Shown here: positions 1 to 64,000 of the stretch, piece after piece
How positions within the stretch are numbered: the stretch's first letter is position 1
How the letters are laid out: each line of letters begins with the position of its first letter
Source of the DNA: Curvularia clavata
Taxonomy: Eukaryota
Length of the DNA stretch: 64,000 bases
Direction: 5' to 3'
Assembly (NCBI GenBank): GCA_023920165.1
Contig: CP089279.1
Location: 1-64,000, forward strand
Program-made: the position numbers and the translations under genes
Notes under the pieces: model-generated
The model's database searches: none
The model's input: only the letters and a program-made list of their open reading frames with translations
Told to the model about the DNA's origin: nothing

Positions 1-63
1 ACTTCGTTCAGTTACGTATTGCTAAGGTTAAAGAACGACTTCCATACTCGTGTGACAGCACCT
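1..63 (+). other. Oxford Nanopore adapter plus native barcode (technical artefact)
   Basis: ACTTCGTTCAGTTACGTATTGCT (ligation adapter end), then AAGGTTAA + 24-nt barcode AGAACGACTTCCATACTCGTGTGA + CAGCACCT (native barcode flanks). Confidence 0.95.
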
Positions 64-178
64 CTAACCTAACCTAACCCTAACCCCCTAACCCTAACCC
101 TAACCCTAACCCTAACCCTAACCCTAACCCTAACCCTAACCCTAACCCTAACCCTAACCCTAACCCTAACCCTAACCC
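64..178 (+). repeat. Telomere (CCCTAA)n, left chromosome end
   Basis: About 19 tandem CCCTAA units directly after the adapter, with a few irregular units at the start. Confidence 0.97.
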
Positions 179-323
179 AGTGTGTAACACCCACGGTCTT
201 ATATTGGTTAGGGTTAAATTAGCTCTAGCGCTAAGCCTATCTAGATATAAATTATAGGGGTTAATATCCGCGAATTTTGAGATAGAAAGTGGCTGAATCT
301 ACTGTAAACCCCTAACGCTAAGC

Positions 324-714
324 TAGACTGGTAAATCGGGTATTTAGCTAGGGCTATCGATTATCTTGGCCAATACTAGTCCAAATCAAGTAATTCTGAC
401 GTCATTAGAAAGCTAGCACTCTAGTCTAAATATTACTAATATATTTTTTTAGCCTAACGCTAATAGTACTAGTGCTAGAGCTAAAAAAGAAGTAAAAATA
501 GGGGTATACCCGACTCATAACCCAGCCCTAGGGCTCACAAACGGGCTATTAAATAACTTTTGAACTAAGCTAGATACGGCTTAGCTTTATATTACATGAT
601 AGAATGCGCTAGCTGAGGGCATTAAAATGACGTCAGAATTACCCGATTTGGACTAGTCTTTGATGAGATATTGATGAAAGAAGAAAAGTGGGTCAATACC
701 CGTTTACCAGTCTA
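324..714. mobile_element. Non-autonomous hAT MITE (391 bp)
   Basis: TIRs TAGACTGGTAAA(T)CGGGTATT / AATACCCGTTTACCAGTCTA; perfect 8-bp TSD CGCTAAGC at 316-323 and 715-722; internal inverted repeat about 376-407 vs 626-657. Confidence 0.92.
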
Positions 715-909
715 CGCTAAGCCTAATTCGGCACGAATCCAGGTGCGATTCACGGCCTCATATTGGTTAGGAGGTAGGCCTCGAAGGTATAATAATAGAT
801 CAATCGAAGCAACCCATAATTATCCTAGATTTTAATCCTAATCTACTATTCTTAAAACTATAATAATTTGACAAGAGTATACAAAGTAGACTGGTAAATG
901 GGTATAGGG

Positions 910-1130
910 CACCCAGCTCGGGTTAGGGTAGGGCTTGGGGCTATAGAGACTCGGGCTGGGGTAGGGCTAGGGCTGCTAAGAGTCGGGCTGGGGTAGGGCT
1001 GGGGCTGCTAAGAGTTGGGCTGGGGTAGGGCTGGGGCTGCTAAGAGTCGGGCTGGGGCAGGGCTGGGTTGCTTGGCACTTGGGCTGGGGTAGGGCTAGGT
1101 TACTAAAGAGTCGGGTAGGGGTAGGGCTAG
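910..1130. repeat. hAT left subterminal repeats (about 30-bp unit AGAGTCGGGCTGGGGTAGGGCTGGGGCTGCTA)
   Basis: About 6 imperfect tandem G-rich units. Confidence 0.85.
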
Positions 1131-1410
1131 ATATAGCCTGCTCAGCTAGGTTACGAATAACTTTAGACTAGAAAAGATTCGAATTTATCACAGTTTATTA
1201 TTACAGTAGCTTTGAAAAGAACTTTGAGATGAAACTAATAGGATTTATTACAGTTGACTATCACGGTAGCGCGCAGGGCGGACACGCTTTCGTAGAGGAA
1301 GTAGTAACTCGTCCTCTACCTTATCTACTTCCTCTAGAGATTCTTCTATATCCTGACTCTAACACTGACTCCCATACTCCTCTATACCTGCTAGGAGCTC
1401 AAACAAATTA

Positions 1411-3855
1411 CTAATATTATTAGAAAGTTAGATAGCTTCCTCTATAGGCTCGTCCAAGTCTCTATCAAGACTCTCCATCTTATTAGAATTCGCAAATTTA
1501 AGAATTATGAGTTGTCGAATCTTTTTAGCAGAAAGCCGATATCGACGATCGCTAATAACTTCCTTAGCAATACTAAAGACTCTCTCTACACCTACTTGCG
1601 CAATTAGTATAGCTAGAATATCTTTTACAACTTAGATAAGATGGGGGTACGTGATCTTACTTACTTTCTACCACTCTAAGATATCGATATATTCCCGTAG
1701 ATCAATACTAGGGCTACTTAGATATAGCTCCCCTTCTTAATAGGTTGGCCCTCTACTCTCCTTAATTTCCTAGCTTGAAGAATCTTAGCTTGAAAGAGAA
1801 ATCTAGCTTGATTATAATCGAAGTAAAGTAGGCCTTCAAAACTATTCTGTGCTTGATACCCTCCGAGGAAATGAGCTTAGTATTAACTGTATAATTTCTT
1901 GATTATTATATCGAGCTAGATAATCAAGAAACTGCTGCTAGTAGATATGCTTATCTTGAAACTCCCATATCTTATTCTATATCTTCTATTAGTATCTATC
2001 TGTGATAAATATCTGTAATAATACCTCGTAGGCTATAAGCTTTTGCGTTAGATCAAGAATCGTCGCGCAGTTGAATAAGAAGCCACGCTCTTTATTAGTT
2101 TTCGAGTAGTATTTACTCAACTTTGCCCTCTCTTTCGCCGCCGCAGCTCTTACTACTTGTGGCCAGTTGCTATTCTCTGAGTCTTCTTCTAAATCAACCT
2201 CCATCTAATCAAGAAAATTAAAAAGCTGATTATACATGAGCTAGATATATAGTATTTAAAGTTTTTAACTCTGACTTAGAGACATTGTTGCAGTCTTAAA
2301 ATGGCTAAGCATTTCAGTAACCATCTCAAGATGCGACCATTCTTGTGCAGATAGTCGTAGTCTCTTAAGATCCTGAGAATCAATATCAGTATTGTTGTCG
2401 GCCTCTGAGAGGTTTTCGGTATGGATAGGAACCCTTAACGCGATCTCATCTTTGAGCCATTTATTGATATATTGCCGAAACTTGACTGCGCGCTTACACA
2501 TATTATATGTCGAGTTCCATCGTATTCTAACATCACAGATAACACTAAGGCGTTTTTTTGGTGGTAGATCCCGTTGTGTTGCGAGAAACCGTTCGTATCG
2601 CTGAGGAGATGAGTCAACTATAATGCAGATTGCTCTAATCTATATTGTAGTTAGTATGTGATAAATAACTGTGATAAAAAATTCTTCCCTTACAAAGTGA
2701 ATTAGGGACTGAGATGTTGGCATCTACTTTATTAATCTGTTGTCTCTGCAAATCTTGTATATTATCTAACTCGGTAGAAGCTAACAGCCTTAAGTGCTGG
2801 ATAATATCCTGGACAACGAGGTTGATAATATAGACTAAGCAGGGAATAGTGTTTTTACTTGGACTCTAGCTTATACTAAGTTGTTGTAGACCTTGCTGAA
2901 GAGACTGCGTAAGAGTGCTATTATTACTGGCATTATCGCAAGTAATGGATAGCAATTTTTTTTGGAGTTCACTTCTAGAAAGAAGTTTTAGAACTTCATC
3001 TACTATTAAAGCTCTAGTATGTCTCCTATAGATCAGTATAAAATCTAAAAGTTTTTCTTTGAGTTGCTATTAAGTATTGATATAGTAACCTTTGATTACA
3101 AGGAAACTAAGATGGTTACTTGAAGCCTAACTATCTAATGCAAGTGATATTTTTGTTCCTTAGCCAAGATCATTAAGAAGCTCAGCTGAAGCCTTCTTAA
3201 ATTGTAACTTAAACGCTAGCTTGAATTTATAACGGCTAATAATTACAGCGTTGGGCTAGAGAAACTAGAGAAATCGTTGAAATGATGGCCGCTCAAGTGT
3301 TCGGAAGCTCTAGTAGTTATCAACTACTACTCTTACTAGTTCTTGTTCGTATGTCTTAGTTGAGTAGGCTGGTATTGCGCGAGGATTAATATTTATTGGT
3401 GGTGGGATACTTTGGCGGAGTGAGTTCGATAGCTTGTTGTATATAGGCGAAGAGATAAGCTGGCAAGTTTAGATTTAACGATATCTATAAAGATGCTTTA
3501 TACTAATATTTCCAGCTGATAGGTGCGCGAGTATATAACTGCAGTTCGAGCAGAAGATATATAGACGGCCAGTTAGGATCTCTACAGCCTTTCCAAAGTT
3601 TGCCCAGATTTGGCTCGTACGACAAGAAGAGCCCTAGTGTGGAACTGGCTTCGAAGGATCTCGGGCTTATGGTGTTTTATTCCACTACTCCTTCTAGTTT
3701 GAAATAATTGCTTTGTTCTCTTCATTGCTATTATTTTCAAGTACTGGATACTGGATGAGTGTAAGTGTGACTTTAAGACCACCTTTGTCTCGGTGTGGAG
3801 CATTTATCTTGAGATGCGCAAGGATATCTGGCGGTTCTGTAGAAGGCTTAGCCAT
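1411..3855 (-). pseudogene. hAT transposase, RIP-inactivated, at least 2 introns (about 1977-2024 and 2640-2693)
   Basis: Start MAKPSTEPP; BED-like IFCSNC..KHL; KISLALD, ITCDNASNN, RWNSTYNMCKRA; C-terminal dimerisation-type domain DILEW..YPHL..KDILAI..VGVERVFS..RYRLS. 3' end approximate. Confidence 0.9.
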
Positions 3856-4152
3856 CGTGAAGATTGTACCTGTGATAAATAACTGTGATAAATTAAAGTT
3901 ACTAGATGGACAAATATTATCTGTGGAAAACTGGATATGGTAGGAAGTTTTAAGTCCTCTAGCTTCTAGCATAGCTAAGATTGTCTAAAATACTAGTGTT
4001 GTTTGACATATGTCTGAAGTAGGTTTTATATAAGAGAAAGTTTGGATCGACACAGGGGTTATACTGTGATTATTGGCTGGGATAAACCCTGGCATAATAC
4101 TCTAAACCCTAACTACTAGAGCATTGTCAGAGATATGCTTGGACAGCCAGCA

Positions 4153-5861
4153 CTACTTAGACTTCTCTTCTTCAGCCTCTTCGTCTTGATCCTCAGCCTC
4201 CTCTATCTTAGCACTATCAGCCCCCTCTGGAGCCAAAAAGCTATCGTTACTACTATAGCCATCCTCATTCTCGTCTATAATCTTATCCTCGTTATTAACC
4301 TCTTCTTCATACTCGTTACTATCATAGCCTTCGATATATGGCTTATTATCCTTAAGACGCGTATCTGGATCAAACTGGTTGAGAATAGAAGTAGGCTTTT
4401 CTTGTCTATACTAGTTAGTTCTTGAATGTGATAATAAACTGTGATAAACTTACTGCTAGGAACTATCTATAGCAAGTTCTTTTTTTTTGGGAGAAAGGTT
4501 CTTGTAAAACTTGAGCTATTTATCTCGTGCTTGCTCGCTCTTAAAGGCGTTGTTGTTTAGCTTAGCCAATTCTCGAAGATATTCTTTGCGTATAAGTGAG
4601 TTAATAACCCCCTTTCGACTATAGAGACGAGCAGAAACGCGTAACCTCTTAGTAGAGGTATTAGACGGGGCGTCGCTAGAGGTAGTCTGGAGAATAAGCT
4701 GATGCCGTCTTTTGTCGATCTCATTCTGGATCTTGGACCATTTCGCGTGCACAGCTTGGAGAGCAAACGCCATCCAATTAGCTAATAACTGTTAGTAGAT
4801 GTCTGTAATAAAAGACTGTGATAACTTACTATTTTGCTTTTCTTTAAAGCGCTTAGATTCATGCTCTTTAAGATGGCTCTTTATAATTCTATTCTTCTTA
4901 TCCTCTCTGGCGGTCTTATACTATTCTTTCTCTTTGAGTGACTTAAGAAATTTCGCCCGAGCAGCGCGGTCAGCATCTTTGGCGCGTTAGAGAGCGGCTT
5001 CTTCCTTGGTACGTGACGCGGCGAGATCTCTCTGTGCAATAGCTCGAGCTGTGTTACTAAGCTGACCTTGATATTGGATTCGCAGACCAGTTGGACAACT
5101 CTTTTAGGAACCTCTATGTTACAAGTAACAAAGAAGGATCTCTCCTTGACGATGGCCGCAGGTAGGAGACCATTGGGCGACACGTCAGAAGGTAATGATC
5201 CCCGCGGAAGGGCGATCACATGACTGGCCTCAGGCCAAGACCGGGAAACCACGCTAGTATGTGAGGACACGCTCACACGTGACCAAAGTGACTTCAGGGA
5301 CTTCAGAGAACACAGGGGTTATTCCGTGAGGACAGTGAGGACAGGACCGGAAGCAATGGGTATAAGAATGTGTTGGATTTCATTATTACACTCGTTGTGG
5401 TCAACTCAGCAAAGTATCTTTCATAGTTACCTTTCATACTCAGATTGATACTAGTTATTCTATCTTCCAATAGGATTGGTTTTGTCTATCTTCCGTTAAT
5501 CCCTACCACCGAATCGCCAGACAACTACCTCACGGTATACTTCATAGAAACTGGCCTCGCCCTAACCCGGAATCTAGGCTAGGTAAGTATATTCCCAACT
5601 AACCAGTAGGACCCCGTGTAACACTCTAGATCCACGTTGCGTAATGATAAAATTGATTTTGTTTTGCTTATTTTTAAAGCCTTACTAACGTTAGTATTTA
5701 CTATGATAATAGACTGGGATTATTATTTTAGTAAGATCTGCCTACTTCTGCTTAGTAAAGTCCTTGGGTATTTGGGCAACGCGTGGAGGTGCTAGACCCT
5801 TAGATACGTTGCCATCAGCCTCTATCGTAGACTCGCGCTTGATTTCTGGCGTGCGCGGCAT
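4153..5861 (-). pseudogene. hAT accessory gene of unknown function (basic/coiled middle, acidic C-terminal tail), split by a solo LTR
   Basis: MPRTPEIKRES start; frame continues across the LTR insertion; introns 4782-4829 and 4406-4453 with GTAAGT/CTAAC/TAG; ends ..EEAEDQDEEAEEEKSK*. Confidence 0.65.
5117..5623 (+). mobile_element. Solo LTR (507 bp) nested in the hAT element
   Basis: TGTTACA...TGTAACA termini; 5-bp TSD CTCTA on both sides; related to the LTR fragment at 48259-48406. Confidence 0.9.
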
Positions 5862-6385
5862 TATTGACTATGATAAAGTACTGATATAACGTCTAGTATG
5901 GTGGGGGTAGGGAGGGGGGGGATAGTTGCTAAGAGAGAGTAGGAAGTTTGGTGATAGTCTACCTATTAAGGTAATTAGGGGTCCGTGCGCTCTGGATTTC
6001 GCGCTAGCGTTGGGCTAGCGAACAACATCTTTCATACAGCCAATATCTTGGATAATAAAAGTTAGAGTGCTTTAATTTTAGTCTTATTTGAAAGCCCTGG
6101 AGTAGCTCTATCTAATAAGCCAGTTATTATAGTATTTAATTACTGCTTCGTTGAGTTATGGCGATTTCTTACTAACTATCTCGCAGACCTTTAGCAAGAC
6201 TCTGGGTGATCTGTGCACTCACCTTTACCTTTATCTTTACCTACTTATATATCCCCAAAATTCTTAACTACTCTATAGCTAAGTATTTGTCCACCAATTC
6301 TCTTAATCTAAATCTAACTTTCCTAGCCTAACGCCAAATTTCTCAACTCAACCCTACTAGTTATTACAGAGATTTATCACGTACT

Positions 6386-7354
6386 ATGTTAGCAGTAGAC
6401 GAGGTGGGGGGGCCAGACGATGAGTCGTTTGAGGAGATGGTAGAACGGTTAAATGTGCTCCCATCGCCTGAAAGACAGGTGTCTTAGCTGCTGTCACCTC
6501 GCGAATTAGAAGCTCTTGAAGACGAATTTGAGGTTTTGGGAGCTTAGATGACTGGCAATCCTACTTTTTCTGCCGAAGGTGGCCAACTAAATCCGTAAGT
6601 TTATTATAGTAATTTATTATAGGAAATGGCTAATAAATGCTAGGACTACTACTTACGATTATCCCTCTCCGCCCCGTATCTTGACTAGTGGCTATCTTGT
6701 ATCTTTTGCGTACGTTTATCACGGTAATTTATTACAAGTAATAGCTAACTAATAGTAGGACTAGCACTATGTTCTATAGTGTAGGTGGCAAAACCGCTCG
6801 TAAGCAGCCAGTTAATTATAGGCCGCCCACGCCTAAGCCCGATAATGAGGATTAAGAGTCGGAAAGCAGCGAGGAAGACGAGTCCGGCCCTCCTACACCG
6901 CCTGGTGCTCAACTATCTACGTCTGGCGCCTCTAAGAGGCGTAGGTTTAAGTCTGGTAGTAAGTTTATTATAGTTATTTATTACAGTAAGCGACTAATAA
7001 TTACTAGCTATTATACTAAAAGAGATTAAAAGATTCTAGAAGTCTACTGATCTGCTTATTCTAAGGACTCGATTTGTAAAACTTGTTAGAGAGATTATGG
7101 GAGACGTATATCCGCAACACCCTCTATATATCTAGAGAGAGGCGTTGGAAGGTCTTTAAGAGGCTGCTGAGTATTTTTTGGTTAGATTTCTTGAGGGTAT
7201 GTTATATTATTACAGATATTAATTATAGCTGCTAACGGATCTAGACTGTAATATGAACGCTATCTATGCTAAGAGAGTTACTATTTAGAAGAAGGATGGG
7301 GATCTTGTTAAGCACTATCTTAATAGGCTTGGTATGGGTGGTATTAAGTACTGA
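6386..7354 (+). pseudogene. Histone H3-like (H3/CenH3 fold) gene inside the hAT element, 4 introns, RIP stops
   Basis: Spliced translation KRRRFKSGTIILKEIKRF*KSTDLLILRTRFVKLVREIMGD..EALEGL*EAAEYFLVRFLEDCNMNAIYAKRVTI*KKD aligns by eye to the H3 fold; tail GGKTARKQ; introns 6595-6643, 6710-about 6758, 6959-7007, 7197-7244. Confidence 0.9.
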
Positions 7355-7544
7355 GGGCTTTCATGATGGAGTATCAAGTACTGATGGCTTTTATGATTGA
7401 GGGATAGCTATAATTGAGAACTAGCTATATGCTAGAAGTTAAATGAAAGTTTTATAAGTTCTTAATTTTTAATTTACTACTGTGATAATTATGCGTGATA
7501 AGTCTTTGATATATACGGAGTATATATATATCTAATAACTAAGA

Positions 7545-7857
7545 CCCAGCATAACCTAGTACTAAGCAACCTAGCCCTACCCCAGCCCGCTTATTAAGCA
7601 ACCCAGCCCTGCCCCTACCCAACTCTTGACTGACCCAGCCCTGCCCCTACCCAACTCTTGACTGACCCAGCCCTGCCCCTACCCAACTTAAATGCCAAGA
7701 GTTGGGTAGGGGCAGGGCTGGGTTGCCTAATAAGCGGGCTGGGGTAGGGCTGGGTTAGCCAAGAGTTGGGTAGGGGCAGGGCTGGGTTGCTTAGTCATCT
7801 GACCCAGCCCTACCCCTACCCAACTCTTAGCAGCCCTGCCCCAGCCCTGCCCCAGCC
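7545..7857. repeat. hAT right subterminal repeats, partly arranged as an inverted repeat
   Basis: ACCCAGCCCTGCCCCTACCCAACTCTTG units at 7570-7690, inverted copies at 7697-7792, forward again 7801-7857. Confidence 0.85.
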
Positions 7858-8476
7858 CATTTACCAGTCTAATACCCTTCCTATTTTATAAATAAGATAC
7901 ATCTATTAGATAAGTTGATTTATTTTACTACGCTTGGTAGCTATGCTAATAGAACTTCGTTAACTAATACACCTTAGCTCGACTATATTTAGCTTTCGCC
8001 GCGAGCTACTATCATATGCTATAATAAGTAGTATACGGTACTTGGCATCTTGATCCTAATTAGTGTCCAGACTTCTCATCACACATTTGTGCTAGCTATT
8101 GCTTTAGCTAGTTTCAGCGTCTTGGGTAGAAACTTCTAGTCGACAAGATGAGCCATCTTCTTCTTAACTGCTCTTGACGCCTATCAACAACAGCACTACT
8201 CTGGCATGCCGAGCGTTATCACAGTGGCTACTTCACTATAGGTAGTTGTCGTCCACTCAGACGCCACTGCGGTTGCTGCTGCCTAGTGCTCGCGTGCTGC
8301 GCTTTCACCAATCACGCGCCCACCATTCACCATTCACTTGCGCGACGCGTTCATGAAGCACGCGTCCACAATCTATTCCTGCGCGTAATTTGCAACAACT
8401 TGCCACCAATATCTGTCTACCCAACCACTCAACTCAACTCTATATCCCCACTACTCTACCTCTCTTTATCGACGTA

Positions 8477-11400
8477 ATGGCGCGACGGAGGCCCCCAAAC
8501 CCAAATTTCAACTACAACACTACACCAAAGAAAGAAGACGACTTCTTTGCCAGGTTTTAGATCGATGAGGCAGATATGAAAGTGGATCTCAAAGCCCGAC
8601 GAAAGAAGGCCTTTTTATAAGTCAACCCTACCCTAGTTATATACCAAGGCGCCGACAAAGTCACTCTTCAAAAATAGCACGCCTAGCTTATATATGACGC
8701 GTTTTCTGAGCTTTGCGAAGCTCCAGAACTATGGAAGAGATCGGCAATAATGTGGTGGATGACCCAAGCCCGCACCAGCATCCAAAGGTCCAAGCCTAGT
8801 GCAGAAGCCAGCAAGCGCAAGCACTCTGCCACTCTAAGCGACGACGAGATGGATGTCTCACTGAAAAAGAGGACCTGAAATCGGCAATTCAAACATAGAT
8901 ACGAGACTGATTGAGAGGGCGACTTTTCGATTGTTGAATCGATTAAACCGTTGTACCGCGAGTTGATAGACCGACTTAAGTCCCTCAGTCTGTGTCCTTC
9001 GCAGCTGCCGTTAATACAAAGCTAAGCCAAGCCCTTTCGCGGTCCTACTTATGTTTGCTTTGTGATGCTTCCACAAAATAGCATTATTATAGACGATAAC
9101 ATTATCGCCAAGATTGAGATAGGGGAGATTTTGACCGACTCAACAGTCTCGTGGGAGAAACTCACTGGCGTAGCCACGAGTCTGGGTAACTGTAACGGAT
9201 TCTTCTTCACGGGAAAGTTATATATCGGCCCAAGACTAAACCAACGGTTCGCTATTTCGCACCCAGCTCTTCTGAAAACAGCTATAAGGGATTTCCCGCT
9301 AGGGTCGATACTAACCTGCACCACATTACCAATCTCTAAGCTTTGCCAACCTGCCGTAGCTATATCTTATCGACCGGAGTTAAGCTAAGCTAAACTGTAA
9401 GAAGCAATCAGCTTGCCTAGCGATATGATAGGCACTAAGTCGCTAGTGCCCAAGCCTCTCTAATCTAAAGCTGCATCACTAATATCTAGTCGATAGCGTT
9501 TAAACCAAGCGGAGCCGCAATAGGAAGAGACTAGCCTTTCCGGCAATAGGATGGAGGGGCTGTGCCAGAGCGCAAAGTTGGATTCTTCCTATAGGCGCCG
9601 CTCGCCAAGTACTCCATCTATATTGTCTACATTGGCATTCTGGAGGCTAGAAATAGGGTTGAAGAAGCTTCTCCGCCGGGGCTCGACATTAAATCATACG
9701 TACACACAGGATTAGCTAGAGGATTGAGATTTTTCCTTTAGGATGCATAAACGTCTAGGCCAATACAGTGCTCAACGCTGTGACCAAACAGACTACGGCT
9801 ATAAGAAAACTCCACAGCGCTACCCAGATTAAGCAGAACGAGAAAGAACACCTCTTTCTAGCTTCGAGTTAAGATGTCTCGATACCCCGCCCGCTTTATC
9901 CAGTAACGAAGGCGGAACTGGCGACGAGGTTATGATAGAGGACAATAACCAATAACCACACACAGACACTAGTAATAAGTGGATCTAAGGCCCTCAGCAA
10001 TCTGGCAACTCTACATAGACTCCTATAAATAAGTTAGCTCGGCTATACGACAACCATAACGACTAACAACCGAGTAATTAGGGCGGTGTATATACGGACT
10101 CTAGGTTTACCTCCACTACAACTACTATAAAGGACGGCAAGTTATCTGCTATTAAGTCAGGCCAAAATAAGCGTCTATTAAGCCTATCTTGCTAGAAGCT
10201 CGTGGGTAATAATAGGACAGATTTCATTATTATCAGCGATAACGAACCTGAGAGCTCGACGCGCGACTCTAGTTCCCAGCCACCTAGTTCAGAATTGGAC
10301 ACTATGCAGCCACAAATGCACGTCGATGAAGACGCAGATATAGAACTAGACGAAGACCTCAATACAGAGGAGGCAGACGCTAGGGCTGAAGCCGCGGTCT
10401 TAGAATACACCCTCTCGTCCAAGAGCACGCTTACAGCAAAAAAGTGCGCCGCGAGAATGGATTTGGATATTTTTAAGCGAGCCGTAGACGTTTTCTAATT
10501 AGCATTAGCATATCTACAAACTATAATAGGGGAGCCACGTATCTAGTTACTATCTAGCGTAGGACTATCGCCTGGCTATAGAGCCTTCCCCTACGAAATC
10601 TCTAGTGCTGTTAAGATATATATAGACGTGTTTAGAGAGAAGCGTAGCTATATTTTAGCCGACGAGATAGGGTTCGGAAAGACGCATATAGCACTCTTAA
10701 CATTCTAGACCAACTTTATAGCGGTGGCTTGGGAGCTCGGTAATATCCAAGAGGCCAAATTCCCTATTCTATCAAACGGCACTATCTATGGTGTTCGCCC
10801 CTGCGTCGGAGCTATCTTTATCTTAGCTAGCCTATAGGACCTAAAGGTGTGGCCCTAAGCATAGTATGATATATTTTATAATAGCGTAGCGGCGAAGCAA
10901 TTCCCAGAAGCTTGGCGTCCAAAGCTTATCATACTATATGCAGACGGCGCGCAATATACAGAAGAGTTTGGTGGGTCCGCTGTTGGTATATATCCGTCTA
11001 TAAGCTAATAAGACTGGGCAGAGATCCTACTACAACTAAACTGGAGCCAGTCTCGCTAGCCGACGTACCCGCTAAGCAAGAACTTTGATTGGGAATTTAT
11101 AGGACTCTCTAACTGGCCGAGGGTGGAAGGAGCTACCGAAGACTAACCGACTCTAAGCAGCACTCGATATGTCATTGTCTCAACAAATCAGTTATGGAGA
11201 AAGCATATTACGTGCACATGGCAGCCAAGCAAAGGCTATAGGGGGTTGGAGAAGGAGTTAGCGTTCCACACGAATGAAAAATAGAGGAAGCCAACACGCC
11301 AAAATATATAACGAGAGATTGACTTATAGTTCCGAAGCAGAAGTAGCGGGGTGGATGGCACTGGGCCTACCCAGGCCCGCCGCCCTGTCAAAATTAAGAG

Positions 11401-12868
11401 CAAACCACCTACATCCAATTAGAGGATTTGCGATTTGGCTTATGCAGTCTGGGTCGTTATCGACGAACTGCACGCGGCCAGCTCCATAAATACACTTACT
11501 TATACCGAAGTGGTAGAGGCTTTTTGGCGCAACTGCAAGGAACGTGACTAGCTAGGCGTCACCAAGATCACAGGCTCCGCCCTTGCCAATAGCATTAATA
11601 CCACCCTATTATTCGCGGCCAGGGTGCTTAAGCGCTAGAGGCCAAGCCACAGCGTAGTCTAGTCTCTATCAACACTCGAAACGTCCTAGTTTTTAAAAGT
11701 ATAGAAAGAGACGTAAACAATTTTTAAGCTTTCTATGAAGAAGTCCCCCCAGAGAAGACAAAAATGGATTGAGAAGGCGATAGCTTGACAGCTAGCCATT
11801 TTGGAAATGAACAAGTACTTTTCTCGCATAATTCAGCACTTCTTTATTCTACGGGATTATAATACTGATAGCCTGTAGAGGGAGAGATTAAGACTGGTCA
11901 ACGCAAAACAAGACATCAGATATAAGGAAGTTCAGTTCGAGCTAGAATTCTACAATATGCTCATCGCATGGGAGAAGAAGGTGAGGGCGGCTGTTAAAGG
12001 AAAGTGGGAAGATGCCAAGAGGGAATGGGAGGACTAAGGCCGTTCCGGCGAGATGCCTCGACAGCCAGCTATGGATAAGGCTGATCTAGCCGCGTATATG
12101 ACTGTACGAATTCTGGGCAGTTTCCCAAATCTTATCCATGCTATTAACAAATGGCAGACAGCCAACCCCGATAAGCAACCTATTATAGGGCACCAGTGCG
12201 AGTGGGGCGAGGCACTTGGTGGTAGCAATCCAGTTATTGCGCAGGCGTTACAATCTGACGATAACCTCTGGGCGTCTTTTCTGTGGGACATAGCCAAGAA
12301 CGCCTGCCGAGGATCTGCCAAAATAGATTTCACTCTACGTCAGGCCAGGTCAATGGTTGGCCAGCAGACTACCATCTCTCGCCCCAACCCTGCGAGCTAC
12401 TAAAGTAAGTATGTCGTGGCTAGTTCTTTGCGGCTATCGCGCGCCTTACTATAGTGCCGATTGGTACAAGAATTCAGAGATGAGAGCGTGGTAAGCGTCA
12501 CCAGCTCTAAAGATAGAAGAGACCGTGTTCCGCTCTGGTAGGACGTCAGCGGCCCAGTATGGATCATAGTGGCTGGCTTACAAGTCATCTGTCAGTCGAT
12601 TACTTTGGTGGAAGGAAACATCATACACGTGTTAGAGCCAACGCCTCGAAACAATGACGCGGTTCAAGCGGCCAATCGACAATACAGGATTGGCCAGCAA
12701 TAATCAAGTGTGGAAGTAAGGTGGTTAGTTTATAGAGATTCGTTTATCAAGTCAAATATAGTGAAGAGAAATAATGCAAAAAATTGGTTTATAGAGAGAG
12801 TAAAGGGATCTAAAATTAAGGAAAGCAGAGTAATGTATCAAATAGAGGAAGAGAACATAGCCGTCTAG
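8477..12868 (+). pseudogene. Large intronless SNF2-like (SF2) helicase gene, copy 1, RIP stops
   Basis: ORF fragments at 9062, 10202, 12053 share one frame; ILADEIGFGKT, VVIDELH, ICQSITLVEGNIIHVLEP..QAANRQYRIGQ; paralogous to 32783-36817. Confidence 0.8.
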
Positions 12869-14199
12869 GGCCGAAGAATGCGTAATGGGATTGTCGCCAG
12901 TTTAGACATAGTATGTATAGTAGAGAAGCAAGCCATTTACCTTATCTAGCTTTGTCTAAGCAGGTTTTCTTGACTGTTTCTAGTGATGAGCATAATCTCT
13001 AAAATATGGTACTGAGGAGTTAGCTATAGTTATTTTAACGCCTACGATTTTGTTCTTTAGACGGCACTCGTCCCTTATGATTAAACCGCTCTGTGGCTGC
13101 AGGGCAAATCACCACCCGGTTAGTTGCTACGGGAAAAGCTGGCCAAATTGCGGTAGATAGAACCCTTCTACATATTGGAAAGCAATTGCTGCTATTGCTA
13201 TTCTTCGGATAGCGGTCATGGTGGTGGTAGAGTTATCATATAGTAATTGTGAAGCGTCGATTACTTAATAGTGTAGGGGGTAGTATTGTATCGTCTAAAC
13301 GGTTGCACGCACTGACCACCTACAGTACACTGCAGTGGCTGACTTGAGGTACCGCGCGCCTGCTAGTCAGAACTGCCTCTAAGACTGCTATCCCTTTCCG
13401 ATTTTATATTGCGTATGAACTTAGCCTATTAATATAAATCTACTATAAATTACCCCTATTTCGTATCAATCACATACCTAAACTAGAAATTCTAGATAAT
13501 TACTATATTCTACTACACTAACGCTATATACCTAGCTCTTAGCCTTCTCCTAAGAACAGTCCATATCCTCATTATTGTCTGATATGACGCCATCGCCTAC
13601 ATCTACCTCTAGCTCTGGCAGCTTAATGCTATAATTAGGACGTAATTGATTCTATTTACAGAGAATCTTCTACGATTGCTCCATGTGCCATTCTGTTAGA
13701 ATACCGTCCTCAAGGATCTAGTTCATACGCTGAGCGACTATCGCCTCGGGTTCAAGGGCGAAAACCCAGAGCAGGAGCCAGAGCAGGAGCCAGAGCAGGA
13801 GTAGGAGCAGAATGGAGATGACGAAGGAAGACATGCGGTCGCGCTACGCTATCATATGGCTACGTATTGATATTTACTCTTGCAATCTTTGTAACTAGCT
13901 AAAGATAGTATTATTTTCTCTCTACAATCTGCTACTATTCTATGCAAATTCTGTCAATTGGAGACTATCGTCAGCAATTTGCTACGATTTTGTGTAATAC
14001 ACAAGGTTTGCAAATTTTGAATAATGACTACGTTTCGTAGAATTCACTAAAGAAAACGATAGAAACTAGAAATGTCAAGGTCCTTTGGTGTTGCAACCGT
14101 GTAAAGTAGTGGTAGCACGGTTTGGCGATTTGCAGCAAATCCAATTAAAGCTTGTTTTGGCTGAATAGAGAGGCAGCGAGTAGATTTAGGCTTATACAA

Positions 14200-14919
14200 C
14201 TAATTACGAGAGTGCTATGTCCACACACCACCTGACGCATCTTTGTTGGGTGGCCATGGAAGCTTACCAGCCATAGTCGCCTCTACCCACTGCGCACTCC
14301 GTCCTATGCACTCTATCTGGTTAGGACTATAACTAGTCGGGGGTCCTTGGAAATATACGCCTCGCACCCGTGGCTAAGACTGAACTAATTGATGTACTAT
14401 ACCCGTCCTATTTACTCTATTAACTCTTTTAATCTTGCTAGTATAGTCGTTTGCATCGTATACTGGATCGTACACCCACACTTCATTATTTAGTCGCGCT
14501 ATGTCTACTGCATGCCAGTTATTAAAGCCTTGAGATTGTTCTGATGCGCTTGACATGCTAGAAGTGACGACACTAATAGTCCCACCTTGTGTCTAGTTCT
14601 TAATAGCGGTGCTGAGTGTAGCGCCGCAAGCATACTCCTTTTTTACTTCTTTAGAGAGTCCCTCTTAGTTTACCTATGCTGTCTTAATAGCGCCGGTTCG
14701 ATATGTCGCGACAACAGGGCAGATTTTGAGAGAGGTTGCAGGGTATGCACTAGGTAGCTAGGTGTTCAAGTAGTCTGTCATCCTCCCAAAGCCAGCAGAA
14801 GGGTCGAATTGAAGGCTTGGTGGGAGTAGTTAAGCATACTAGGCAGCAAAGGACTAGGATAGAGGTGCCGTAGGTGTATACGGAGGGGCATCCACTTATA
14901 GGGATTGGCGGTTACTCAT
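14200..14919 (-). pseudogene. About 240-aa gene, possible Ulp1/adenain-like (clan CE) cysteine protease, RIP stops
   Basis: One frame from ATG 14919; WHAV..VWVYDP..FQG..QIECIG gives His-Asp-Gln-Cys order. Confidence 0.4.
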
Positions 14920-15078
14920 TCTGGTTGAGTATAAGGCTTGAAGTAGGAGTAAGCTGGTAAAAAATGGTTATATGAGATTCTGAACGTAGCTGCATATTAA
15001 ATGCTGCATCCACTATTTATATTGTTTTAATGTGTTCGTTCTTTAATATAGGCGCTCTTATATTTACAATAGAGTGAT

Positions 15079-15230
15079 AGCTTTCATATTCACAGCTCTT
15101 ATATTCACAGCTCTCATATTCACAGCTCTCATATTTACAGCTCTCATATTCACAGCTCTCATATTCACAGCTCTCATATTCACAGCTCTTATATTCACAG
15201 CTCTCATATTCACAGCTCTCATATTCACAG
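15079..15230. repeat. 15-bp minisatellite (CTCATATTCACAGCT)n, about 10 copies
   Basis: Direct tandem array; variants are C>T only. Confidence 0.95.
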
Positions 15231-15775
15231 GGGAGCAGATGCTCTCTCCCTACAAAGCCTCAGACCTAAAAGGCTGACTCAGCTGTTATCTGCGCCACCT
15301 TTTGCTATGTTTCGCTATCTTTGCTCTCTGTTTCTCTTTGTTTTTGCTGCCAGGCTGTAGGCTGGAAAAACTCATTAAGTAGCGCTCTGATTGCCGTTCA
15401 AGTCTTTTTGCCTGATTTTCTGCTGTAATTAGCTCTATCTCTATGGTGTATTACCAAGACATCATCTGTACTTAGCTCAGTCAGTGTCTGCTATCTTTGT
15501 TTACTTAAGTAGATCGCTGTCGGTTACTATCTTCCTCTCTGTGCTACTTATACTGCGTGAAGTCGGCCTTATATGCACGTATGTATATATATTAGGAATA
15601 GATCCTATATTTAAATACTTTTTTTGACATGTTCCGGTGGCTAAAAATCTTTGATATTTAGGTATATACTAGAATATAATTCGCACTTTCTAATGCTATT
15701 CTTATTTTCTTCTAATGCTTATTATAGTACAAGAAATTGGTGAGTTCTTTACATAGCGATTCACTATAATATAAC

Positions 15776-15984
15776 TGTTAGACTGTTAGTGGCGTGAAGG
15801 TACAGCACGAGATAGATGAGAGAGAACTATGCTTTAACAGCCATGTATTCACGAGACGAATCGCTATCGAGCACCTCTAGCGATCGTGGAGGCTTTATAG
15901 CCTTAGGTAAGCCCTAGCTGACTAACTAGCGTGAAGAAGGAGGGAATTGGACCAACATGTCCCAATTTGGACCAGGTCCTGACA
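15776..15984 (-). repeat. 3' LTR of the chromovirus
   Basis: Direct repeat of 22897-23105; preceded on the minus strand by AAGAAGGGAGGTAT. Confidence 0.97.
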
Positions 15985-16577
15985 ATACCTCCCTTCTTAG
16001 GGTGCAGCTGTCCCAGCTGCGCAACTTATCATGCTTGCCGCCCAGTTTGAGCGATTACTGGGTGATGCCGCCGTGTGGGTTGGAGGGTGTATTTTACTTG
16101 CTCACCGCCCCAGGGCTATGACGTCATAATAGCGGAGTTTTGCGCTGCTGCCTAGCCGACTGCCCCACTTTGGGCCAACCCGGCCCATCAGGGTACTCCT
16201 GGGCAGCGCCAAGAGTCACGTGACGCGCTAATTTAGTGCGGATCCAGGGATACAATAGCCAGTTTTTGACTAAGCCCAGTACACCCCACAGTCCACCAAC
16301 CCCACTTTGGTAAGTAGACTCCCATTTTGTGGGTCTTCTCAGTTTGGGCCCGACACCTTCCACCCACGGTCTGTTTGCAACAGTTTGGCCCAATTTGGGC
16401 CAGTTTGCAGTCGACCTTGGTTTTGTTGCCTTTTTCTGAGGTTCTTCCCCTGGACTTGGAGTTTTCTGCTGACTTTTCTTTTTAGGCTGTTTCCTCCCAT
16501 ACGATCCATTTCGCGACAGATTCGACCGATTCGTCCCAAACACCCCCAAATTGGGGCCTTCAAGACCCACTTGAACC

Positions 16578-17643
16578 ATGACGAACGCACTTGGATCCGT
16601 CAACCGCAGTACGGTGTCAAACCTGTTCGTACGCAAGGGCCAGAGGTCTTACTACGCTTGTGTGTGCTGTCTGAACGCCTTCAGGGATAATGAGCCCGTT
16701 ACTTTTGGCAGAGCGGGTTGCGTTATGTTGGACATCGACAATCCTGAGGTAGCTGAGGCTTGGTCTGGCTACAAGGTTGAACCGGAGTCTGGCGGTATGC
16801 CTAGGCAGGTGATGAAGTGTCTTCGCTGCTCTTACATCAACCGTGTCTGTTTTGCGGTAAGTTGCCCTGTTTTGCTCTGATTTGGTCCAATTTGGAGCTA
16901 AATGAGTGGTTAGGTGCCTCCTCCCGACAAGTTCTCCCCCGACTGGGTGAGACTTGGCCAGCTCATTGGGAAGGTTGAGGATGCCTTCCATGCCATTGAC
17001 AAAGATATCCCCGAGGGTGCCAATGAGGCTGAAGTTCGTGCTGAGCGCAGGGAAATGTACGAGGTGGCCGTTACTAGGCTTAGTATGTTCAGCAAGCCTA
17101 TTGTTGAGTCACTCAAGAAGTAAGTGATCCAATTTTCCTAAATCTGGCCCAAATTGGACTAATTTGTGTAGGTTTGAGCCTCATGCTACTCATCTGTCTC
17201 TTTCCTCTGGTGCCATCGAGGAGGAAGATGATCCCCGCTCTGGTGTGAAGACTTCTGCCCTTGGCCGCTCCAAGAAGGATGAAGAGGTCAAGAGGAAGGC
17301 TCATGAGATCGAGGTGGAAACTTTGGTCGAGGCAAGGGTCAAGAAGTCCAAGTATGGCTCTGGTGGGCGCAAGAAGGAGGTTTGTGATCCTTTTCCCCCC
17401 TATTTACGCCAAATTGCCCCAATTTGGACTAACTTGGTTCTTTAGGTCAAGGTTGCCGAGGATGTCACTGATGAGCTTCAGAAGCGCATCAATGACATTG
17501 ATGAAGAGATTTTGCAAAAAATGTCTGAGAAGGAGGGGGCCAAGGGTCAAGCCAAGAGGAAGATCACCAATGACATCAAGAACTTGGAAAAAGCCAAGGC
17601 AAGGCTTAACAAGGAGTACGAGGCCGCAGTTGCCGGTGATTAA
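16578..17643 (+). CDS. Antisense accessory gene within the chromovirus, 4 exons, 296 aa, Cys-rich N-terminus and charged coiled-coil C-terminus
   Basis: Exons 16578-16856, 16914-17119, 17172-17379, 17446-17643 join into one open frame; introns are GT..AG with CTAA(C/T/A) branch sites; CVCC..C..CLRC..C motif. Confidence 0.85.
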
Positions 17644-17931
17644 GGGTGGTTGGGTCTAGTTTTGTCCGTTTTGGCCCAAATTGGGTCAGTATGGGCTATG
17701 GTGGTTTTCTTCCCTTTCATATGAGATACCCAGGGCATTAGGATGGAGGTGATAATTGAAATTCTCTTTTCTTTACTTTTCCATTCCTTGGTTTTTGTTG
17801 TGCAATGTCAGTTCAACATGGACCAATTTGGGCCAGGTTGCCCTAATCAGCTTATGCCGTTAAACACCTATAAAACCCTTTGGGGAAAAAAGTAGGTGAA
17901 GGTACATGTGCTAATTTGGCTCCTATTGGCC

Positions 17932-20900
17932 CTATTTGGCCCGTTTTGGCCCGCGTCTGCGTCGAGGGACCTGATTTGATTTGTTCCAGAACTCTTGAAG
18001 CGTTTTCTGGGTAACATTGGCGGCTGGCTCCCATGTGTTTTCAGAGTCGGGGTATCCAGTCCATTTCACTAAGTATTCCCACTGATCGTCCTTGTTCTTC
18101 CTATGTCCCACTATTTTGTCCACGAGGTAGACATCGTCGCCTGTCTCGCCTAGTTCGTGTTGTGTTGGGACTTCAGGATGTGGTATATCACCTGGGGGGT
18201 GATACTGCTCTAGTAAGGATGCATGGAACACTGGGTGTACGTTTTTTAGGCCAGGCATATCTACTTTAAATGCTGATGGGCCGATTTGCTCAGTTATTGT
18301 GCCTGGGCCAACGTATTTCCAGTCGATCTTCTTCTTTGGTCGCAGGGATTTAATATGCTTATTAGATAGCAGTACTTTATCCCCTACCTTAAAAGGAATG
18401 GGTTGTCTTTTCTTATCTGCGTGCCGTTTTTGGTACTCTTGCGCTTTTAGAATATTGTTCTTGCACTCTTGTTGTATTTCGATTATTCTTGAGGCAGTAC
18501 TTGCCGCTAGGGGGTTTTCGCCCCCAGTTTGGGCGTCTTTGGGCCATTCTGCGCCTCTTGGGTGTATGCCGTTGCATGCTTGGAAGGGGGTGACCTTGGT
18601 AGTCGAATGTACACTGTCATTGTACGCGTATTCCCCTACTGAGATCCATAATGCCCAGTCGTCCTGCTCTAGGGAACAGTAGCAGCGGAGGTACTGTTCT
18701 AGAGTCTGATTTTGGCGTTCAGTCTGGCCATCTGTTTGTGGGTGGTATGCCGAAGTAAGTACACGTTTCGAGTTAAGGTAGTGAAGAAAGGTCTTCCAAT
18801 GGGTGGAGTTCATTAAAGGGCCTCTATCTGATATGATTCGGCGTGGTACGCCATGGAGACGGATTACTTCGCGCAACCATGCCTGAGCTAGGTCTACTCC
18901 GTCCCAATTGGACCGTGCTGGCACGTAATGGGCCATTTTGGTCAGTCTGTCGACTATCACGAGGATTGCGTCGTATACTACGCCTTGCAGTTTGCTTGGT
19001 GGCAATTCAGTTATAAAGTCCATTGTTACTTCCTCCCAGGCTCTATTGGGTGGTGGTAATGGTGCAAGGGGCCCGTATGGCAGGTGCCGTTTCGGGGTAG
19101 ATTTTTGACAGATAAGGCATGATTTGCAGTAGTCTTCCACGTCTTTCCTCATGCCAGCCCACTTGTAGTGGCGCGTTAGTTTCTCTAATGTGCGTCTTGC
19201 GCCAAAATGTCCAGAAAGCGGGTCGTCGTGACCTTGTTTTAATGCTGCTGCTTTTTCCTGTGCCGTCTTGGGCACGGTTGGGCCAGAGTGGCCCTGTTTG
19301 AGCCTTTGTGGACTTGGTTTGGCCACGTCGTCTTCTTCTGAGCTACATGAGTCCGAAGTGTATTCGTCCGTCTCTGAGTCGGCCTCTTGAGCCAATGCTG
19401 CATGCCTCTGGTCTTCATGTTGCTTCGCTGCTGTATTCTGCCGTCCTTGTGATCGTGTGGTGGTAGCTGCAGCTATAGCAGTCCCTTCGGCATTGAATTT
19501 GAGCAGATGGCGTAGCGATGGCACATATGCGCTATTATTCTTCTGCTTTGGCTCTTGGGCGGCTTTTATGTAGTCGGGTCTGCGCGATGGGCCGTCGGCG
19601 GGGTTTGTTTTCCCAGGTTGGTGTACAATTGTGAAATCAAAACCTGATAGGGCTAAGTAAGACCGTACCTGGCGGTGATTCAGTGTTTTGGTTTCCATGA
19701 ACCACTTCAGGTTTCGATAGTCAGTAATTAGATCAAAGTGTATCCCATCAAGATATCTTCGCCAGTGTTGGAGACTAGCGACGATAGCTAGTAGCTCTTG
19801 GTCATGCGTGTCATAGTTGTACTCCGCGGCGATTAATTTGCGCGAGTAGAAGTCTACGGGTCTCCAGCAAGCCTCTTTGGGCACGTACTGGCTTAGGATG
19901 CCAGCAATCGCTCCTCCCGACGCATCGACCTGTACTCTAGTCTGATTGTCTGGATTAAAGTGGGTTAGGATAGGTACTGCCGTAAAGGAGTTTTTTAGCG
20001 TCTTAAACGCGCTCTTGGCGTTTTCGTCTAGAATTAGCAGTACGCTTTCCTCTTTTCGCTGAGCTTTGCCCCCTTTGGCGGCGTTCGGCTCCTTTTTCAG
20101 TAACTCAGTTAAAGGCAGTGCGATTCTGGAGAAGTTAGCAATGAATCGACGATAGTAGTTCATGAAGCCTAGAAACACGCGGACATCGCGCACTGTACGC
20201 GGTTCTGGCCATTCTTGGGCCGTTTTGGCCCGATCTGGGTCGATACTTATACCCTCGGGGCTAACTGTGTAGCCAAGGAACTCAGTGTGTTGGGTGTGCC
20301 ATTCACACTTCGAAGTCTTCAAATACAGCTTGGCTTCGCGCAATCTGTTTAAGACTTCGCGCACGTGTCTCTCGTGCTCCTCTTCTGTGTTGGAGAACAC
20401 CAGAATATCGTCCAAATACACAATACAACTCACATCTACCAATCCTGCAAGGATATGGTGTATGTACGCCTGAAATTGTGCAGGAGCGTTTGTAAGGCCA
20501 AAAGGCATCACAGTATACTCGAAATGGCCGTATCTGGTGCGGAAGGCTGTCTTCCACTCGTCTCCCTCCTTAATCCTCACCCTATGATATGCTTCTCGGA
20601 CGTCTAGCTTGGTATAGAATTTTGCCTCAGCCAATCTATCCAAGGACTCCGTAATCAAGGGTAAAGGGTGACGGTTTTTGAGCGTTATGTTGTTTAGACC
20701 TCTATAGTCCACACATAACCTCATCGTGCCGTCTTTCTTCTTCGCGAAGAGTATTGGTGCGCCTGCTGGCGACTTCGAATGTCTAATCCACCCTCTCGCG
20801 AGATACTCACGCAAGTAATCCCGGAGTAGCGCTAACTCGCTCTTCGAGAGCCCATATAGCGGCTGATGTGGTGGCGTGGTGCCTTCTTTCAAGGTTATCA

Positions 20901-21584
20901 CCAAATCGTGCGGGCCATGCTCAGCAAGGCACTTGGCATCCTCTTCCGAGGCCAAATCCGCAAAGTCCTCGTACTGTGGTGGCAACTGAGGCAACTTGGC
21001 TTGATCAGGGCCAACCTGGGCGTTCTTGGGCTTCTCCAACCCCTCCCAGTCCTCTTCCTCGTCGCTTGGGTCCCAACCCATCACAGTGGACACTTTGAGC
21101 GCGTAAACGTCCGTCGTGGGCGTTCGGAGTGTTTTCTCAAACTCTTCGGCGCTTTCTGTCGCGATTTTCTCATATGAAGCCCTATCTACATATTTCACGC
21201 CCCTAAATAGCACTCGACGCGACCGGAGGCTTATTTTGGGCTTGTAGAAGTCGACCCAGGCATACCTAAGCATACTGGGTAATGCTTCATTTCTGTCACC
21301 ACAAAAGGTATATTCTGGAATTTAGTCCTCCCTCTTGTGTCTGTGACTTTCATGGTCACCTCTGTAGTGCCATAAATCTCAAACTCCGCGCCGCTTAAGG
21401 CTTCTGCCACTAAGTTCGGTATAGGAGTTATTGTTAAATCGTGATCCTTGGCTTGGTGGATTGAGAGTAGATTTAGTTGAGACCCTCCATCTATCAGCGC
21501 TTCGAGTGGATCTTGGCCAATTTGCACCGTTATGGTCAATAGTGGGCTAGGTTTGCTGAACATTGCTTCGCGAAGTGTCTTCAA
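17932..21584 (-). CDS. pol: Pol polyprotein (protease, RT, RNase H, integrase, chromodomain); one-base frameshift near 21259
   Basis: ALIDGGS protease; YLDD RT; VDASG RNase H; HHCC integrase zinc finger; YLVKWTGYPDSENTWEP chromodomain. Protease frame is -1 relative to gag. Confidence 0.95.
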
Positions 21585-21631
21585 GTCCTCTTCTAGCTCT
21601 AGCCTTGCAATATGGGCGGAGAGTAGGGCTA

Positions 21632-22864
21632 CTAGGTTCTCCGCCCCTTGCCTTTTTCCAGTTTGGGTTCCTCAGGTGCCGCTTGGCTTTGTTTGTGCTT
21701 ACTACAGTTCCTGCTGATGTGTCCGGGTTCCCCGCAGTTGTAACAGACAATTTTGCCCTCTGCGTCGCGTCCTCGAACCTTGTTTGCCGCGTATGAACCT
21801 TTTGTATCCGCAGGGTTCCGTCTTTGTTTTTTCAGGGTTTTTTCGTACCCTCTTGTGTTCTTTGGTGGTGTGCCGCTCCTGGCTTGCTTGTTCTGCGTTG
21901 TTCTAGCGTTGCTAGGCTTCTCTCTTTTCGTTCTGTCCCAGATAAGTCGCGCTCGCGCGTTTAGGTCTGAGATTGTGCTTCTTTGACCTGGTTCGAGTAA
22001 AAGCAACTCTTTCTGTATTGTCATTGTCAAAGCGCCCATAAAGTCCCTCACTCTCTGCTCTTCCGAGTAGGCATTGCCCAATTCGGACCAAAGTGTGTCC
22101 AATTTGGCCAACAGGTCGTTTGGGTCCTGAGACCAGTCCTGTCTGATGTGTTTGAGAGCTCGGTGGGCTTCAAGCTTCCGCTGTTCTGGTGGTCCCAGTG
22201 AATCCACCATTACAGTCTTCAGGTCTAGCCACGTGGGTGTCCAATTCGTGTCTTTTCTACAGTAGTCGTGATAATAGGCGTCCCATGTGGAGCGTAGGGG
22301 GTCAGTGATATACCTAAGCCCAAAATCGATCTTGACTGCCTCTGTTTGGAACGTTTTAGGGCTTCCCCTAAACGTTGCCTCACATTCGCGTTCCCAGCGA
22401 TTGTACTCGGCACGATCGCGGCTTGTGAACTGTGTTGGTTTTTCTGGTCGTGGAGCTCCCACGTTTGGTTCTAGTTGTATCCCCACCGCACGGTGTGGTT
22501 CATATAGGTCCTCTGTCAGTGCTGTCGTGTCACCTTGGTCGAACCGACGCTTGATTTCCTGGAGACGTTTCAGTTCTTGCTCGTCAAGCGCTCGTTGCCT
22601 CCAAGCGCGCAGTTCGTCTAGCTGTTGAGCAATGGTGGTCTGAGGTGGTTCAAGTCGAGCTGGGCTGCCCTGAATTGGGCTTCTCTGTGCCAGTTCGGCC
22701 TGATCTGCCTCCGTGACGGCAGGCTCGGATAGTTCACTTGAAGATGGCTGGGTTGAGTCTCTAGTTAGAGTGGGCTGTGAGTCCCCTACTACCGTGTTTC
22801 GAGTTGACCTTGGGCGGCTCCGAGTTTGGCGACTACCTGGGTTCGGCATGGCTCTCTCTGACAT
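21632..22864 (-). CDS. gag: Gag (410 aa) with CCHC zinc knuckle
   Basis: Intact ORF right after the 5' LTR; CYNCGEPGHISRNC. Confidence 0.95.
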   Translation of the reverse strand: MSERAMPNPGSRQTRSRPRSTRNTVVGDSQPTLTRDSTQPSSSELSEPAVTEADQAELAQRSPIQGSPARLEPPQTTIAQQLDELRAWRQRALDEQELKRLQEIKRRFDQGDTTALTEDLYEPHRAVGIQLEPNVGAPRPEKPTQFTSRDRAEYNRWERECEATFRGSPKTFQTEAVKIDFGLRYITDPLRSTWDAYYHDYCRKDTNWTPTWLDLKTVMVDSLGPPEQRKLEAHRALKHIRQDWSQDPNDLLAKLDTLWSELGNAYSEEQRVRDFMGALTMTIQKELLLLEPGQRSTISDLNARARLIWDRTKREKPSNARTTQNKQARSGTPPKNTRGYEKTLKKQRRNPADTKGSYAANKVRGRDAEGKIVCYNCGEPGHISRNCSKHKQSQAAPEEPKLEKGKGRRT

Positions 22865-22896
22865 CTCGTAGGTGTACTTGAGGAGAGCGATTCGAA

Positions 22897-23105
22897 TGTT
22901 AGACTGTTAGTGGCGTGAAGGTACAGCACGAGATAGATGAGAGAGAACTATGCTTTAACAGCCATGTATTCACGAGACGAATCGCTATCGAGCACCTCTA
23001 GCGATCGTGGAGGCTTTATAGCCTTAGGTAAGCCCTAGCTGACTAACTAGCGTGAAGAAGGAGGGAATTGGACCAACATGTCCCAATTTGGACCAGGTCC
23101 TGACA
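22897..23105 (-). repeat. 5' LTR of the chromovirus
   Basis: Direct repeat of 15776-15984; TATAAA on the minus strand at 23015-23020. Confidence 0.97.
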
Positions 23106-23444
23106 ATAACTAGATTGACTAGAAGTAACTTGAAACATCGCGCTGATAAGCTTGTTTAGGGCCTTTGAAGCCGCTTGTTAGAGCTTGCTAGGCAGAAATA
23201 GAGCTTAACGTAGGGGCTGGGGATTAAGAGTGAGGGTATCTTCCTATTAACTGCTGTTTCGCCTTGCAAGAGTCTATATAATTACAAGAATAGACAGTAA
23301 GGTCTTATAGCGTAGAAGATCTAATCTAAATTATAGATATAAGTATACTATAAGAGTTATTGACAAAGATATATTTATATTACTTTGTTACTTTATCTAG
23401 TTATTAAAATAAATTCTGTTAGAGTCTTAACGCCATTATACTTC

Positions 23445-23715
23445 TGTAATCATGCATAGACTAAGACCTACCCTAGATAAGACGGCTTATTGAGATCCGA
23501 CTAAGAGCCGGGACAGATCCGATGAAGGCCCGCACTTAGGTATAAGTACCAGGTACCTTCTATAGATGTTTGGTAGATTTTTGATATTCTTTCGTACTAG
23601 GCCTATGAGTGTCTACCGAATCTAAGGTATTTCTATTGTCCCACGCACTTCTATATGTATTTGAGTGACACTTCCTACCGGAATAGATTCGACTAGTCTT
23701 GCTCGTGCCGTTACA
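23445..23715. mobile_element. Solo LTR (271 bp)
   Basis: TGTAA..TTACA termini; TSD ACTTC; inverted homolog at 47962-48230. Confidence 0.9.
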
Positions 23716-24411
23716 ACTTCTGCTCAATATTCTACTCTCGACGGTGCTATTTACTACTATCTACTACTACTTGGCAGAATTTTAGTAGAATAATGGTACA
23801 GCACGAGATAAATGAGAGAGAATTGTGCGTTAACAGCCGTGTATTCACTAGACGAATTCCTACCCTATACTAGTTTAGGTGATTTATGCAGACTTGTATC
23901 AATTTTCTGCAATTTAATACTATTTTATGCAAATGATGACTGTACTACTACTTAGTATTTTTTACTATAGTACGCGGAAATTTTCTACTGTTTACTGCTA
24001 TTTACAACTATTAGTCTTACAATACTAGAGTACGAGAGAGATTTTCTGACTTGAAGAACTATGCACCCGCAAGTCAGAACTCCGACAGAGTATAGGAACT
24101 ATGTGCATCAATATTATATACATATTTGCCCCTTTAAGAATCCTAGTTAAATAGATCGACTATGCAGGAAAGTATGGTAGAGTGGATTGGCGGTTCTGGT
24201 GGTAGTTCAAGTATTGAGTATGCTAAACTGGGCTATTTACATCGATTGCAAGACTATTGCATTGTTTTTGTCTTATGTACGATCTAGTTAGTAAAACGTC
24301 TATCTTGACTATCTAAGCAAACCTTTTGTTGCTTAATTTAGCTACCTCTCTTACATGTTCTCAACTCCTCAGCCCTACTGTCCGATTGATCGCAGTCTTA
24401 ACAGACTAGTC

Positions 24412-27400
24412 CTAGGCGTTGGTTCCACTTGAGCTCGTAGTAAACATGCCCTGTGACTGTTGAGACCAATCGACATTATCGCTTTCATCATTACCGCTAA
24501 CACCTTCGTGGCTAACACCTTCGTGGCTATCACCGCTAACGCCTTCGTGCTCAATCTCCTCCAACTGGTCCGCAGGGTCAAAAGAAATCGCAGCCTTGTT
24601 GTTGATGGTAGAGTGAAACTTATTGAGTATGTCCTGCATGGGGAAACCGTCTATCTGCTACTGCTTGACTGTTTTGGGGCGGTGCTGCAGATTAATAAAA
24701 GTCTTGTTTCTATTGCACTAGACAATGGCTCCGTAGTAGGCAGACTCGCGATACCGATAGCGATTCTTGCCGGTGTAGTGAGCGCTGACAGCGTCGTGGT
24801 CGCCAATCATGATGAGCAGCGAGCGCGCGCGGCCATTGGCAAGAAGTTGACGAGCGTTGTCGCGTGTGAAGCCGAGATCGCCGGCGACCGTAGTGTAGTA
24901 GATGATAATATCCTTCTAGACACTCTGCATCTTGTCTACTATAAAGTATTCTACCTTGGGGATCCAGGAGGCGACGCGATATATGAGTGAGCTCTTTTCC
25001 TGCTGTAGACACTACTTGGCGATGGCGTGCTGGGTAAAACGATATGCGCCGACCTAGGTAGTGTATGTGGAGATGATGGCAATTTGCGACGCTTCGAAAC
25101 CCTTATCTAGTAGACGGAGGACGATCTTCCATACGGGACCTACGAAGCTGTCGTTGTAGCGGGACTTGGAAGATGGCAGGCTTCTATCTTTACTAGGCAG
25201 GCTTATAAAGATCACTCGCTTGGGTGCTTTAAACAACTTGTTGGCGCACGCAGAAGCCAGCTGGTTAGCTTGCCAGTCATCTACACCGGGGGCGACACTC
25301 ATTTGACTACGGGGAATTATAGAATTGATGAAATCGTTAATATCACTGTTGGACTGATGCTATTTCTGGAGCCAAACAGTATTATAACTAACGTTGACTA
25401 GACGCGAGAATAGGGGGACCGTAGTCTACTCTCTAAAAGAGTGAGACTGAGCGCTACGACTAAGAAGGGGCTCGGGCTGGTAAATGTCTCTAAAGAGTAC
25501 ATGAGGGATGTGAGTGTTGGGAAGTATACTTATAGGCCTAGCGCCCACAGTGTATGGGCGACTGAACACAAGAGCGGCAAGACTACCGTACTCTAGCGTC
25601 TTCCCAGCCTCATCGTGTAGGACAGCGCTGGGCTGGCCAAGCTGGTGGGCACGAGTCTGGGACACCACGTCCGGTGTTATATAGATGCCGTTGGCCATGG
25701 TCGCAAGATCCGCTACAATCTGGTTTGCCAACAGGGTCAGTCGCGTCATCCGATCACTATCGAAGGCGTCACCCTGTGACAGAAATACAAGAAGTTCCTG
25801 GAACTCCGTGTACTTGTCAAGGTCTGCAATTTCGTGCAGTGCCCCATCTGGCTCTAAAACACTAGCGCGACGGAGGATCTAACGCCCCTCAGAGAACTCC
25901 TCGAGTTGGAGACGCTTGTCAAAGTCAGTAGAGTGGTTGCTCGCATATTCGCGCTGGATACGCGTCGCTGCAATTAAAGAGCGGGCGAAGCGCCTCTATT
26001 GCGTCTCTAGTCTGGTCTCCTCGTCCTCTTCCTCGGCGTCGTCATCATCATTATCATTATTGGTATCTTTGGTGTCTTCGGGTAGGCCTTCAAAGTAAGG
26101 AGGTAGTGTCTCGCGTCGGACGTGCATGCGCTGAGCTTCGGCCTCCTTTCTATACACCCGCTTCTCTGTGCTGCCCATGTGTCGTCGAATAAAGATTGGT
26201 GGCGGCGCGTCGATGCCCTCTCTCAACAGATCGCTGCGCTCTTCTTGACATCGGTTGAAAAGCTTGACTGTGATGTCGTCCAGCTGCTTGTTGATAGGTG
26301 ACACGGCCCAGATCGGAGGAGTAAGTCGTTTTGTCTTATCTTGTGCGCGACGTGCCTCCAAGCGGTAATGGAGTGCACTAAGACCAACTAAAATCTCGGA
26401 TTTACCTACTCCACCTGGGCCTTGTACTAGGAGAAGACCTGCGTGGATCTGGCGCAAGGCGGTTAAGACCTGTAACTGCTCTGTACTAAGTCTAGCTGCC
26501 ATATGCTGCAGCTCTTGAGCAACAGCATCCGCCCTGTAGACCTGTGTGAGACTCTCGAAGTAGTCGACCGTCGGTAGGCTTCGCGTGTTGTTTGCCAGTA
26601 ATAGTTGTATCTCTTGGCAAAAGCCCTCTTGGCTAAGGTACATGTGATTGATTGTGTTGATGGCGCGCCTCACTCCAACCGTGGGAACCCGCTCGCGAAT
26701 GTAGTATCTGATGCCAGCTAGGTCTCCTATAGCGTCGCGTAGATCCTTTGAAGATTCGAAGTTCGTAGTGTTGACGATATGAATGCCCTCTTTAAACACA
26801 GGATCTACGACGAAGCTTCTCTGTAGACGTGGGCGGCGGAGGTACCTAGCGTACTTATTGGCATGGGTGTATGGCGTCGCTGTGATGATCTGAAATTGCT
26901 ATAGCTTTTCTTTGGGATCTTCCTAGTCTCTAAAGCACACGTCCAGCGTTGAGCCCTTACGGAAGTGAGTATTAGGGGCGTCATCTTTCGCTGGAGGGAT
27001 GACAATATGCGCGTAGTATAACTGGCTGGCACCAGCTAGAAACGTAGCAATCCGTACTCTGGTAAGCGTGTACCCGGGCCTCTCGATGCTCTCGAGCTCG
27101 TGGATCAGATTCTAGAAGTGTATCGTAATGTACTCCTCTAGGCTTTTGAAGGTGTACAGCTTGCTGATTTTGAAGCCGGCGGGGCGATCCTCTTTTCTTA
27201 TCTGTATGCCAGCCTGGGGATTGACCTTATTTTGGGCCCACCAGCGTAGAATCGGGTTCGCAGAGTGCTCTTGCTCTATAGTGGCCATCACGTCTATTAT
27301 GCGAGACGCTAGAGTATCTATAGTAATGGTAAAGAAATGGATTGTCACCACGTCAGCTCTGGCAAGTATATCCCGAGCCTGATGCAGCTGTGTGGTGAAG

Positions 27401-28497
27401 GGACTAAAGTTGGAGTCCATATATATCGCACGACTAAATAAAGGACGGTTAGTCTCGTCAACTGGGTCTTGGTTGCTGTTGGTGCGCACACGTAGCCGGA
27501 TGTAGAGAAGTTTCATTTCTTCGCAGTAGTGTAGTTGTCTCTAGAAGATCTTAATGTCTTGAGCAGGGACGTGCTTTGCAAGTAGAGCATCGGCGGTCTC
27601 AATCTCTATAACACTACAGTCGACAATATTCCTGTATAGAAATGTGATTGCGGCAGACTTGTGCTCGCGACTACTGCGGGTAGTAGGGGAGTTGAACGAC
27701 CCTTCGAAGTCAAACCCAATTGAAGACGCATGCTGAGGCTGGATGATAGTAACGAGCCTCGTGGTGAGACATTGTGCGTTGTCGTCAGCTGGGAGCCCAC
27801 CTACAGGCGGAGCCAGCTCCTCGTCGCTGGCGGTGGTAGTCTCGGTGTTGATGGGCGCGAACTCCGTCGTGGGCTCTGTTGTGGGCTCTGTCGTGGGCAC
27901 TGTTGTGGGCTCTGTCGTGGGCTCTGTCGTGGGCTCTGTCATGGACTTTGTCGTGGTAGTAACGCCAAGGGACTGAACTCTTATTATGCAATCGTCCACT
28001 AAATGCCCGAGCTGCGAGCAGTTACTACACTTCTTCCTCGTGTAGTTGTCTGTGCCGTGGCTCGTGTCTCCACAAGACCGGCAAGTATGGCGTTGTTGCT
28101 GCTTCTTCGCTTTCACCTTTTCTGGACACTCTCTAGCTATGTGCCCGCGCTCGCCGCAATGCTTACAGAGAGGAGGTATTGGATAGGCAATCTTGAGATG
28201 GCCCTGCTTGAAGCAGTTACTGTAGATAATGGAAGGGCACTGTGACTTGACGTGTCTATACTCGTCGCAGTTCTTGCACTTCTGCATCTTCTTTTTGTTG
28301 GGGCACACGGCTTTCTTGTGACCAAGCTTCTGGCAGATGCCGTACTTGTAGTCCTCAAGATTGGGCTCTCGTAGCTGTCCCAAGGTGATAGAGCTGTCGC
28401 CATGTTCGATTACCGCAACTCCTACCACAAAGCGCCGGTCGGCATGGTGGACCGCCGTGGTGCTGGTTAGATAGTGGTGGACCGCGGAATTAGCCAT
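24412..28497 (-). pseudogene. Zinc-knuckle plus Upf1-like SF1 helicase gene, intronless, RIP stops
   Basis: Fragments at 28497, 27516, 26799, 25749, 25302, 24639 share one frame; about 6-7 CCHC-type knuckles, TTEP repeats, QGPGGVGKS, HDEAG, AIISTY, VDKMQ..KDIII, GFTRDNAR..GRARSLLIMIGD. Confidence 0.85.
27865..27945. repeat. 12-bp coding tandem repeat (TCGTGGGCTCTG; TTEP on minus strand)
   Basis: About 6 tandem units. Confidence 0.9.
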
Positions 28498-30146
28498 ACT
28501 GGCAAGCGGTAGCTGTAAAGGCAGCTAGATTTGCAGTTAGCAAAGCACAACAGCGGTGTTCTGACGAGAAACACATCTGGTATAGAAGTAAGGGCTGGAT
28601 AGAGTGAGTGATGGTTGCGTAAGGACTGAGCGAGGTTGGCCGAGTAAGAGACGCGCGATACTTGCGTTAGAACTAGGTGCGGTCGGTAGCGTAAGGGAAG
28701 AGTGGTGTTGAGTAAGAACTGAAGGCTGGCAGGAGTCAAAGCTGGATGGTCTTGGCGAGCGCTTTTACGAGAGCAAACGCCCGTAATAGTGGCAAATACA
28801 CCAAGCTAGGCGCACAAAAACAGCCGCGGGAGAAGTCGAAACTGATGACTGGCAGTAGAGGAATGATTTAGAATATTGGGGTTTACCCGGCCAGTTCAGT
28901 ACTGGTAGACTGGACACTTGAAGCGACGGAGAAAAGAAAGGTTGGGTTATAGCCGACGTTATTTGTACCATAAGGTGGAGAGGGTAAGAGTAGGCCTTGG
29001 GCAAACAAACGTCCACTCTACGTTCATTTCACGTTAGCTTGATCCACAGGTAAAGGCTATGTAAAGTCCAATCTACAATAGCTCCTCAGCTTCTCGGGCG
29101 AAAGGATAGTGAGAATATCGCTGCTGATATGCGCTATTGTGGCTAATGTGCCCAGTGACGTCGCATCCACCATACTTCAAGTTTCTAAAGAAGACCTATT
29201 TTATCCTTTACATTACAGCATACAGCTCCCATCTTGTACAGGGTCCTCCTCACAAGTACATCCTCTAGTACATCTTAGATCTTAGCGAAGCCTCGTTCTT
29301 AACGCCTATATGCTAGGGTTTCTTAAGTAGCATTTGCGAGCTCTCTAAGTAGAGATACAGTTCCAATGCTATTAATACACGTGTCTGCTATATTAAGAGA
29401 CAAATCAAAGGCATGTTCATAAAAAAATCGCCTCATACCAAGCAGCTTAAGTAGCTCATGCGTAGATTATATGCTAACTCCATAAGTCAGACTATTCTCA
29501 AGCTTACGCCCGTAATGCTAGCAGGCACTCATATTTACTCCTAACGCCAACTATAGACCTTGGTAACTAAGTCTTTCAAACGTCTAGTGTTTAGCCACCA
29601 TTCAACAGCCATATAACGAAATAATAATAGACGGGTCAGCAGCCAAACCAGGCCAAGCTCGTTGAAATCGGTCAAGTCAAGCTGGTGGGATTTACCATGT
29701 ATCCGATTGAGCTGGAGCGTCTGCTTTGACTTAGCTCCATTGCTAGCAACTCTACAAATCACCAGCCATTAGCTTTATATAGCAGCAGTGCACTGCAATT
29801 CGCAGCAAAATACTCCCATCAACTCCGATTAGCAGCAAAACTCCATTTTCCGCCATTTCCCGCAAATAGCAGCTATGCACTGCGATCAGCGGCAAAATAG
29901 TCTGCTCCTATCTCTCGTCTGTTAGGTTAGAGGCAAAACAGCTTCTACTGCTATCTGCTGCATACAATGTACGCCCATTTTCATTCATGCGACACAGGCT
30001 GCTTATTCACAGTGGCCACATTCACTAGTCTAATCATGTGATCATACATACTAACAATGAAATTTGCCCCCCACCCATTTGCAGCAATTAGCCACGATTC
30101 ACAACACATCACGTTCAACCCATCGCTCCACAAGTACACCGTCAAC

Positions 30147-31064
30147 GTGGCTATAGACAACCGCAAACCACCAGTAGCTAACTTTGACTACAACAATGTC
30201 ACAGTCAAAAAAGAAGATGACTTCTTCAGAGGCTTTGGGATTGATGACGCCGACACGAAGACGGACCTCAAAGCGCGACGGGCAGCTGCATTTCGAAAAA
30301 TCAATCCAGATCTAGTCACCTACTAGGGCGCCGACAAACTTCCGGTATAAAAAAGGCACATCGGGCTTATGTACGAAGAGTTTCTAGAACTATACAATGC
30401 TCCTATACTATAGAGAACATCCGCCATAATATTCTGGATGATACAGGCGAGGACTAGTATCTAGCGCCGGAAGCAGACCCATGAGCCGAGTCAGTCGCGC
30501 GGCGACAAGCGGAGATGCAAAGACAATGACAATAACAGCGACGAAGATATCGAGATCACTAAAGCCAAATGAGCCCGACGAAGAATCAACGTCTGTAGGC
30601 AACAGCGCGACAGAACTGAGCCCAGTAACAAACGCAACCAGGCAATCATCAATCTCACAGAGAATACCCATCGCGAGTCTATCTAACGCATGAAGTCACT
30701 AAGCCTTCAGCCAACCCAGCGGCCCATCATACCAACTCACAATTAAAGCTACTCTAGACCATCCAAGATACGCTTTATAGCAGTCTCTTCAAATGGCGCT
30801 ATCACGGACGAGGATATTGTTGCAGAAATTGATACCGTGGACATTTTGGACAAGTCTGTAGTCTCGTGGGACCAGCTGGCTGAGGTTGCTACGACCTTTG
30901 GTACTAGTGAAGGCTTTTCTTTTATTGGCCGACTCTACCTTTCCCCACGCCAGAACCAGCGCTTCGTAATTACATATCAAGGGCTATTGAATACCGCATT
31001 GAAAGACTTTGGGGCGGATTCTATTCCAATTTATATAACGTCACCAGTCCGCAACAAGACGTAA
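30147..31064 (+). pseudogene. Truncated paralog of the SNF2-like gene N-terminal region, no helicase domain
   Basis: RKPPVANFDYNN..EDDFFRGFGID..LKARR..INP..VTY*GADK and FIGRLYLSPRQNQRF match the starts of 8477 and 32783. Ends approximate. Confidence 0.75.
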
Positions 31065-32782
31065 CGACATAACGGACGCACAAGACCTCCAATCCACGAG
31101 GGCCAGTCTGAAAACCCTGCTACTATGAAGCTGCTTCACATGAGGATGATACGCGTTCTAGGATTCTTCTTCACAACTACAAGACTATAAGTGTCTTTTC
31201 TTGTCCCGGTATCAGAATGACGCTTGTTACCTACCCACTGTATTACTGTTGCATGTCCGGGTTCCCTTCGCTGGGATAGGACCAATACTCGGCTAGTACA
31301 TGGATCGTCGGAGGTTGTTGTATGCCTGGAGGCTCTCTATGCCTGGATATGTATGTTTTTTTTTGTTTGTGTGCGAATAGACATGGGAGCTGTTCTTTTC
31401 TTAGAGGTAGCTTGGGATCAATGCGCTGTTGTAAAGTAATGTGGAACGTTACATATGATATATCTATTCTTACAGTGCCAACTACATATCTTCTCTAAGA
31501 GCGTGAGTCTTACACGACCGAATTCTATCGGTAATATAGGTCTATTCTAGGTTGCGCTCCACCTAACCTCTTCAGGTCGGGACTTCGCGCCACGGACAGC
31601 TTGGCTTGGCGCTATCTGACCTGGCAGACCATACACCCGCAAGTCAGGACTAGGTAAAGTATAGTACTGCTCAGCGCGCAACATGCTGGGAAGCAATACG
31701 TGCACGTTGAGCCTTGTTATCGCTTCGCATATATACGGGTAAGGATGGCGATTCCCTCATGCTAACGCGTTTGTAGTACGGTAAAAGTGGGCCCCAGTAG
31801 AACGACTAGCCTCTACAACGCACTTCTTGACCACGTCCCACCGCGTGTCTGCTTGAAGCAGATACCATGCCTCATGCCTTTCTATCACTGTGAGGCCGCA
31901 AAGTCACAGCTCACTTTACAACGGCCCTAACTTCACGCCCAACGCGACTCGTAGCCTACCCCAAAGACGACTCAAATCACATCTAAAGCATATTACGACT
32001 TACTTTAGGATGGCTCTAATCACACGGCTAAATTCGGTCGCAGTTTGTTTAGAAGACGGCGCTAAATACCCACACCACAACTATAGCGGGCTTTGGTGAG
32101 GCTCCTTAGTCAGATCCGCGCATATTCGGTCTTGCTACGCACCAAGCGGAGGTTCAAGCTTCTTAGAACCTCATCGACATGACGGCTACTCTTATAGATC
32201 TGGAGAGCTCAGAGCTACAGCACGAAGCAATGCTATTCGACATCCGGCTATAGACAAACGCGATTGGAGCACAGTCATTTTTCTCTATTGTAAACCTTTT
32301 ACTGCAAACTGATGTTATGTGCTACAATTAGTAGCAAACAACGCTTCGCTTGCGCGGATCTATACGGACGGCAGCATTTTTCCCAGTATCCCTTCAGTCC
32401 TGGCTGTTGCTCTAAGCTCGTCTAAATGTCCTCCATTGAGAGTCCTGGCCTACACGAGGTAGGCTGGGCTGGGTAAACCCCGTATCTTTTCTCATCCTCC
32501 TACACACTAGCGATAGCGACGACCTATACCGCACATGGCGAATCACTGTAAGTACTCACTATTCGCTACTCACCATTCACTGCTCACTGCTGTTTGTGGC
32601 ACGTGCGCCACGTTTACTGGTCGCTCACTGTTTACTGCAGTTACTGTTCACCAGTGCAAGCTTTTATACGCTATTTACGACGACTTACTTCTATCCTACC
32701 CCACTACTTCAATTCAACTTAATAGTCCAACTCATCTAGTCTTGTTCTCGCACGAACGCACCTATATCCAATCCTCTCCGAG

Positions 32783-35700
32783 ATGGCGCGACGAAGGCCC
32801 CCAGTCCTAAACTTCGACTACAACAATATGCATATAACCGACAAGAGCTTCTTTGAAGGATTTGGGATTGAGGACGAGAACACCCGAGCCAAAATCAAAG
32901 CACGGCGAAAACGCGCATTCCTCGAGGTCAACCCACGCCGAGTTACCTACCATGGCGCCGACAGGATTGTACAACAACAGAAGCACATAGCGCGTATGTA
33001 CGAGAAGTTCCCAGAGCTTTGCGATGCGCCAGTCCCATGGAAAGTATCCGCCATAACCTACATAATAACACAATCGCGGACTGCTGTCAATCGTTCTAAG
33101 CAGACTCACCAGTCGAGTCGATCGTGCGGTGACAAGCGGAGACGCGAAGGCAGCGCCAGCGACGACGAAGACATCGATGAGACTCGAATGACAAAAAAGC
33201 GACCAAGAAGACACCCAGTCAGGGAAATCAAGTACAAGAGCGACGACAATAACGACCTACAGATTATCCCATCAATTAAGTCAAGACCATACCGCGATTT
33301 ATACCGCGAGTCAGTAGAGAAGTTTAAATCCTTAAGTTTTTAACGCTCCCTACCTCCACCTACTCCAGCCACCACCCCGCGCTTTCTTAGCCCTGCCCAA
33401 ATTCGCTTCGCCCAGCTACTAGAGCATAGGGTCATTGGAGACGAAGACATCATCACTAAGATTGGGATAGAGGAGCTCTTAACTAGCTCAATAGTCTTAT
33501 TAGAGAAACTCGCCAGTGTAGCTAGGAGTCTTATCAACTATCTAGGGTTTGTTTTCAGTACAAGAGTATATTTGTCCCTAAGGCCTAATTAGCACTTCGC
33601 GATCACACACCAGGCCCTCCTCAACATGGCGATGAGAGATTTTGCGCCTGGCTCGACGGTACTCTACACCATCTCGCCAGTCCCTAAGCCTCAGCAGAGC
33701 GAGGCAGTCCCGCTACAAAGGTTGAGAATAGGCAGACGTTCTAGTCATGTACCTACCGAAGACGAGTTGACAGCAGGTGGGGGCTCTGACGTCGACCCCA
33801 TGGGAGACGAGTCGAGAATAAGTAGACACTCCGGTTATGTACCTACCGAAGACGAGTCGACAAGAGATGGAGGCTCCGACGTCGAACACGCGCTAGAGGA
33901 GTCAGGGTGGCAGGTGAGGTTAACCTTAAAATCAGCCGCAGGATCACCCAAGCCACTTATGCGCTCATGGCTGCCTGCTCTAAGGTTTAACCCTAGGATA
34001 CCCGCCTCCGTAGGTCTTTTTAGTCCAAGTTACACGTCCCGTAAGGAAACGTCTTCGTTGCTGCCGTTACATAGCCCTACGCCATCTAATCCCGAGGCTA
34101 TGTCCTCTCCATGGGCCCCTGTCAACAAGTCTCACACTTGTAAGACGATTGATCTTACAGTCGATGGCAGGCGGTCCGAGAGCCCGGCTCGCCACACTGG
34201 AGAAACGTTTACTTCAGCACCTGCGAACCCCGACTTCGGCATAGATGGAGACCTAGAGGAGGACTAAGGACCAGAGGAGGACCAAGGACCAGAGGAGGAC
34301 GCAGAGGCCAACGCTAGAGCCGAGGAAGACGCCATACAATACGCCCTCTCATCTAGTACCGCAATCACCGCGAAGGCATCTGCCGCGCGAACAACCCTTG
34401 ACATCTACAAGCGCGCAGCTAGGACCTTCGGCATGGAGTTGAACGCGCTTCGCCCAACGCAAGAGGAGTGCCGAGTTCATCTACCAGCTGCCGTGGGCCT
34501 GTCGCCAGGGTACAGCGCTTACCTGCATCAGATTGTTGGTGCTACTGAAGCCTATATCGATGCATTTAGTAGCAAAAGAGGCTGTATCCTAGCTAACGAA
34601 ATGGGTTTTGGCAAGACGGACACGAGTCTTGGGGCATGGAAGATCAACTTCGATGTGGTTGTCAAGACGCACAGCACTGACCCTACCCTCAAAGAGCTTT
34701 ACTTTCCTCCTATGGAGGATAGAAAAGTTAATAGTGTTGAGCCATGAATAGGCGCAACCTTCATCTCCGCCAGCCCCCAAGGCTTGAAGGCTTGGCCGCA
34801 AGCTTGGTCGCGCATGATGGGAAGTAGCAAGGCCTTGCTACAGTTCCCAGCAAATTGGCGTCCCAAACTAGTCATTCTACATGGGGACGGCCAAACGTAT
34901 GCGCAGGAGTTTGGCGGACATGCAAGCGGGATATACTGGACGATGACTTAACAGGACTGGGCAGAAGTCCTCCCCAAGCCAGACTAGAACAATAGCCGCG
35001 AGCCGATACAGCCGCCCCATAAGGAATTAGAGTGGGAGTTTACTAGACCCTCTAACTGGCTAGAATCCCCAGGAGCTACTACGAGCCGCCCTGCACCAAC
35101 CAGTACCTAGTACGTCATCGTTTCGACAAACAACTCGTGGAGAAACTACATCACCTGTACCTAGACTCCAGACAACAAGTACAAGAACCTGCAGAGAGAT
35201 CTCCAAAGCCAAACCAACGAGAAAGGTAGAAAACCCATTCGAGACAATATGTAGAAGTAGATTGACGGTTGGTATAAGAGCCGAAGTCGTTGGGTTGATG
35301 GTACTGGGCCAACTCAAGCCCGACGACCTATCCGCACACTGGGCAAGGTGACGAAGTCAAGTTACAGGATCTGTAACTTGGCGTTTGCAGGTTGGGTTGT
35401 GGTCGATGAGCTACACGCTGCTGGCTCGGAACATACGCTTACCTATACTGAGGTCGTCAAGGTCTTTCGCACTGGCCGCCCTGAACAAGACTGGCCTGGC
35501 GTCATGGGTATAACAGGGTCAGCTTTGGCCAATGGAATAGATACGACGACAGCATTTGCAGTCAACGCCATAAAGCGCTCCAAACTAAAGGACAAGGCTG
35601 TAAGGGGTCTAGCCGAAATTTCAATGGCCAACTTTTCCAAGTCTTGGAAGGACATGCAGATGATCTTTAAAGACTCGTGGAAGTAGCCCGCCATAAAGAG

Positions 35701-36817
35701 AAAGAAATGGGTAGAGCATGCGATAGCGAGCAAGCCCTCGATCCGAATTATAAACCAGACTTTCGCTCATATGTTAAACTGCTTCTTTATCTTGCGAGAC
35801 TATGGCACGAAAGATCTGTGGGGTGAGACCTTTAAGCTCATTAATGCTACATACGATGTTTGATACGAAGAGGTTTAGTTTGAGGATGAGTACCACCAAG
35901 AACTGGTCGACGTAGAAGAATAGGTAAAGGTAACTGTCGAGGAGAAGTGGAAGGAGGCTAAAAGGGAGTGGGAGGAAAAGAACCGTCCTGGTGAGGAGCC
36001 TCTATGACCAGCCTTAGATAGGGCCGACCTAGGAGCCTACGTAAATGCACGTATTCTCGCCAGTTTCCCAAACCTACTGAAAGCTATCCAGATATGGCAA
36101 GATGAACACCCCGACGAACCGCGCATTATAGGGGAGGGCTGTGAGTGGGGTTCCTCGCTCGGTAGCGCTAATACAGTCCTCTATTCTGCTATACGATCAG
36201 TGCACACCCTCCGCAACTCTTTCCTGTGGGATATCGCTAGGGACGCCTGCTGGGGATCGGCTAAAATTGATCTCATTCTGGAGCAGGCTAGGTCTATGAA
36301 GGGCCAGAAGACCACTATGCGTAATGCCCAGGGAGAGGAGGTCTGATACTAAAGCAAGTATGTGGTGGTAAGTTGCTTACGCGTACCACGTGCATTGCTA
36401 TGGTGTCGCTTGGTCCAGGAATTTGGGGAGAAGCACGTAGTTGGGGTTGCCAACTCCAACGACCGAAGGGACGCCGTTCCATGTTGGCAAGATACAAGCG
36501 GCCCTGTGTGGATCATGGTGGCAGCGTTGACGGTGATCTGTCAATCCATCACACTCGTGGAGGGCAACGTTCTTCACGTGCTAGAGCCAACACCCAAAAA
36601 CAATGACGCAGTGCAAGCTGGCAACCGCCAGTACCGAATTGGCTAGCAGCAGCCTAGGGTGGAAGTTAAATGGCTCGTTCACAAAGACTCGTATATTGAG
36701 ACAAAAATAGCAAGGAAAAATGAGGCGAAGAATCGGTTCGCAGATAGGGTCAAGGGCGCAACGGTCAAGGATATCGGGGCATTGGCGGACGAAGGGATGG
36801 ATCAAATTGTGGTTTAG
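32783..36817 (+). pseudogene. Large intronless SNF2-like helicase gene, copy 2, RIP stops
   Basis: Fragments at 32783, 33626, 34433, 35348, 36362 share one frame; CILANEMGFGKT, VVVDELH, GITGS, ICQSITLVEGN..QAGNRQYRIG. Confidence 0.82.
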
Positions 36818-37212
36818 GATGTATAGAAAGATGGTTGCGGTTAGGCGTGGTGTGTATAGTGGCTGCAAGGAACCAAGCCATGTTTCCCGAGCCAGACTTT
36901 TTTCTGTATTTAGCTCAATTTTTATGGCATTATATCTAGAGACCACCTGTACTCAGCTCCGTGTATGTGATTTTGATCTCCAAATAGAGCATTTTCGCTC
37001 TCTCAGCTGGTCTTGACTCCACAAGTACTAGACGTATGGATTGTTGTACACAGAAAAGAGCCTTTGCATCACATTGTAGTTGGAAATGAATGTACATTAC
37101 TGCGATTAGTAGCAACTTGCCATACTTGACAACTATTCACTATCGAGTACTGTAAACAATCTCAATTTATACAACATCACTTGTTTTTATTGATCTGGAT
37201 CTCACCTCTTAT

Positions 37213-40200
37213 CTACTTGCAGACGAAGTAGAACGCATAACTCATCTCACAGGAGCCTTTTATTTTCTTACGCCCAAACAGAACCAGCAAACTCTTCTCA
37301 AGACTCTCCTCTTCAATCCGATTCACCCGAAGCCACGACTGGAGCTGTTGAAGACACGTTTCATATTGCATAAGGAGAAGAGCCGCAACTGCTTCTTTGA
37401 CCACGCCCAGGTACTGACACGACAAACCGTTTTTTCGAAACATGCCGTGCCGGCTGGTTTCTTCCCATGCATTGCAAATGGTCTGTGGTAGCCAGCAATT
37501 AAAGCAGCATGCAAACTGGTCGAGTCGTATAGCCCTAAGCCATGCCAATTTCCGTCGAAAGAGAGTACTGTCGGCACGTTTGCACGTTTCGGGCCTGTGG
37601 CTGATAGCCATTCCAGTCGCGGCCATGCAGATAGGACAGACGCCAGCCCATTGCTCGATGTATTGCTGCAAGTTCTCTAGCATTTTGCTTCAGTTTGCAC
37701 GTCTACTTTGCAATTGACATTCGATCTCGCGCTGCTGACGTTCGACAGCTCGTGCAAGCGCACTTGCTTCCGTGTTAGGTACGGGGGGCGTGCGGCGCTT
37801 GGTACCGTGAGGATGCACTGTACATAGATCACAGCGCGCTTCTCCCACACTATAATACTTCCGATCTTGCCTTCTATCTATGTGCTGGTCAATAGCGATT
37901 CTGCGGCATTGCTCGCCAGTTAGAAAAGCCTTGCCAGGAGCATCAAGCTTATAAGGAAGACTACGTCGTGTATCTCCCGCTAGCGTTTGCCAGCACTGCT
38001 GCAACACAATAGACTCGCTAGGCAGGCCAGTACGGCCAGCTCGGCCACTCTCTTCAACATATTAGTACAATAGCAAAGGCATCTTCAAGTAAATGACGAC
38101 ACGAACCCCAGGCGCATCAAGTCCAAGTCCTAGCATGTTTGTAGCAGTACATAGCTTTACAATGCCAGCAGCAAATGCACGTACACGATCCGCCTTCTCT
38201 TCTTCCGTGCCCATGGCGCTGTAGTAGGCAGCGCAGCTGAGCAGGTTGGCAATTTCCACTATCAAAGGCACGGTTAGACAATACACAATAATCTGCGCGT
38301 CTGGGCCAAACTCCTGTTGCTTTGTAGCTACTAGGCGCTTTAGGGTTTCATCTCGTGTAGCGCTCTCGTAGTCCATAACCTGGTAAGCAATATTTGTCCG
38401 GGTTGTATGCGGGTCACGACATACTTCAAGAGGCTGGCCTTGTAGCTCAGCTACCTGAAGGAAAGCAGGTTGTAGCGTCGGCGGCAGTGTGGCGGTCAAG
38501 TAGACGACCTGGGTATTCTTCTTAGTTATATCACACAGTTCCAGCACCGCTGGACGCCAAGTTGCAGTTGAATCGAGCAACACATGGCACTCGTCAATCA
38601 CAATCTGGTCAAGTTGACATAGCATACGCTTTTGGTTCAAGAAGCGGCTAAACAACGAAGACGCTACGCTCTCGGGTGTGGCAAGCACGATGCTGGCATC
38701 GTAAGGAGGGTCTGTCCCACACCACGTAGCACAGCGAATGCCTAGTCTGTCACAGCGATCTTGGAGGTCCTGCCGCAGGGCATTAAGCGGTGCAATGACC
38801 ACGGTAACACCACCTAGCGATAAGGCAGCTAGTAGCATGAAGAGCGTGCTCTTCCCCGAGCCTGTACCCATGACTACAAGCACGCAGAGCCGTCTGTTGA
38901 CTATAGCGGCCAGGCTCTGTTCCTATTGGGGTCGTAGTACTGCGTCGGGCCGGCCCATGAGCTCACGAAATTCTTGGTGAAGGTCAGCAGTCTTCAGTGC
39001 GTGCTAGCGCTGATTCTGCTTCTTCTGCATTGGCGCTAGTATACAGGCATCTTCATCCCATCCCTCCTAGACTGATGCGAACCCAATAATACGATACTAA
39101 TCGATACTCACCCGACGGAAACGCTCTCGCTCTGCCACGGTGTGGAACGGCGACTCGAGTGTAGAGCGCCTATAGTTGATCTCTTCTATCTGTCGGGTGT
39201 GACCTGACTGTAATGCTTGGGCGTCATCTTGGCTACCATTACTCTAGTTGTAGTAAATGGTTTCAACATGCTCGCGGGCTTTCTCGTCCTTGGCCAACTC
39301 TCGATAGATAGCTGGGTAGGCGTGGCGCCACTCCCGCGTCCTAATCTTAGCGTCCATATAGTCATATGTGTACTGACGCAACACACGGTGGATGCGGTCC
39401 GTACCCCAAGTGCCTTCTAGATTTGCTAGCCGTGGTTTTGGCGGGACATGGCGCGGTCGCGGGCGCTCATGCTCACTCTCTTCGCCACTTGCCGAGCTGT
39501 TATTATTATAAGTAGATTCGTTTTCGTTCTCATCGTCAACATAATCCTCTTCTTCACTCTTATCGTCCTAGGGCTTCTCTAGTGGCGGCTCCCATAAAAA
39601 GGTAGACGGCTGCTTGGCGCCATAGTGCATCCTTAGTAGATCTAGATAGAAAGATTAGTCTAGTCCTAGAAAGTATACAATAAGCTCGCTCACTTCGCGG
39701 GCGACATATCGATAAATCGTCTTGATCTTCTTGCTAAAACTATACCCTTTATAGTAAGTAGTGGTAAATAACACTAGACCCGTTTCTATGAAGATGCCGC
39801 AATAGCCCATACCATTCTGCTCGTTTTTACACAAGATAGAAGTAATCTCGGTGCCTCGAGCAGGTGCGCCCGCAGAAAGATGTACGAGTACGAACAGAGC
39901 CTCTTTGAATCTTCGCACGCGCTTCATATACGCTGCTACACCACCACCGCACCACTAATCTCCATTTTCTCCAGTAAAAAATCGCTCTCGCAGCACAGCT
40001 TCGCCCGTTACGCGCTTTAACAGCCAGTGCTCCCAGTCGCTAAAGGCGTTCCCAGGCTCCTTGAGGAAGCTATAGCCAGCGCTCAGCTCACCTAGCCTAT
40101 CCATCAGCGTTTCCAGAGATAGCTCGGGTATCGTAGCTCCGCCCTTGCGGATGCGGCCTGTCTCGTCAACGTTAAGTAGTAGAACGTCTCGCAGAAGCAT

Positions 40201-41778
40201 AAGCCACACAGCTTCACACAATCTCTAAATTATAGATCGAAGACGGTCTAGTAAAAAGCTTTACCAGTTGATTAAGATCTTGTCCCGATCCCACGATACA
40301 AGGCCAGCAGGAGCAGCGTGCTTGCCCAACGTTCTAGCGAGCGTGCGGAGACGTAGCATGCGGTTCATAGGCGTGGCATGGTCCTTCAGGGTTGACAGCG
40401 ATATAAAAGTTACTACGCCGCGTCCTATATATGTATAAAAGGCGGAAACGTCGCCTAGCACCCTAGCTCCTAAAACCAAGTACTTTTATTCATACCAGAT
40501 CCAAGTGTTATAAAGAAACAGCACCTTAGAGGTCGTGATAAGCGCAGAGAGAATGGGCGAGAAATTCGCAGCCAAGTGCCAACCCCCTCCAAGATGGTCG
40601 TCCTTTAGCGCTAGAACCGCCACGCCACTAAAAAGCGGGCTCTAATACTTATTGTCTGGGAGAAGGTGACTTAAGAGACTGGTCTAGAACTGCGCGCAAA
40701 GCCGTTCGAGATCCTTAGACACGATAGAGTTCACTGTAGCTGCTTCTGTAGATGTTCGTATCTTGTTAAGTAAGAGAGACTGCTCGTCGCGGAGCTTGTA
40801 TGGCGCCGAGTCTGGGTTGTTCGATGTTCTCTATATATAACACAAGATCTTGATGACGTGACCACTATACAGCTTGATAGTACGCGCCTGTTGGCCAATA
40901 TAAAGTGGCTTCTCATTGGATTCGGCCCCAGTCTCTCGTCGCTGGATAATCTCCAACGCAGGTCGACCCATAACCCCACTGCGACAGAGTCGAAAAGCCT
41001 TGCGTATGGCTTTGCGCAAGGCCTTGCATGTAGCTATTAGACCGGAATCTTGTGAACTGCTGGACTGTGGTAGATCTCTAGACTCCTCACCAGGAGGAAG
41101 GCGAGCGCGCAATAGATCCCCGCGCACTCTGCCTTTTAGATGAGGAAGCTAACCCGTTAGCTCAAGCTATGGATTGGGTTGCTGGCGGTGCGGCTCTTGG
41201 ATCGTGCTCTGTGCTGCTATCGCGTCTTGTTCGGCTTGTAGGCGCTGCTTCCTGTTAAGGATAGTCTGATATAGATTCGCTGTGTCTCGTCTAGGAGGCA
41301 TGGTTTTGACAGCTAGATATGCAGGCCATCTGGATGCCCGGAATAGGCGTTGGCAAGACTGCTATTCAGCCTAGGGCCGCGGGCTGCGCTGCTGGGCCTT
41401 CTTTCTTATATCGCCGCCTCGCTTTATATGGTTGATCTAGCTATGAGTTTTCCTACAATGGGTTATGATGCTTTTTATTGCAATATAGGTATAGTAGCAG
41501 TCTATTTCCTGACACACAAATGCGTTATGCCGGCATTCGAGGACTGGAATCAACTCTCCTGCCTCTCCTGGTAGCTGTAGCGCTTCGGGTGTCCATGCTA
41601 AGTTGGGTAACGTACGTACGGCTTCGGCAACTAGTCGTCGGTTAGCAACTGATACCTGAGGATGGCGCGTTTGAAGATGCGTCGCAATCTGGCTGGGGGG
41701 AATAGCAATAGCGCATGACTGGCAGACAATGATTTGAAATTCTGGTTGGTGATTAAAGATTTCTGTAAAGACATCCAT
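37213..41778 (-). pseudogene. Telomere-linked-type RecQ helicase (about 1520 aa, single frame, RIP stops)
   Basis: N-terminal C2H2-like IVCQSC..HLQTRH (DUF3505-like); GAPARGTE; MGTGSGKS, VIDECH, LTATLPP, ATNMLGLGLD, EESGRAGR; Cys-rich C-terminus; seven ORF fragments in one frame. Confidence 0.9.
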
Positions 41779-42227
41779 ATTTTCTAGTGTAGCGCAATAT
41801 TTACTGAGCTAGCTCAGAGAAACTGCCAAATTTGAGGGAATACGTACTCTCTTATTAGATAATATAAATGCAAAATGTTATATAATACTATCGTGGTGGT
41901 ACGTTACCCTCGCGAGGGTGGAGATAATAAGCTGACTTGAGAGAATATGGGCCCTTGTCAGGGGAAATAAATTTTAGTAAAATAAGCAATAACTACCATA
42001 TAACTACTATATTCCTAATGGTATATAGCGTATCACCCTAGTAAGGGCTGAAACTATAATCTGATTTGACGGACCGTGGGCCTGTATATCAGGGGATACG
42101 TCCGTGCGCGTTTTCTTATAGATAAGCTTCACTGTACGTCATCTTGCTCGTTATAATATTAGCATTTCCCTTACACGATATACACGATATACACGATTAT
42201 ACTTGCATAATGTGGTCACTCGAACTA

Positions 42228-43997
42228 TGCTCCGCTATAGAAGAGCATGATGGTGGAGACTAGAGTTTTCCAAACACTATGGATACTTATATGGCACGTA
42301 AGTATGGCTACTATCTACCCAACGAAGACTACGAAGGCTTGTTTACCTATACTGCACGACTATCATGGGCATAAGGAGACAAAGCCACAACACCGCACTG
42401 CGCAGGCTGGCTTATCCCCGACGAGCAGAATTCTCGCATTGGCAAGCTATTATTTATCGCGTATTCTCTCCTGGCAGCTATATGGCTACTGTGTGAGACA
42501 GTTGGCAATGATGCGCTTCTAGAAGCAAGCTGGGAAAGCCTGGTTTGCGCTGCGCACGATGTAATAAACAGAACGCCAATGCTGTCTGCTGTAGTGCAGG
42601 AGACGCCCATACAAGAGGTCGAGTCGATTACTGAGGGCGCAGGGTGGATGCCACCGTCTACACAGAGAGCACCAAGGGGAACACACCTACCTGAAACGCC
42701 CGCACGCTCTCCAAAGCGTGTCCAGATCGACATAGAAGATATACCTGCATCTTCAAAGCGCTCTCGCCTTAGCGTTGACCTCTCGCCTACTCCTAGCGTC
42801 GCTGATAGAGGCCAAGATGGTGCAGACAAGGAACCTGTTTGCTATGTAACAACTACTACAAACAACAACCGCCGAGCAGAACAGCAGCGTGAGAAGAAGC
42901 TGGCGGCCTTGCGGGAGAAGACGCGTATAGAAATCGGCCTCAAACCGCCAGGACCTAAGGCGCCACTCTAAGAACTTGCAGCGTACAACGCTATTGCACA
43001 GGAAGATGAATCTATCATTGCCTGGATGATTAAGCAAACTGTCTCAAGCTCCGCTGTCCTGTATTCAGCGTCTACTACGCCATACCACACGGCCTGTATG
43101 ATACTAGAAAAGGCGCGCACGCTTGGAAACTCGTCGGCCCAATGCAATGCAGCGCAATTCTTACAAACATGGCGGCAGCAGGGCACCCCGTTCTAAACAA
43201 GAGCAGAAGTTTGGAGCATTCAATCCCATGCCCACCTCTAGCAAGAGCTTGTGGCTAGCGCATCCTAAGGTAGCAGCCCTGATAGCGCGTTTAGCTTCGC
43301 ATGGGATATGTGCAAAGTGTATGACTAAGAGTTAGCTGCTGTCTACATTGGCTCTCGATGGGCTTTGGCTCTGCTAGGGGAGGCTTATACGCAGAAGATC
43401 CGGCAGATCCGGCAGCAGGACTGGATCTCGAGCAATGATTGTACACGCAACTGGTACGGCAAGGGGCCTGTCCGCACAGAAGCCATCACGGCATTAATTA
43501 AGCTAGTGTACCCAGAGCCAACTAGGGAACAGCACAATACCTTCCGCGCGCGACTCAAGCAGGCTATGCGCTGGCACTCGGTAGTACAGGGCCTGGGCTG
43601 GGGCAGTCTACTCTTAATCTTACACGAAGAGGTTCCAAATCGATGGATTGAACGCGTTCTTCGCGTGGGAGAATTGGGAGTCTTTATTGACGTGGTCAAG
43701 CGAGAGCGTCCTGACCTGGTGGAGGCGAGTAAGGCGCTTGAAAGTTGGCTAGGGCCGGATGGGATTGCTGGTGGTCCTATCAGTCAAAAGCAGGCTTTGG
43801 GTATCGAGTCGAATATGCCGTTAGTCTGTTACGAGATAGAGGAGGTTGCAGATAGTGAGGACAACGACGATGATAATGAGAGCTTTGGAACTCTGCAGTC
43901 ACTAGCAACGCCAGAAAGCACTGCCGCTCCTGCACCGTTGCGCCAGATGTCACTGCTTGAGCTGTTCCATCCAGTTGACGAAGTAGATAGTAGGTAA
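42228..43997 (+). pseudogene. About 590-aa unknown gene head-to-head with the RecQ-like gene, RIP stops
   Basis: ORFs 42579-42971 and 43365-43997 are in frame with an ATG at 42228; intervening stops look like C>T changes. Confidence 0.65.
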
Positions 43998-44186
43998 TAA
44001 TCGAGATTTGTATCTTTTGTACATGATCTGTATGTAGTTAGTGGTTGTGACTATTATAACAATGATGCAAATTATAGACATTAGCTATCAATTGTAGACA
44101 TTAGCTATCAATTGAAGACAAAATATATCAATGGCAGTTAATAAGGGCGGTTGCGACGCGATAATTGCAGCATGGGTGGTCCGTGC

Positions 44187-44362
44187 TTAGGGTTAGCTAC
44201 ACTGAGGTGTGGCGAAAATCTAGGGTTTCTCATGCTTAGGGTTCGTTAGGGTTAGCTGTACTTAGGGTTAACAGTAGTTAGGGTTAAGTTAGGGTTAAGT
44301 TGGGGTTAGCTACCTCTGCAACCCTAAGCGAGCTAGGAACATCAATACCAAAGTTAGGGTTA
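44187..44362 (+). repeat. Interstitial cluster of dispersed TTAGGGTT motifs
   Basis: Seven exact TTAGGG, two variants and one inverted copy in 176 bp. Confidence 0.9.
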
Positions 44363-44794
44363 GCTATTGCTCGCTCAACTCTACTCTAAAAGTGTTGCAA
44401 TTTAAATATATAATATATGTATACCTTGTGCACGTCTGGTATTAATTGCATCGATTTTTGGATGTGTTGAGAGCAAAGAAACTGACTCTGAAGTTTCAAA
44501 GAAACCGACTCAATATGTCCGTGCGTATTTTTCAGCTTTGCAGCAATTTCAAAGAAACCGACTCCATTTCTTCGTATTATAAAGTGAGCCTTCCTGCGTC
44601 GCTATTTTAATAGTATTTTGATGGAGCTTTTTATATGATTGAAATACAGCGACGTCAAGAGGCTATAGGTTATAGGAAGTGTGAGGCGGCAGCGTGAAAC
44701 ACATAATACTCTGCGCGTCGCAGTAATCGAGGAATTCTTTTGTGCAGTGTGTGCCAAATCTATCAAATATTACAGTATTAACTAACTAGTTAAC

Positions 44795-45169
44795 TGACAA
44801 TATAATATGCTATCAGGCCACGATATTATATATAAAATACCTGTAGGAGTTACTAGAGCTTAGAACTCCGATAAGGTATTATTCCTCTAACAGCGCTACT
44901 ACTATTAACTATAAGGGGCTGCGCTCTGTGGAGTAATCGCTTTAGTATATAAGAGATTGTGTTTGATAGGGAGCCAAACTCCTAAGCTACATATAGCTGT
45001 CTATATACAGTGTCAGTTGCCTGAGCAACGATCGGGCCGATCAGGTCTAGCGTCTGAGCGTCGTTCGGACAGTGTGAGCAGAATCCCGGTGCTACAGAGC
45101 ACCTGGAGTCTGTGAGACGATCCGAGATCCCATCGAGGAGTAAGACCAAAGGGCGTTCAGCCCGTTACA
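44795..45169. mobile_element. Probable solo LTR (375 bp)
   Basis: TG..GTTACA termini flanked by TTAAC on both sides. Confidence 0.6.
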
Positions 45170-45695
45170 TTAACTATAGTAATTCAGGCGTTGGTAAGCC
45201 AAAATTCACCAGGTTTCAACTTGAAAACGCCCCCACTGAGATTTATCGAGAGGAGGCCAAATACCCTTGCCAAAACCAGACAGGCCCTTAGCTGACACGG
45301 CAATATTCTAGTTCCGAACACCGAGCATGCAAGCTATGACTCCCGTGTTGTGTGCGGAAGAGCGCGGCAATCAGCCACAGCGCATGCTCGGCCGAGCCGC
45401 GTGGACGACTATCAGCACATACGTTCTTGTCCCGGGTCTTTTAACCCTGCTGATCGCATTATACACCCCACAATGCAAGAGGCACATATAAAAGGGTCAT
45501 GAGTGCAGAGCATGCATGAAAAGGTCTTTCTCTCGCCATGTTCGCAAGAACATCGACGGCATTACATTCTGCTTTTATTGAGACACCATTTCCGACCACT
45601 GGATAGACTCGGACCCTGAAAAAGGATTTGATTGCTCGAAATCAGGCTAAACGTCATACTTCGTCGAACCTCCTGCGCCTTCCAGTAACAATACT

Positions 45696-47432
45696 ATGAC
45701 ACGCGAGCTATCCCATAGTCTATCGGAGTATACGCTTCAGCCCTTTCCCCGGGTCTTTAGCTCCGAAGAAGCCGCGACAACTGTCGAAGATAGAGCGTCT
45801 GAAGCCAATTACAACACTGATGTTACTGGGCAATCCTGTCGTGGTAGCTCTCTAGGGGCCTCATCAGGGCCTCGAACAGAAGCTATTGCTACACACCCGG
45901 CCAGTCGCATCAATACTCGAGATTCTGGCCGAAGCGGTCTTTTTCAGACCATATCTCGACGTGTGATACGCGCTTCACAAGAAAATGCAGCGGCAGTTCC
46001 ACGCTGGGAAGGATCTAAAGATACCGAAGAAAAAGACCCCAACCTTATCGAGTGGGACGGACCGGACGACCCAGAGAATCCGCACAACTGGCCACGGTGG
46101 CAGAAGTGGGTAATAACTATATTGATGGGTTTTATGACCTTTTGCATTTCCTTCGCATCGTCTGTCTTCTCGACTGCGACATTGGTGACAGCGAAGGAGT
46201 TCCATGTCTCGAACGAAGTGATGGTCTTGGGAACGTCTCTCTTCGTCTTAGGCTATGCAGTAGGTCCTCCTATCTGGGGCCCGATGTCTGAGCTCTTTGG
46301 TCGCAAGTATCCACTCTTTATCGGCTACTTCATCTTTGTCATTTTCCAGATTCCTGTCGCAGTGGCAACGAACGTTGAGACTATCATGCTATGTCGATTC
46401 CTTGGTGGTACTTTTGGAAGCGCACCGTTTGGTATTGTTGCAGGTGCATTGACTGATTTCTGGGACTCAGTCGATCGTGGAATTGCCATTGCTATGTTCT
46501 CAGCTGCTACATTCTTGGGTCCAGCTTGTGGTCCTATTATTGGTGGTTTCGTAGTGCAAAGCCACCTCGGATGGCGCTGGACAGCGTATCTTACGGCCAT
46601 CATGTCATTCTCTTTCGGAATCGTTGGATGGATCTGCATTCCTGAGACTTACGGCCCTGTACTCCTTTCGCGCCGCGCCGCCAGGATCAGATTCAAGACT
46701 AAGAATTGGGCTATACATGCCAAGGTCGATGAACAGAGATTTGACTCCAAGACTATCGCTGAGCAGTACCTTCTGAGGTCTTTCAAAATGCTTATCCGGG
46801 AGCCAATTCTTTTCCTCTTGACGCTATACATTTCGCTAATCTACGGCTGTCTGTATTTATTCTTCGAGGCCTATCCAATTTCCTTCCAGGAAGAGCGCCA
46901 CTGGAATCGCGGAGTTGGCGCCCTACCTTTTATAGGACTTACTATTGGGGTCTTCTTCGGTTGTGGCTACATTACTTGGGTGACAAAGACTCAATTTGCC
47001 CGCAAACTTAAAGAGAATGGTCGTGTTGTTCCCGAAGAGCGCCTGCCTCCTATGATGATAGGCGCAGCCATATTCCCTATAGGAATGTTTTGGTTTGCAT
47101 GGACCAGCAGCCCTCACATCACTTGGGTACCACAGGTGCTTGCTGGTGTACCTCTCGGTGCCGGTATTGTGATGATATTCTTGCAGGGTCTCAACTACAT
47201 CATTGATTGCTACCTGATGCACGCTAATTCTGCAATCTCTGCGAATACATTGGTAAGGAGCTTCACAGGAGCTGGATTTCCTTTATTTGCGATGGCTATG
47301 TATCATACGTTAGGTGTTCCGTGGGCGACAAGTTTGCTCGGATTCTTGACCCTTTCGCTGGTTCCGGTGCCGATTTTATTCTATTTGTATGGCGCAAAGA
47401 TTCGCCGCATGAGCAAATACTCACCATATTAG
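45696..47432 (+). CDS. MFS multidrug/polyamine transporter, DHA1 family (578 aa, intronless, intact)
   Basis: WDGPDDPENPHNW, PMSELFGRK, PETY, PEERLPP motifs; about 12 hydrophobic segments. Confidence 0.95.
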   Translation: MTRELSHSLSEYTLQPFPRVFSSEEAATTVEDRASEANYNTDVTGQSCRGSSLGASSGPRTEAIATHPASRINTRDSGRSGLFQTISRRVIRASQENAAAVPRWEGSKDTEEKDPNLIEWDGPDDPENPHNWPRWQKWVITILMGFMTFCISFASSVFSTATLVTAKEFHVSNEVMVLGTSLFVLGYAVGPPIWGPMSELFGRKYPLFIGYFIFVIFQIPVAVATNVETIMLCRFLGGTFGSAPFGIVAGALTDFWDSVDRGIAIAMFSAATFLGPACGPIIGGFVVQSHLGWRWTAYLTAIMSFSFGIVGWICIPETYGPVLLSRRAARIRFKTKNWAIHAKVDEQRFDSKTIAEQYLLRSFKMLIREPILFLLTLYISLIYGCLYLFFEAYPISFQEERHWNRGVGALPFIGLTIGVFFGCGYITWVTKTQFARKLKENGRVVPEERLPPMMIGAAIFPIGMFWFAWTSSPHITWVPQVLAGVPLGAGIVMIFLQGLNYIIDCYLMHANSAISANTLVRSFTGAGFPLFAMAMYHTLGVPWATSLLGFLTLSLVPVPILFYLYGAKIRRMSKYSPY

Positions 47433-47961
47433 CTTGGAAGTTGTCGAGAGTGGATTTATAAATCATAATCTTATTTCAGACCCTATCATCAATGCCCGAT
47501 GGAACTAGGGTCAAAATTGGCCTTAGTTCCTGTTGGGACATACAGTAGGATCGAGCTGACGATACCAGTCTTACCTCGGTCTTGCCACGGGCATACAGGT
47601 CTCAGCAAGGGCATACAAGTCTCAGCAGGGGCATGCAAGTCTCAGCAAGGGAGCAAACGTCTCAACAGTGGCAGACCTGCCTGCTACTGCTGAGTATATA
47701 GCTACGTCTAAAGACTAGTGGCAGTGAATCAGTCAAGTCTTCATCTAGTGTTTTATGCAACTGCAGTTGTTTTGACTCAACCTCACCTTTATCGTGTCAA
47801 AAGTTCCCAATTTCTTCGCGAGTTTGCTGATGCCAGTTCTGCAAAATTTAGTAGGAAATAGAACTAAGGTTGGAATGGCGCTTAAAATAAATGCAACTTC
47901 TATCATATATACCTAGTTACAGAAAACTCGTACTAATTGATAAATTAATTTTAATACTTGT

Positions 47962-48230
47962 TGTAACGGCACGAGCAAGACTGTCGGATCGGTATCGGTG
48001 GGAAGAGTCACTCAGAGGCATATGGGAGTGCGTGGGACAACAGAAACACCTTGGATTCAACAGACACTCATAGGCCTGGTACGAAAGGATATCAAAAATC
48101 TACCGAACATCTATGGAAGGTACCTGGTACTTATACCTGAGTGTGGGTCTTCCACGGATGTGGTTCGGCCTTCAGTCGGATCTTGATAAGCTGCCTTGGC
48201 TGGGGTATGCTTTGGTCTTGCATGGTTACA
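47962..48230. mobile_element. Solo LTR (269 bp), same family as 23445-23715, opposite orientation
   Basis: TGTAAC..GTTACA; TSD CTTGT. Confidence 0.92.
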
Positions 48231-48258
48231 CTTGTATGATAGCTAGTTATAACGTAAG

Positions 48259-48406
48259 TGTTACACGGAGTCTTAATGTAATACTTTCCTAGTCTCGATC
48301 CGGGTTAGGGCGAGATGGTTAACAAGTAAACCGTGCGATTGTTTTCTGGCGATTCGTTTGGAGAAGAGTTATTGGAGTTAACCGAAGTAAATAACAATCA
48401 ATTCTA
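48259..48406 (-). mobile_element. Truncated LTR fragment related to 5117-5623
   Basis: Reverse complement shares CGAATCGCCAG, CTCGCCCTAACCCGG and CCGTGTAACA with 5510-5623; cut at a TA by the pogo element. Confidence 0.75.
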
Positions 48407-50261
48407 ACGTGTTCCACGGGCGAGCGCCGCACACGGGCGAGCGCCGCACCCCACCAACTTTACACACCTCTATAAGCGTGTAGCTCCACCATATTTTAAT
48501 AATTTTAATATATATTAAAATATTAAATTAATTACTATCTAGAGTATCTTTCCTATATGTACGTGAGTTATGGCCAGTCTTTCTACACCTGCTATAGCGC
48601 GCTATAGCCTGGCGGCTGACATCTGATCGCTCTTCTCCCTGATGCTCTTTATGAGTAATTTGCTTATTAGTATTGCGTTGAGTGGTTATATCTTTACTAG
48701 CTCTTTTTGTAAGGACTCTACGCTTCTATATCTACTTCTTTTTATACTGTCTACGCTCTAATACTACTATATTAGCTTTTTTAAAACTAGTAATCCGATC
48801 GCGTATTAGTTTAGCTAAAAGTATTATTACTTTAGCCCTCTTCTTAAGCTGGTTAATTGCCGCGATAAGTGAAGTAGGCGAAGAGTCTTAATGCTGCTAG
48901 ACGCGATTACGTATTAACGTTAATTAAGCTTTAAGCTCGCGTGTATTGCTAGGCGTATGAGCCTGCTAGAGAATCTCTACTAGAGTAGCTGGAGGAGTAG
49001 GCGTACGCAGCTACACGTTAAGCTTTAATAAAACAGCGTCTGGCTAGAGAGGAATAAGGCCTGCGCCTCGAAAAGCTGAGTAGATATTAGCTGTCGTAAA
49101 GAATCGATTAAAGGCTACCTTAAACGCTAGCAGAAACTTAAGCTTAGTAATGTGGTTGATATAGTTACGTATTAGGCTCTCCACCTTACGGCTATACGCG
49201 CGCTTTAACGGTAAGAAATAGCTAATATTAAGAGGCTGGAGTAGATGAGAGGAGTGGGGCGGTATATAGAGCGTATAGATATTATTCTTCTTATAGAGCT
49301 TTTAGAACTTAAGTGACTGGTGACTCTTATAGCTGTTAAGAATAAGTAGCTGGCGTGCTCTAACAACCTTGCTATCTGTATGCTTGACAAAGTACTTTAG
49401 CTACTTAACTTCTAGCTCGTTAGTCGTCTAGCCGTTGTTACTAACTGCGATCGCCTAGTCTTGTAGGATCTCTGCCTCCTCGTACTAGATAGATAGGTGA
49501 TACTTGCTAGTAAAGATAAGAAATAGTGGGATAGACTAGCTAGCTGTATTAATCCTAGCGATAAACGTTATCTACTCTTGGCTATCTAGCTGGATAGCCT
49601 TTGGCCGGGCTTTTCCCTCTGATGCTGTAATAATAAGCTGAGTAGTAATCTTGCCTATTAAAAAGCCAGCTTTATTAAAGTTGTAGACGTCCTTGTTATA
49701 GATGCTGTATTTAGCTTTTATCTGCTCTGTAAGCTTAAACTAGCTTTTAATTAAGACTAGATCTTTATATAGAGCTCTCTACTTATTATACGCTTGATTG
49801 AAACGCGTTGTAAGACTGTCTGTACGCTTAATAAAGTTGCGCGGCTAGTGGATACTAATCTGGCTAGCGCCGCGCGCAGCTAGGAGTCTATCGGCCATAT
49901 CGCGCACAGCTGTATAGATAGGCGAAAATCTACGTAGATCTAGATTAAGTATATGATTAACTATTACCTCCTCTTCTAGCTTAGTAAGCTTCTTTGAATT
50001 GGGCTGGCAATTGCGTTTAGTAAGTCTACTAGCGTGTTGGCGGTGGAGGGTAGCGAGAGAGATATTGAATGTAGCTGTAGCGTGCCTTTTAGTTTGGATT
50101 TAATTTTTTTTAAGAGCTAATACTATAAGGTGTACATTAGCCTTACGAGAGACGTGTTAGGATATATTTGGTGGAGTCATTGTATATTGTAACAAGAGAG
50201 GTGCGCAAAGTTGGTGGGGTGGCTCACTCGCTTGTATGGCTCACTCGCTTGTAAACTACGT
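48407..50261 (-). mobile_element. pogo/Fot1-type DNA transposon 1, heavily RIP-mutated (transposase about 48525-50180)
   Basis: TA|ACGT..ACGT|TA ends; shared inner TIR ACCCCACCAACTTT; N-terminal HTH-like region, DDE remnants, C-terminal degenerate CCHC. Confidence 0.88.
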
Positions 50262-50263
50262 TA

Positions 50264-52408
50264 CCGGGCATGGTCAGTGCGTGAGCATGGTCAGACAATG
50301 AGCCACCCCACCAAAATGCGCGCCCACCAAAAAACGAAGCTTCTAAGCCCCATACAAAAGCTAATATTGTGAGATTTTTTGGTGGAGTAGTAAGATCATG
50401 ATATATTTGATGGCTGTCTACTTATATTTACTTGGAAGATTGATTTTGCGGCCGCGCGTGGTGGTTTTGGTAGAGGGCTCGGATGGCTGCGGTGCAGACG
50501 CACCACCACTCTGATCATCCGCAACACCACGACGCTTAGCTGTTTTTGATATTTGACTTGATGAAGCTTTTCTTTTGCCTTTATTCCCTCTATCTTGAAG
50601 TTTTTTTTGGTGTTGCAGCAACGCGTTCTTGTTGTTTTTGAGCCCGGGCAGCCGCGAGTTGCGCAGCCTTCGCCTCCCGCTCCTTTACTCGTGCCTCCCG
50701 TGCCAACTGTCGGGCTTCTTTTGCTTCTGCTGCAATCCTTTTTTTATAGGCAGTAGCAGCAGCTTTAATCTCTTTTTGCTCTTGTTTTTGGAGTTTTTCT
50801 GCCTTAGCTTCTTGTTGTTTTGCGTGTTCACGAGCCCGAGCTTCTTGTACTGAGTGAGGACTCCACACTACCGCCAAACTTTGATACTCTTGGTGCTGCT
50901 GAAGATCTAGAACTGGATTGTGCTTTTTCTTCTGTTTTTTGGCGTTTATTTTACTGCGTAACTCCTCATTTTTATGGTGGAGCAGCGCATTTCTGACCTG
51001 AAGTGAATGGAGTGCCTGTTTTAGCTCTTTGGCTTTAACTTTTGACTTATCTGGGATAGCAGCGTCGTATAACTTAGATAGCTGTCTCTAAGTTTCCCCG
51101 TCTTTATGCTCTCTAACTTCTGTATCTATATCTTGTTGTGGTGTTGAGATTTTGAAGCGTTGGAGTATAACTTCTGGATCGAGTGGATGAACTCCAGTAG
51201 CCGCAAAGCTGCTTGTAATATTCTTAAATGTGAAAGTCGACATATATGCCGCCCAAAATAAGCTTATAAAGTCACTTTTTTGCACGCGCAGTAACCCCTG
51301 ACAGCAGCGGAGGAAGTTGGATAGTTCATTCAAGTAAGCTGTCGACAGAGGAGAATATAATACCACGTCGAGTGGCTAAAGACTGTAAGTCGTATGGGGG
51401 GGAAAGATCGCAATCAGGATTCGATGGGAGTCGCAGTAATTGATAAAAGATGGAGTAACGTGGCTTCTATAGCCGTCGAGCAGAAGAAGTCTGTAGTCTC
51501 GTTTTGCTTTCCCCTTTATCTTCTGGTTAAACATCTGTTTAACCCAAGCCTTTTCTAGCTTATTATTACTCTAGCTAGACTTAGTTGTAGAGCAAAAAAT
51601 CTTGTATTTATCTACCTCTAAGTTCTGTATCTATTGCTCGCGAAGACTAATATTTCCTTCGAAGATAAATATAGAATTAATCTAGCTTCTATTAGCATAG
51701 ATATAAGCTAAAACTATTATCTACTCTCTACTACTATCTTGCAAGGCTGCTGTAACTTTTTTTTAGTCTTAAAGTTGTTTTGAAAACACTCTTTTAGATC
51801 TTTCTATAACCCTAAGAAGGAACCTCTTCTTATCTATATTATAAATATTGTGTGGCTCTACGTTATACTAAGCGATCTTAGCACGAAGAAATTTGAAATA
51901 CGATTAATAACTATTAATATTATCAGCTTAGTGACGCTTCTAATTAATCCCAGTTACAAATTTAGTAGTAAGATAATCGCGGTGTCGACGAAGAAATTGG
52001 GAAATCCAGCTGTCCGAAGGCTCCCATTCTGCAATGACTGATACGTAGTTTTTAATTATAGATCTAGTGGGTGGAAGAGCACGCTCAGTTAAGTCATATA
52101 TATATTTTATAAGCTCGGATTCTTATAGTAGACTGAGTAGTTGGCGTTGGTAGTTATGTCGCGTCGTCACGCGACTAAGTTTTGTTTTGGTGTCTCCGCG
52201 CCAACGTATTGCGGTCAACACTAAAGATTTTTGCAGCTTCACAATACGAGATTTGTCCTTCTGGGCCTTGCGAATCGATTGCTGCAATCGCTTTTGAAAT
52301 CGGATCCATGGTGGTGGAGTTATGTGGTGTTGAAGATAATGGATTACTATGCTACTTTTGGTGGGGTGGCTCATTGTCTGACCATGCTCACGCACTGACC
52401 ATGCCCGC
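50264..52408 (-). mobile_element. pogo/Fot1-type DNA transposon 2 (transposase 50418-52309), RIP-mutated
   Basis: About 50-bp TIRs CGGGCATGGTCAGTGCGTGAGCATGGTCAGACAATGAGCCACCCCACCAAAA; TA flanks; MDPISKAIAAI start, LLLLDG, PPHTTYSL*PLDV. Confidence 0.92.
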
Positions 52409-52410
52409 TA

Positions 52411-55400
52411 ACTAACAACACACCAACTTCGAGTTTTCTAGAACAGGTGTAATATTAGTCAAATATATACAAATAAACCCCAGGAAATCGATTACAACCA
52501 CTATTAAAACGTGCAGCCTACGCGCTGTAGAGCTAGAGGCCTTCAAAGTAGACACGTTTGGACACGTCTCACTTCTGACAGAACACACAGACCACGCCGA
52601 TTACTAAGCAAAATGCCGCCAGACAGCGATACTATCGACGTCGAGCTACCAAGGACAAGGCAGGAGATAGCAGAGCTAGAAGGACAGATCTAGAACGAGA
52701 TAGAAATGGAAGCTACGCAGCCTACTACCCCCGCTCAAAATCTAGAAACCTCTAATATATTTGAGATACCTATTCTACCACCAAATAAAAGATAAGCAAA
52801 TTTCTCACCAGAGAAGACTCGCACTCATAGACGCACTAGGAGTAACTTCTCTCCTTTTATAGGCTCGACGCTAAGGAATCCTTGCTCAAGCCAGAATAGG
52901 ACACCTAAGGCGACGACAATAGAAGAGGCTCTTGAGATAGCTAGGAAGCTAGTAATCCAAGCAGCTAATCTAGCTGAAAACAACCCTACCCAGCAGACTA
53001 GTCTACTAGATCTAGTAGAAGTCTTCAGAGACTATACTGAGACAGGTAGAGTTAGTAAGAAGAACTCAGCAATCCTAGGAGATCAGATCTCCTCTCTCTC
53101 AAATGTCTCAAAGGAGCTTAGAGACAAAGTTCGACGCCTTGATAAGCCTATTCCTGCACAACCAAACCAGCAGGGTATTAGCCAGGCAGCTGCTTCTGCG
53201 CAGCCTACCTCGTACGCTGCAGCTGCCACAAACGCAGTAAATAAGGAGCAACAGTGGACCACTATACAAAGAAGAACTCCCCAGAAAAAAGCTCAACCTA
53301 GTTTAAAAGAAAGGCAGCTAGTCCTAGTTAATCTAGGAGCCCCTACAGCCTTTGATGCCCTTGGGCTAAGAAACGCGTTTAACTAAGCCTTTACCTCTAA
53401 AGGAGGTGTACGATCGCCTGTAGTAGCGTCAGTCACGTTATCCTCAAAAGGCAACAAAATAGTCACTACCACGCCTGCCTTCACAGCTAAGTACCTACTA
53501 GAAAACTAGAGTATCTGGAAGGACCTAGTAGCCTTTAAGGCAGCGCAGCCTATTACATCGTGGTTCAAAGTAGTTCTCTATAAACTACCTACAAACCATA
53601 GCCTAGAAGCGATTAAAGAGGAGATTGAGACCTTCAACAAAGGCCTTAAAGTAGTAGGCACCCCTTTCTGGCTCACCCCTAAGTCTAAGAGGGGACAGCA
53701 GAGCTATGGCTCTGCCTGCGTCGCCTTTGCGACTGAAGACGAGGCTCTAAAAGCTATTAGAGGAAAGCTCTATATCCTAGAAGAGAGCCTTAGAGCAGAG
53801 AAGTTACGAGTTATTAATAACTCAAAGCAGTGCTCAAAATGCCAAGGATTCGGCCACCTAGAGGCTACGTGCGCGAGAGTAGCCTATTAGATATATTGTA
53901 AGGCTCACTATACCAGGCTACACAAATGTAAGTCCTGCCCTACTAAAGGCAAAGCCTGTATATATAATATTTTCAAGTGCGTTAACTATAGTAAATCTCA
54001 CGTGGCTAATAGCCACGAATATGATGTCCTACAAGCCAGGATATCTAGGACTACCTCTTCTAGCTAGAATATTAAAAGTCCTATAAATAAATATTAATAG
54101 AGATAGTCTAACTACTAAGAGCGCGTTAGATCTAGCTATTAAAGTAGACGCCAAGATCGTCGCAGTACAGAAGCCCTGGCTACCTAAAGGATCCTCGTAC
54201 GCAAACACTAGATCTACCGCTCACCAGGACTTTACTCAGATATTACCTACCCCTAAGGATACCTCCTTAAGGCCTAGGATACTATTCTATATTAGAAAAG
54301 ATCTAGAAGTAGAGGTTAATCCCTTTATTAGCGACGGTAACGACTTTCTAGCTATTAAAGTACTAGCCTCTACTTCTAGCCTCTATATCTATAACATTTA
54401 CAACGAGAAAAGCCTTCAAGAAGGGCTAAATAAGACGACAATCCAGAGGCGGCTCCTACAGGAGACTTCAACACCCACCATCCTAGGTGGAGCCTAGAGG
54501 AGACTAGCCCTAGCACGATAGCAGAGGATCTAGTAAAGTGGATAGACGCTCAAAATCTCACTCTACTAAACACTCCAGGGGCTGGCACCTTCTTTAGAGC
54601 TCATATGCGGAAAGAGAGCGTATTAGATCTTACTTTAGCAACCAACAATATAGCTACTAGTATCCAAGACTGGCAGACTATACCTAAAGTTAGATCTAAC
54701 TACGACGCTATTCTATTTAGTATCTATACAACTAGCCAGCCTCCTAGCCAGCTACCTAGCCTACTAAAACAGTATAATACTAAACGAACAGACTAGACAA
54801 TCTTTAAGGAGACGCTAAACAAGAAAATCAAAACGCTAGATCTAGAGGAGCGACTATCAGCACTACCTCCCTACTCAAACTACACCTCAAGAAAGCTTAT
54901 TCTAGAACAAAACATCCCGCTAGAAACTAAGCTAGACAAGCTAGAAGAAAATCTCACAAAGGCTATACAGAACACATTAGAAAAGTCAACTCCGCTAGTC
55001 AGCCAAAAGCCTAAGCCAAAGGCTTGGTGGACGAGCGAGCTAGATAGCCATAGGCGAGACCTAAGTAGGGCCTACAGAGCCTATAAGAAGGAGACAGAAA
55101 AGGAAAATAATAGCTCCCTCTACCAATAGAAAAGAGAGTGCCTATATACAAAAAATAGATACTTAAAAGCTATTCGACGAGCTATGCAAAACCATTAGAA
55201 GACCTTCCTTCAAAAAGACTCGCCAAAAGAGATCTTTAAAGCACTAGCATACACTAAAGATAACCTTAGTACTTAAATATCTACTATTAAAGGTAAGGAG
55301 TCGTTTACTAAGAAATACAAGGCTTTTAGAGAGAATCTCTTCCCTCCACCTTCTACAATAGCCACCCCCTTCTTCTACACCTATAGAAGAGATAGCAGAT

Positions 55401-58089
55401 AGACCTAGCCTACTCTAATAGAGGACAAACTCCACTTTGCCTACTATAAGGTGAAGGCTACCTCACCAGAGCCTAATCTAATCAGCCAGGAGGTAATCTA
55501 AAAGGCCTACTTAGCGCAGCCAAAAGCTATATTCAAGATATACTCTACTCTCTTTAACCTAGACTACTACCTAAAGTACTAAAGAAAAGCAAAAGGAGTT
55601 ATCTTAAAAAAAATAAGCAAGCCTAACTACTTAATCCCTAAGGCTTATAGAGTAATCTCACTTCTAAACTATCTAAGCAAAGTACTAGAAAGACTAGTAG
55701 CTAAAAGACTAAGCGCACTAGCAGAAATAATAGATCTACTCCACCCCTCTTAACTAGAAGGAAGACTAAAAAAATCCGCTATCGACGCTACGCTACTCTT
55801 CTATAATAACATACAGCAGTAGAAAAGAAAGTAGAAGACTACTACTACTATCTTTCTTAATATTAAAAGAGCCTTTAATTACGTCTTAAAAAACAAGCTA
55901 CTAGAAGTTATAAAAGATTAAGGTCTACCCTACTATCTACTAGCCTAGACAAAGTCCTTTTTTAAAGATAGAGTCCTACAATTATCCTTTAACAGACAGA
56001 CTAAGGAGCCGCAGGCGATCTCGACAGGTACCCCTCAAAGAAGCCCAGCCTCGCCTATTCTATTCCTAATCTACTCAAAACCGCTATTTAAATTAATTCA
56101 GAATAGCCAGAGCACCTACTCCTCCTCCTATATAGACAATCTCTAGATCTCAATATCGTCTACGTCAGTAAGGAAAAATATTAAGCTACTAGAAAAGGAG
56201 ATTTAAAATCTTTTTAGACTAGTAGAGAAGTCAGCTATCTGATTCGACAGCTCAAAGACTAAACTAGTAAACTAGACAAGATCAAGAAAAGATTAAAGTA
56301 GAGTGCTTACTCTATCTAATCAAGAAATAGTAAAGTCTAAAGAGCTCATAAGATAGCTAGACGTCTACTTTAACAGCAGCCTAAAGTTCAAACACCACAG
56401 CCTCATCAGAAGCTAGCAGGCTAGTACAGCCTTCTACCGCCTTAGTAGACTAGCAAACTCAAATAAAGGCCTCTCGCCTAGAGCAGTACGACAGCTCTAT
56501 CTAGCCTACGTCACAAGCGTTACAGACTACAGCTGCCAAATCTTCTAGAAAGAGCAGCAGACAACACTCAGTCAGAGAGAGAAGCTGCAAAACCAAGCGC
56601 GTAGAAAGATCCTAGAATCCTTCAGAACCTCGCCTAGCGCACCTAGCGAGGTAGAAGCAGCTCTATATCCTCCTAGAGTTAGACTTAACAACGCCCTACA
56701 ATAATACGCCTTTAGAGCAAGAAAGCTAGCTCCTAGCCATCCTCTTAATATTACTATTACTAGCAGTTAGAGAAAGCAGCTAGAGCGTATTACTAGATCT
56801 ATCTCAACAGCTCTATTAGACAACAGTAAAAAGATCCAACCCTACGCCTCTATGCCCTAGAGCTCTACAATACCCTACAAGATCAATATATCTAAGAAGT
56901 CAAAGGAAATCGAAGCAAAGCACCATAAAGAGCTTCTAGAAGACGAATATCTCCTCTCTATCTACTCAGACACCTCAGCTACAAAGAAAGACAAAAGTAT
57001 AAGAGTAGGAGTAGCTTTCTACAAAGGAGCTAGTCTCATAGCTCATAAGAAGATTAACATAGGATACAAACAGCTAGTCTACAACAGAGAACTAGAGGGT
57101 ATTAACCTAGGCCTAGAGAAGGCTATTAACCTAGCAGACGACTATCTAGAAGTCAGAGTATATGCAGACAACCAGGCTACAATAATTAGACTAAAGAATA
57201 CTTCTAATAACCCAGGACAAGAGTAGCAACTTAGATATATCGAGGCAGCTAAGAAGCTTCAAAGGAAGGGCCTAACACCCGCGATCCATTAGGTAACCGG
57301 CCATCAGGACGTTATAGGAAACGAGAAAGCAGACACGCTAGCAAAGGAGGCGACAAAGCTAGATCCTAGCTCTAGCAGGACAAGCCTAGCTGTAATAGAC
57401 ACACGAATAAAGCAGCTAGGCGAGCGCGAGTAGCTAAGATATCTAGGACAATATAGGATAAAAGCTATCGCTCTAAATCCTACTACTAACGCCGTAAGGT
57501 ATAAGTAGAAGACTAGAAAGCAGATTACTACTCCTCCTACTAGCAGAGAAGCCTCTAGTGCTTTCTTCCAGCTTAAGCTAGAACACTACTATCTAAGAGA
57601 ATTTCTCTTCAAGCAAGAAAAAGTAGACTCTAAAGTTTATCCTTACAACTATAGAGCAACTCAAAACACCACATATATCCTCATTAGCTATACGCTATAT
57701 AAGAAGGCTAAGACAAAAATACAGAAGGCTAGCAAAAATCCTCTATCGCTAGCGTTCCTACTAGATACTATAGTAGGCATACAGACTACTATTACCTTTA
57801 TTAAGGAAACTGGAGTTACAACACAGGCCTAGTACAGAGAAAACCTCAATAACTAGAGCAACACCTACACTAGGTGCCCTTACCCTACACCTACCCCACC
57901 TCTCACTTCTATCCGCAAGACCCCCTTCTACCTCCCTCTACACTAGGCTACGAGCCCCACCTCAATTTAAATAAGCCCCCTCCCCCATATACACCAAATT
58001 AATAGCATTACGTAGATACTTATAGGCCTAGCCTGCACGTCTTATATAGCCCACCGGCTGACACAGGACGTTAAACTAAAATAATAATA
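52411..58089 (+). mobile_element. Non-LTR retrotransposon (Tad1/I-like LINE), full-length, RIP-inactivated
   Basis: ORF1 from 52613 with CSKCQGFGHLEATC; ORF2 with endonuclease (SVLDLTLAT), RT (AYRVISLLN, GTPQRSPASPILF, YIDN), RNase H (YADNQA, GNEKADTLAK); (TAA)n tail. 5' end approximate. Confidence 0.92.
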
Positions 58090-58560
58090 TGTAAGCAGTT
58101 GTGGGTGTAGAAAGTATTGTCCATCCTGTTGAGTACAATGATAAGAGCAAGTTTAAATACAGCGTCATTAGTCAGTGAGTAAGCACGTGACTATACATGG
58201 TACTTCTGGGCTTACATGATAATAATAATAAAGGGCTGCGCCCGTGATCTCTACTAGGAAGATCACGTGGTCATAGACCACGTGATATACCTTCCGTATG
58301 GACACGTGATTAGAAGCGAGCAAGTATAAGAGAAGTCCGCACTTAGTTATCTTCTCTTTTTTTCATCTTTTAGCTTCTGTACGATAGGTAGAAGCATACT
58401 CGTTCGCTAGGCCTCTCCGCCTATAACAACTATAGAGTTTAAGTGTCTTAAACAGATTTGCGAGCGATTAAGCATTCAGGTCCTCACTAGTCATTTCTTT
58501 CATCTCATCGTTAGAAGGACATTAACACACTATTGAATGGAAACTCGCAATAGTTTAACA
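58090..58560 (+). mobile_element. Possible solo LTR
   Basis: TGTAAG..TTAACA termini, repeated CACGTG, TATAAG followed by a pyrimidine tract; no TSD seen because the left flank is the LINE tail. Confidence 0.5.
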
Positions 58561-58613
58561 AACGAATTTTAGTTATACGATAGATTGATATTCTTCTTAT
58601 AACTAGTTAACTA

Positions 58614-60281
58614 TTAAGTTAATCTTCCAATTATAGCTGGGCGCGAAGCCTCAGCAGCTCCAAATTCCCTATTAACTACCTTTTTCTTCGCCTCGCTCTT
58701 GATCCTCAATATAACTGGCATATGTTTTTCTAGATTCCCTAGTATTTCATCTAGGTAGTCACTTGGGTCTAATGGCATCTTTGCTTACGGAGATAGCAGA
58801 ATCTCAAATGCCCACACCAGCCGCATAATCGCAATAGCTAACGAGCGCTCTGCAACGTAATAGCCTAGACAGATATAACGGCCAGCTCCAAAAGTAAAAT
58901 AATCCCGCTTCTTTACATCTAACATATTCTTGCTCTCTTCACTAGTTATTAGATCACCTTCGTAGCGCTCAGGTCGGAACTGCTCCAGATCAAGATAGCG
59001 GGACGGATCGTGCCCAACAGCCTAGGCGTTAAGATAGAGACGGGCGCCTTTTAGGATGCGATATCTACTATATAAAAGCTCTTTTATCATTATATAAGGA
59101 TAACCTAATGCCACTAGTAGTCGCCAGCGCTAAACTTCTTTTATAAGGTATCGAACATATAGGATTCTGTCCAGGTCCTCGTATACAGGTAGATAATCCT
59201 TAACACCAACTATAGCTTCTATATGCTTCCTTGCAGTCTCTTAGACTTTAAGAAATCGCATTATTGCTTTAAGAAATAACTATGTCGACATCTTGCTAGT
59301 GTCTGCTGCACCTATAATAAGCATCAAGGCTAGATATGCAGCTTTAGTAGTATCTTTAAATCCCATCTTCTTTTCATCCTAAAGAACTCTCACAAGGAAG
59401 GAATTATTAGCTATATTATTATAGCAAGTAGCTTATACCCGCCGCATCCGTTCTAGGCACTATTTGAGGTTATCTTGAAATAGAGCCCGCACTCTCCTCT
59501 CCTATGGCTTCAAGAAAAGTGGAAGATAGTTTAAGAAAGGCAGTATGTCAACTAGATAGAGTCTGGGTAGCGTTCTAATTATCTGCTCTAGTCTACTTTT
59601 AAAGATATAGTGAATGGTAGAATTATCTGCATCTAGGATGTCCATACTAAATGTCTAACTGGCAAAGGCACTATATATATACCTTCTAATAGCATTGAAT
59701 AAACCTGCGCTTAAAGCTGCTAAAGTAGGATCGTTTGCCACCTCGTACAGGAACTTTGCCGTTTCGAAGTGTAAATATAGAAGCCCAGCTTTAGCACGCG
59801 AAACGCTTGTTATGCCCTAAAGTATAACCTTTCTTTAGAGTCTCTATTATAGATAACTTGCAGACAGTAATAAAACATTCTTTTTATCGTATATCTACTC
59901 ATTACTGACGATCTATCATAGGCGTTCTAAGGTAGCAGAAGATTACTTATCAAAAAGCTCCTTAATAGCAGAGTCGCTGTTAATGAAGTACTATGTGAAG
60001 GGGCCCGCCCCCACACAGACTATTTCGCCATATTCGCGCGCCCAGTTTGTGAAAAATAAGTGCTATTAGTTAACTTTGGTTGCACTAAGAATATCGCGCA
60101 GATTGCCGAGAAAGGGTAGACCTAGAGGTTGAGGAGGTAAGAGTATCTTGTTCTTGGATTGAATCCATTTCTGAAGCTTGGAGACTAAGAAGACGAGGAC
60201 TGCAATGCTTACAAGCCTCTGAAGCCAGTTGAGGATAGACATGATAGCGGATGTCGCAGATTGGAAAGTGAAGGTTGACAT
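58614..60281 (-). pseudogene. Cytochrome P450, intronless, RIP stops
   Basis: N-terminal membrane anchor plus PPQPLGLPFLGN; KEV*R, FRPERY, FTFGAGRYICLG heme motif, all in one frame. Confidence 0.92.
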
Positions 60282-61000
60282 AGCCAAGTCCTAGTTGATG
60301 TTTCCCTCTTCCTCTCAAGCCGCGAGTTCCGGTAGATATATGTCCATTACACTCGTGTCAGGATAGCAGACCGCAAGCAGATTAGATCGGCTCTTTGATC
60401 ATGGTCGGGGTACCTACTCTATATGTACAAAGCAAAAACCGGGAATTCTGCTGCATTTCGGGAATTCCGAGTGTTGGAGCATTAAGTTGCGGCAGTGCCG
60501 GAATATGCTAATGACTTAGCAGTCATTTAGAATAACCGATGGGTCTTACCTTTGTAATGCTTTAGGGAATTTCGACTGTCGATCAGCTGCTGCTACGGCT
60601 GTTACAGAGCTCACTGGTACGCAGCCCCGGTCCTACGTGCGTCCGCTCTGGTTTAGAAGGCGCTTTGATAGTTTTACATGAGATTATAATCAGAAGACCA
60701 GTTGTCTTGGTTAGCGACGACTGACTGAGCAATGGCCGAACTTTAATTCTGCCTTTAGGGGCGTTAAAGCTGTCAAAACACCAAATAGCAGAAAGCTGAT
60801 TACTCGTAACTTTTTGGTTGCAGTGGCCCAGTGGCACAGGGCTGAGCCTCTGACACACACCTATATCGACGGCAATATAGATAAAGCCTAAGACCGTCAC
60901 GACGTAGAATGCGCAGTAGATAACAGCCTAAGCACCTACACACTAACGGCAGCGGTATCGAGGGCGAGATTGGCTCCACTGCGGTATGCCCACTTATATA

Positions 61001-61550
61001 CAGCCACGCGTCGAAAGTTTCGTCTCGCTAGCTCCCCCACCCCACCACCAATAACAATCAATATCTTGAATGCCCACCACCAATCCTACAGCGCGTCAAT
61101 TTGGCCGTGAGGTATCCCAAAATGTTCGCGGTGGCACAAATATGACGATACATGAGCGAAATATTGCGATAGGGATGTTGGTTGGTGGTTGCAGGACAGC
61201 TGAAGTTGCTGCTGCCTTTTACTATAATCCCTCTACCATCCGCCACCTCTACTAAAAGTACTCCACCACCGCAATAACTGCAGATAAACCTCGTAGCGGC
61301 CGTCCCACGATACTATCAAGATATTAGAAGAAGATAATCTATCGTGCAGCACGTTGAGCGCCTAAAATAGAGTACAAAGACCTTATTAAAGCTACAACTG
61401 TAGTGTAACCTAATAGAACACCTTCACGCCTATCTAGCAAGTCTATGCTTTGTCGTATGCTTCGCAGGCTCAATATAGTTAAATATCGCTGCAAAAAGCG
61501 CCCAAAGTTAATTCCACAACATGCTCGCAAGCGCCTACAGTTTGCTAGGC
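61001..61550 (+). mobile_element. Tc1/mariner-type transposon 5' fragment
   Basis: TA|CAG start; ORF from 61070 with HTH-like region, PRSGRP and KKRPKL..HARKRLQFAR; truncated before the DDE domain. Confidence 0.75.
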
Positions 61551-62709
61551 TGCCCCAACCCGGGCGTGGGCCTCGGCTGTCACGTGATCTCAAGTCACGT
61601 GATGTTCAACCCGACTGGGTTAGGCTAGCCGAGCGCCCACGAACACCATATTGGTGTTGGGCCCTCGTAGATAGCTCGATAGCTTAGATCTTGTTAAATG
61701 AGATTCTGTTCAGACCCCATCCCTCACAACACGTTATTAGTTTATATAGGCAGCCGGCGTTAAGGTCTTAAGGAATTGGGATGTTAGGGTTTCCTTCCTT
61801 ATTTTCTGCTTGATCCCAATTTCCTAGGTTCGTAACATCTAGCCAGGGTTTAGGATATATCTAAACTATGTCCAGGGCATATCTAACTTCAGTCTGGGTA
61901 TTATCCGAATCTGGTCAGAACCTTGTCCGACTCAGGTCCTTAGACTGAGAGAGTTGGCCCTCACTTCTAGGCGCCTGGAATGGCTCTTGGCATTGGCAAG
62001 TGAGTCGAGCCGTCACAGACCTAGTTCGGCAGAACTAGGCTCTGTGGGGCGAGTACTCCGTACTTTTAGATTGCATCAATCAAGCTCTATAATTGGTACT
62101 GGGAGCTTTATCCAACTCTCGGAAGTTCCGTAACACTACTAGGATAGGATTCTTACTAGAGGAAGTTCCATACGGAGTTCCCGGTCTTGCAGATTCAATG
62201 AAAGTGTTCGTTTCGATGATGTATTGTTTGGTTCGTGCATGCACATATTGCACGCCTATGCAAAACACTACCTTTCTATTTTACTACTATTGCTCTAAGC
62301 TAGAAGTTGAAAGAATACCCTTGTACAGAGTAAGTTAAATGGCAAGTTTTTTTTCCTAATCTTACCTAGTGAGTTATGGGGTAGTTAACCTCGGTGTTCT
62401 GGATAGACTCGGGGCGATGGCATGGGCCGAGTGATTACTGAACAACACGATCTGCTTCGTAATGTGGGGGAAAAGGCCCGTTTACAATTTGTCATTGCGG
62501 AAATTCCGTGAGAATCACAAGGATCAACGCCAATATTCGTAGTCTGTGAATACATGGTATGTATTCGAGACATAAATGGAATAACTAAATATAAAGTCAT
62601 ATTTTTGAACTGGCCATAATGCGACGTGATTTAATCTTGTTTTTGGTAAATACAACAAATCTTTTTCAAGCTCTTAGCGACAAAAGCTGAAAGTGCCTTA
62701 CTTCACACC

Positions 62710-63699
62710 ATGCACGTCCTTGGAATTAGTGCGGGCACTCTCAATGGCAATTCTGAAATGCTTCTCAAAGCGGCACTAAAGGCTGTTGAAAAGGAACTTG
62801 CTGGTGTGACCACATCGATGGCACGTATACGATACATGCAATGTCCTAGAAACGGCAAGCCAATGGAAAAATCCCTGGTACCAATGATCACGACGTTCAT
62901 TCCTGGAGCCCCAGGTTCAGACGACCCTGACGACAGACCGAAGCTCTACGAGGCTATCATGAACGCCGATGCGATTATAGTATCGTCGCCGGTGTATTCT
63001 CATCTACCCCCAGGTCATATCAAATCTTTCATCGACGACACCCTTGGACCAGGAGCGGATCTCGCCTTGGCTTCGGCTTCTGAAGAAGATGGAAAGCGAC
63101 TGGGGCGTGTTCCTGCGGCATCAATAGATCCACGCTTGTTCAAACCGCGCGTTTCTGCATTCATTGTAGTGGCCGGGAGTCCATCGGAGATGCCCGAACA
63201 ATGGACATTGGGTCTTATGGCACTAAATCAGAGTCTGTACTCAATTCAAGCAACGACTGTAGATCAGATCTGCATACCTGGAAACGGGCCTCATGGGTCC
63301 GTTTTTCAACATGAAGAGAGTACGATAGGACGAGCCCAGCTCTTGGGGCGGAGGGTGTCAAGTCAGCTCGCGAAATCCATTGACGAGGTCCAGTTCCTCG
63401 GCTCGAGTGAGGAAGGCAGTTGCCCTTACTGCCATCTTCTAAGTATAAGTTTTACGAGAGGTATTTTTTGCAAGGATATTATGTGCACTACCTGTGGAGC
63501 TCGCGGGCAATTGCACCCGAGATCAAGCGGTGGTTTTGAGCTGAAATGGGAACAAAATTCCTTAGTGAGCCATTTGACGCTGGCTGGCAAGCGAAAACAT
63601 ATCAACGACTTGATGGAGCAAGGAGGGAAATATAATCCCACACAGAGTGCAATGGACAGTTATAAGTATTGGAAAAAGATGGAAGTCACGATTGTTTAA
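62710..63699 (+). CDS. Flavodoxin-fold NAD(P)H-dependent FMN reductase-like protein with C-terminal CxxC pair (329 aa, intronless, intact)
   Basis: LGISAGTLNGNSEMLLK, ADAIIVSSPVY..PPGHIKSFID, CPYCH..CTTCG. Confidence 0.85.
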   Translation: MHVLGISAGTLNGNSEMLLKAALKAVEKELAGVTTSMARIRYMQCPRNGKPMEKSLVPMITTFIPGAPGSDDPDDRPKLYEAIMNADAIIVSSPVYSHLPPGHIKSFIDDTLGPGADLALASASEEDGKRLGRVPAASIDPRLFKPRVSAFIVVAGSPSEMPEQWTLGLMALNQSLYSIQATTVDQICIPGNGPHGSVFQHEESTIGRAQLLGRRVSSQLAKSIDEVQFLGSSEEGSCPYCHLLSISFTRGIFCKDIMCTTCGARGQLHPRSSGGFELKWEQNSLVSHLTLAGKRKHINDLMEQGGKYNPTQSAMDSYKYWKKMEVTIV

Positions 63700-64000
63700 T
63701 GTATGTAAATGACATCAATCTTGACACTTGTCTCTTGTACATAAATAGTAGCAACTATTATGTGCACCTTTCTCTGTAATCAATCCATCAATTCTTGTCA
63801 CATATCATTTTCTCGTATACCTTGATCGACTAATAGCAATGCAATTTGTGTCTTGCTGGCCTGGGTCACGATCTCAACAGCCTATGGTAAACGAAAAGCG
63901 GGAAATCCAAGCGGGTTCTTGTATCCATTGACCTTGTCTTGCAGGTTGTACCATTCCTATTTAAAGTTGTTCATGATTAGGGGAAAAGCGGCTACTTGGA

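Follow-up and report, generated by a model that had tools for sequence, protein, structure and literature searches.

A decayed hAT transposon of Curvularia clavata from a family that appears to carry a histone H3-like gene with an acidic partner as conserved cargo

The 64,000-nucleotide stretch of Curvularia clavata DNA analysed here (the window; contig CP089279.1, positions 1 to 64,000) contains at 887-7871 a hAT DNA transposon of 6,985 bp bounded by perfect 16-bp terminal inverted repeats (TIRs). We assign a probability of about 0.9 to its being a subtelomeric, RIP-inactivated copy of an autonomous cut-and-paste element, interrupted by a solo-LTR-like insertion and belonging to the transposon family, first described in Pyrenophora tritici-repentis, that carries a histone H3-like gene (H3L); the explanation of the element as a whole is held with only slightly less confidence. 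By itself the window copy is the remnant of an element type already published, and it adds chiefly a new host genus. Its relatives recast that type. In them the histone gene and its partner appear as conserved, selected cargo, not as a transduplication that happened by chance in a single wheat pathogen, and the mapped non-coding parts of the family are interspersed with a conserved motif.

Structure and decay of the window copy

The left TIR, an exact match to TAGACTGGTAAATGGG at 887-902 on the forward strand, has its perfect complement at 7856-7871 on the reverse strand (0 mismatches). With up to three mismatches allowed, the window has five matches to the TIR, where 0.68 would be expected at random. 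The 8-bp flanks of the element disagree (ATACAAAG versus ATACCCTT, 4/8 identical), leaving the target duplication unmatched in this copy. An 8-bp duplication is supported in this window by a sibling non-autonomous element (MITE) of 391 bp at 324-714, whose TIR is one mismatch away from that of the element and whose own target duplication, CGCTAAGC, is perfect. In live copies the transposase would excise and insert the element at the 16-bp TIRs with 8-bp target duplications, an account which beyond the MITE duplication draws on established hAT biology. Subterminal arrays of a G-rich 32-bp unit lie at both ends. The left array (910-1137, forward strand) consists of five direct repeats, each with a G-quadruplex-type (G4) motif, the G4 pattern matching at 920-1067; the right arrays (7552-7850) hold the unit in both orientations as inverted repeats with G4 matches, and include a further copy of the left-array repeat family at 7693-7792.

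The sequence-only reading had described a hAT transposon between perfect TIRs in which a spliced H3-fold gene stands head-to-head with a gene ending in a long acidic tail, and this architecture is borne out. The transposase pseudogene (1254-3855, reverse strand) has three exons (about 3855-2695, 2640-2026 and 1977-1254); read through its stops, it matches Pfam Dimer_Tnp_hAT (PF05699) with an E value of 3.7e-14. Its exons share 40-55% identity with those of the intact transposase in a relative, L046, which matches the same family at E 4.5e-19, and its C-terminus aligns to a P. tritici-repentis chimaeric protein, P0005. The hAT-like_RNase-H match in L046 is below threshold (E 0.0022, 18.6 bits versus a cut-off of 27), and the Pfam search, L046 included, gave no zf-BED match. 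Putative DDE-type motifs can be seen by eye.

The central ORF, also a pseudogene, runs on the reverse strand in five exons from an ATG at 5861 to a stop at about 4102 and ends in an acidic exon (34% D+E). The gene aligns over its full length to P0001, a 332-residue E. turcica protein, tblastn of P0001 onto the window covering residues 1-63 and 65-332. Homologues are found in E. turcica (84% over one exon), B. sorokiniana (50%) and P. tritici-repentis (43%). The gene thus has an acidic C-terminal region, but the D/E run is not the true end of the protein: the stop after ...EEEKSK corresponds to Q in the intact relative, and the frame here continues for a further 17 residues.

Divergent from the central ORF, with its first coding stretch from 6387/6392 on the forward strand, is the H3L pseudogene (about 6387-7354), which has five exons (6387-6594, 6644-6709, 6756-6958, 7008-7196 and 7245-7354). 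Exon 4 matches Pfam Histone (PF00125) at E 1.2e-9, better than the curated cut-off, and all three of its in-frame stops fall on Q of H3. The closest intact proteins to the genes of the element are those of Exserohilum turcica. H3L is 77% identical to E. turcica SETTUDRAFT_99795 (E 1.8e-31) and aligns along the 263-residue E. turcicum model P0161 (PF00125, E 1e-29), with which it shares about 100 extra N-terminal residues. The best PDB matches are H3, H3.3 and CENP-A chimaeras. The N-terminal tail retains GGK(T/A)(A/P)RKQ, the tails of the relatives L046 and L008 retain ARTKQ..KSTGGK, and departures from H3 are found in the C-terminal helix and in loop 1, whose length, counted on the sequences, is 17 to 20 residues among members. 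H3L encodes an H3-type histone fold with an H3-like N-terminal tail.

Contigs from the same species, from runs tentatively classed as RNA by software (X15, X19 and X20), splice six of the nine predicted introns. Runs X15 and X19 contain the central ORF joints 5683->5730, 4782->4836 and 4405->4454; run X20 contains the transposase joints 2641->2695 and 1972->2024 and the H3L joint 6956->7015. None of these six joints is present in the DNA run X1, and two of the three probable-RNA runs cover H3L with unspliced contigs. The introns look old rather than newly inserted, because one intron position, FLE|D, turns up again in relatives and in further fungal genes of H3 type.

All three genes are pseudogenes in the window copy, with about 30 premature stops in the transposase and seven each in the central ORF and H3L, mostly of RIP type. 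Compared with intact relatives, 52/64 amino-acid mismatches in the central ORF and 43/82 in H3L are of the kind that C>T/G>A changes on the window side would produce. The probable-RNA contigs have C/G where the window has T/A (T>C 127-157, A>G 43-75), opposite changes being fewer (C>T 9-12, G>A 7-13), which points to live copies in the species. The differences between the X1 DNA contigs and the window are almost all transitions. The central gene is in addition split by a 507-bp solo-LTR-like repeat (5117-5623). The ends of this repeat are TG..CA and form a 7-bp inverted pair (TGTTACA/TGTAACA), and the 5-bp target site CTCTA is duplicated on either side of it, at 5112-5116 and at 5624-5628. Summed depth over this repeat is 5,000-16,000 versus 260-660 elsewhere, and X1 contigs join 5111->5624 across it; without it the element measures 6,473 bp. 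The window copy is dead and does nothing.

The double motif

A 22-nt double motif, TTATCACAG-N4-TTATCACAG, occurs in the nine mapped introns, in the leader of each gene and in both end regions. RIP variants included, 15 copies lie within 1185-7514. Given as the position at which the first 9-mer opens, they stand at 1185+, 1245+, 2013-, 2669-, 3883-, 4439-, 4816-, 5714-, 5881-, 6361+, 6601+, 6716+, 6965+, 7207+ and 7493-. Nine are intronic, just past the 5' splice site; another three precede the three ATGs by 3-14 nt; the remaining three are in the end regions, facing inward. The stretch that separates the divergent central ORF and H3L genes (5862-6386) contains double motifs at 5868-5889 (-), 6124 (+) and 6361 (+). 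When up to two mismatches were allowed to tolerate RIP, 18/18 matches in the 64-kb window fell inside the element and 0/18 in the 57 kb of host DNA. The intron motif noticed in the sequence-only reading is thus real, and it is family-wide: in 66 instances from six relatives, conservation per motif column is 79-98% (65% in the last one), compared with about 35% in flanking sequence. The introns do not fit the pattern of introner-like elements, which in Dothideomycetes give rise to many short, near-identical introns in host genes: the 22-nt core alone is shared, and in the window the motif is confined to the transposon, where it also occurs outside introns. We found no published description of the double motif, and it is absent from the available part of the Manning 2013 account (PMC3538342).

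The motif is unlikely to be needed for transposition itself, because two derivatives are without it: the sibling MITE, in which the RIP-tolerant search of the window found no copy, and an internal-deletion derivative in run X1. Tentatively, we suggest that an old hAT lineage, spread through Pleosporales and possibly further, may encode its own module for chromatin or expression, made up of an H3 variant, a KGRP/acidic partner and the 22-nt motif as address. Having recognised the motif, the partner would recruit the variant histone or activators to the element, and the packaging or regulation of the transposon would then be separate from that of host chromatin.

The placement of the motif would also suit a family-specific intron and leader signal acting in RNA, read by the central protein or a host factor and coordinating the splicing or stability of the three pre-mRNAs, a possibility that we regard as doubtful. 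In the window each of the nine intronic copies directly follows the 5' splice site in the sense orientation, the leader copies are likewise sense, and relatives show the same placement; the inward-facing end copies would, as read from the sequence, be antisense to them in transcripts reaching the ends. Dispensability for mobility, as in the two derivatives, also fits such a signal. Yet the motif is present in the end regions and downstream of the central ORF stop, one copy lies antisense inside the transposase coding region, and no RNA-binding domain is evident by Pfam in the three proteins.

It is conceivable, although again less than probable, that the double motif is a subterminal binding site for the transposase, the internal copies being autoregulatory or decoys wherever coding allows. 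Ac and Hermes have subterminal transposase-binding repeats. Here the copies at the two ends are inverted, and the right end of L046 carries six tandem 13-nt units. Leader copies stand 2-32 nt ahead of the transposase start codon in the window, L003, L007 and L046, where binding could repress transcription. Against this, the MITE with its perfect target duplication is free of the motif, the G-rich 32-bp arrays are better candidates for end-binding repeats, and the strict sense orientation of the internal copies would go unexplained.

The cargo genes in intact relatives

Metagenome contigs contain at least three intact elements (L003, L007 and L046) which share about 35-65% protein identity and carry all three genes in one order with open exons; TIRs related to that of the element are present at the ends of L003 and L007. 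Family genes are carried by 12 of the 117 metagenome loci with an exact double motif. Where it could be computed, dS being saturated in most pairs, dN/dS came to 0.25-0.34 in H3L, 0.23 in the central ORF and 0.10-0.14 in the transposase, values that place H3L under constraint rather than neutral evolution. The common order, the open exons and the dN/dS below 0.35 in diverged relatives argue that H3L and the central gene are old, conserved cargo and no recent accidental capture. Such conservation in intact elements appears new relative to the available parts of the published accounts.

The central protein is distinguished by three conserved blocks, KGRP(T/I)N, SDECEEE and (D/E)FEGFSD, and by a tail with 34-46% D+E and 5-9 aromatic residues in 8/8 family members examined. 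We take its KGRP to be AT-hook-like; neither the Pfam AT-hook model nor any other Pfam family matched P0001-P0003 at E up to 1. Foldseek gave no match at E up to 0.001, and VIA returned generic coiled coils alone (Z up to 7.6). Within the proposed module the protein may be an element-specific adaptor, a suggestion that we advance with caution. The AT-rich double motif would be recognised by its conserved N-terminal part, which contains KGRP, together with a helical hairpin, and its acidic, aromatic-studded tail would engage H3L or the transcription machinery; element copies would thereby gain their own chromatin or expression state.

It seems rather unlikely that the central protein is instead, along the lines of the sequence-only reading, a chaperone devoted to H3L or a factor for its deposition, the pair replacing ordinary nucleosomes on the element. 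Core histone genes in fungi are paired, adjacent and divergent, as H3L and the central gene always are; both genes are under purifying selection, and the acidic tail has been kept throughout. Acidic tails are, however, typical also of transcription activators and HMG-type proteins, Pfam, Foldseek and VIA detected neither a known chaperone motif nor resemblance in sequence or fold to a chaperone family, and contact between the two proteins would be putative. That the two genes are functionless passengers of a one-off, decaying transduplication is very improbable: all genes are dead in the window copy and the P. tritici-repentis case was framed as transduplication in the available part of Manning 2013 (PMC3538342), but both genes keep their order and have open exons in three or more diverged intact elements, there are homologues in three named genera, their dN/dS is 0.23-0.34, probable-RNA contigs are spliced, and 35-65% protein identity argues against one recent lineage.

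With a defined protein pair and a 22-nt site, the question raised in 2013, whether transposon-borne histones alter chromatin and why they are kept, becomes testable.

Comparison with known systems

Classical hAT elements such as Ac, hobo, Hermes and Restless have short TIRs, 8-bp target duplications, a C-terminal dimerisation domain, subterminal repeats and MITEs. The present element has the TIRs, the dimerisation domain, the subterminal repeats and a MITE in common with them, an 8-bp target duplication being seen at the MITE, but carries three genes rather than one. It differs further in the motif array running through its whole length; Pfam detected no BED finger.

In Mycosphaerellaceae, hAT elements of about 9.5 kb carry one or two intronless H3-like copies, which their authors read as transcript capture (Dhillon et al. 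2019, Mob DNA, PMC6710886). According to the available part of that study, which included Setosphaeria turcica and Bipolaris sorokiniana, there was no amplification in these two species. The Mycosphaerellaceae elements resemble the present one in their hAT type and H3-like cargo and in that all extra copies are RIP-inactivated; they make 8-bp target duplications, as seen here at the sibling MITE (PMC6710886). They differ in that the available part of the study reports no central ORF and describes H3-like genes without introns (PMC6710886), whereas H3L here has introns.

The nearest known system is that of P. tritici-repentis, in which a hAT element of about 5.6 kb with a transposase, a central ORF and an H3-like gene was described (Manning 2013, G3, PMC3538342). 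The precedent named in the sequence-only reading is thus genuine, whilst the three-gene layout, which had been thought possibly new, was already published for this species in the accessible part of that paper (PMC3538342). The three-gene content between TIRs is common to both elements. The P. tritici-repentis proteins P0003, 43% identical to the E. turcica orthologue, and P0004 are homologous to the central ORF, and tblastn onto the window gave E 1e-31 for P0003 and 2e-23 for P0005. The 274-residue P. tritici-repentis proteins (the chimaeras P0005-P0007 and P0009) match the central ORF and carry Dimer_Tnp_hAT, the N-terminal half of P0005 aligning to 5112-4684 of the window and its C-terminal half to 1676-1257. 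Judged by these alignments, P0005 corresponds exactly to the central-ORF/transposase chimaera described in the part of Manning 2013 available (PMC3538342). Membership in the family is supported by the central ORF, by the C-terminus of the transposase and by the layout as published; among 30 named H3L-related representatives none is from P. tritici-repentis. As far as that account goes, short non-autonomous derivatives occur in both systems. The P. tritici-repentis copies are described there as nearly identical and open, unlike the RIP-dead window copy, and their length of about 5.6 kb compares with 6,473 bp here minus the nested insertion. A further difference is the N-terminal extension of about 100 residues in the H3L of the window. 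Finally, the cargo was framed there as capture, by 'transduplication' (PMC3538342), whereas the relatives examined here point to an old, conserved cargo accompanied by a family-wide motif.

Setting, ends and decay of the element

The window begins at a chromosome end, with (CCCTAA)n telomere repeats at 61-178; its first 60 bases are presumably nanopore adapter and barcode left over in the assembly, which they resemble. The element (887-7871) sits within the first 8 kb. Its terminal inverted repeats are, as had been claimed from sequence, perfect: the 16-mer TAGACTGGTAAATGGG is matched exactly at 887-902 on the plus strand and 7856-7871 on the minus strand, and the window holds five matches at up to three mismatches against 0.68 expected. 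Two further matches bound a sibling non-autonomous element of 391 bp (the MITE, 324-714), which lies between two identical copies of an 8-bp duplication, CGCTAAGC; an 8-bp target duplication is a hallmark of hAT insertion. No target duplication was found for the main element, the flanks of which (ATACAAAG and ATACCCTT) are unlike. A G-rich unit of 32 bp is repeated in arrays just inside both ends. The 64-kb window has 14 G-quadruplex-type motifs outside the telomere repeats, and all of them fall within 887-7871, 13 in these arrays and one at 5903 in the divergent promoter region; the ends of two metagenome relatives, L003 and L007, bear GGGTTGGGG-type arrays.

Elsewhere the window contains a Ty3/gypsy-type LTR retrotransposon (15776-23111), apparently young, with two 215-bp LTRs that are 100% identical. 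Its pol frame is open over 1,129 aa (RT, RNase H, integrase, chromodomain), and its gag frame includes a zinc knuckle. A further LTR-like piece (83%) lies at 23776-23862. Ten 15-bp units, AGCTCTCATATTCAC, stand in tandem at 15049-15258, and subtelomeric host genes at 38065-38922 and 45651-47429 comprise a DEAD/Helicase_C helicase fragment and an MFS transporter.

The transposase gene runs from about 3855 to 1254 on the minus strand. Its read-through, on which about 30 premature stops were counted, contains a hAT dimerisation domain (E 3.7e-14) and shares 40-55% identity with the transposase exons of the metagenome locus L046, which are open. The other two genes carry seven premature stops each. 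Compared with intact relatives, the central open reading frame (ORF) shows 52 mismatches compatible with C>T/G>A in the window, four compatible with the reverse direction only and eight with neither; for the histone H3-like gene (H3L) the counts are 43, 13 and 26. The window copy is damaged by RIP-type mutation, and its H3L is truly diverged besides. The dinucleotide indices are only mildly RIP-like (TpA/ApT 1.38). The window copy is dead.

Other copies exist in the species. In a DNA sequencing run (X1), 1,544 contig pieces fall on the element in four identity classes, and almost all their differences from the window are transitions; in one contig 971 is linked directly to 7802, which marks it as a derivative with an internal deletion. 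Where the window reads T or A, contigs from three further runs (X15, X19 and X20), the RNA status of which is a tool's guess and not on record, read C or G, and thus derive from copies with fewer mutations. Six of the nine predicted introns are bridged by joints in these contigs (1972->2024, 2641->2695, 4405->4454, 4782->4836, 5683->5730 and 6956->7015), whilst X1 DNA contains none of these six joints. As a counterpoint, X15 and X19 contigs across H3L are unspliced. Live copies are probably transcribed and spliced.

The H3-like gene and its acidic partner

The spliced H3-fold gene perceived in the sequence-only reading is present: H3L runs from about 6387 to 7354 on the plus strand in five exons, and exon 4 exceeds the Pfam Histone threshold (E 1.2e-9); in alignments with H3 and H3/CENP-A chains, all three of its stops face Q. 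A word-indexed protein search with exon 4 gave no match; an exhaustive search retrieved E. turcica SETTUDRAFT_99795 (P0011, 162 aa; 77% identity, E 1.8e-31), and all five exons have counterparts in an E. turcicum model of 263 aa (P0161). None of the 30 representatives looked up was recognised as a P. tritici-repentis H3L. Descent from CenH3 was ruled out, since the longer loop 1 is lineage-specific and the relatives keep an H3-type tail.

The central gene extends from an ATG at 5861 to a stop near 4102 on the minus strand. A one-exon search matched a single protein, E. turcica SETTUDRAFT_24621 (P0001, 332 aa, 84% identity), which aligns to the window over its entire length. P0001 and P0011 are each recorded on a contig of 2,108,160 bp. 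The partner had been described as ending in a D/E tail. The acidic tail holds, with 34-46% D+E in the family members examined, but it is not the C-terminus: the stop which closed it is Q in P0001, and the frame runs 17 residues further.

A 507-bp insertion (5117-5623) splits the central gene. Its ends are TG..CA and it is accompanied by a 5-bp duplication, CTCTA; its summed depth is 5,000-16,000 against 260-660 over the remaining element, and X1 DNA contigs run directly across its site, so that other copies must lack it. We read it as a solo LTR; its copy number, ends and duplication, together with the DNA copies lacking it, rule out an intron or a MITE as the source of the 512-bp gap in the ORF. 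The repeat, of very high summed depth in X1, is also covered by probable RNA contigs, and a 72%-identical piece lies at 48257-48356. One X20 contig omits 203 bases (4596-4798) that are bounded by GT..AG when read on the plus strand, opposite to the sense of the central gene; it may derive from antisense RNA that has been spliced, or from a variant with a deletion.

The full P0001 query matched nine proteins: one from B. sorokiniana (COCSADRAFT_141976, 50% identity) and, from P. tritici-repentis, two of 354 and 325 aa (43% and 40%) and a group of 235-274 aa with Dimer_Tnp_hAT. Conserved blocks comprise RG..G.(R)KGRP(T/I)N...RA(V/I)AQR, a helical region, SDECEEE(V/I)D and a terminal (D/E)FEGFSD. 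AlphaFold, with a 13-row alignment, yields a model of mean pLDDT 69 in which a long helical hairpin (78-185) and a small helical domain (198-262) are predicted, with the KGRP region and tail disordered. No family was matched in Pfam, no usable match was obtained in a protein atlas search (the atlas's own model has pLDDT 0.49), Foldseek against the PDB gave none at E up to 0.001, and a wide VIA search returned generic coiled-coil rows only, without an informative fold match. A co-fold of P0011 with P0001 scored 0.00 and, having been run without alignments, controls or H4, counts neither way.

Relatives and selection

An exact motif scan of metagenome contigs yielded 121 stretches representing 117 loci, 12 of which carry family genes. 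L003 represents a complete element of 5,902 bp, its terminal inverted repeats being TAGGCTGGCAAAAAGG, and the end of L007 has the window's own repeat core. L036 is 99.9% like L046; a search for the terminal repeats of these two did not locate them. In L003, L007 and L046 the transposase, central ORF and H3L are each present in window order. Their exons are open, and protein identity among them and with the window is about 35-65%. The prospect that other members might lack the genes is thus not borne out.

Synonymous sites are saturated in most pairs, and dS was incomputable in nine of 15. Where it could be computed, dN/dS is 0.25-0.34 for the H3L fold exon, 0.23 for the central ORF and 0.10-0.14 for the transposase, and the H3-like gene does not therefore evolve neutrally. 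From sequence comparison, then, this is a hAT element with a conserved, selected cargo and a conserved motif array.

Further occurrences have been observed. A 25.8-kb metagenome contig of 57% G+C (L008, the same as L026) holds a central-ORF homologue and H3L head-to-head at 3365-5469, with no transposase match nearby and only degenerate TTATAACAG-type motifs; the pair may be non-autonomous or domesticated. H3-like proteins elsewhere (P0058, P0073, P0082 and P0064) bear the C-terminal signature typical of the family, N.NA.HAKR.TIQ..D, exactly or in looser form. Bearers include a Colletotrichum truncatum cluster of 15 members, four members on different contigs in Boeremia exigua, and single copies in Parastagonospora nodorum (6,674-bp contig) and Alternaria gaisen, which suggests that histone-carrying elements are spread more widely.

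The double motif and published elements

The shared intron motif noticed at the outset is real. Every predicted intron (46-54 nt) carries the double motif TTATCACAG-N4-TTATCACAG, or a RIP variant, immediately downstream of its 5' splice site. Further pairs are placed 3-14 nt ahead of each of the three start codons and, oriented inward, in both end regions, where the left-end copy overlaps the last transposase codons, RY(C/R)D. With RIP-tolerant matching (up to two mismatches), all 18 window matches are inside the element and none is in the MITE. L003, L007 and L046 have 14-18 double motifs apiece (up to four mismatches), and the right end of L046 has six tandem 13-nt units. Across 66 instances in six relatives the columns are 79-98% conserved and the last 65%, against about 35% in the flanks.

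We put at roughly 0.3 the reading that the central protein would recognise the double motif, coupling it through the acidic tail to H3L or to transcription. We liken KGRP to an AT-hook and read the centre of the motif as an AT tract. That the motif is an RNA or splicing signal, as its place behind each 5' splice site might imply, is likewise a tentative proposition. Equally tentative is the reading of the motif as a binding site for the transposase. The motif is absent from both the MITE and the deletion derivative, and this argues that it serves genes rather than transposition. These two readings and that of recognition by the central protein are not mutually exclusive. Introner-like elements were ruled out by a membership test, in which the shared part proved to be the motif core, confined in the window to the element. 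It is the family-wide conservation of gene triad and motif that merits following.

Literature searches with the motif strings gave no relevant paper among those examined, and searches on Exserohilum, hAT and histone H3 found none on the window element. A term search of Muszewska 2017 (PMC5751038) did not find 'histone', and nothing relevant was retrieved beyond Manning et al. (PMC3538342) and Dhillon et al. 2019 (PMC6710886). The latter, in the text available, describes other hAT elements with H3 copies in Mycosphaerellaceae; these are intron-less, in contrast to the five exons of the window H3L. S. turcica and B. sorokiniana were examined there, and the event is not reported for them in that text. 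The three-gene layout, thought perhaps to be new, is already in print: the portion of Manning et al. (PMC3538342) available to us presents it for a P. tritici-repentis element, together with a 2.3-kb derivative encoding a chimaera of central ORF and transposase. A P. tritici-repentis protein of the Dimer_Tnp_hAT group (P0005), aligning by its first half to the window central gene and by its second to the end of the window transposase, is exactly of this chimaeric type, and this alignment together with the published chimaera and layout places the window element in the P. tritici-repentis H3L family. The original observation is real, and with this element a known family gains a new member, a dead one, in a further genus.

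Follow-up and report, generated by a model that had tools for sequence, protein, structure and literature searches.

The window analysed, the whole stretch of 64,000 nt, contains at positions 887-7871 a RIP-mutated, dead copy of a hAT transposon with its own H3-like histone gene (H3L). The gene order is transposase, central open reading frame (ORF2) and H3L (Table 1). The hAT C-terminal dimerisation domain (PF05699) was recognised in transposase exon 3 of the window copy (E=1.9e-14) and in the relative L046 (E=4.5e-19). Short terminal inverted repeats are present, with inverted TAGACTGGTAAATGGG forming the element tips at 887 and 7871, and the inverted arms at 981-1117 and 7552-7688 are 77% complementary. 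The 512-bp insertion in ORF2 was seen from contig joints 5111->5624. An 8-bp target site duplication is absent around the window copy (ATACAAAG on the left vs. ATACCCTT on the right, 4/8 alike), so that matching flanks were either lost or never present. The family makes 8-bp duplications, as a perfect one, CGCTAAGC, surrounds the MITE at 325-716, whose tips are the same. The window copy adjoins a telomere.

The element belongs to a published hAT family of Pyrenophora tritici-repentis (Ptr) that carries an H3-like histone and that the available text describes as a hAT transposase, a central ORF without assigned function and H3L (Manning et al., 2013; PMC3538342). The same three genes lie in the same order between inverted repeats in that source, and the Ptr ORF2, compared by reading, is homologous to the one in the window. 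By eye, the window tip (TAGACTGGTAAATGGGT followed by G-rich repeats) resembles Ptr_cons, which in the accessible part of Additional file 2 of Dhillon et al. (2019; PMC6710886) starts with TACGCTGGCAAATGGGT and then G-rich repeats. The window copy differs from the Ptr element in being RIP-mutated and telomere-adjoining, and in its 512-bp insertion and its H3L with a long N-terminal extension and four introns. The H3-carrying hAT of Mycosphaerellaceae shares with the window element the H3-like cargo, RIP and, at family level, 8-bp target duplications, but its authors report that it is not similar in sequence to the Ptr element and that its H3 capture is intron-less (Dhillon et al., 2019; PMC6710886).

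Table 1. Features of the hAT element in the window (positions of the 64,000-nt stretch; "pair", the paired word described in the text).
Feature	Position	Strand	Evidence or remark
Left terminal inverted repeat TAGACTGGTAAATGGGTA	887..904	+	Inverted partner 7854-7871; same tip flanks MITE 325-716; resembles start of Ptr_cons
Left G-rich tandem repeats (GGGCTGGGGTAGGG...)	905..1140	.	Inverted copy at right end
Left subterminal pairs, 1185-1206 and 1245-1266	1185..1266	+	Inward-facing, antisense to transposase gene
hAT transposase gene, RIP-broken, 3 exons, ATG 3855-3853	1240..3855	-	Dimer_Tnp_hAT E=1.9e-14; translations
Transposase intron 2 with pair, 48 nt	1977..2024	-	Skipped by one X19 contig
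Transposase intron 1 with pair, 49 nt, 5' end GG in window copy	2640..2688	-	X19 joint and orthologues
Antisense pair in transposase exon 1, codons V-I-x-S-R-Y	3227..3248	+	Same codons in relatives
Transposase leader pair, 14 nt upstream of ATG	3870..3891	-	
Degenerate pair between ORF2 and transposase gene	4064..4085	-	2 mismatches, RIP changes forgiven
Central ORF2 (putative protein), 4 exons	4153..5861	-	Split by 512-bp insertion 5112-5623
ORF2 intron 3 with pair, 48 nt	4406..4453	-	X14 and X18 contigs omit exactly these 48 nt
ORF2 intron 2 with pair, 48 nt	4782..4829	-	X14 joint removes net 48 nt; same length in all 6 elements
ORF2 intron 1 (ninth intron), degenerate pair, 5' GT mutated to AT	5681..5726	-	X14 joint 5683->5730
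ORF2 leader pair, 6 nt upstream of ATG (5861-5859)	5868..5889	-	
H3L leader pair, 3 nt upstream of ATG (6386)	6361..6382	+	
H3L gene, 5 exons, RIP stops	6386..7354	+	Spliced frame; exon 7010-7195 matches Pfam Histone, E=1.2e-9
H3L intron 1 with pair, 49 nt	6595..6643	+	No spliced contig seen
H3L intron 2 with pair, 49 nt	6710..6758	+	No spliced contig seen
H3L intron 3 (after ..KSG) with pair, 49 nt	6959..7007	+	X19 joint removes net 49 nt; orthologues L007 716-763 and L003 5137-5184
H3L intron 4 (FLE/D) with pair	7197..7244	+	Relatives' intron at same place lacks pair
Right subterminal pair	7467..7501	-	Inward-facing, antisense to H3L
Right G-rich repeats, partly palindromic	7552..7853	.	Rfam: sub-threshold hairpin matches only
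Right terminal inverted repeat	7854..7871	-	Partner of 887..904

Throughout the element a short word recurs in tandem, with the element-wide form TTATCAC(A/G)(G/T)-N4-TTATCAC(A/G)(G/T) and a 13-bp period. The pair is real and well above chance expectation. The window contains 30 copies of TTATYAYAG, where 3.07 would be expected (0/100 shuffles reached 30), and 21 of these copies fall within 1184-7500, i.e., 10% of the window. All 14 strict pairs in the window (13-bp period, ≤3/18 mismatches) lie inside 887-7871, with none in the other 56 kb; when RIP-type changes were forgiven, 24 pairs were counted, 21 inside the element and three outside. Every intron of the window element (9/9) carries the pair in sense orientation, as do the leaders of all three genes, where an earlier note had recorded pairs before two start codons. 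The pairs that it had placed near both ends are present and face inward, but are subterminal, separated by the G-rich tandem repeats from the actual tips. The transposase coding sequence holds two antisense copies, of which the one at 1245-1266 overlaps the last codons as read by eye. No description of the paired word was found in the literature, and it is unmentioned in the available portions of Manning et al. (2013; PMC3538342) and Dhillon et al. (2019; PMC6710886); a term search of the accessible text gave 0 matches for "motif" in the main text of the latter and one match for "intron" in the former. The host transposon family is already known.

The eight introns in which the tandem word had been proposed could be confirmed as such: as listed, 8/8 have GT..AG ends, a CTAAC/CTAAT branch site and a sense-orientation pair, and their removal joins the reading frames of ORF2 and the H3-like gene. 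Their number rose to nine with ORF2 intron 1, in which the pair reads TAATCCCAG-tcta-TTATCATAG, and the extent given for one of them (2640-2693) was corrected from the X19 joint (2641->2695, four letters between), which restores ..LRK/IRA.. as in the orthologues. RNA-type contigs under the same species label skip six of the nine introns, in answer to the concern that the predicted introns might be unspliced.

Relatives were obtained as un-mutated metagenome loci through a scan for a single exact pair, so that each locus has one ascertained pair; Ptr_cons, identified independently of the motif, is alone free of this bias. The pair occurs at the same places in L046/L036, L007/L006, L003, L039, L020 and L035, and by eye also in the accessible Ptr_cons sequence, in which all 15 exact TTATCAC/GTGATAA matches of Additional file 2 are located (PMC6710886). 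Among the 14 of 25 TTATTAC/GTAATAA contexts shown from that file, none has a partner 13 bp away (PMC6710886). The window ORF2 aligns by eye with those of the relatives at intron junctions. An ORF2-exon profile matched 64 clusters (best E=4.9e-42), and tblastn of P0003 matched L003, L006, L007, L008, L020, L026, L035, L036, L039 and L046. In L008 and L026, ORF2 and H3L are open, and a transposase was not found in the 16 kb examined (9.8 kb of the L008 contig lie outside). That all relatives are recent horizontal copies was excluded by the 38-46% identity of ORF2 proteins between elements.

Across the introns compiled from five relatives and the window, 34/37 have the pair at ≤4/18 mismatches, a level reached by shuffled introns in 18/2035 trials. 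In nearly every minimal (45-51 nt) intron it is located after the 5' splice site and before the branch point, mostly starting 0-1 nt past GTAAG(T). In orthologous introns the core of the word showed a pairwise identity of 546/602 (91%), compared with 45% in the 8 nt after the pair; in the flanking ORF2 exon the values were 34% at third and 56-62% at first and second codon positions. A core identity of 91% vs. 34% at codon position 3 indicates purifying selection. As the word is kept more strictly than protein-coding sequence, a protein probably reads it as a label.

This conservation bears on the simplest alternative, in which all the introns descend from one that had acquired a chance tandem duplication, the word itself being functionless. 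The introns are alike over their whole length, and two extra labelled introns (6595-6643 and 6710-6758) in the N-terminal extension of the window H3L, which L046, L003 and L007 lack, suggest that labelled introns are copied. With synonymous positions in the same genes saturated (26-34% identity), such a core would hardly have persisted passively, and the word also stands outside introns, in leaders, ends and antisense coding sequence; we regard this reading as very improbable. Multiplication from one ancestor, as had been suggested, is insufficient alone, since the introns are old and orthologous and decay would be expected of neutral copies; it could nevertheless account for the origin of the introns and their sense orientation. 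Judged by its conservation, the paired word is instead a cis-element under selection in the Ptr-type H3L-carrying hAT family. The proposal of an element-specific cis code was borne out in three respects: the pair is absent from other DNA of the window, including in answer to whether it is equally common in host DNA (56 kb), it stands at the same places in relatives with ~40%-identical ORF2, and it is conserved beyond coding positions.

Whether the word is read in RNA or in DNA is the next question. As an RNA-level element it would be recognised in the pre-mRNA and 5' leader, where it would enhance or silence splicing from within the intron or tag the transcript for an RNA-binding protein of the element or host, and would couple the expression of three genes to one factor or speed splicing. 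Mer1-type intronic enhancers in yeast, which are required by introns whose splice sites are weak, likewise speed splicing or link expression to one factor. The orientation is strictly sense in all 34 motif-bearing introns and likewise in the leaders of the three genes in every element, which an RNA element predicts and a DNA site does not require; moreover, the pair directly follows the 5' splice site, and splicing of the introns does occur. On the other hand, there is one H3L position (FLE/D) at which introns are regularly without the pair: the intron there shows 6, 10 and 9 mismatches in L046, L007 and L003, respectively, and is also pair-less in Ptr_cons, and in these four relatives the reading frame requires its removal. 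The L008 derivative kept the length (45-48 nt) and splice signals of four family introns, while the pair has eroded to 4, 8, 6 and 6 mismatches at the old register. This erosion represents a single lineage. Most 5' splice sites across the compiled introns already are consensus GTAAGT (some are weak: GTCTGT, GTACTT, GCAAGG), no stable RNA fold was found in the 34 introns folded (mean z +0.46), and an Rfam search of the introns gave no match. Finally, RNA would hold the complement of the word at the conserved antisense copies in coding sequence and at both ends. To judge from these sequences, the pair would not be needed for splicing as such; the suggestion of a splicing-control motif is weakened accordingly by the pair-less introns and the L008 erosion, and an RNA-level role seems to us rather unlikely.

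The antisense copies could also be taken as partners of the sense copies: leader or intron copies would pair with those in transposase exon 1 and at the 3' side of the transposase and H3L genes, forming duplexes of ~18-22 bp that regulate processing or feed RNA silencing. They do lie within or just after these two genes, and RNA-type contigs extend beyond the 7480 pair (X14 record 7 to 7590; either strand possible). However, no antisense copy occurs in the ORF2 transcript, although its leader and three introns are labelled, and the 4-nt spacers are not kept complementary, which makes such pairing quite improbable.

The distribution of the pairs may be more readily understood at the level of DNA. 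They comprise minimal introns, three start-codon leaders, intergenic DNA, inward subterminal pairs or arrays and two antisense coding copies. The antisense pair of exon 1 uses the same codons, GTG ATA..CGT TAT, in L046, L003, L039 and L007 (in L007 in the correct frame), and L046 has a 6-copy array with 13-bp period at 6233-6306. The spacing of sites is more even than random in L046 (maximum gap 773 bp; 0.1% of random placements as good) and L007 (800 bp; 4%), which partly reflects exon sizes. The inward end pairs together with the L046 array, the conserved antisense coding pair and the even spacing are hints of DNA-level reading. We favour, with a probability of roughly 0.5, the reading in which the pairs are putative DNA sites that a protein encoded by the element would recognise along its whole length.

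A host protein could be envisaged as the reader instead, since GTGATAA contains TGATAA and the sites might be those of a GATA-type transcription factor driving the genes of the element. GATA-factor sites have the invariant core HGATAR, and under the NIT2/AreA rule GATA-like cores are paired within 30 bp. The word has such a core, so paired, and a conserved host factor would explain the same word across relatives with ~40% ORF2 identity. Yet the commonest core change, C5 to A (1/25 in copy 1, 4/25 in copy 2), breaks GATA, whereas A6 and C7, the most invariant core positions (invariant or nearly so), lie outside the GATA core. GATA sites would not be expected to keep an exact 13-bp period or to form subterminal arrays, and the host DNA of the window is without the pair. 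We consider a host factor improbable.

Under the favoured DNA-site reading, double-stranded pairs would be bound by a sequence-specific protein of the element itself, which may regulate how the element is expressed, its chromatin state or its competence for transposition. The gap between sites nowhere exceeds about 0.8-0.9 kb, so the protein could occupy the whole element. Introns would serve as site carriers because they are almost the sole non-coding room in a compact three-gene element, and their uniform sense orientation would stem from copying of one labelled intron type. The first candidate reader would be the transposase N-terminal region, in whose exon a C-x2-C...H-x-H pattern was seen by eye; no Pfam DNA-binding domain was found in this exon (DUF659 at 0.012, below its cut-off), and zf-BED gave no match in L046 transposase exon 1 at E up to 10. 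The second would be the central ORF2 protein, for which searches returned no Pfam family and no fold match. The ORF2 protein is acidic-tailed.

Subterminal transposase-binding repeats are known for hAT and CACTA elements, such as the AAACGG repeats of Ac and the 12-bp TnpA motifs of En/Spm. These resemble the present word in being short, repeated and inverted between both subterminal regions, but are confined to the ends, whereas the word of this family also occupies introns and leaders. The same-tip MITE at 325-716, read by eye, has no pairs; therefore, these may not be needed for transposition. An analogy is offered by Arabidopsis VANDAL21, in which VANC21 binds YAGTATTAY arrays in the element's own introns and in its intergenic and terminal non-coding DNA, according to the available text (Hosaka et al., 2017; PMC5735166). 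Here too a family-specific word is concentrated in non-coding parts of the element, and the one-orientation arrangement is shared with the arrays of VANDAL21, protein binding being established for the latter in that text (PMC5735166). VANDAL21 is a plant Mutator-type element whose arrays are described there as long, variable, fast-evolving and co-evolving with VANC (PMC5735166), in contrast to exactly two copies with a fixed 13-bp period, in minimal introns and kept over deep divergence. No VANC-like protein was recognised in the window family; a VANC-type anti-silencing system has an element-encoded protein of that kind, which binds the word and removes silencing marks. Among the three options originally put forward (sites for an element-encoded protein, splicing control, intron multiplication), the VANC-like one would, by analogy, fit best.

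The copying of introns recalls introners or introner-like elements, near-identical introns that multiply through a genome. As in these, one intron sequence type occurs at many positions in unrelated genes; unlike these, it is confined to the genes of one transposon, old and orthologous, and without inverted ends or target duplications. No introner-like spread into host genes was detected in the window searched (no pair at ≤3 mismatches in 56 kb outside the element). A more far-reaching version of the DNA-site reading, which we consider unlikely, is that minimal introns are kept mainly as carriers of a DNA address label, with new labelled ones copied and the label encoded in coding sequence where there is no intron. 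One of the element's own proteins could coat it at intervals of no more than about 0.8 kb and would, together with the H3 variant and the acidic-tailed ORF2 protein, build a private chromatin resisting host silencing. The FLE/D intron may then have come with the captured histone gene and been relabelled in the window lineage.

The H3L-carrying hAT family has been known since 2013. A word that marks its non-coding gaps, kept more strictly than its proteins, offers a testable handle on why these elements carry a histone gene and a central ORF, and the protein that reads it is probably the element's regulator. Two copies at a 13-bp period within minimal introns are an unusual use of introns, for which the motif-less introns at one H3L position and the eroded derivative provide natural controls, and the family is a case for the study of intron gain within a mobile element. 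Should the word prove to be no more than a transposase or transcription-factor site, it would be a neat but ordinary extension of subterminal-repeat biology; if the private-chromatin reading is true, introns would act as binding-site scaffolds in a transposon that builds its own chromatin.

The word TTATYAYAG occurred 30 times in the window against 3.07 expected, a count reached in none of 100 shuffles, and 21 of the 30 copies lay within 1184–7500. All 14 pairs with three or fewer mismatches in 18 (two copies of TTATCAC(A/G)(G/T) at a 13-bp period, with a four-nucleotide spacer) were located inside the hAT element, as were 21 of the 24 pairs detected when RIP changes were forgiven. An earlier note had described the pair in eight introns of this element, and each of these indeed consisted of a 5′ splice site, the pair, 5–8 nt, ACTAAC/CTAAT and YAG; of their coordinates only those of transposase intron 1 required correction, from 2640–2693 to 2640–2688. 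A ninth intron, ORF2 intron 1, had its GT mutated to AT and carried a degenerate pair. The pairs noticed upstream of start codons were extended by one in the ORF2 leader, 6 nt upstream of the ATG, and the pairs seen near both ends corresponded to inward-facing pairs in both subterminal regions. In total, 9/9 introns and 3/3 leaders of this copy were labelled, all in the sense orientation, and a further pair was present in antisense within transposase exon 1. The final transposase codons (..R-Y-C/R-D..stop) were the reverse complement of the pair in the window (1240–1270) and in two loci on metagenome contigs (L046, ~910–935; L003, ~363–390), so that in three elements the left subterminal pair overlaps the end of the gene. 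The pair was absent from both of the candidate host introns that an ORF-based scan found in the window, to which the sampling of host introns was confined.

Features of the element and its surroundings, with intron removal in contigs of sequencing runs X14, X18 and X19
Feature	Position	Strand	Evidence or detail
Putative adapter/barcode, then ~20 CCCTAA telomere repeats	1–180		direct reading
Terminal inverted repeat TAGACTGGTAAATGGG	tips at 887 and, inverted, 7871		direct reading
hAT transposase gene	ATG 3855	minus	hAT dimerisation domain, E=1.9e-14
ORF2, central	ATG 5861	minus	
H3-like histone gene (H3L)	ATG 6386	plus	Pfam Histone on fourth exon, E=1.2e-9
Pair overlapping final transposase codons	1245–1266		
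Antisense pair, transposase exon 1	3227–3248		
ORF2 leader pair	5868–5889		
Transposase intron	1977–2024		skip, net 48 nt, X19
Transposase intron 1	2640–2688		skip, X19; four letters between sides restore ..LRK/IRA.. as in orthologues
ORF2 intron	4406–4453	minus	exact skip, X14 and X18
ORF2 intron	4782–4829		skip, net 48 nt, X14
ORF2 intron 1 (ninth intron)	5681–5726		skip 5684–5729, net 45 nt, X14
H3L intron	6959–7007		skip, net 49 nt, X19

The element was situated ~0.7 kb from the chromosome end, adjoining the telomere. The window begins with what we take to be a long-read sequencing adapter and barcode; because these apparently precede the telomere repeats, the assembly end was considered untrimmed. 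Inside the tips, G-rich tandem repeats formed long inverted arms (981–1117 vs. 7552–7688, 77% complementary). At the right end (7552–7877) these repeats contained near-perfect palindromes, e.g., 7568–7628 vs. 7696–7756 (97%), and gave many microRNA-precursor matches in Rfam, all of them sub-threshold hairpins with none at gathering score. The spliced H3L frame was continuous apart from stops at marked positions, and this copy of the element is dead, its frames being full of stops. Relative to contigs with the same species label, the window had T for C or A for G at 201 of 237 tallied change places (X14), which is the direction expected of RIP. An 8-bp duplication was absent at the flanks (879–886, ATACAAAG; 7872–7879, ATACCCTT); the large element may have arisen by recombination between two insertions, or a flank may have been lost near the telomere. 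Relative to other copies, a 512-bp insertion was present within ORF2 (5112–5623), and X14 and X3 contigs joined 5111 to 5624. This insertion is probably another small repeat, since depth was very high there in all four runs.

Junctions in RNA, which the earlier note had proposed as a check, were sought by aligning contigs of X14, X18 and X19, together with those of X3, a DNA run from another organism, to 800–7900 at 80% likeness. The first three runs shared their species label with the best DNA match; their RNA nature is a guess, no match being recorded as RNA, and was accepted only since their contigs omit introns precisely. Removal was seen for six of the nine introns, and X3 had no joint at an intron among 15 joints listed of 21. 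For H3L introns 1, 2 and 4 no spliced contig was found and the covering contigs retained them (X14 record 7, X18 record 14); these contigs may represent DNA, pre-mRNA or antisense RNA, and are evidence neither for nor against splicing. One X19 contig skipped 203 nt (4596–4798) with GT..AG on the plus strand, opposite ORF2, and kept the minus-strand intron 4406–4453; it may derive from an antisense transcript that was spliced, or from a copy bearing a deletion.

Relatives were collected by searching metagenome contigs once for a perfect match to the pair, which returned 121 stretches representing 117 loci. Protein comparison identified L046/L036, L007/L006, L003, L039, L020, L035 and L008/L026 as family members, all without RIP mutation. 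Their transposase regions shared ~63–66% base identity with the window, and in the middle exon of ORF2 only 38–46% of residues were common among relatives. At L008 (3365–5470, equal to L026; 25.8-kb contig), ORF2 and H3L were found together with open frames, non-intronic pairs favoured the variant ATAACAG, and a transposase was not found in the 16 kb examined. Loci L048, L115, L104 and L080/L010 were rejected as family members, their 13-bp tandem arrays being without similarity to element proteins. These arrays comprised 4–6 units, each with TTATCACAG and with differing spacers, and may be chance or unrelated occurrences, or the ends of unknown relatives.

Thirty-seven introns at nine orthologous positions were compiled from the window and five relatives. 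With one pair per relative locus ascertained by the exact-pair search, mismatches to the pair numbered 0 (n=8), 1 (n=10), 2 (n=9), 3 (n=4) and 4 (n=3), and shuffled introns had four or fewer in 18 of 2035 trials. The other three introns (6, 9 and 10 mismatches) were all the H3L intron after ..FLE (L046, L007, L003), which among the compiled elements carried a pair only in the window copy; this FLE/D intron (named by its flanking residues) may have arrived with the captured histone gene. ORF2 intron 2 was 48 nt in 6/6 elements, and in L035 three further introns of ORF2 were labelled (2, 0 and 2 mismatches). Free of this ascertainment is the published consensus of the H3L-carrying hAT of Pyrenophora tritici-repentis (Ptr_cons), which held 15/15 of the exact TTATCAC/GTGATAA matches in supplementary file 2 of Dhillon et al. 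(PMC6710886). By eye, pairs were located in the two introns of the transposase gene, the three of ORF2 and the H3L KAG/ intron of that consensus, and outside introns in the ORF2 and H3L leaders, at the exon-1 antisense site and in the right subterminal region; its YFE/D intron lacked a pair.

Among 25 intron pairs from un-mutated loci, positions 1–7 (TTATCAC) were nearly invariant, positions 8–9 looser and the spacer T-rich. Pairwise identity between orthologous introns was 91% (546/602) for the word core in both copies, 56% for word positions 8–9, 52% for the spacer and 45% for the 8 nt after the pair, vs. 56, 62 and 34% for codon positions 1, 2 and 3 of the ORF2 exon flanked by introns 2 and 3 (26% for position 3 at invariant residues). 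The contrast between 91% in the core and 34% at codon position 3 indicates that the word has been kept by selection, and on these comparisons it is not merely an inheritance from recent intron duplication.

We favour, at about even odds, the reading that the word is a double-stranded DNA site for a protein encoded by the element. A function at the RNA level, which we consider less favoured, would accommodate the sense orientation of all intronic and leader pairs and their usual start 0–1 nt after GTAAG(T); if an element protein instead reads the word on double-stranded DNA, this uniform orientation would stem from the copying of a single type of labelled intron. Six observations led us to prefer the DNA site over an RNA-only role. 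Pair-less introns exist, and the frame demands their removal. The four family introns of L008/L026 keep 45–48 nt and splice signals, whereas their pairs, though recognisable in the old register, have 4, 8, 6 and 6 mismatches. The antisense pair in transposase exon 1 is encoded by identical codons (GTG ATA .. CGT TAT) in L046, L003, L039 and L007 (the latter re-read by hand in the correct frame), and lies midway along the longest exon, which offers no intron. Inward-facing pairs or arrays mark both ends, with six tandem 13-bp units in L046. The largest gap between sites is 773–908 bp in four long elements, and spacing is more even than random (as even in 0.1% of random placements for L046 and 4% for L007). 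Finally, the introns are without a fold (mean z +0.46, n=34), and Rfam had no match at them. A plain GATA-factor site did not fit: the change seen most often in the word core, C5 to A, destroys GATA, and A6 and C7, outside the GATA core, are the most constant. The earlier proposal was supported in part: the observation is real and an element-specific cis code is supported, and of the versions put forward, DNA sites for an element-encoded protein would fit best.

Candidate readers of such a DNA site were examined among the element's proteins. The transposase N-terminal exon had no DNA-binding match in Pfam. The ORF2 protein was helical with an acidic tail, which would suit histone binding; at its C-termini (proteins P0003, P0004 and P0029; L008 ~3370), a long acidic stretch preceded the conserved motif ..(T)(D/E)FEGFS(D/P). 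For ORF2, a word-index search among longer proteins yielded no match, Pfam nothing significant, Foldseek against PDB a best E of 2.6, VIA-align wide nothing beyond generic helical hairpins (Z ≤ 7.4), and the protein atlas a best score of 0.76, under its own lead level.

In Ac and En/Spm, transposase sites are subterminal; the location at the ends is shared with the present word, whereas that in introns and leaders is not known from those elements. Introners are look-alike introns spread through host genes; the likeness among introns is seen here as well, but the spread through host genes was not seen in the window. Functionally, the nearest parallel is VANC21, a protein that recognises arrays of YAGTATTAY in VANDAL21, where they occupy introns as well as intergenic and terminal DNA (PMC5735166). 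Those arrays evolve fast and are long and variable, and VANC21 is unrelated to the proteins of this element. The three-gene architecture has been published for the H3L-carrying hAT of P. tritici-repentis (Manning et al., 2013; PMC3538342), the consensus of which has a very similar starting tip and, like the window element, G-rich repeats (supplementary file 2 of Dhillon et al., 2019; PMC6710886). The element is a member of that published family. Literature on H3L/hAT elements, subterminal transposase sites and the word itself contained no description of the word among the matches listed; the bare word turns up in 580 papers, and the 20 of these that were listed had no bearing on it. As far as found, the paired word is undescribed in print, and its function as an element-specific binding-site code is inferred.

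A small non-coding MITE at 325–716 shared its tips (TAGACTGGTAAAT..) with the large element. Long inverted arms lay inside it (362–413 and 619–670), its 8-bp target duplication was perfect (CGCTAAGC), and no TTATCAC pair was seen in it by eye. That an insertion with the same tips and a perfect duplication lacks the pair suggests a role for the word in expression or chromatin and not in cutting and pasting.

Follow-up and report, generated by a model that had tools for sequence, protein, structure and literature searches.

HTLV-1, a vertebrate retrovirus, encodes its bZIP protein HBZ in a spliced antisense gene located beside the 3' LTR, and we know of no intron motif arrays that accompany it. 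In fungi, an antisense gene named brtn was reportedly described by Zhao et al. 2011 (Virology 417:248) in the Boty-like Ty3/gypsy chromoviruses of Botrytis cinerea and Sclerotinia. According to the accessible parts of PMC8365987, PMC7264820 and PMC4227169, brtn is an extra gene that these chromodomain elements carry in antisense orientation, in the interval from pol to the 3' LTR. Plant retrotransposons harbor comparable antisense ORFs (Grande gene23, RIRE2, Retand and PvRetro13), some of which encode nuclear proteins; their function, and that of antisense retrotransposon genes in general, is given as unknown in the accessible part of a review (PMC7264820). An anti-silencing protein matched to a DNA motif has been described in the VANDAL elements of Arabidopsis: as reported in the accessible part of PMC5735166, VANC21 binds a 9-base motif present in one orientation in the non-coding parts of VANDAL21, including the introns of its own gene, and often arranged in tandem repeats. 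Both the DNA binding and the loss of silencing have been demonstrated for VANC, whose targets are thought to grow via tandem repeat formation (same source).

The window analyzed here (the whole 64-kb stretch of the Curvularia clavata contig) contains a young Ty3/gypsy chromovirus of 7.3 kb on the minus strand, whose features are listed in Table 1. The order of the pol domains is that of Metaviridae chromoviruses, i.e., RT, RNase H, integrase and a C-terminal chromodomain (Pfam E-values: RVT_1 5.7e-38, RT_RNaseH 1.5e-29, Integrase_H2C2 4.6e-19, rve 8.1e-8, SH3_Tf2-1 1.1e-13, Chromo 7.9e-17), and the terminal hallmarks of the group (TG..CA LTR ends, target-site duplication, polypurine tract beside the 3' LTR) are all present. 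The protease reading frame gave two Pfam matches, Asp_protease_2 (E 1.2e-4) and gag-asp_proteas (E 3.2e-4), both under the curated cut-offs. The antisense accessory gene is real and spliced, since an RNA-library contig (X19) runs from exon 3 straight into exon 4 where splicing was predicted, with intron 3 removed; the overhang of this contig matches the end of exon 3 in 23 of 25 letters.

Table 1. Features of the retrotransposon and of its motif arrays (positions in the window; L001, relative locus used for comparison).
Feature	Position	Strand	Details
Target-site duplication ATAAC (5 bp)	15771..15775 and 23106-23110	.	sequence reading
3' LTR	15776..15984	-	209 nt, TG...CA; 100% direct repeat of 22897-23105 over 209 nt
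3' LTR U3 motif	15962-15970 (exact copy)		within three-unit array 15939-15975; units start at 15939, 15949, 15959
Polypurine tract adjoining 3' LTR	15988..16002	-	sequence reading; block conserved in L001
Palindrome TGACGTCA, taken to be a CRE-like site	16119..16126	.	presumed antisense-gene promoter; conserved as TGACGTAA in L001
Array with phased pair GGGCC-N5-GGCCC	16161..16186	.	42 nt downstream of CRE-like site; aligns with L001 1100-1134
Perfect 15-bp palindrome GGCCCAATTTGGGCC	16387..16401	.	full motif form, zero mismatches; within 10-bp tandem array 16384-16407
Motif copy before the ATG	16543..16558	.	exact motif 16546; 35 nt upstream of accessory-gene ATG
Accessory gene	16578..17643	+	296 aa, antisense, between pol and 3' LTR; 4 exons
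Accessory-gene exons	16578-16856, 16914-17119, 17172-17379, 17446-17643	+	spliced translation open, GT..AG introns
Intron 1	16857..16913	+	57 nt; exact motif 16887; 10-bp array 16862-16898
Intron 2	17120..17171	+	52 nt; exact motif 17149; array 17135-17165
Intron 3	17380..17445	+	66 nt; near copy 17409, exact motif 17419; array 17396-17440
Array just past accessory-gene stop codon	17653..17697	.	units at 17653, 17663, 17673, 17683; exact motif 17676
Near-perfect palindrome GGACCAATTTGGGCC	17820..17834	.	1 mismatch; exact motif 17823; ~30 nt around it resemble LTR copy
Four tandem 10-bp units across pol stop codon	17908..17952	.	TRF period 10, 3.9 copies
pol	17932..21273	-	1113 aa: RT, RNase H, integrase, Tf2-type SH3, chromodomain (Pfam)
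pol phased arrays	17935-17952, 18516-18555, 19270-19304, 20207-20241		codon phases and arrays mapped
Aspartyl-protease reading frame	21231..21671	-	stop-to-stop ORF, frame distinct from gag and pol
gag	21632..22864	-	410 aa, CCHC zinc knuckle; one exact motif 22099 inside three-unit array 22075-22110
5' LTR	22897..23105	-	exact motif copy 23083-23091

The first-pass annotation had listed the quasi-palindromic motif CCAAWTTGG at nine positions (15962, 16390, 16546, 16887, 17149, 17419, 17676, 17823 and 22099), all of which are indeed exact copies; a tenth, at 23083, is the counterpart, in the second LTR, of the copy at 15962. As claimed, the motif is present in the LTR, in every intron of the antisense gene and on either side of this gene, with no exact copy in the exons, and its presumed enrichment over background was borne out: the ten copies in the 64-kb window compare with 0.43 expected (sd 0.66, largest 2) from 100 dinucleotide-preserving shuffles of the window, none of which (0/100) reached ten. 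All ten lie inside the one retrotransposon and none in the other 56.7 kb; allowing up to one mismatch, 31 matches are found, of which the 7.3-kb element contains 21 and the rest of the window 10. The seven exact internal copies of the 1947-nt accessory region all fall in its 1056 nt of non-exon sequence, and none in its 891 nt of exons (binomial p about 0.014). In each of the three introns, the motif ends 1-2 nt ahead of CTAAA, CTAAT or CTAAC, CTRAY being what we take as the fungal branch-site consensus; the alleged position just before a branch site, here a putative one, is thus seen in 3/3 introns, but such adjacency is largely forced by geometry, because the introns are just 52-66 nt long. 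CCAAT is present on one strand of all the exact copies, and about 6/10 of them fit a CC-N6-GG 10-mer. As to the putative parallel with an intron motif in a hAT element of the same window, no hAT domain was detected in 22 ORFs at E<=0.001, nor in 14 ORFs at E<=1.

Although CCAAWTTGG is real, it is an incomplete definition of the signal. It represents the centre of a larger one, whose full site is GGSCC-N5-GGSCC and which is built from a strand-biased TTTGGSCC unit repeated at an exact 10-bp phase, also within the linkers of pol. One GGSCC follows another exactly 10 bp away six times in the element; lags of 2-9 and 11-19 yield no pair, and outside the element the 10-bp lag yields none either; GGSCC-N5-GGSCC is found twice in the accessory region and three times in pol, vs 0.01 expected in each case, and 0/200 shuffles match the observed numbers. 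The lags between TTTGGSCC units cluster at 10 (six pairs), 20 (three), 30 (two) and 40-41 (three), and TRF disclosed three arrays of 10-bp period, the one surrounding GGCCCAATTTGGGCC having 2.4 copies. Array length is just 20-45 bp, and within the arrays WWWWW and SSSSS 5-mers alternate with a period of exactly 10 bp; many of their units are variants lacking CCAAT (e.g., CCAGTTTGG and CCGTTTTGG). About 17 distinct locations contain the unit, which is scarce in the antisense exons. As for its orientation, TTTGGNCC is found 13 times within the 7.3 kb of the element against a single occurrence in the remaining 56.7 kb, with a strand bias of 13 vs 3; units with up to one mismatch number 36 forward vs 16 reverse in the element and 31 vs 34 outside. 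A strand bias of TTTGGSCC would also be expected of an RNA signal. The four phased arrays of pol (aa 348-351, 650-664, 910-913 and 1108-1111) all lie outside the Pfam domain envelopes, and the unit copies of pol occupy all three codon phases, so that they do not represent a repeated peptide.

Together with enrichment, phasing and strand bias, conservation in a distant relative is observed, the comparison being made with one relative locus, L001. Exon 1 of its accessory gene is 46% identical to exon 1 of the 296-aa gene, and the intron positions are the same. L001 contains three phased GGSCC pairs vs 0.01 expected (0/300 shuffles), and its arrays are located at four matching landmarks: the stretch downstream of the CRE-like site, a point about 36 nt ahead of the ATG, and introns 1 and 2; as an example, L001 1851-1912 shares intron position and array type with intron 1. 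A near copy of the motif lies 37 nt upstream of its ATG. The GGSCC half-site is the same in both elements despite accessory proteins that are 46% identical, and the non-coding DNA around the arrays otherwise aligns poorly. No motif copy was found in the LTR of this one relative.

The N-terminal domain encoded by exon 1 contains six invariant cysteines (C28, C31, C48, C81, C84 and C91), common to six of its seven phmmer matches; one match with the same layout is a 309-aa protein of Alternaria gaisen, whose structure model has confident C-terminal helices. The model of the cysteine domain, of moderate confidence (pLDDT 70.8), had no structural match in PDB or BFVD, and neither the exon 1 domain nor its relatives matched a Pfam family at E<=10. 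Exons 3 and 4 gave no Pfam match at E<=0.01 apart from a sub-threshold coiled-coil-like one, and exon 2 none at E<=0.1. The net charge of exon 1 is only about +3, by our own count. Zn(II)2Cys6 (Gal4-type) zinc clusters have the spacing CX2CX6CX5-12CX2CX6-8C; this assignment was rejected for the accessory protein, whose spacing is C28-X2-C31-X16-C48-X32-C81-X2-C84-X6-C91, with just the last three cysteines fitting, and which has no Pfam match to this class. Since the cysteine domain lacks a Pfam family and a structural match, DNA binding by this protein is to be regarded as putative.

The arrays perhaps act as DNA and are perhaps bound by a protein. It is possible, and we tentatively prefer this reading, that they are helically phased docking sites kept by the retrotransposon family, and that the binder is its own antisense-encoded protein; both the identity of the protein and the effect of the binding are perhaps those outlined here. 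The full palindrome GGSCC-N5-GGSCC, with a TTTGGSCC per helical turn (10 bp), would allow several protein molecules to sit side by side on one DNA face. Such sites would fill all the stretches free of coding constraint (LTR U3, promoter, 5' leader, three introns and 3' flank of the antisense gene) and would additionally have been fitted into pol, in the gaps that separate its Pfam domain matches. The binder might combine the conserved six-cysteine domain with a C-terminal part that is helical by analogy with the relative, and might work as a dimer or a higher oligomer; once bound, it may hold the chromatin or the promoters of the element active, as a transactivator or as an anti-silencing factor.

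GGSCC being unchanged across 46%-identical proteins, a conserved host factor and the element's own protein fit this finding equally well, and it might be a host transcription factor that binds the arrays, used by the element as enhancers for the LTR and antisense promoters; we consider this somewhat unlikely. The CCAAT of every exact copy would presumably point to the CCAAT-binding complex, and CCCAAWTTGG fits what we take to be the CArG-like CC-N6-GG with an A/T-rich core bound by Mcm1-type MADS-box factors; however, the two consensus sequences leave the GGSCC flanks, the exact 10-bp phase and the CCAAT-less variants unexplained. The U3 copy, placed ~65 bp upstream of a sense-strand TATAAA and next to a second GGTCCAAT, and the conserved CRE-like site nearby are consistent with a host factor, which is less easily reconciled with the absence of exact copies (0/10) from the 56.7 kb of host sequence in the window and with an L001 LTR devoid of the motif. 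That the signal is read in RNA is unlikely. The sense genomic RNA would read GGSCCAAA, and the palindromes would form small GC-stemmed hairpins or intermolecular duplexes that could assist the packaging, the dimerisation or the nuclear export of this RNA, with either Gag or the accessory protein as a possible partner (in a Rev/RRE-like manner, or as CERV of Cer1); another possibility is an effect on how the antisense pre-mRNA is spliced. In favour of an RNA signal, only 32 nt separate the 5' LTR from the gag ATG, so that a packaging signal would probably be located elsewhere. All the copies lie within the genomic RNA span, the strand bias agrees with an RNA signal, the perfect palindrome folds (hairpin z-scores of -2.6 and -3.0 on the two strands), the motif of introns 2 and 3 pairs with a neighbouring complementary copy, and the accessible part of PMC10309623 provides a case of a third retrotransposon protein required for genomic RNA export. 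Yet a 10-nt phase is without obvious meaning in RNA, the intron folds are unremarkable (z -1.4 to -1.9, equalled by 8-17/200 shuffles), a z of +0.2 was obtained for the four-unit array at 17900-17955, and complementary arms are present in just 6/9 phased pairs, near chance by our own count.

The two remaining explanations dispense with a specific binder or with a function. Patterns with a 10-bp alternation of A/T and G/C favour nucleosome positioning, and the exact period and the WWWWW/SSSSS alternation might reflect a structural role, with A/T-rich and G/C-rich 5-mers bending DNA anisotropically and setting nucleosome rotation or curvature; this is very unlikely, given that arrays of 20-45 bp fall well short of a nucleosome and that the letters GGSCC are conserved, beyond base composition. 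Equally hard to credit is a neutral by-product, i.e., 10-bp microsatellite-like units arising from slippage or from template switching during reverse transcription and persisting where harmless. It would account for the tandem arrangement and for the scarcity of units in the antisense exons, and VANC targets are likewise presumed, in the accessible part of PMC5735166, to expand by tandem repeats; it does not account for a unit at about 17 separate places, for its presence in all three phases of the pol coding sequence, where 10-bp slippage breaks the frame, or for its maintenance at matching landmarks in L001, where the neighbouring non-coding DNA is poorly alignable.

Antisense extra genes of LTR retrotransposons were recognized decades ago in plants and, in 2011, in Botrytis as well; here, one of them comes with a statistically robust candidate target whose small size suits EMSA or DAP-seq and whose kind is conserved in a distant relative, which makes the role of the antisense gene directly testable. 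If the accessory protein binds the arrays, then retrotransposons, beyond plant DNA transposons, evolve private regulator-plus-site systems, and the six-cysteine domain would represent a new DNA-binding fold and a possible chromatin-targeting tool in fungi. If a host factor binds them instead, the arrays would show a young element recruiting host machinery from one end to the other.

As regards layout, the antisense gene has a precedent in Boty/brtn: situated at 16578-17643 (+), with the pol stop (17932) on one side and the LTR end (15984) on the other, it is antisense to gag-pol in a chromodomain element (compare the accessible parts of PMC8365987, PMC7264820 and PMC4227169). This likeness concerns the layout only, none of the seven phmmer matches of the accessory protein being named brtn. 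A difference lies in the repeated DNA motif, since none is tied to brtn in the accessible parts of the same three sources. Grande gene23, RIRE2, Retand and PvRetro13 likewise follow pol, ahead of the 3' LTR, in the same antisense orientation; here, however, the host is a fungus, and no matched motif is described for the plant ORFs in the accessible part of PMC7264820. With HBZ the accessory gene shares splicing, antisense orientation, proximity to the 3' LTR, a predicted helical C-terminal region and a possible role in regulating the transcription of its own element, whereas the proteins have no relation in sequence or fold.

The closest resemblance in motif anatomy is that with VANC/VANDAL, which the first-pass annotation had proposed and which stands as far as the DNA is concerned: a short element-specific motif is dense and co-oriented in the non-coding parts, including the introns of the accessory gene, is partly tandem, and accompanies an element-encoded accessory protein, whose binding is here putative (accessible part of PMC5735166). 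The resemblance does not extend to the protein, which has no Pfam family or structural match. Membership in the VANC family was rejected, VANC being DUF1985/DUF287, whereas the accessory protein is without a Pfam family and the element is an LTR retrotransposon. VANDAL, moreover, is a plant Mutator-like DNA transposon, unlike the fungal LTR retrotransposon described here, and neither the strict 10-bp phasing nor the palindromic full site is described for VANC in the accessible part of PMC5735166. It is conceivable, if somewhat doubtful, that the element encodes an antisense DNA-binding regulator and has seeded its own non-coding DNA, its own introns and the pol linkers with phased targets, the protein coating the element and keeping it transcribed or protected from heterochromatin. 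By analogy, such a fungal retroelement counterpart of VANC/VANDAL would retain its introns partly as carriers of sites.

The CCAAWTTGG signal carried by the Ty3/gypsy element is real and robust, and it is richer than first described. Every coordinate claimed for the 9-mer by the first-pass annotation holds an exact copy, a tenth one, at 23083, being the LTR site in the second LTR; within the 64-kb window, over which the enrichment was computed, these 10 exact copies compare with 0.43 expected from background, and none of 100 shuffles reached 10. When up to one mismatch is allowed, 21 of the 31 matches fall inside the element. The exact copies had also been said to avoid the antisense exons and to precede the branch sites, and both statements hold: the seven internal copies are all located in the 1056 non-exon nucleotides out of 1947 (p ~0.014, by our own arithmetic), and in all three introns the motif ends 1-2 nt ahead of CTAAA, CTAAT or CTAAC, introns so short leaving little alternative room. 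The branch-site region itself resembles a decayed next unit, CTAACTTGG showing two differences from CCAAWTTGG as read from the sequence.

In the non-coding parts of the element, the k-mers TGGCCCA, GGCCCAA and TTTGGGC are enriched as much as the A/T core, and the full form of the motif is a 15-bp palindrome, GGCCCAAWTTGGGCC, which is perfect at 16387-16401 and has one mismatch at 17673 and at 17820. Degenerate matches run at an exact 10-bp spacing (17908/17918/17928/17938 and 17396/17406/17416/17426), also within pol (18521/18531/18541, 19270/19280/19290 and 20207/20217/20227), and TRF independently disclosed 10-bp arrays at 16384-16407, 16862-16884 and 17914-17952. Inside the element, lag 10 accounts for six GGSCC pairs and lags 2-9 and 11-19 for none, while no pair stands at lag 10 outside it; the full site, i.e., GGSCC-N5-GGSCC, occurs twice in the accessory region and three times in pol, versus 0.01 expected in each (0/200 shuffles), and is absent from the 56.7 kb outside the element. 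The units are also co-oriented, since the element has 13 copies of TTTGGNCC and three of its reverse complement; with at most one mismatch, forward and reverse units number 36 versus 16 inside the element and 31 versus 34 outside. The density of forward units varies sharply among regions, with 13 in 1056 nt of non-coding accessory sequence, 17 in the 3342 nt of pol, a single one in the 891 nt of the antisense exons and 31 in the 56,670 nt outside the element. The pol units lie in all three codon phases, so that a repeated peptide is not the explanation; the four phased pol arrays sit between Pfam domain envelopes, a placement that, taken alone, is only suggestive, as about half of pol lies outside the envelopes. 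An NF-I-type site (TTGGC-N5-GCCAA) was rejected, its half-site order and spacing not fitting.

A metagenome scan for related loci returned one contig, L001; neither exon 1 nor the pol C-terminus retrieved a related locus from viral contigs. The layout of L001 is alike, comprising an LTR end, a polypurine tract, a leader and exon 1 (46% identity), with introns 1 and 2 inserted at matching positions. It contains only one exact 9-mer, yet three GGSCC-N5-GGSCC pairs versus 0.01 expected (0/300 shuffles), and of its six GGSCC lags up to 45 bp, three equal 10, one is 30 and one 40, all multiples of ten, the remaining one being 29. The arrays coincide with those of the window at four landmarks, lying 3' of the conserved TGACGTAA, 37 nt ahead of the start codon, and within introns 1 and 2; the motif copy in U3 is absent from L001. 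The N5 spacers are varied in L001 (AATTT, GAATC, TCCTT, AAATC) and AAWTT in eight cases in the window, so that the conserved part is the phased GGSCC, the A/T core being a feature of the window lineage. As a separate observation, intron 1 opens with an identical 13-nt stretch (GTAAGTTGCCCTG) in the window (16857-16869) and L001 (1851-1863), even though the flanking exon is only about 60% identical at the DNA level, so that the intron start is conserved beyond splice-site need.

The accessory gene is real, on the basis of the relatives of exon 1, of L001 and of an RNA contig, and its spliced translation gives the product of 296 aa that had been predicted. In the metatranscriptome run X19, a contig on 17444-17678 bears a 25-letter overhang matching the end of exon 3 at 23 positions, so that intron 3 was removed exactly as predicted; this is specific but thin evidence, namely a single contig whose short side comprises fewer than 31 letters. 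Contigs of runs X10 and X9 read unspliced across intron 3 and intron 1, respectively, as expected of DNA or sense RNA; X10, X20 and X9 yielded unspliced or sparse contigs only, and stretches of the region without coverage are uninformative. The motif signal is tied to a real, expressed accessory gene. A further X19 contig, of 84 nt, on 16685-16739 has a 29-letter overhang matching 16600-16628 at 26 of 29 positions, thus skipping a 56-nt GT..AG stretch of exon 1 (16629-16684, plus strand); the skip, which would delete C28-C31 and shift the frame, may reflect either an intron used alternatively or a copy carrying a deletion, and a second X19 contig is unspliced there.

Among 20 sequencing runs (X1-X20), of which X9, X10, X19 and X20 had their contigs aligned to the window, eight, under four coded organism labels (A-D), contain at least half of the 31-mers of the accessory region (2.2 kb), which is partly present in metagenomes from air, soil, surfaces, roots and wastewater; the distribution of the element family, or of its host, seems to be wide. 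Copies aligned to 15700-22896 differ from the window by C>T or G>A in 13 of 15 changes in X10 and 8 of 8 in X19, an excess that is expected if other copies have undergone repeat-induced point mutation. One 240-nt X10 contig shows 16 differences from the window element.

The accessory protein, which matches no Pfam family, was searched exon by exon. With exon 1, phmmer retrieved seven matches among 1.84 billion representatives, in six of which N15, C28, C31, G44, G47, C48, C81, R83, C84, C91 and A93 are invariant; the remaining match (P0004) is a repeat protein with no relation to the others. Five of the six true relatives are short ORF calls (92-104 aa) limited to the exon 1 domain, most extending a few codons past the boundary of exon 1, where 'AV' is conserved. 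The other, P0002, is a hypothetical Alternaria gaisen protein of 309 aa (KAB2098925.1) that shares the cysteine domain and continues into long helices; modelled alone, it reaches a pLDDT of 51.9, only the C-terminal helices 249-305 being confident. The exon 1 search against longer proteins gave no match, and P0002 matched solely itself in a set of 5.8 billion proteins. The AlphaFold model of the cysteine domain (pLDDT 70.8) retrieved seven Foldseek PDB rows, all with E>4, none of 48,161 chains with Z>=2 in VIA-align wide and nothing at E<=0.001 in BFVD; the best PDB profile match had merely E 0.75, and the ESM Atlas returned unnamed bacterial clusters alone, at 0.92, with recognition under the Atlas's mark. 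A DUF3716/zinc-cluster identity was discarded (no Pfam match at E<=10), as was a Zn2Cys6 cluster, from which the domain differs in the spacing of its invariant cysteines.

The element is a complete chromovirus on the minus strand, whose insertion is very recent (see table). Three different minus-strand frames hold gag (21632-22864), an aspartyl protease (21231-21671, 146 aa; its Pfam matches lie under the curated cut-offs) and pol (17932-21321); from the stop coordinates, they overlap by 40 and 91 nt, an order compatible with two successive -1 frameshifts, as in some retroviruses. The gag ATG follows the 5' LTR after only 32 nt (22865-22896, minus), and no tRNA-type TGG primer site is present. 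The LTR-adjacent sequence complements a 9-nt stretch within the LTR (15855-15870, minus), about 30 nt 3' of TATAAA, which hints at a possible self-priming like that of Tf1. The block TTCAC.AGACGAATC is kept in L001.

Features of the element, its accessory gene and other remnants in the window
Feature	Position	Strand	Remarks
LTRs	15776-15984 and 22897-23105	minus	209 nt each, TG..CA ends, 100% identical
Target duplication			ATAAC, 5 bp, both sides of the element (read from sequence)
gag	22864..21632	minus	CCHC knuckle
pol	21273..17932	minus	RT, RNase H, integrase, Tf2-type SH3, chromodomain
pol-stop-to-3'-LTR interval			1947 nt, houses the gene on the opposite (+) strand
Accessory gene exons	16578-16856, 16914-17119, 17172-17379, 17446-17643	plus
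Accessory gene introns		plus	57, 52, 66 nt; GT..AG
Endonuclease-reverse-transcriptase fragment	54434-54796	plus	non-LTR element; mobile-element or gene remnant
Second CCHC gag-like ORF	27541-28497	minus	mobile-element or gene remnant
AAA_11 helicase fragment	25996-26799	minus	mobile-element or gene remnant
OrsD-like ORF	41440-41808	minus	mobile-element or gene remnant

In the AT-rich surroundings, 670 nt past the element, an 82-nt piece (23776-23857) is 84% identical to the LTR start and is probably the leftover of an older, mutated relative. On the other side, 550 nt outside the element, the 15-bp sequence AGCTCTCATATTCAC is repeated in tandem about 10 times (15064-15243). The host is a Dothideomycete, the closest named proteins to the product of the neighbouring MFS transporter gene coming from Pleosporales (62-66% identity). 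As for the hAT element previously assigned to the window, no hAT domain was found in 22 ORFs, nor in 14 ORFs at E<=1.

The arrays might be DNA sites read by a protein binding as a dimer or in rows along one helix face, the obvious candidate binder being the six-cysteine protein that the element itself encodes, which presumably has a helical tail. On the analogy of VANC/VANDAL, the plant anti-silencing protein and its target motif, we tentatively favour a reading by the accessory protein. A host factor would be a somewhat doubtful reader in itself, and nearly as likely as the element's own protein, because the half-site is the same in two elements whose accessory proteins have diverged.

It is possible, if rather unlikely, that the arrays act as an RNA signal in the genomic RNA of the element; folding lends little support to such a role, the folds of the introns and of the arrays being not clearly better than those of shuffles. 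That the arrays position nucleosomes appears improbable. A neutral origin has a similarly slim chance, since the exact one-helical-turn phase, the palindromic full site, the co-orientation and the upkeep at many places, coding ones included, argue against a neutral repeat and in favour of protein-read DNA sites. The mechanism behind the arrays is directly testable, GGCCCAATTTGGGCC representing, in probe form, the candidate target sequence for the accessory protein or its 93-aa domain.

Literature searches on brtn/Boty, fungal gypsy antisense genes and the motif strings, a scope outside which the key 2011 paper falls, gave no description of motif arrays, and the motif strings matched primers and probes only. 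The layout of the accessory gene is already known: it is shared with brtn, the antisense gene of Boty-like elements (PMC8365987, PMC7264820, PMC4227169), and with antisense ORFs found in plant elements (PMC7264820). The new part is the motif arrays; with them, the resemblance to VANDAL/VANC proposed in the first-pass annotation is borne out at the level of anatomy, which closely matches that precedent as described in PMC5735166.

Follow-up and report, generated by a model that had tools for sequence, protein, structure and literature searches.

LTR retrotransposons are usually described as carrying gag and pol only. In the stretch of Curvularia clavata DNA analysed here (contig CP089279.1, positions 1 to 64,000, hereafter the window, 64,000 nucleotides long), a chromovirus holds, between pol and its 3′ LTR, an open reading frame that is interrupted by three introns and reads in the opposite direction. 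How can a gene with introns persist in an element that multiplies through RNA? Is it a gene at all, does it belong to the element or to the host, and what might its product do? As a whole, the data are best explained if a fungal chromovirus, recently inserted and apparently intact, carries a genuine accessory gene opposite to gag-pol, and we regard this as the probable answer. That the gene is real, under selection and borne by the element can be held with high confidence; that its product binds nucleic acid and regulates the element is a tentative proposal.

The host element and the structure of its antisense gene

The host element, recognised by its LTR pair, its target duplication and the domains of pol, is a 7,330-bp chromovirus on the minus strand (Table 1). 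The pol product matched the Pfam families RVT_1 (E 5.9e-38), RT_RNaseH, Integrase_H2C2, rve, SH3_Tf2-1 and Chromo, the last (E 8.1e-17) at residues 1065–1114 of 1129, which is the integrase C-terminus. The order RT, RNase H, integrase, together with the chromodomain, the TG..CA LTRs, the target-site duplication, the purine tract and the zinc-knuckle gag, assigns the element to the chromoviruses. It is apparently an intact, recently inserted member of a Pleosporales type.

The antisense gene, carried by the strand that does not encode gag-pol, sits between the pol stop codon and the 3′ LTR. Its own stop codon is 289 nt from that of pol, and the two genes converge. A conserved non-coding block lies between them (Table 1) and includes GGTGAAGGT at 17895–17903; a search of positions 15000–24000 against Rfam matched nothing at E≤0.1.

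On the plus strand, the reading frame extends from an ATG at 16578–16580 to a TAA at 17641–17643 and is divided into four exons. Removal of the three introns, all of them GT..AG, leaves a spliced coding sequence of 891 nt, that is 296 aa, and each intron (57, 52 and 66 nt) has a branch-like CTAA site 9–15 nt upstream of its acceptor. Splice models were chosen by an ad hoc score among hundreds to thousands of possible combinations. As a control for chance, identical fungal-type intron rules were applied to composition-matched sequence. In 500 simulations of the region by a first-order Markov model, no ORF reached 296 aa (mean 74, maximum 201). Under the fungal-type intron rules the opposite strand of the region reached 124 aa, and of 80 further 1.4-kb pieces of the window, taken on both strands, only two reached at least 296 aa, both corresponding to known ORFs. 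A second copy of the gene is absent elsewhere in the window. The preliminary description, made from the letters alone, had proposed a chromovirus carrying an intact antisense gene of four exons, three introns and 296 codons between pol and the 3′ LTR; the coordinates proved exact, the spliced frame continuous, and the host element and orientation as described.

Table 1. Coordinates of the element, the antisense gene and the palindromes in the window.
Feature	Position	Strand	Remarks
Target-site duplication GTTAT, 3′ side	15771–15775	-	same 5 bases flank both LTRs
3′ LTR	15776–15984	-	TG..CA, 209 bp; identical to 22897–23105; contains TATAAA and one CCAATTTGG palindrome
Polypurine tract region	15985–15998	-	AAGAAGGGAGGTAT in element orientation; read from sequence; adjoins 3′ LTR
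Putative 5′-UTR intron	16310–16485	+	GTAAGT..CTGAC..TAG; predicted; acceptor picked by eye
Palindrome upstream of start codon	16390–16398		
Exon 1	16578–16856	+	start codon and six-cysteine domain, 93 aa
Intron 1	16857–16913	+	57 nt, phase 0
Palindrome CCAATTTGG, intron 1	16887–16895		
Exon 2	16914–17119	+	spliced model, sister-element comparison
Intron 2	17120–17171	+	52 nt, phase 2
Palindrome CCAAATTGG, intron 2	17149–17157		
Exon 3	17172–17379	+	basic; conserved L-x-L-H/S-x-G-A motif
Intron 3	17380–17445	+	66 nt, phase 0; removal observed in RNA
Palindrome CCAATTTGG, intron 3	17419–17427		
Exon 4	17446–17643	+	K/E-rich helical tail and stop codon
Other palindromes, flanks	starts at 16546, 17676, 17823		
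Other palindromes, LTR copies	starts at 15962, 23083		
Non-coding block CCGTTAAACACC ... GGTGAAGGTA	17857–17904		between pol stop and 3′ end of antisense gene; both cores invariant in 4 of 4 elements
pol ORF including stop codon	17932–21321	-	RT, RNase H, integrase, chromodomain; stop at 17932–17934
Protease-region ORF, third frame	21234–21671	-	overlap of 36 nt with gag and of 87 nt with pol; protease label by position only
gag	21635–22864	-	CCHC zinc knuckle (zf-CCHC)
5′ LTR	22897–23105	-	209 of 209 bases identical to 3′ LTR
Target-site duplication GTTAT, 5′ side	23106–23110	-	same 5 bases at other end

Relatives, selection and splicing

A phmmer search with exon 1 against a library of 1.84e9 protein representatives gave seven matches at E≤1e-3, six of which were relatives (best E 5.6e-23, 47% identity). 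Five of these six are ORFs of 92–104 aa that end in ..C-x-A-V and, called as single ORFs, run through into GTAAGT at the intron 1 donor. The sixth, from Alternaria gaisen, has 309 aa, is annotated as a hypothetical protein and is laid out in the same way. In Stemphylium lycopersici, an annotated hypothetical protein of 286 aa turned out to be the spliced gene of one of the sister loci described below (L001). No homologue was found among proteins of 542–2000 aa, and none of the 130 stretches matched in an alignment-based search for related loci was confirmed.

Sister elements were sought among 36 metagenome loci retrieved with the C-terminus of pol. By tblastn, L001, L002 and L003 (pol identity 72, 71 and 63%) carry the gene downstream of pol and on the other strand, L002 inside an LTR pair, and a profile search detected its 3′ exons at the cut contig ends of L004 and L006. 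It was present in all five loci that have a pol identity of at least 58% and more than 500 nt of downstream sequence. Two more distant loci, L009 and L010 (pol 46–48%), have a homologue that was recognised by eye and could be aligned. The 1.8-kb spacer of L013 (pol 54%), which was excluded from the counts, has only a degenerate Cys-bearing antisense ORF (profile E 0.95), and in L017 to L036 a pattern search for six-cysteine ORFs behind pol found none. The nearest public relative of the element has no annotation of the gene; a relative (P0015) with 80% pol identity was also found. The same place, orientation and exon structure in sister elements indicate that the gene is the element's own and not the host's, and bear out the expectation that the ORF would be present in related elements in a non-degenerate state.

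The introns are found at alignment columns 95 (phase 0), 201/202 (phase 2) and 280 (phase 0) in all four elements compared. This conservation fits the earlier suggestion that the introns persist because the gene is antisense. A retroelement copies itself through sense-strand RNA, on which introns of an antisense gene read CT..AC and are not removed; since the RNA template is the other strand, they survive repeated rounds of retrotransposition, and the four retrotransposed elements have indeed kept all three, with their positions and phases.

The best gene models in the sister elements encode 296, 297 and 293 aa, and the proteins are only 21–30% identical between elements. Between L009 and L010, over 244 codons, pN was 0.109 and pS 0.678, a pN/pS ratio of 0.16 (dS is saturated), and pN was well below pS in every exon, so that the selection analysis recommended at the outset yielded the signature of a constrained protein. 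By this comparison of sequences, the gene is under purifying selection and yet changes much faster than pol. BLASTP of exons 3 and 4 against two annotated fungal proteins gave E values of 0.003–0.006, which do not improve on the top result from 20 wrong-frame controls (E 0.003), and exon 2 had no match. The coding status of these exons therefore rests on the conserved structure, on the selection seen between L009 and L010, and on an RNA junction.

This junction comes from run X18, labelled as metatranscriptomic. A 260-nt contig aligns with positions 17444–17678, and the 25 letters preceding this segment match 17353–17377 in exon 3 with 2 mismatches, a match that is unique in the window. The contig joins 17379 to 17446, the exact exon 3/exon 4 junction, with GT..AG on the plus strand. 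It is a single junction, from an unstranded contig of depth about 4 derived from a related copy of 95–99% similarity. Intron 3, at least, is thus spliced out in the RNA of that copy, as had been predicted for a true gene; spliced contigs cover intron 3, not introns 1 and 2. Contigs from runs X10 and X17, guessed to be RNA, are patchy and cross intron 3 unspliced; they could represent sense genomic RNA or DNA. One further X18 contig skips 16629–16684 (56 nt) within exon 1, which would break the frame.

Transcription would start from a promoter of the gene's own, lying in the approximately 590 bp that separate the ATG from the 3′ LTR, or else from within this LTR. An additional intron in the 5′-UTR is probable. 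A C/T-rich stretch followed by a GTAAGT or GTGAGT donor is conserved upstream of the gene in all four elements; an RNA contig spanning 16400–16629 covers part of the putative intron unspliced.

The encoded protein and the palindromic motif

The relatives span a wide divergence, and the conserved residues could therefore be mapped. Six cysteines and one asparagine (C28, C31, C48, C81, C84, C91 and N15) are invariant in all 13 aligned sequences, with the spacing C28-x2-C31-x16-C48-x32-C81-x2-C84-x6-C91 in the window protein, and the Cys cluster noted in the preliminary description is therefore real. The charged tail described there stands as well (K+R 23%, D+E 21% in the C-terminal half), whereas its possible coiled-coil character is suggested only by sub-threshold Pfam matches of exon 4 to coiled-coil families. 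A predicted complex of two exon 4 copies, run without controls, gave no verdict (score 0.00). An env-like ORF was rejected, as it had been before: the gene is antisense, and with a maximum 19-residue Kyte-Doolittle mean of 0.69 (0.75–1.11 in four relatives), hydropathy is too low for a signal or membrane segment.

Searches for a known family gave no assignment. No Pfam match above threshold was obtained for any exon, for the 13 relatives or for the 309-aa Alternaria protein, the hits below threshold being of coiled-coil type, and the six Pfam families that the 13 members matched at E≤10 do not include DUF3716. The best hit of a sequence profile search against PDB had an E value of 1.4. The AlphaFold model of the cysteine domain (exon 1) was of moderate quality (pLDDT 67.8), and with this model neither Foldseek against PDB (best E 3.1) nor the wide search of VIA-align (best Z 2.8) found a match. 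ESM Atlas, queried with the Alternaria homologue, offered no lead (best feature score 0.76, TM≤0.32). Structure prediction, which had been advised as a route to the function, did not provide one, and the earlier idea of an accessory regulator or anti-silencing factor stays conjectural, no DNA-binding family or fold having been assigned. The product may be envisaged as a soluble protein of about 33 kDa that would bind zinc through its N-terminal six-cysteine domain and nucleic acid or chromatin through its C-terminal half, which is basic and helical. By analogy with what is thought of antisense accessory genes in retroviruses and plant retrotransposons, it would act on the expression or the replication of the element itself.

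The palindrome CCA-WWW-TGG is present once in each intron, four times in the untranslated flanks and once in each LTR U3, upstream of the TATA box, with zero copies in the exons of the antisense gene. Its core is AAWTT in the window and ATWAT in L002; L003 also has a variant of the palindrome, and L001 lacks it. Location in introns keeps the palindromes on the unspliced genomic RNA and DNA, and the intronic copies are lost from the spliced mRNA. A speculative reading, to which we give little credit, is that the six-cysteine protein recognises GGCCCA-WWW-TGGGCC, the element encoding both a sequence-specific factor and its own sites. If this were true, the variation of the motif between sister elements and the fast evolution of the protein would make such a self-recognition or autoregulatory circuit lineage-specific.

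Alternative explanations and known systems

Could the gene be a mere passenger, a host gene captured once by an ancestral element and carried along without serving it? Capture of extra ORFs by LTR elements is on record, for example in bdelloid rotifers (PMC5408684, in the portion of the text accessible to us), and the protein evolves very fast, with 21–30% identity where pol keeps 63–72%. A host copy is possible for the Alternaria gaisen homologue, which is known from a protein record without genomic context. However, a useless gene should decay quickly in a retroelement, and this one has stayed intact, at the same place, in the same orientation and with the same exon structure, while pol diverged to 46–72% identity. 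Purifying selection was detected between two element copies, and every relative of known context lies either within an LTR pair or on a contig the size of an element. We therefore hold simple carriage to be very unlikely. It is still harder to credit that the functional product is the antisense transcript itself, forming dsRNA with the sense RNA or causing transcriptional interference, with an incidental ORF. The gene does converge on pol, its transcript is complementary throughout to the 3′ part of the genomic RNA, and the accessible part of a review lists dsRNA-mediated regulation among the roles that antisense transcription might play in elements of this kind (PMC7264820). Six cysteines invariant in 13 of 13 sequences, a pN/pS of 0.16, and a frame and intron phases kept in four elements that differ by 70–80% at the protein level are nevertheless not expected of a non-coding RNA, although roles for the RNA and for the protein are not mutually exclusive.

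Another question is whether the accessory protein might be a transcription factor of the Gal4 type, Zn(II)2Cys6, that has diverged strongly and is homologous to antisense ORFs with Zn2Cys6 spacing in distant chromoviruses. The pattern of this domain is C-x2-C-x6-C-x5-12-C-x2-C-x6-8-C. Three distant loci, L014, L015 and L016 (pol 37–40%), carry behind pol an antisense ORF of 197–232 codons in which the cysteines are spaced C-x2-C-x6-C-x8/9-C-x2-C-x6/7-C and a helical region comes after them. The family of the window gene has the second half in common with them, K-C-x-R-C-x6-C, and alignment of the two profiles by hhalign paired exactly those 20 columns (E 0.0019, probability 14%); the cysteine spacing of L009 and L010 is intermediate. 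Like the Gal4-type domain (PF00172), a fungal one, the window protein has six cysteines, including a C-x2-C-x6-C half, and then a helical region. In contrast, its first half does not fit, C-x2-C-x16-C-x32-C-x2-C-x6-C falling outside the pattern except for the second half, and none of the 13 family members matched Pfam Zn_clus at E≤10. Even L014 to L016, with E 0.24, E 8.1 and no match, stayed short of the Pfam cut-off, hhalign gave low probabilities (5.5% and 14%), and neither Foldseek nor VIA-align found a match of fold. Such an origin is thus unlikely.

To our knowledge, no function is known in any organism for the antisense extra genes of LTR retrotransposons. The window copy lends itself well to experiment: identical LTRs, an intact target duplication and open gag, protease-region and pol frames mark it as young, its accessory gene is complete, and evidence of splicing is at hand. 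The family is represented in sister elements from several metagenome samples and predicted in two Pleosporales annotations. It also bears on the annotation of fungal genomes, where genes of this kind lie within masked repeats. If the protein controls the transcription, the chromatin state or the integration of the element, it would give a first functional handle on the fungal antisense-gene class.

Among known systems, HBZ of HTLV-1 is an antisense, spliced retroviral gene that is read from the 3′ LTR and encodes a basic-zipper regulator. The resemblance may be drawn in outline, both being antisense, spliced, at the 3′ end of a retroelement and coding for a small basic helical protein, or one predicted as such, with a possible influence on sense expression; in contrast, there is no sequence or domain relationship, and no bZIP family appeared in the Pfam scans of the window family. 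The layout is already in print, as far as the accessible text of the reports goes, for brtn, an antisense gene between pol and the 3′ LTR in Boty-like chromoviruses of Botrytis and Sclerotinia (PMC8365987, PMC7264820, PMC4227169, PMC5987419), and for plant antisense ORFs. Like the window gene, brtn is described there as an extra gene of a fungal chromovirus that runs antisense in the space separating pol from the 3′ LTR and occurs in full elements whose LTRs are identical. It differs in its hosts, Leotiomycetes versus a Pleosporales type here, the comparison with brtn being one of layout and not of sequence. None of the relatives found in the protein searches bears the name BRTN, and the protein family of the window gene appears not to have been described before. 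The plant class, termed aORF-3R, comprises maize Grande gene23, rice RIRE2, Silene Retand and Phaseolus PvRetro13; in the accessible part of the review, the Grande gene product is nuclear, and a reference title speaks of transcription from the gene's own promoter (PMC7264820). Similarly to these, the window gene is antisense, is placed after the pol stop and before the 3′ LTR and is conserved among related elements, and a regulatory nuclear role is suspected for the plant genes (PMC7264820). The plant genes belong to non-chromovirus lineages and encode unrelated proteins, with no Pfam-level family in common. In contrast to them, the window gene has its coding sequence interrupted by three conserved spliceosomal introns.

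An antisense gene with three introns in a young chromovirus

The preliminary description had reported an intact, three-intron gene antisense to a chromovirus. This observation was confirmed, and the coordinates of the gene were reproduced exactly when the frame was read from the sequence (see table). After splicing, the four exons form an ORF of 891 nt coding for 296 aa, located entirely in the interval from the pol stop to the 3' LTR and antisense to pol. Its introns (57, 52 and 66 nt) are all of the GT..AG type, with a CTAA branch-like site a little upstream of each acceptor. The ORF is not due to chance, since none of 500 composition-matched simulations using the same intron rules produced an ORF of 296 aa (mean 74 aa, maximum 201 aa). 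With these rules, the longest ORF on the opposite strand was 124 aa. When 80 other 1.4-kb window segments were examined, only two contained an ORF as long as that of the antisense gene, and both correspond to other known ORFs. In four out of four elements compared, the window copy and its sisters L001, L002 and L003, the start codon is preceded by a conserved C/T-rich stretch and then a GTAAGT donor. In the window, the region concerned is 16290-16485, with the donor at 16310. Such conservation hints at a non-coding leader exon followed by a 5'-UTR intron, for which the acceptor at 16485 is a guess.

The host element is a chromovirus, as judged from its pol domain set, including the C-terminal chromodomain, and from the CCHC knuckle of gag. 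Direct repeats at 15776-15990 and 22897-23111 differ by a single mismatch, which lies beyond the TG..CA ends, so that the true LTRs are 209 bp long and identical. The pair is flanked by a 5-bp duplication, GTTAT, and a purine tract adjoins the 3' LTR. With a length of 7,330 bp, the element seems to have inserted very recently. The gag, protease-region and pol ORFs each use a different frame, the overlaps being 36 and 87 nt; provided that the element is intact, their expression would require two -1 frameshifts of the gag-pro-pol type. A Curvularia clavata protein annotated "retrotransposon nucleocapsid protein" shares 99% identity with pol.

The G+C content is about 50% in the chromovirus, versus 41-45% in the surrounding region, where ordinary genes (MFS transporter, DEAD helicase, FMN reductase) are found along with other element remnants. 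About 500 bp outside the 3' LTR lies a tandem array of some 14 copies of a 15-nt unit (AGCTCTCATATTCAC, 15049-15258). On the other side, 670 bp outside the 5' LTR, 82-87 nt (23776-23862) are 83-84% identical to part of the LTR, and are probably the remnant of a related element. A neighbouring mobile element is the probable source of two further ORFs on the - strand, 25996-26898 and 27541-28524, which show an AAA_11 helicase-like match and a CCHC zinc knuckle.

Coordinates of the chromovirus, its antisense gene, the palindrome and the unspliced antisense ORFs of distant loci
Feature	Position	Strand	Remark
LTRs	15776-15984 and 22897-23105		209 bp, identical
Antisense gene, exon 1	16578-16856	+	frame opens with ATG at 16578
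Antisense gene, exon 2	16914-17119	+	
Antisense gene, exon 3	17172-17379	+	
Antisense gene, exon 4	17446-17643	+	TAA at 17641-17643
pol ORF	17932-21321	-	RT, RNase H, integrase zinc and core domains, Tf2-type SH3, C-terminal chromodomain
Protease-region ORF	21234-21671	-	
gag	21635-22864	-	CCHC knuckle
Palindrome, spacer copies	16390, 16546, 16887, 17149, 17419, 17676, 17823		
Palindrome, LTR copies	15962 and 23083		
Palindrome, pol copy	18933		
Palindrome, gag copy	22099		
L014 antisense ORF	6302-6997	- of locus	unspliced
L015 antisense ORF	5547-6155	- of locus	unspliced
L016 antisense ORF	2333-2923	- of locus	unspliced

The stretch was present in 20 of 24 listed public sequencing runs, from 15 studies, and the contigs of four runs were compared with it. 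Those of X18, a run labelled metatranscriptomic, are 95-99% like the window. One of them covers 17444-17678, and its preceding 25 letters match 17353-17377 with two mismatches, the sole such place in the window. Because this contig runs from exon 3 straight into exon 4, intron 3 was removed in X18 RNA exactly as predicted. Of the spliced junctions anticipated in the preliminary description, the exon 3/exon 4 one was thus recovered, in a single contig of a 95-99% similar copy. X18 departs from the window at 13 positions, always by a C-to-T or G-to-A change, and ten of these lie in a CpA/TpG context. Ten changes fall in coding sequence, of which five are silent and none introduces a stop. A small X18 contig omits 16629-16684 (56 nt, GT..AG) within exon 1, where another X18 contig is unspliced. 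This omission, which would shift the frame and lead to a stop after 18 codons, may reflect a cryptic or regulated intron, though it could also come from a deletion in a related copy or from the assembly. The contigs of X10 and X17, two runs that are RNA by guess only, are unspliced across intron 3 and could derive from sense genomic RNA or from DNA. Those of the DNA run X2 are identical to and colinear with the window.

Conservation in sister elements and related proteins

Metagenome loci were retrieved with the C-terminal 449 residues of pol, yielding 36 in total. A tblastn search using the spliced protein and its relatives as queries detected the gene in three of them, L001, L002 and L003 (72%, 71% and 63% pol identity to the window), 1.1-1.4 kb downstream of pol and on the opposite strand; the ORF is therefore found in related elements, the point on which the preliminary description had proposed a TBLASTN check. 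A profile built from the full-length proteins added two truncated loci, L004, where it matched the final exon at the cut end, and L006, where the final two exons were matched in the corresponding position (E 2.8e-6 to 1.9e-5). Being circular, its matches in the window and in L001-L003 were left out of the count. Taking the tblastn and profile matches together, the gene is present in all five loci having at least 58% pol identity and more than 500 nt of downstream sequence (L005, L007, L011 and L012, with too short a flank, are outside this count). In L002, it lies within an LTR pair 99% identical, and L001 and L003 are contigs of element length with terminal repeats.

The best-scoring splice models of L001, L002 and L003, selected by our own score from hundreds to thousands of combinations, code for 296, 297 and 293 aa. 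Introns fall at alignment column 95 (phase 0), 201/202 (phase 2) and 280 (phase 0) in the window copy and all three sisters, the four proteins sharing only 21-30% pairwise identity. An independent check of the L001 model is provided by the annotation of a 286-aa hypothetical protein of Stemphylium lycopersici, added as a relative by profile search: it is one of the independently derived four-exon models of L001, and differs from the best-scoring one only at the intron 1 acceptor.

An exhaustive phmmer search of 1.84 billion representative proteins with exon 1 gave seven matches at E<=1e-3. Five are ORFs of 92-104 aa ending in ..C-x-A-V and reading on into the intron 1 GTAAGT position, the product expected from an intron-blind gene caller on such a gene. 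Another is an annotated 309-aa hypothetical protein of Alternaria gaisen, built as in the window, with a six-Cys head, a variable middle and a basic helical tail. P0004, a repeat protein matched in nine stretches, was dropped from the relatives. In the alignment of 13 relatives, N15, C28, C31, C48, C81, C84 and C91 are invariant. Among the 1.84 billion representatives, nothing was identical or close to the window's own protein (best match 47% identical), so that the gene seems unannotated in public relatives of the chromovirus.

Exons 3 and 4 matched the two annotated fungal proteins weakly (E 0.003-0.006), exon 2 had no similarity to either, and the similarity over exons 2-4 did not exceed the best of 20 wrong-frame controls. 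What supports these exons as coding is therefore the preservation of reading frame and intron phase, together with selection and RNA. Selection was estimated between L009 and L010 (pol 46-48%), whose recognisable homologue was missed by the tblastn and profile searches; its six head cysteines align with the family, and its later exons are of the same character. Over 244 aligned codons, pN was 0.109 and pS 0.678, giving a Jukes-Cantor dN/dS of about 0.07 with dS saturated, and pN was far under pS in all five coding pieces; the dN/dS comparison suggested in the preliminary description thus indicates constraint. These pieces span ~2280-3370 in L009 and ~5520-6488 in L010, on the - strand of both, and the homologue seems to have one extra 3' coding exon relative to the window's gene. 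Overall, the antisense gene is real, element-borne and constrained, and its splicing is shown at least in part.

In L014-L016 (pol 37-40%), an unspliced antisense ORF of 197-232 codons lies behind pol, with the true Zn2Cys6 cysteine spacing ahead of a helical region. Pfam Zn_clus remained below threshold in L014 (E 0.24) and L016 (E 8.1), and gave no match at E<=10 in L015.

The protein and a candidate target

No hydrophobic segment was found in the antisense protein, which bears out the earlier view that it is not env-like. No Pfam family scored above threshold, and Zn_clus and DUF3716, considered as its family, matched none of the 13 members at E<=10. Given the spacing C-x2-C-x16-C-x32-C-x2-C-x6-C, likeness to a Gal4-type cluster is confined to the second half of the pattern. 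When profiles of the family and of the Zn2Cys6-spaced ORFs of L014-L016 were compared, only those 20 second-half columns aligned, with low probabilities (5.5% and 14%). Structure prediction, also proposed earlier, did yield an AlphaFold model of the head, of moderate quality (pLDDT 67.8), for which no structural neighbour was found. We infer that the head may bind zinc, that head and basic helical tail together may bind nucleic acid or chromatin, and that the protein may act on the chromovirus itself.

The 64-kb window contains 13 copies of a palindrome, CCA-WWW-TGG, mostly GGCCCA-WWW-TGGGCC, and 11 of these lie within the chromovirus. This motif is found once per intron of the antisense gene, immediately 5' of the CTAA site, four times in the untranslated flanks of the gene, once in each LTR, and once each in pol and gag; the four exons contain none. 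Seven copies fall in the non-coding part (1,056 bases) of the spacer that separates pol from the 3' LTR, versus six elsewhere in the window (Fisher p = 6e-10). L002 has its own variant, one per intron (four of five copies in the spacer), and L003 another (five of eight); neither the palindrome nor variants were found in L001, L009 and L010. The palindrome of introns and LTRs could be the antisense protein's own target. Separately, a non-coding block, CCGTTAAACACC ... GGTGAAGGTA (17857-17904), lies just past the pol stop in the window element and L001-L003; both its cores are invariant in all four, within a poorly conserved flank.

Comparison with known antisense genes

In our literature search, neither this protein family nor a Pleosporales gene of this sort was found described, an absence that is not proof. 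An antisense accessory gene of a chromovirus is nevertheless of a kind already known. The value of the window copy is that it is intact and young, with its conserved residues and introns mapped, and, further, that it carries the intron/LTR palindrome, a possible target of its protein. A figure legend of PMC2864245 mentions an "additional ORF with unknown function" in full-length LTR retrotransposons, mostly fungal. In plants, comparable antisense ORFs are recorded by the review PMC7264820 for maize Grande, rice RIRE2, Silene Retand and Phaseolus PvRetro13, with their function given as unknown and a nuclear, regulatory role suspected. According to the citing passages in PMC8365987, PMC7264820, PMC4227169 and PMC5987419, Zhao et al. 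(2011) described brtn, an additional antisense gene lying between pol and the 3' LTR in Boty-like chromoviruses of Botrytis and Sclerotinia. As cited there, brtn and the window gene have a common layout, antisense between pol and the 3' LTR of a fungal chromovirus.
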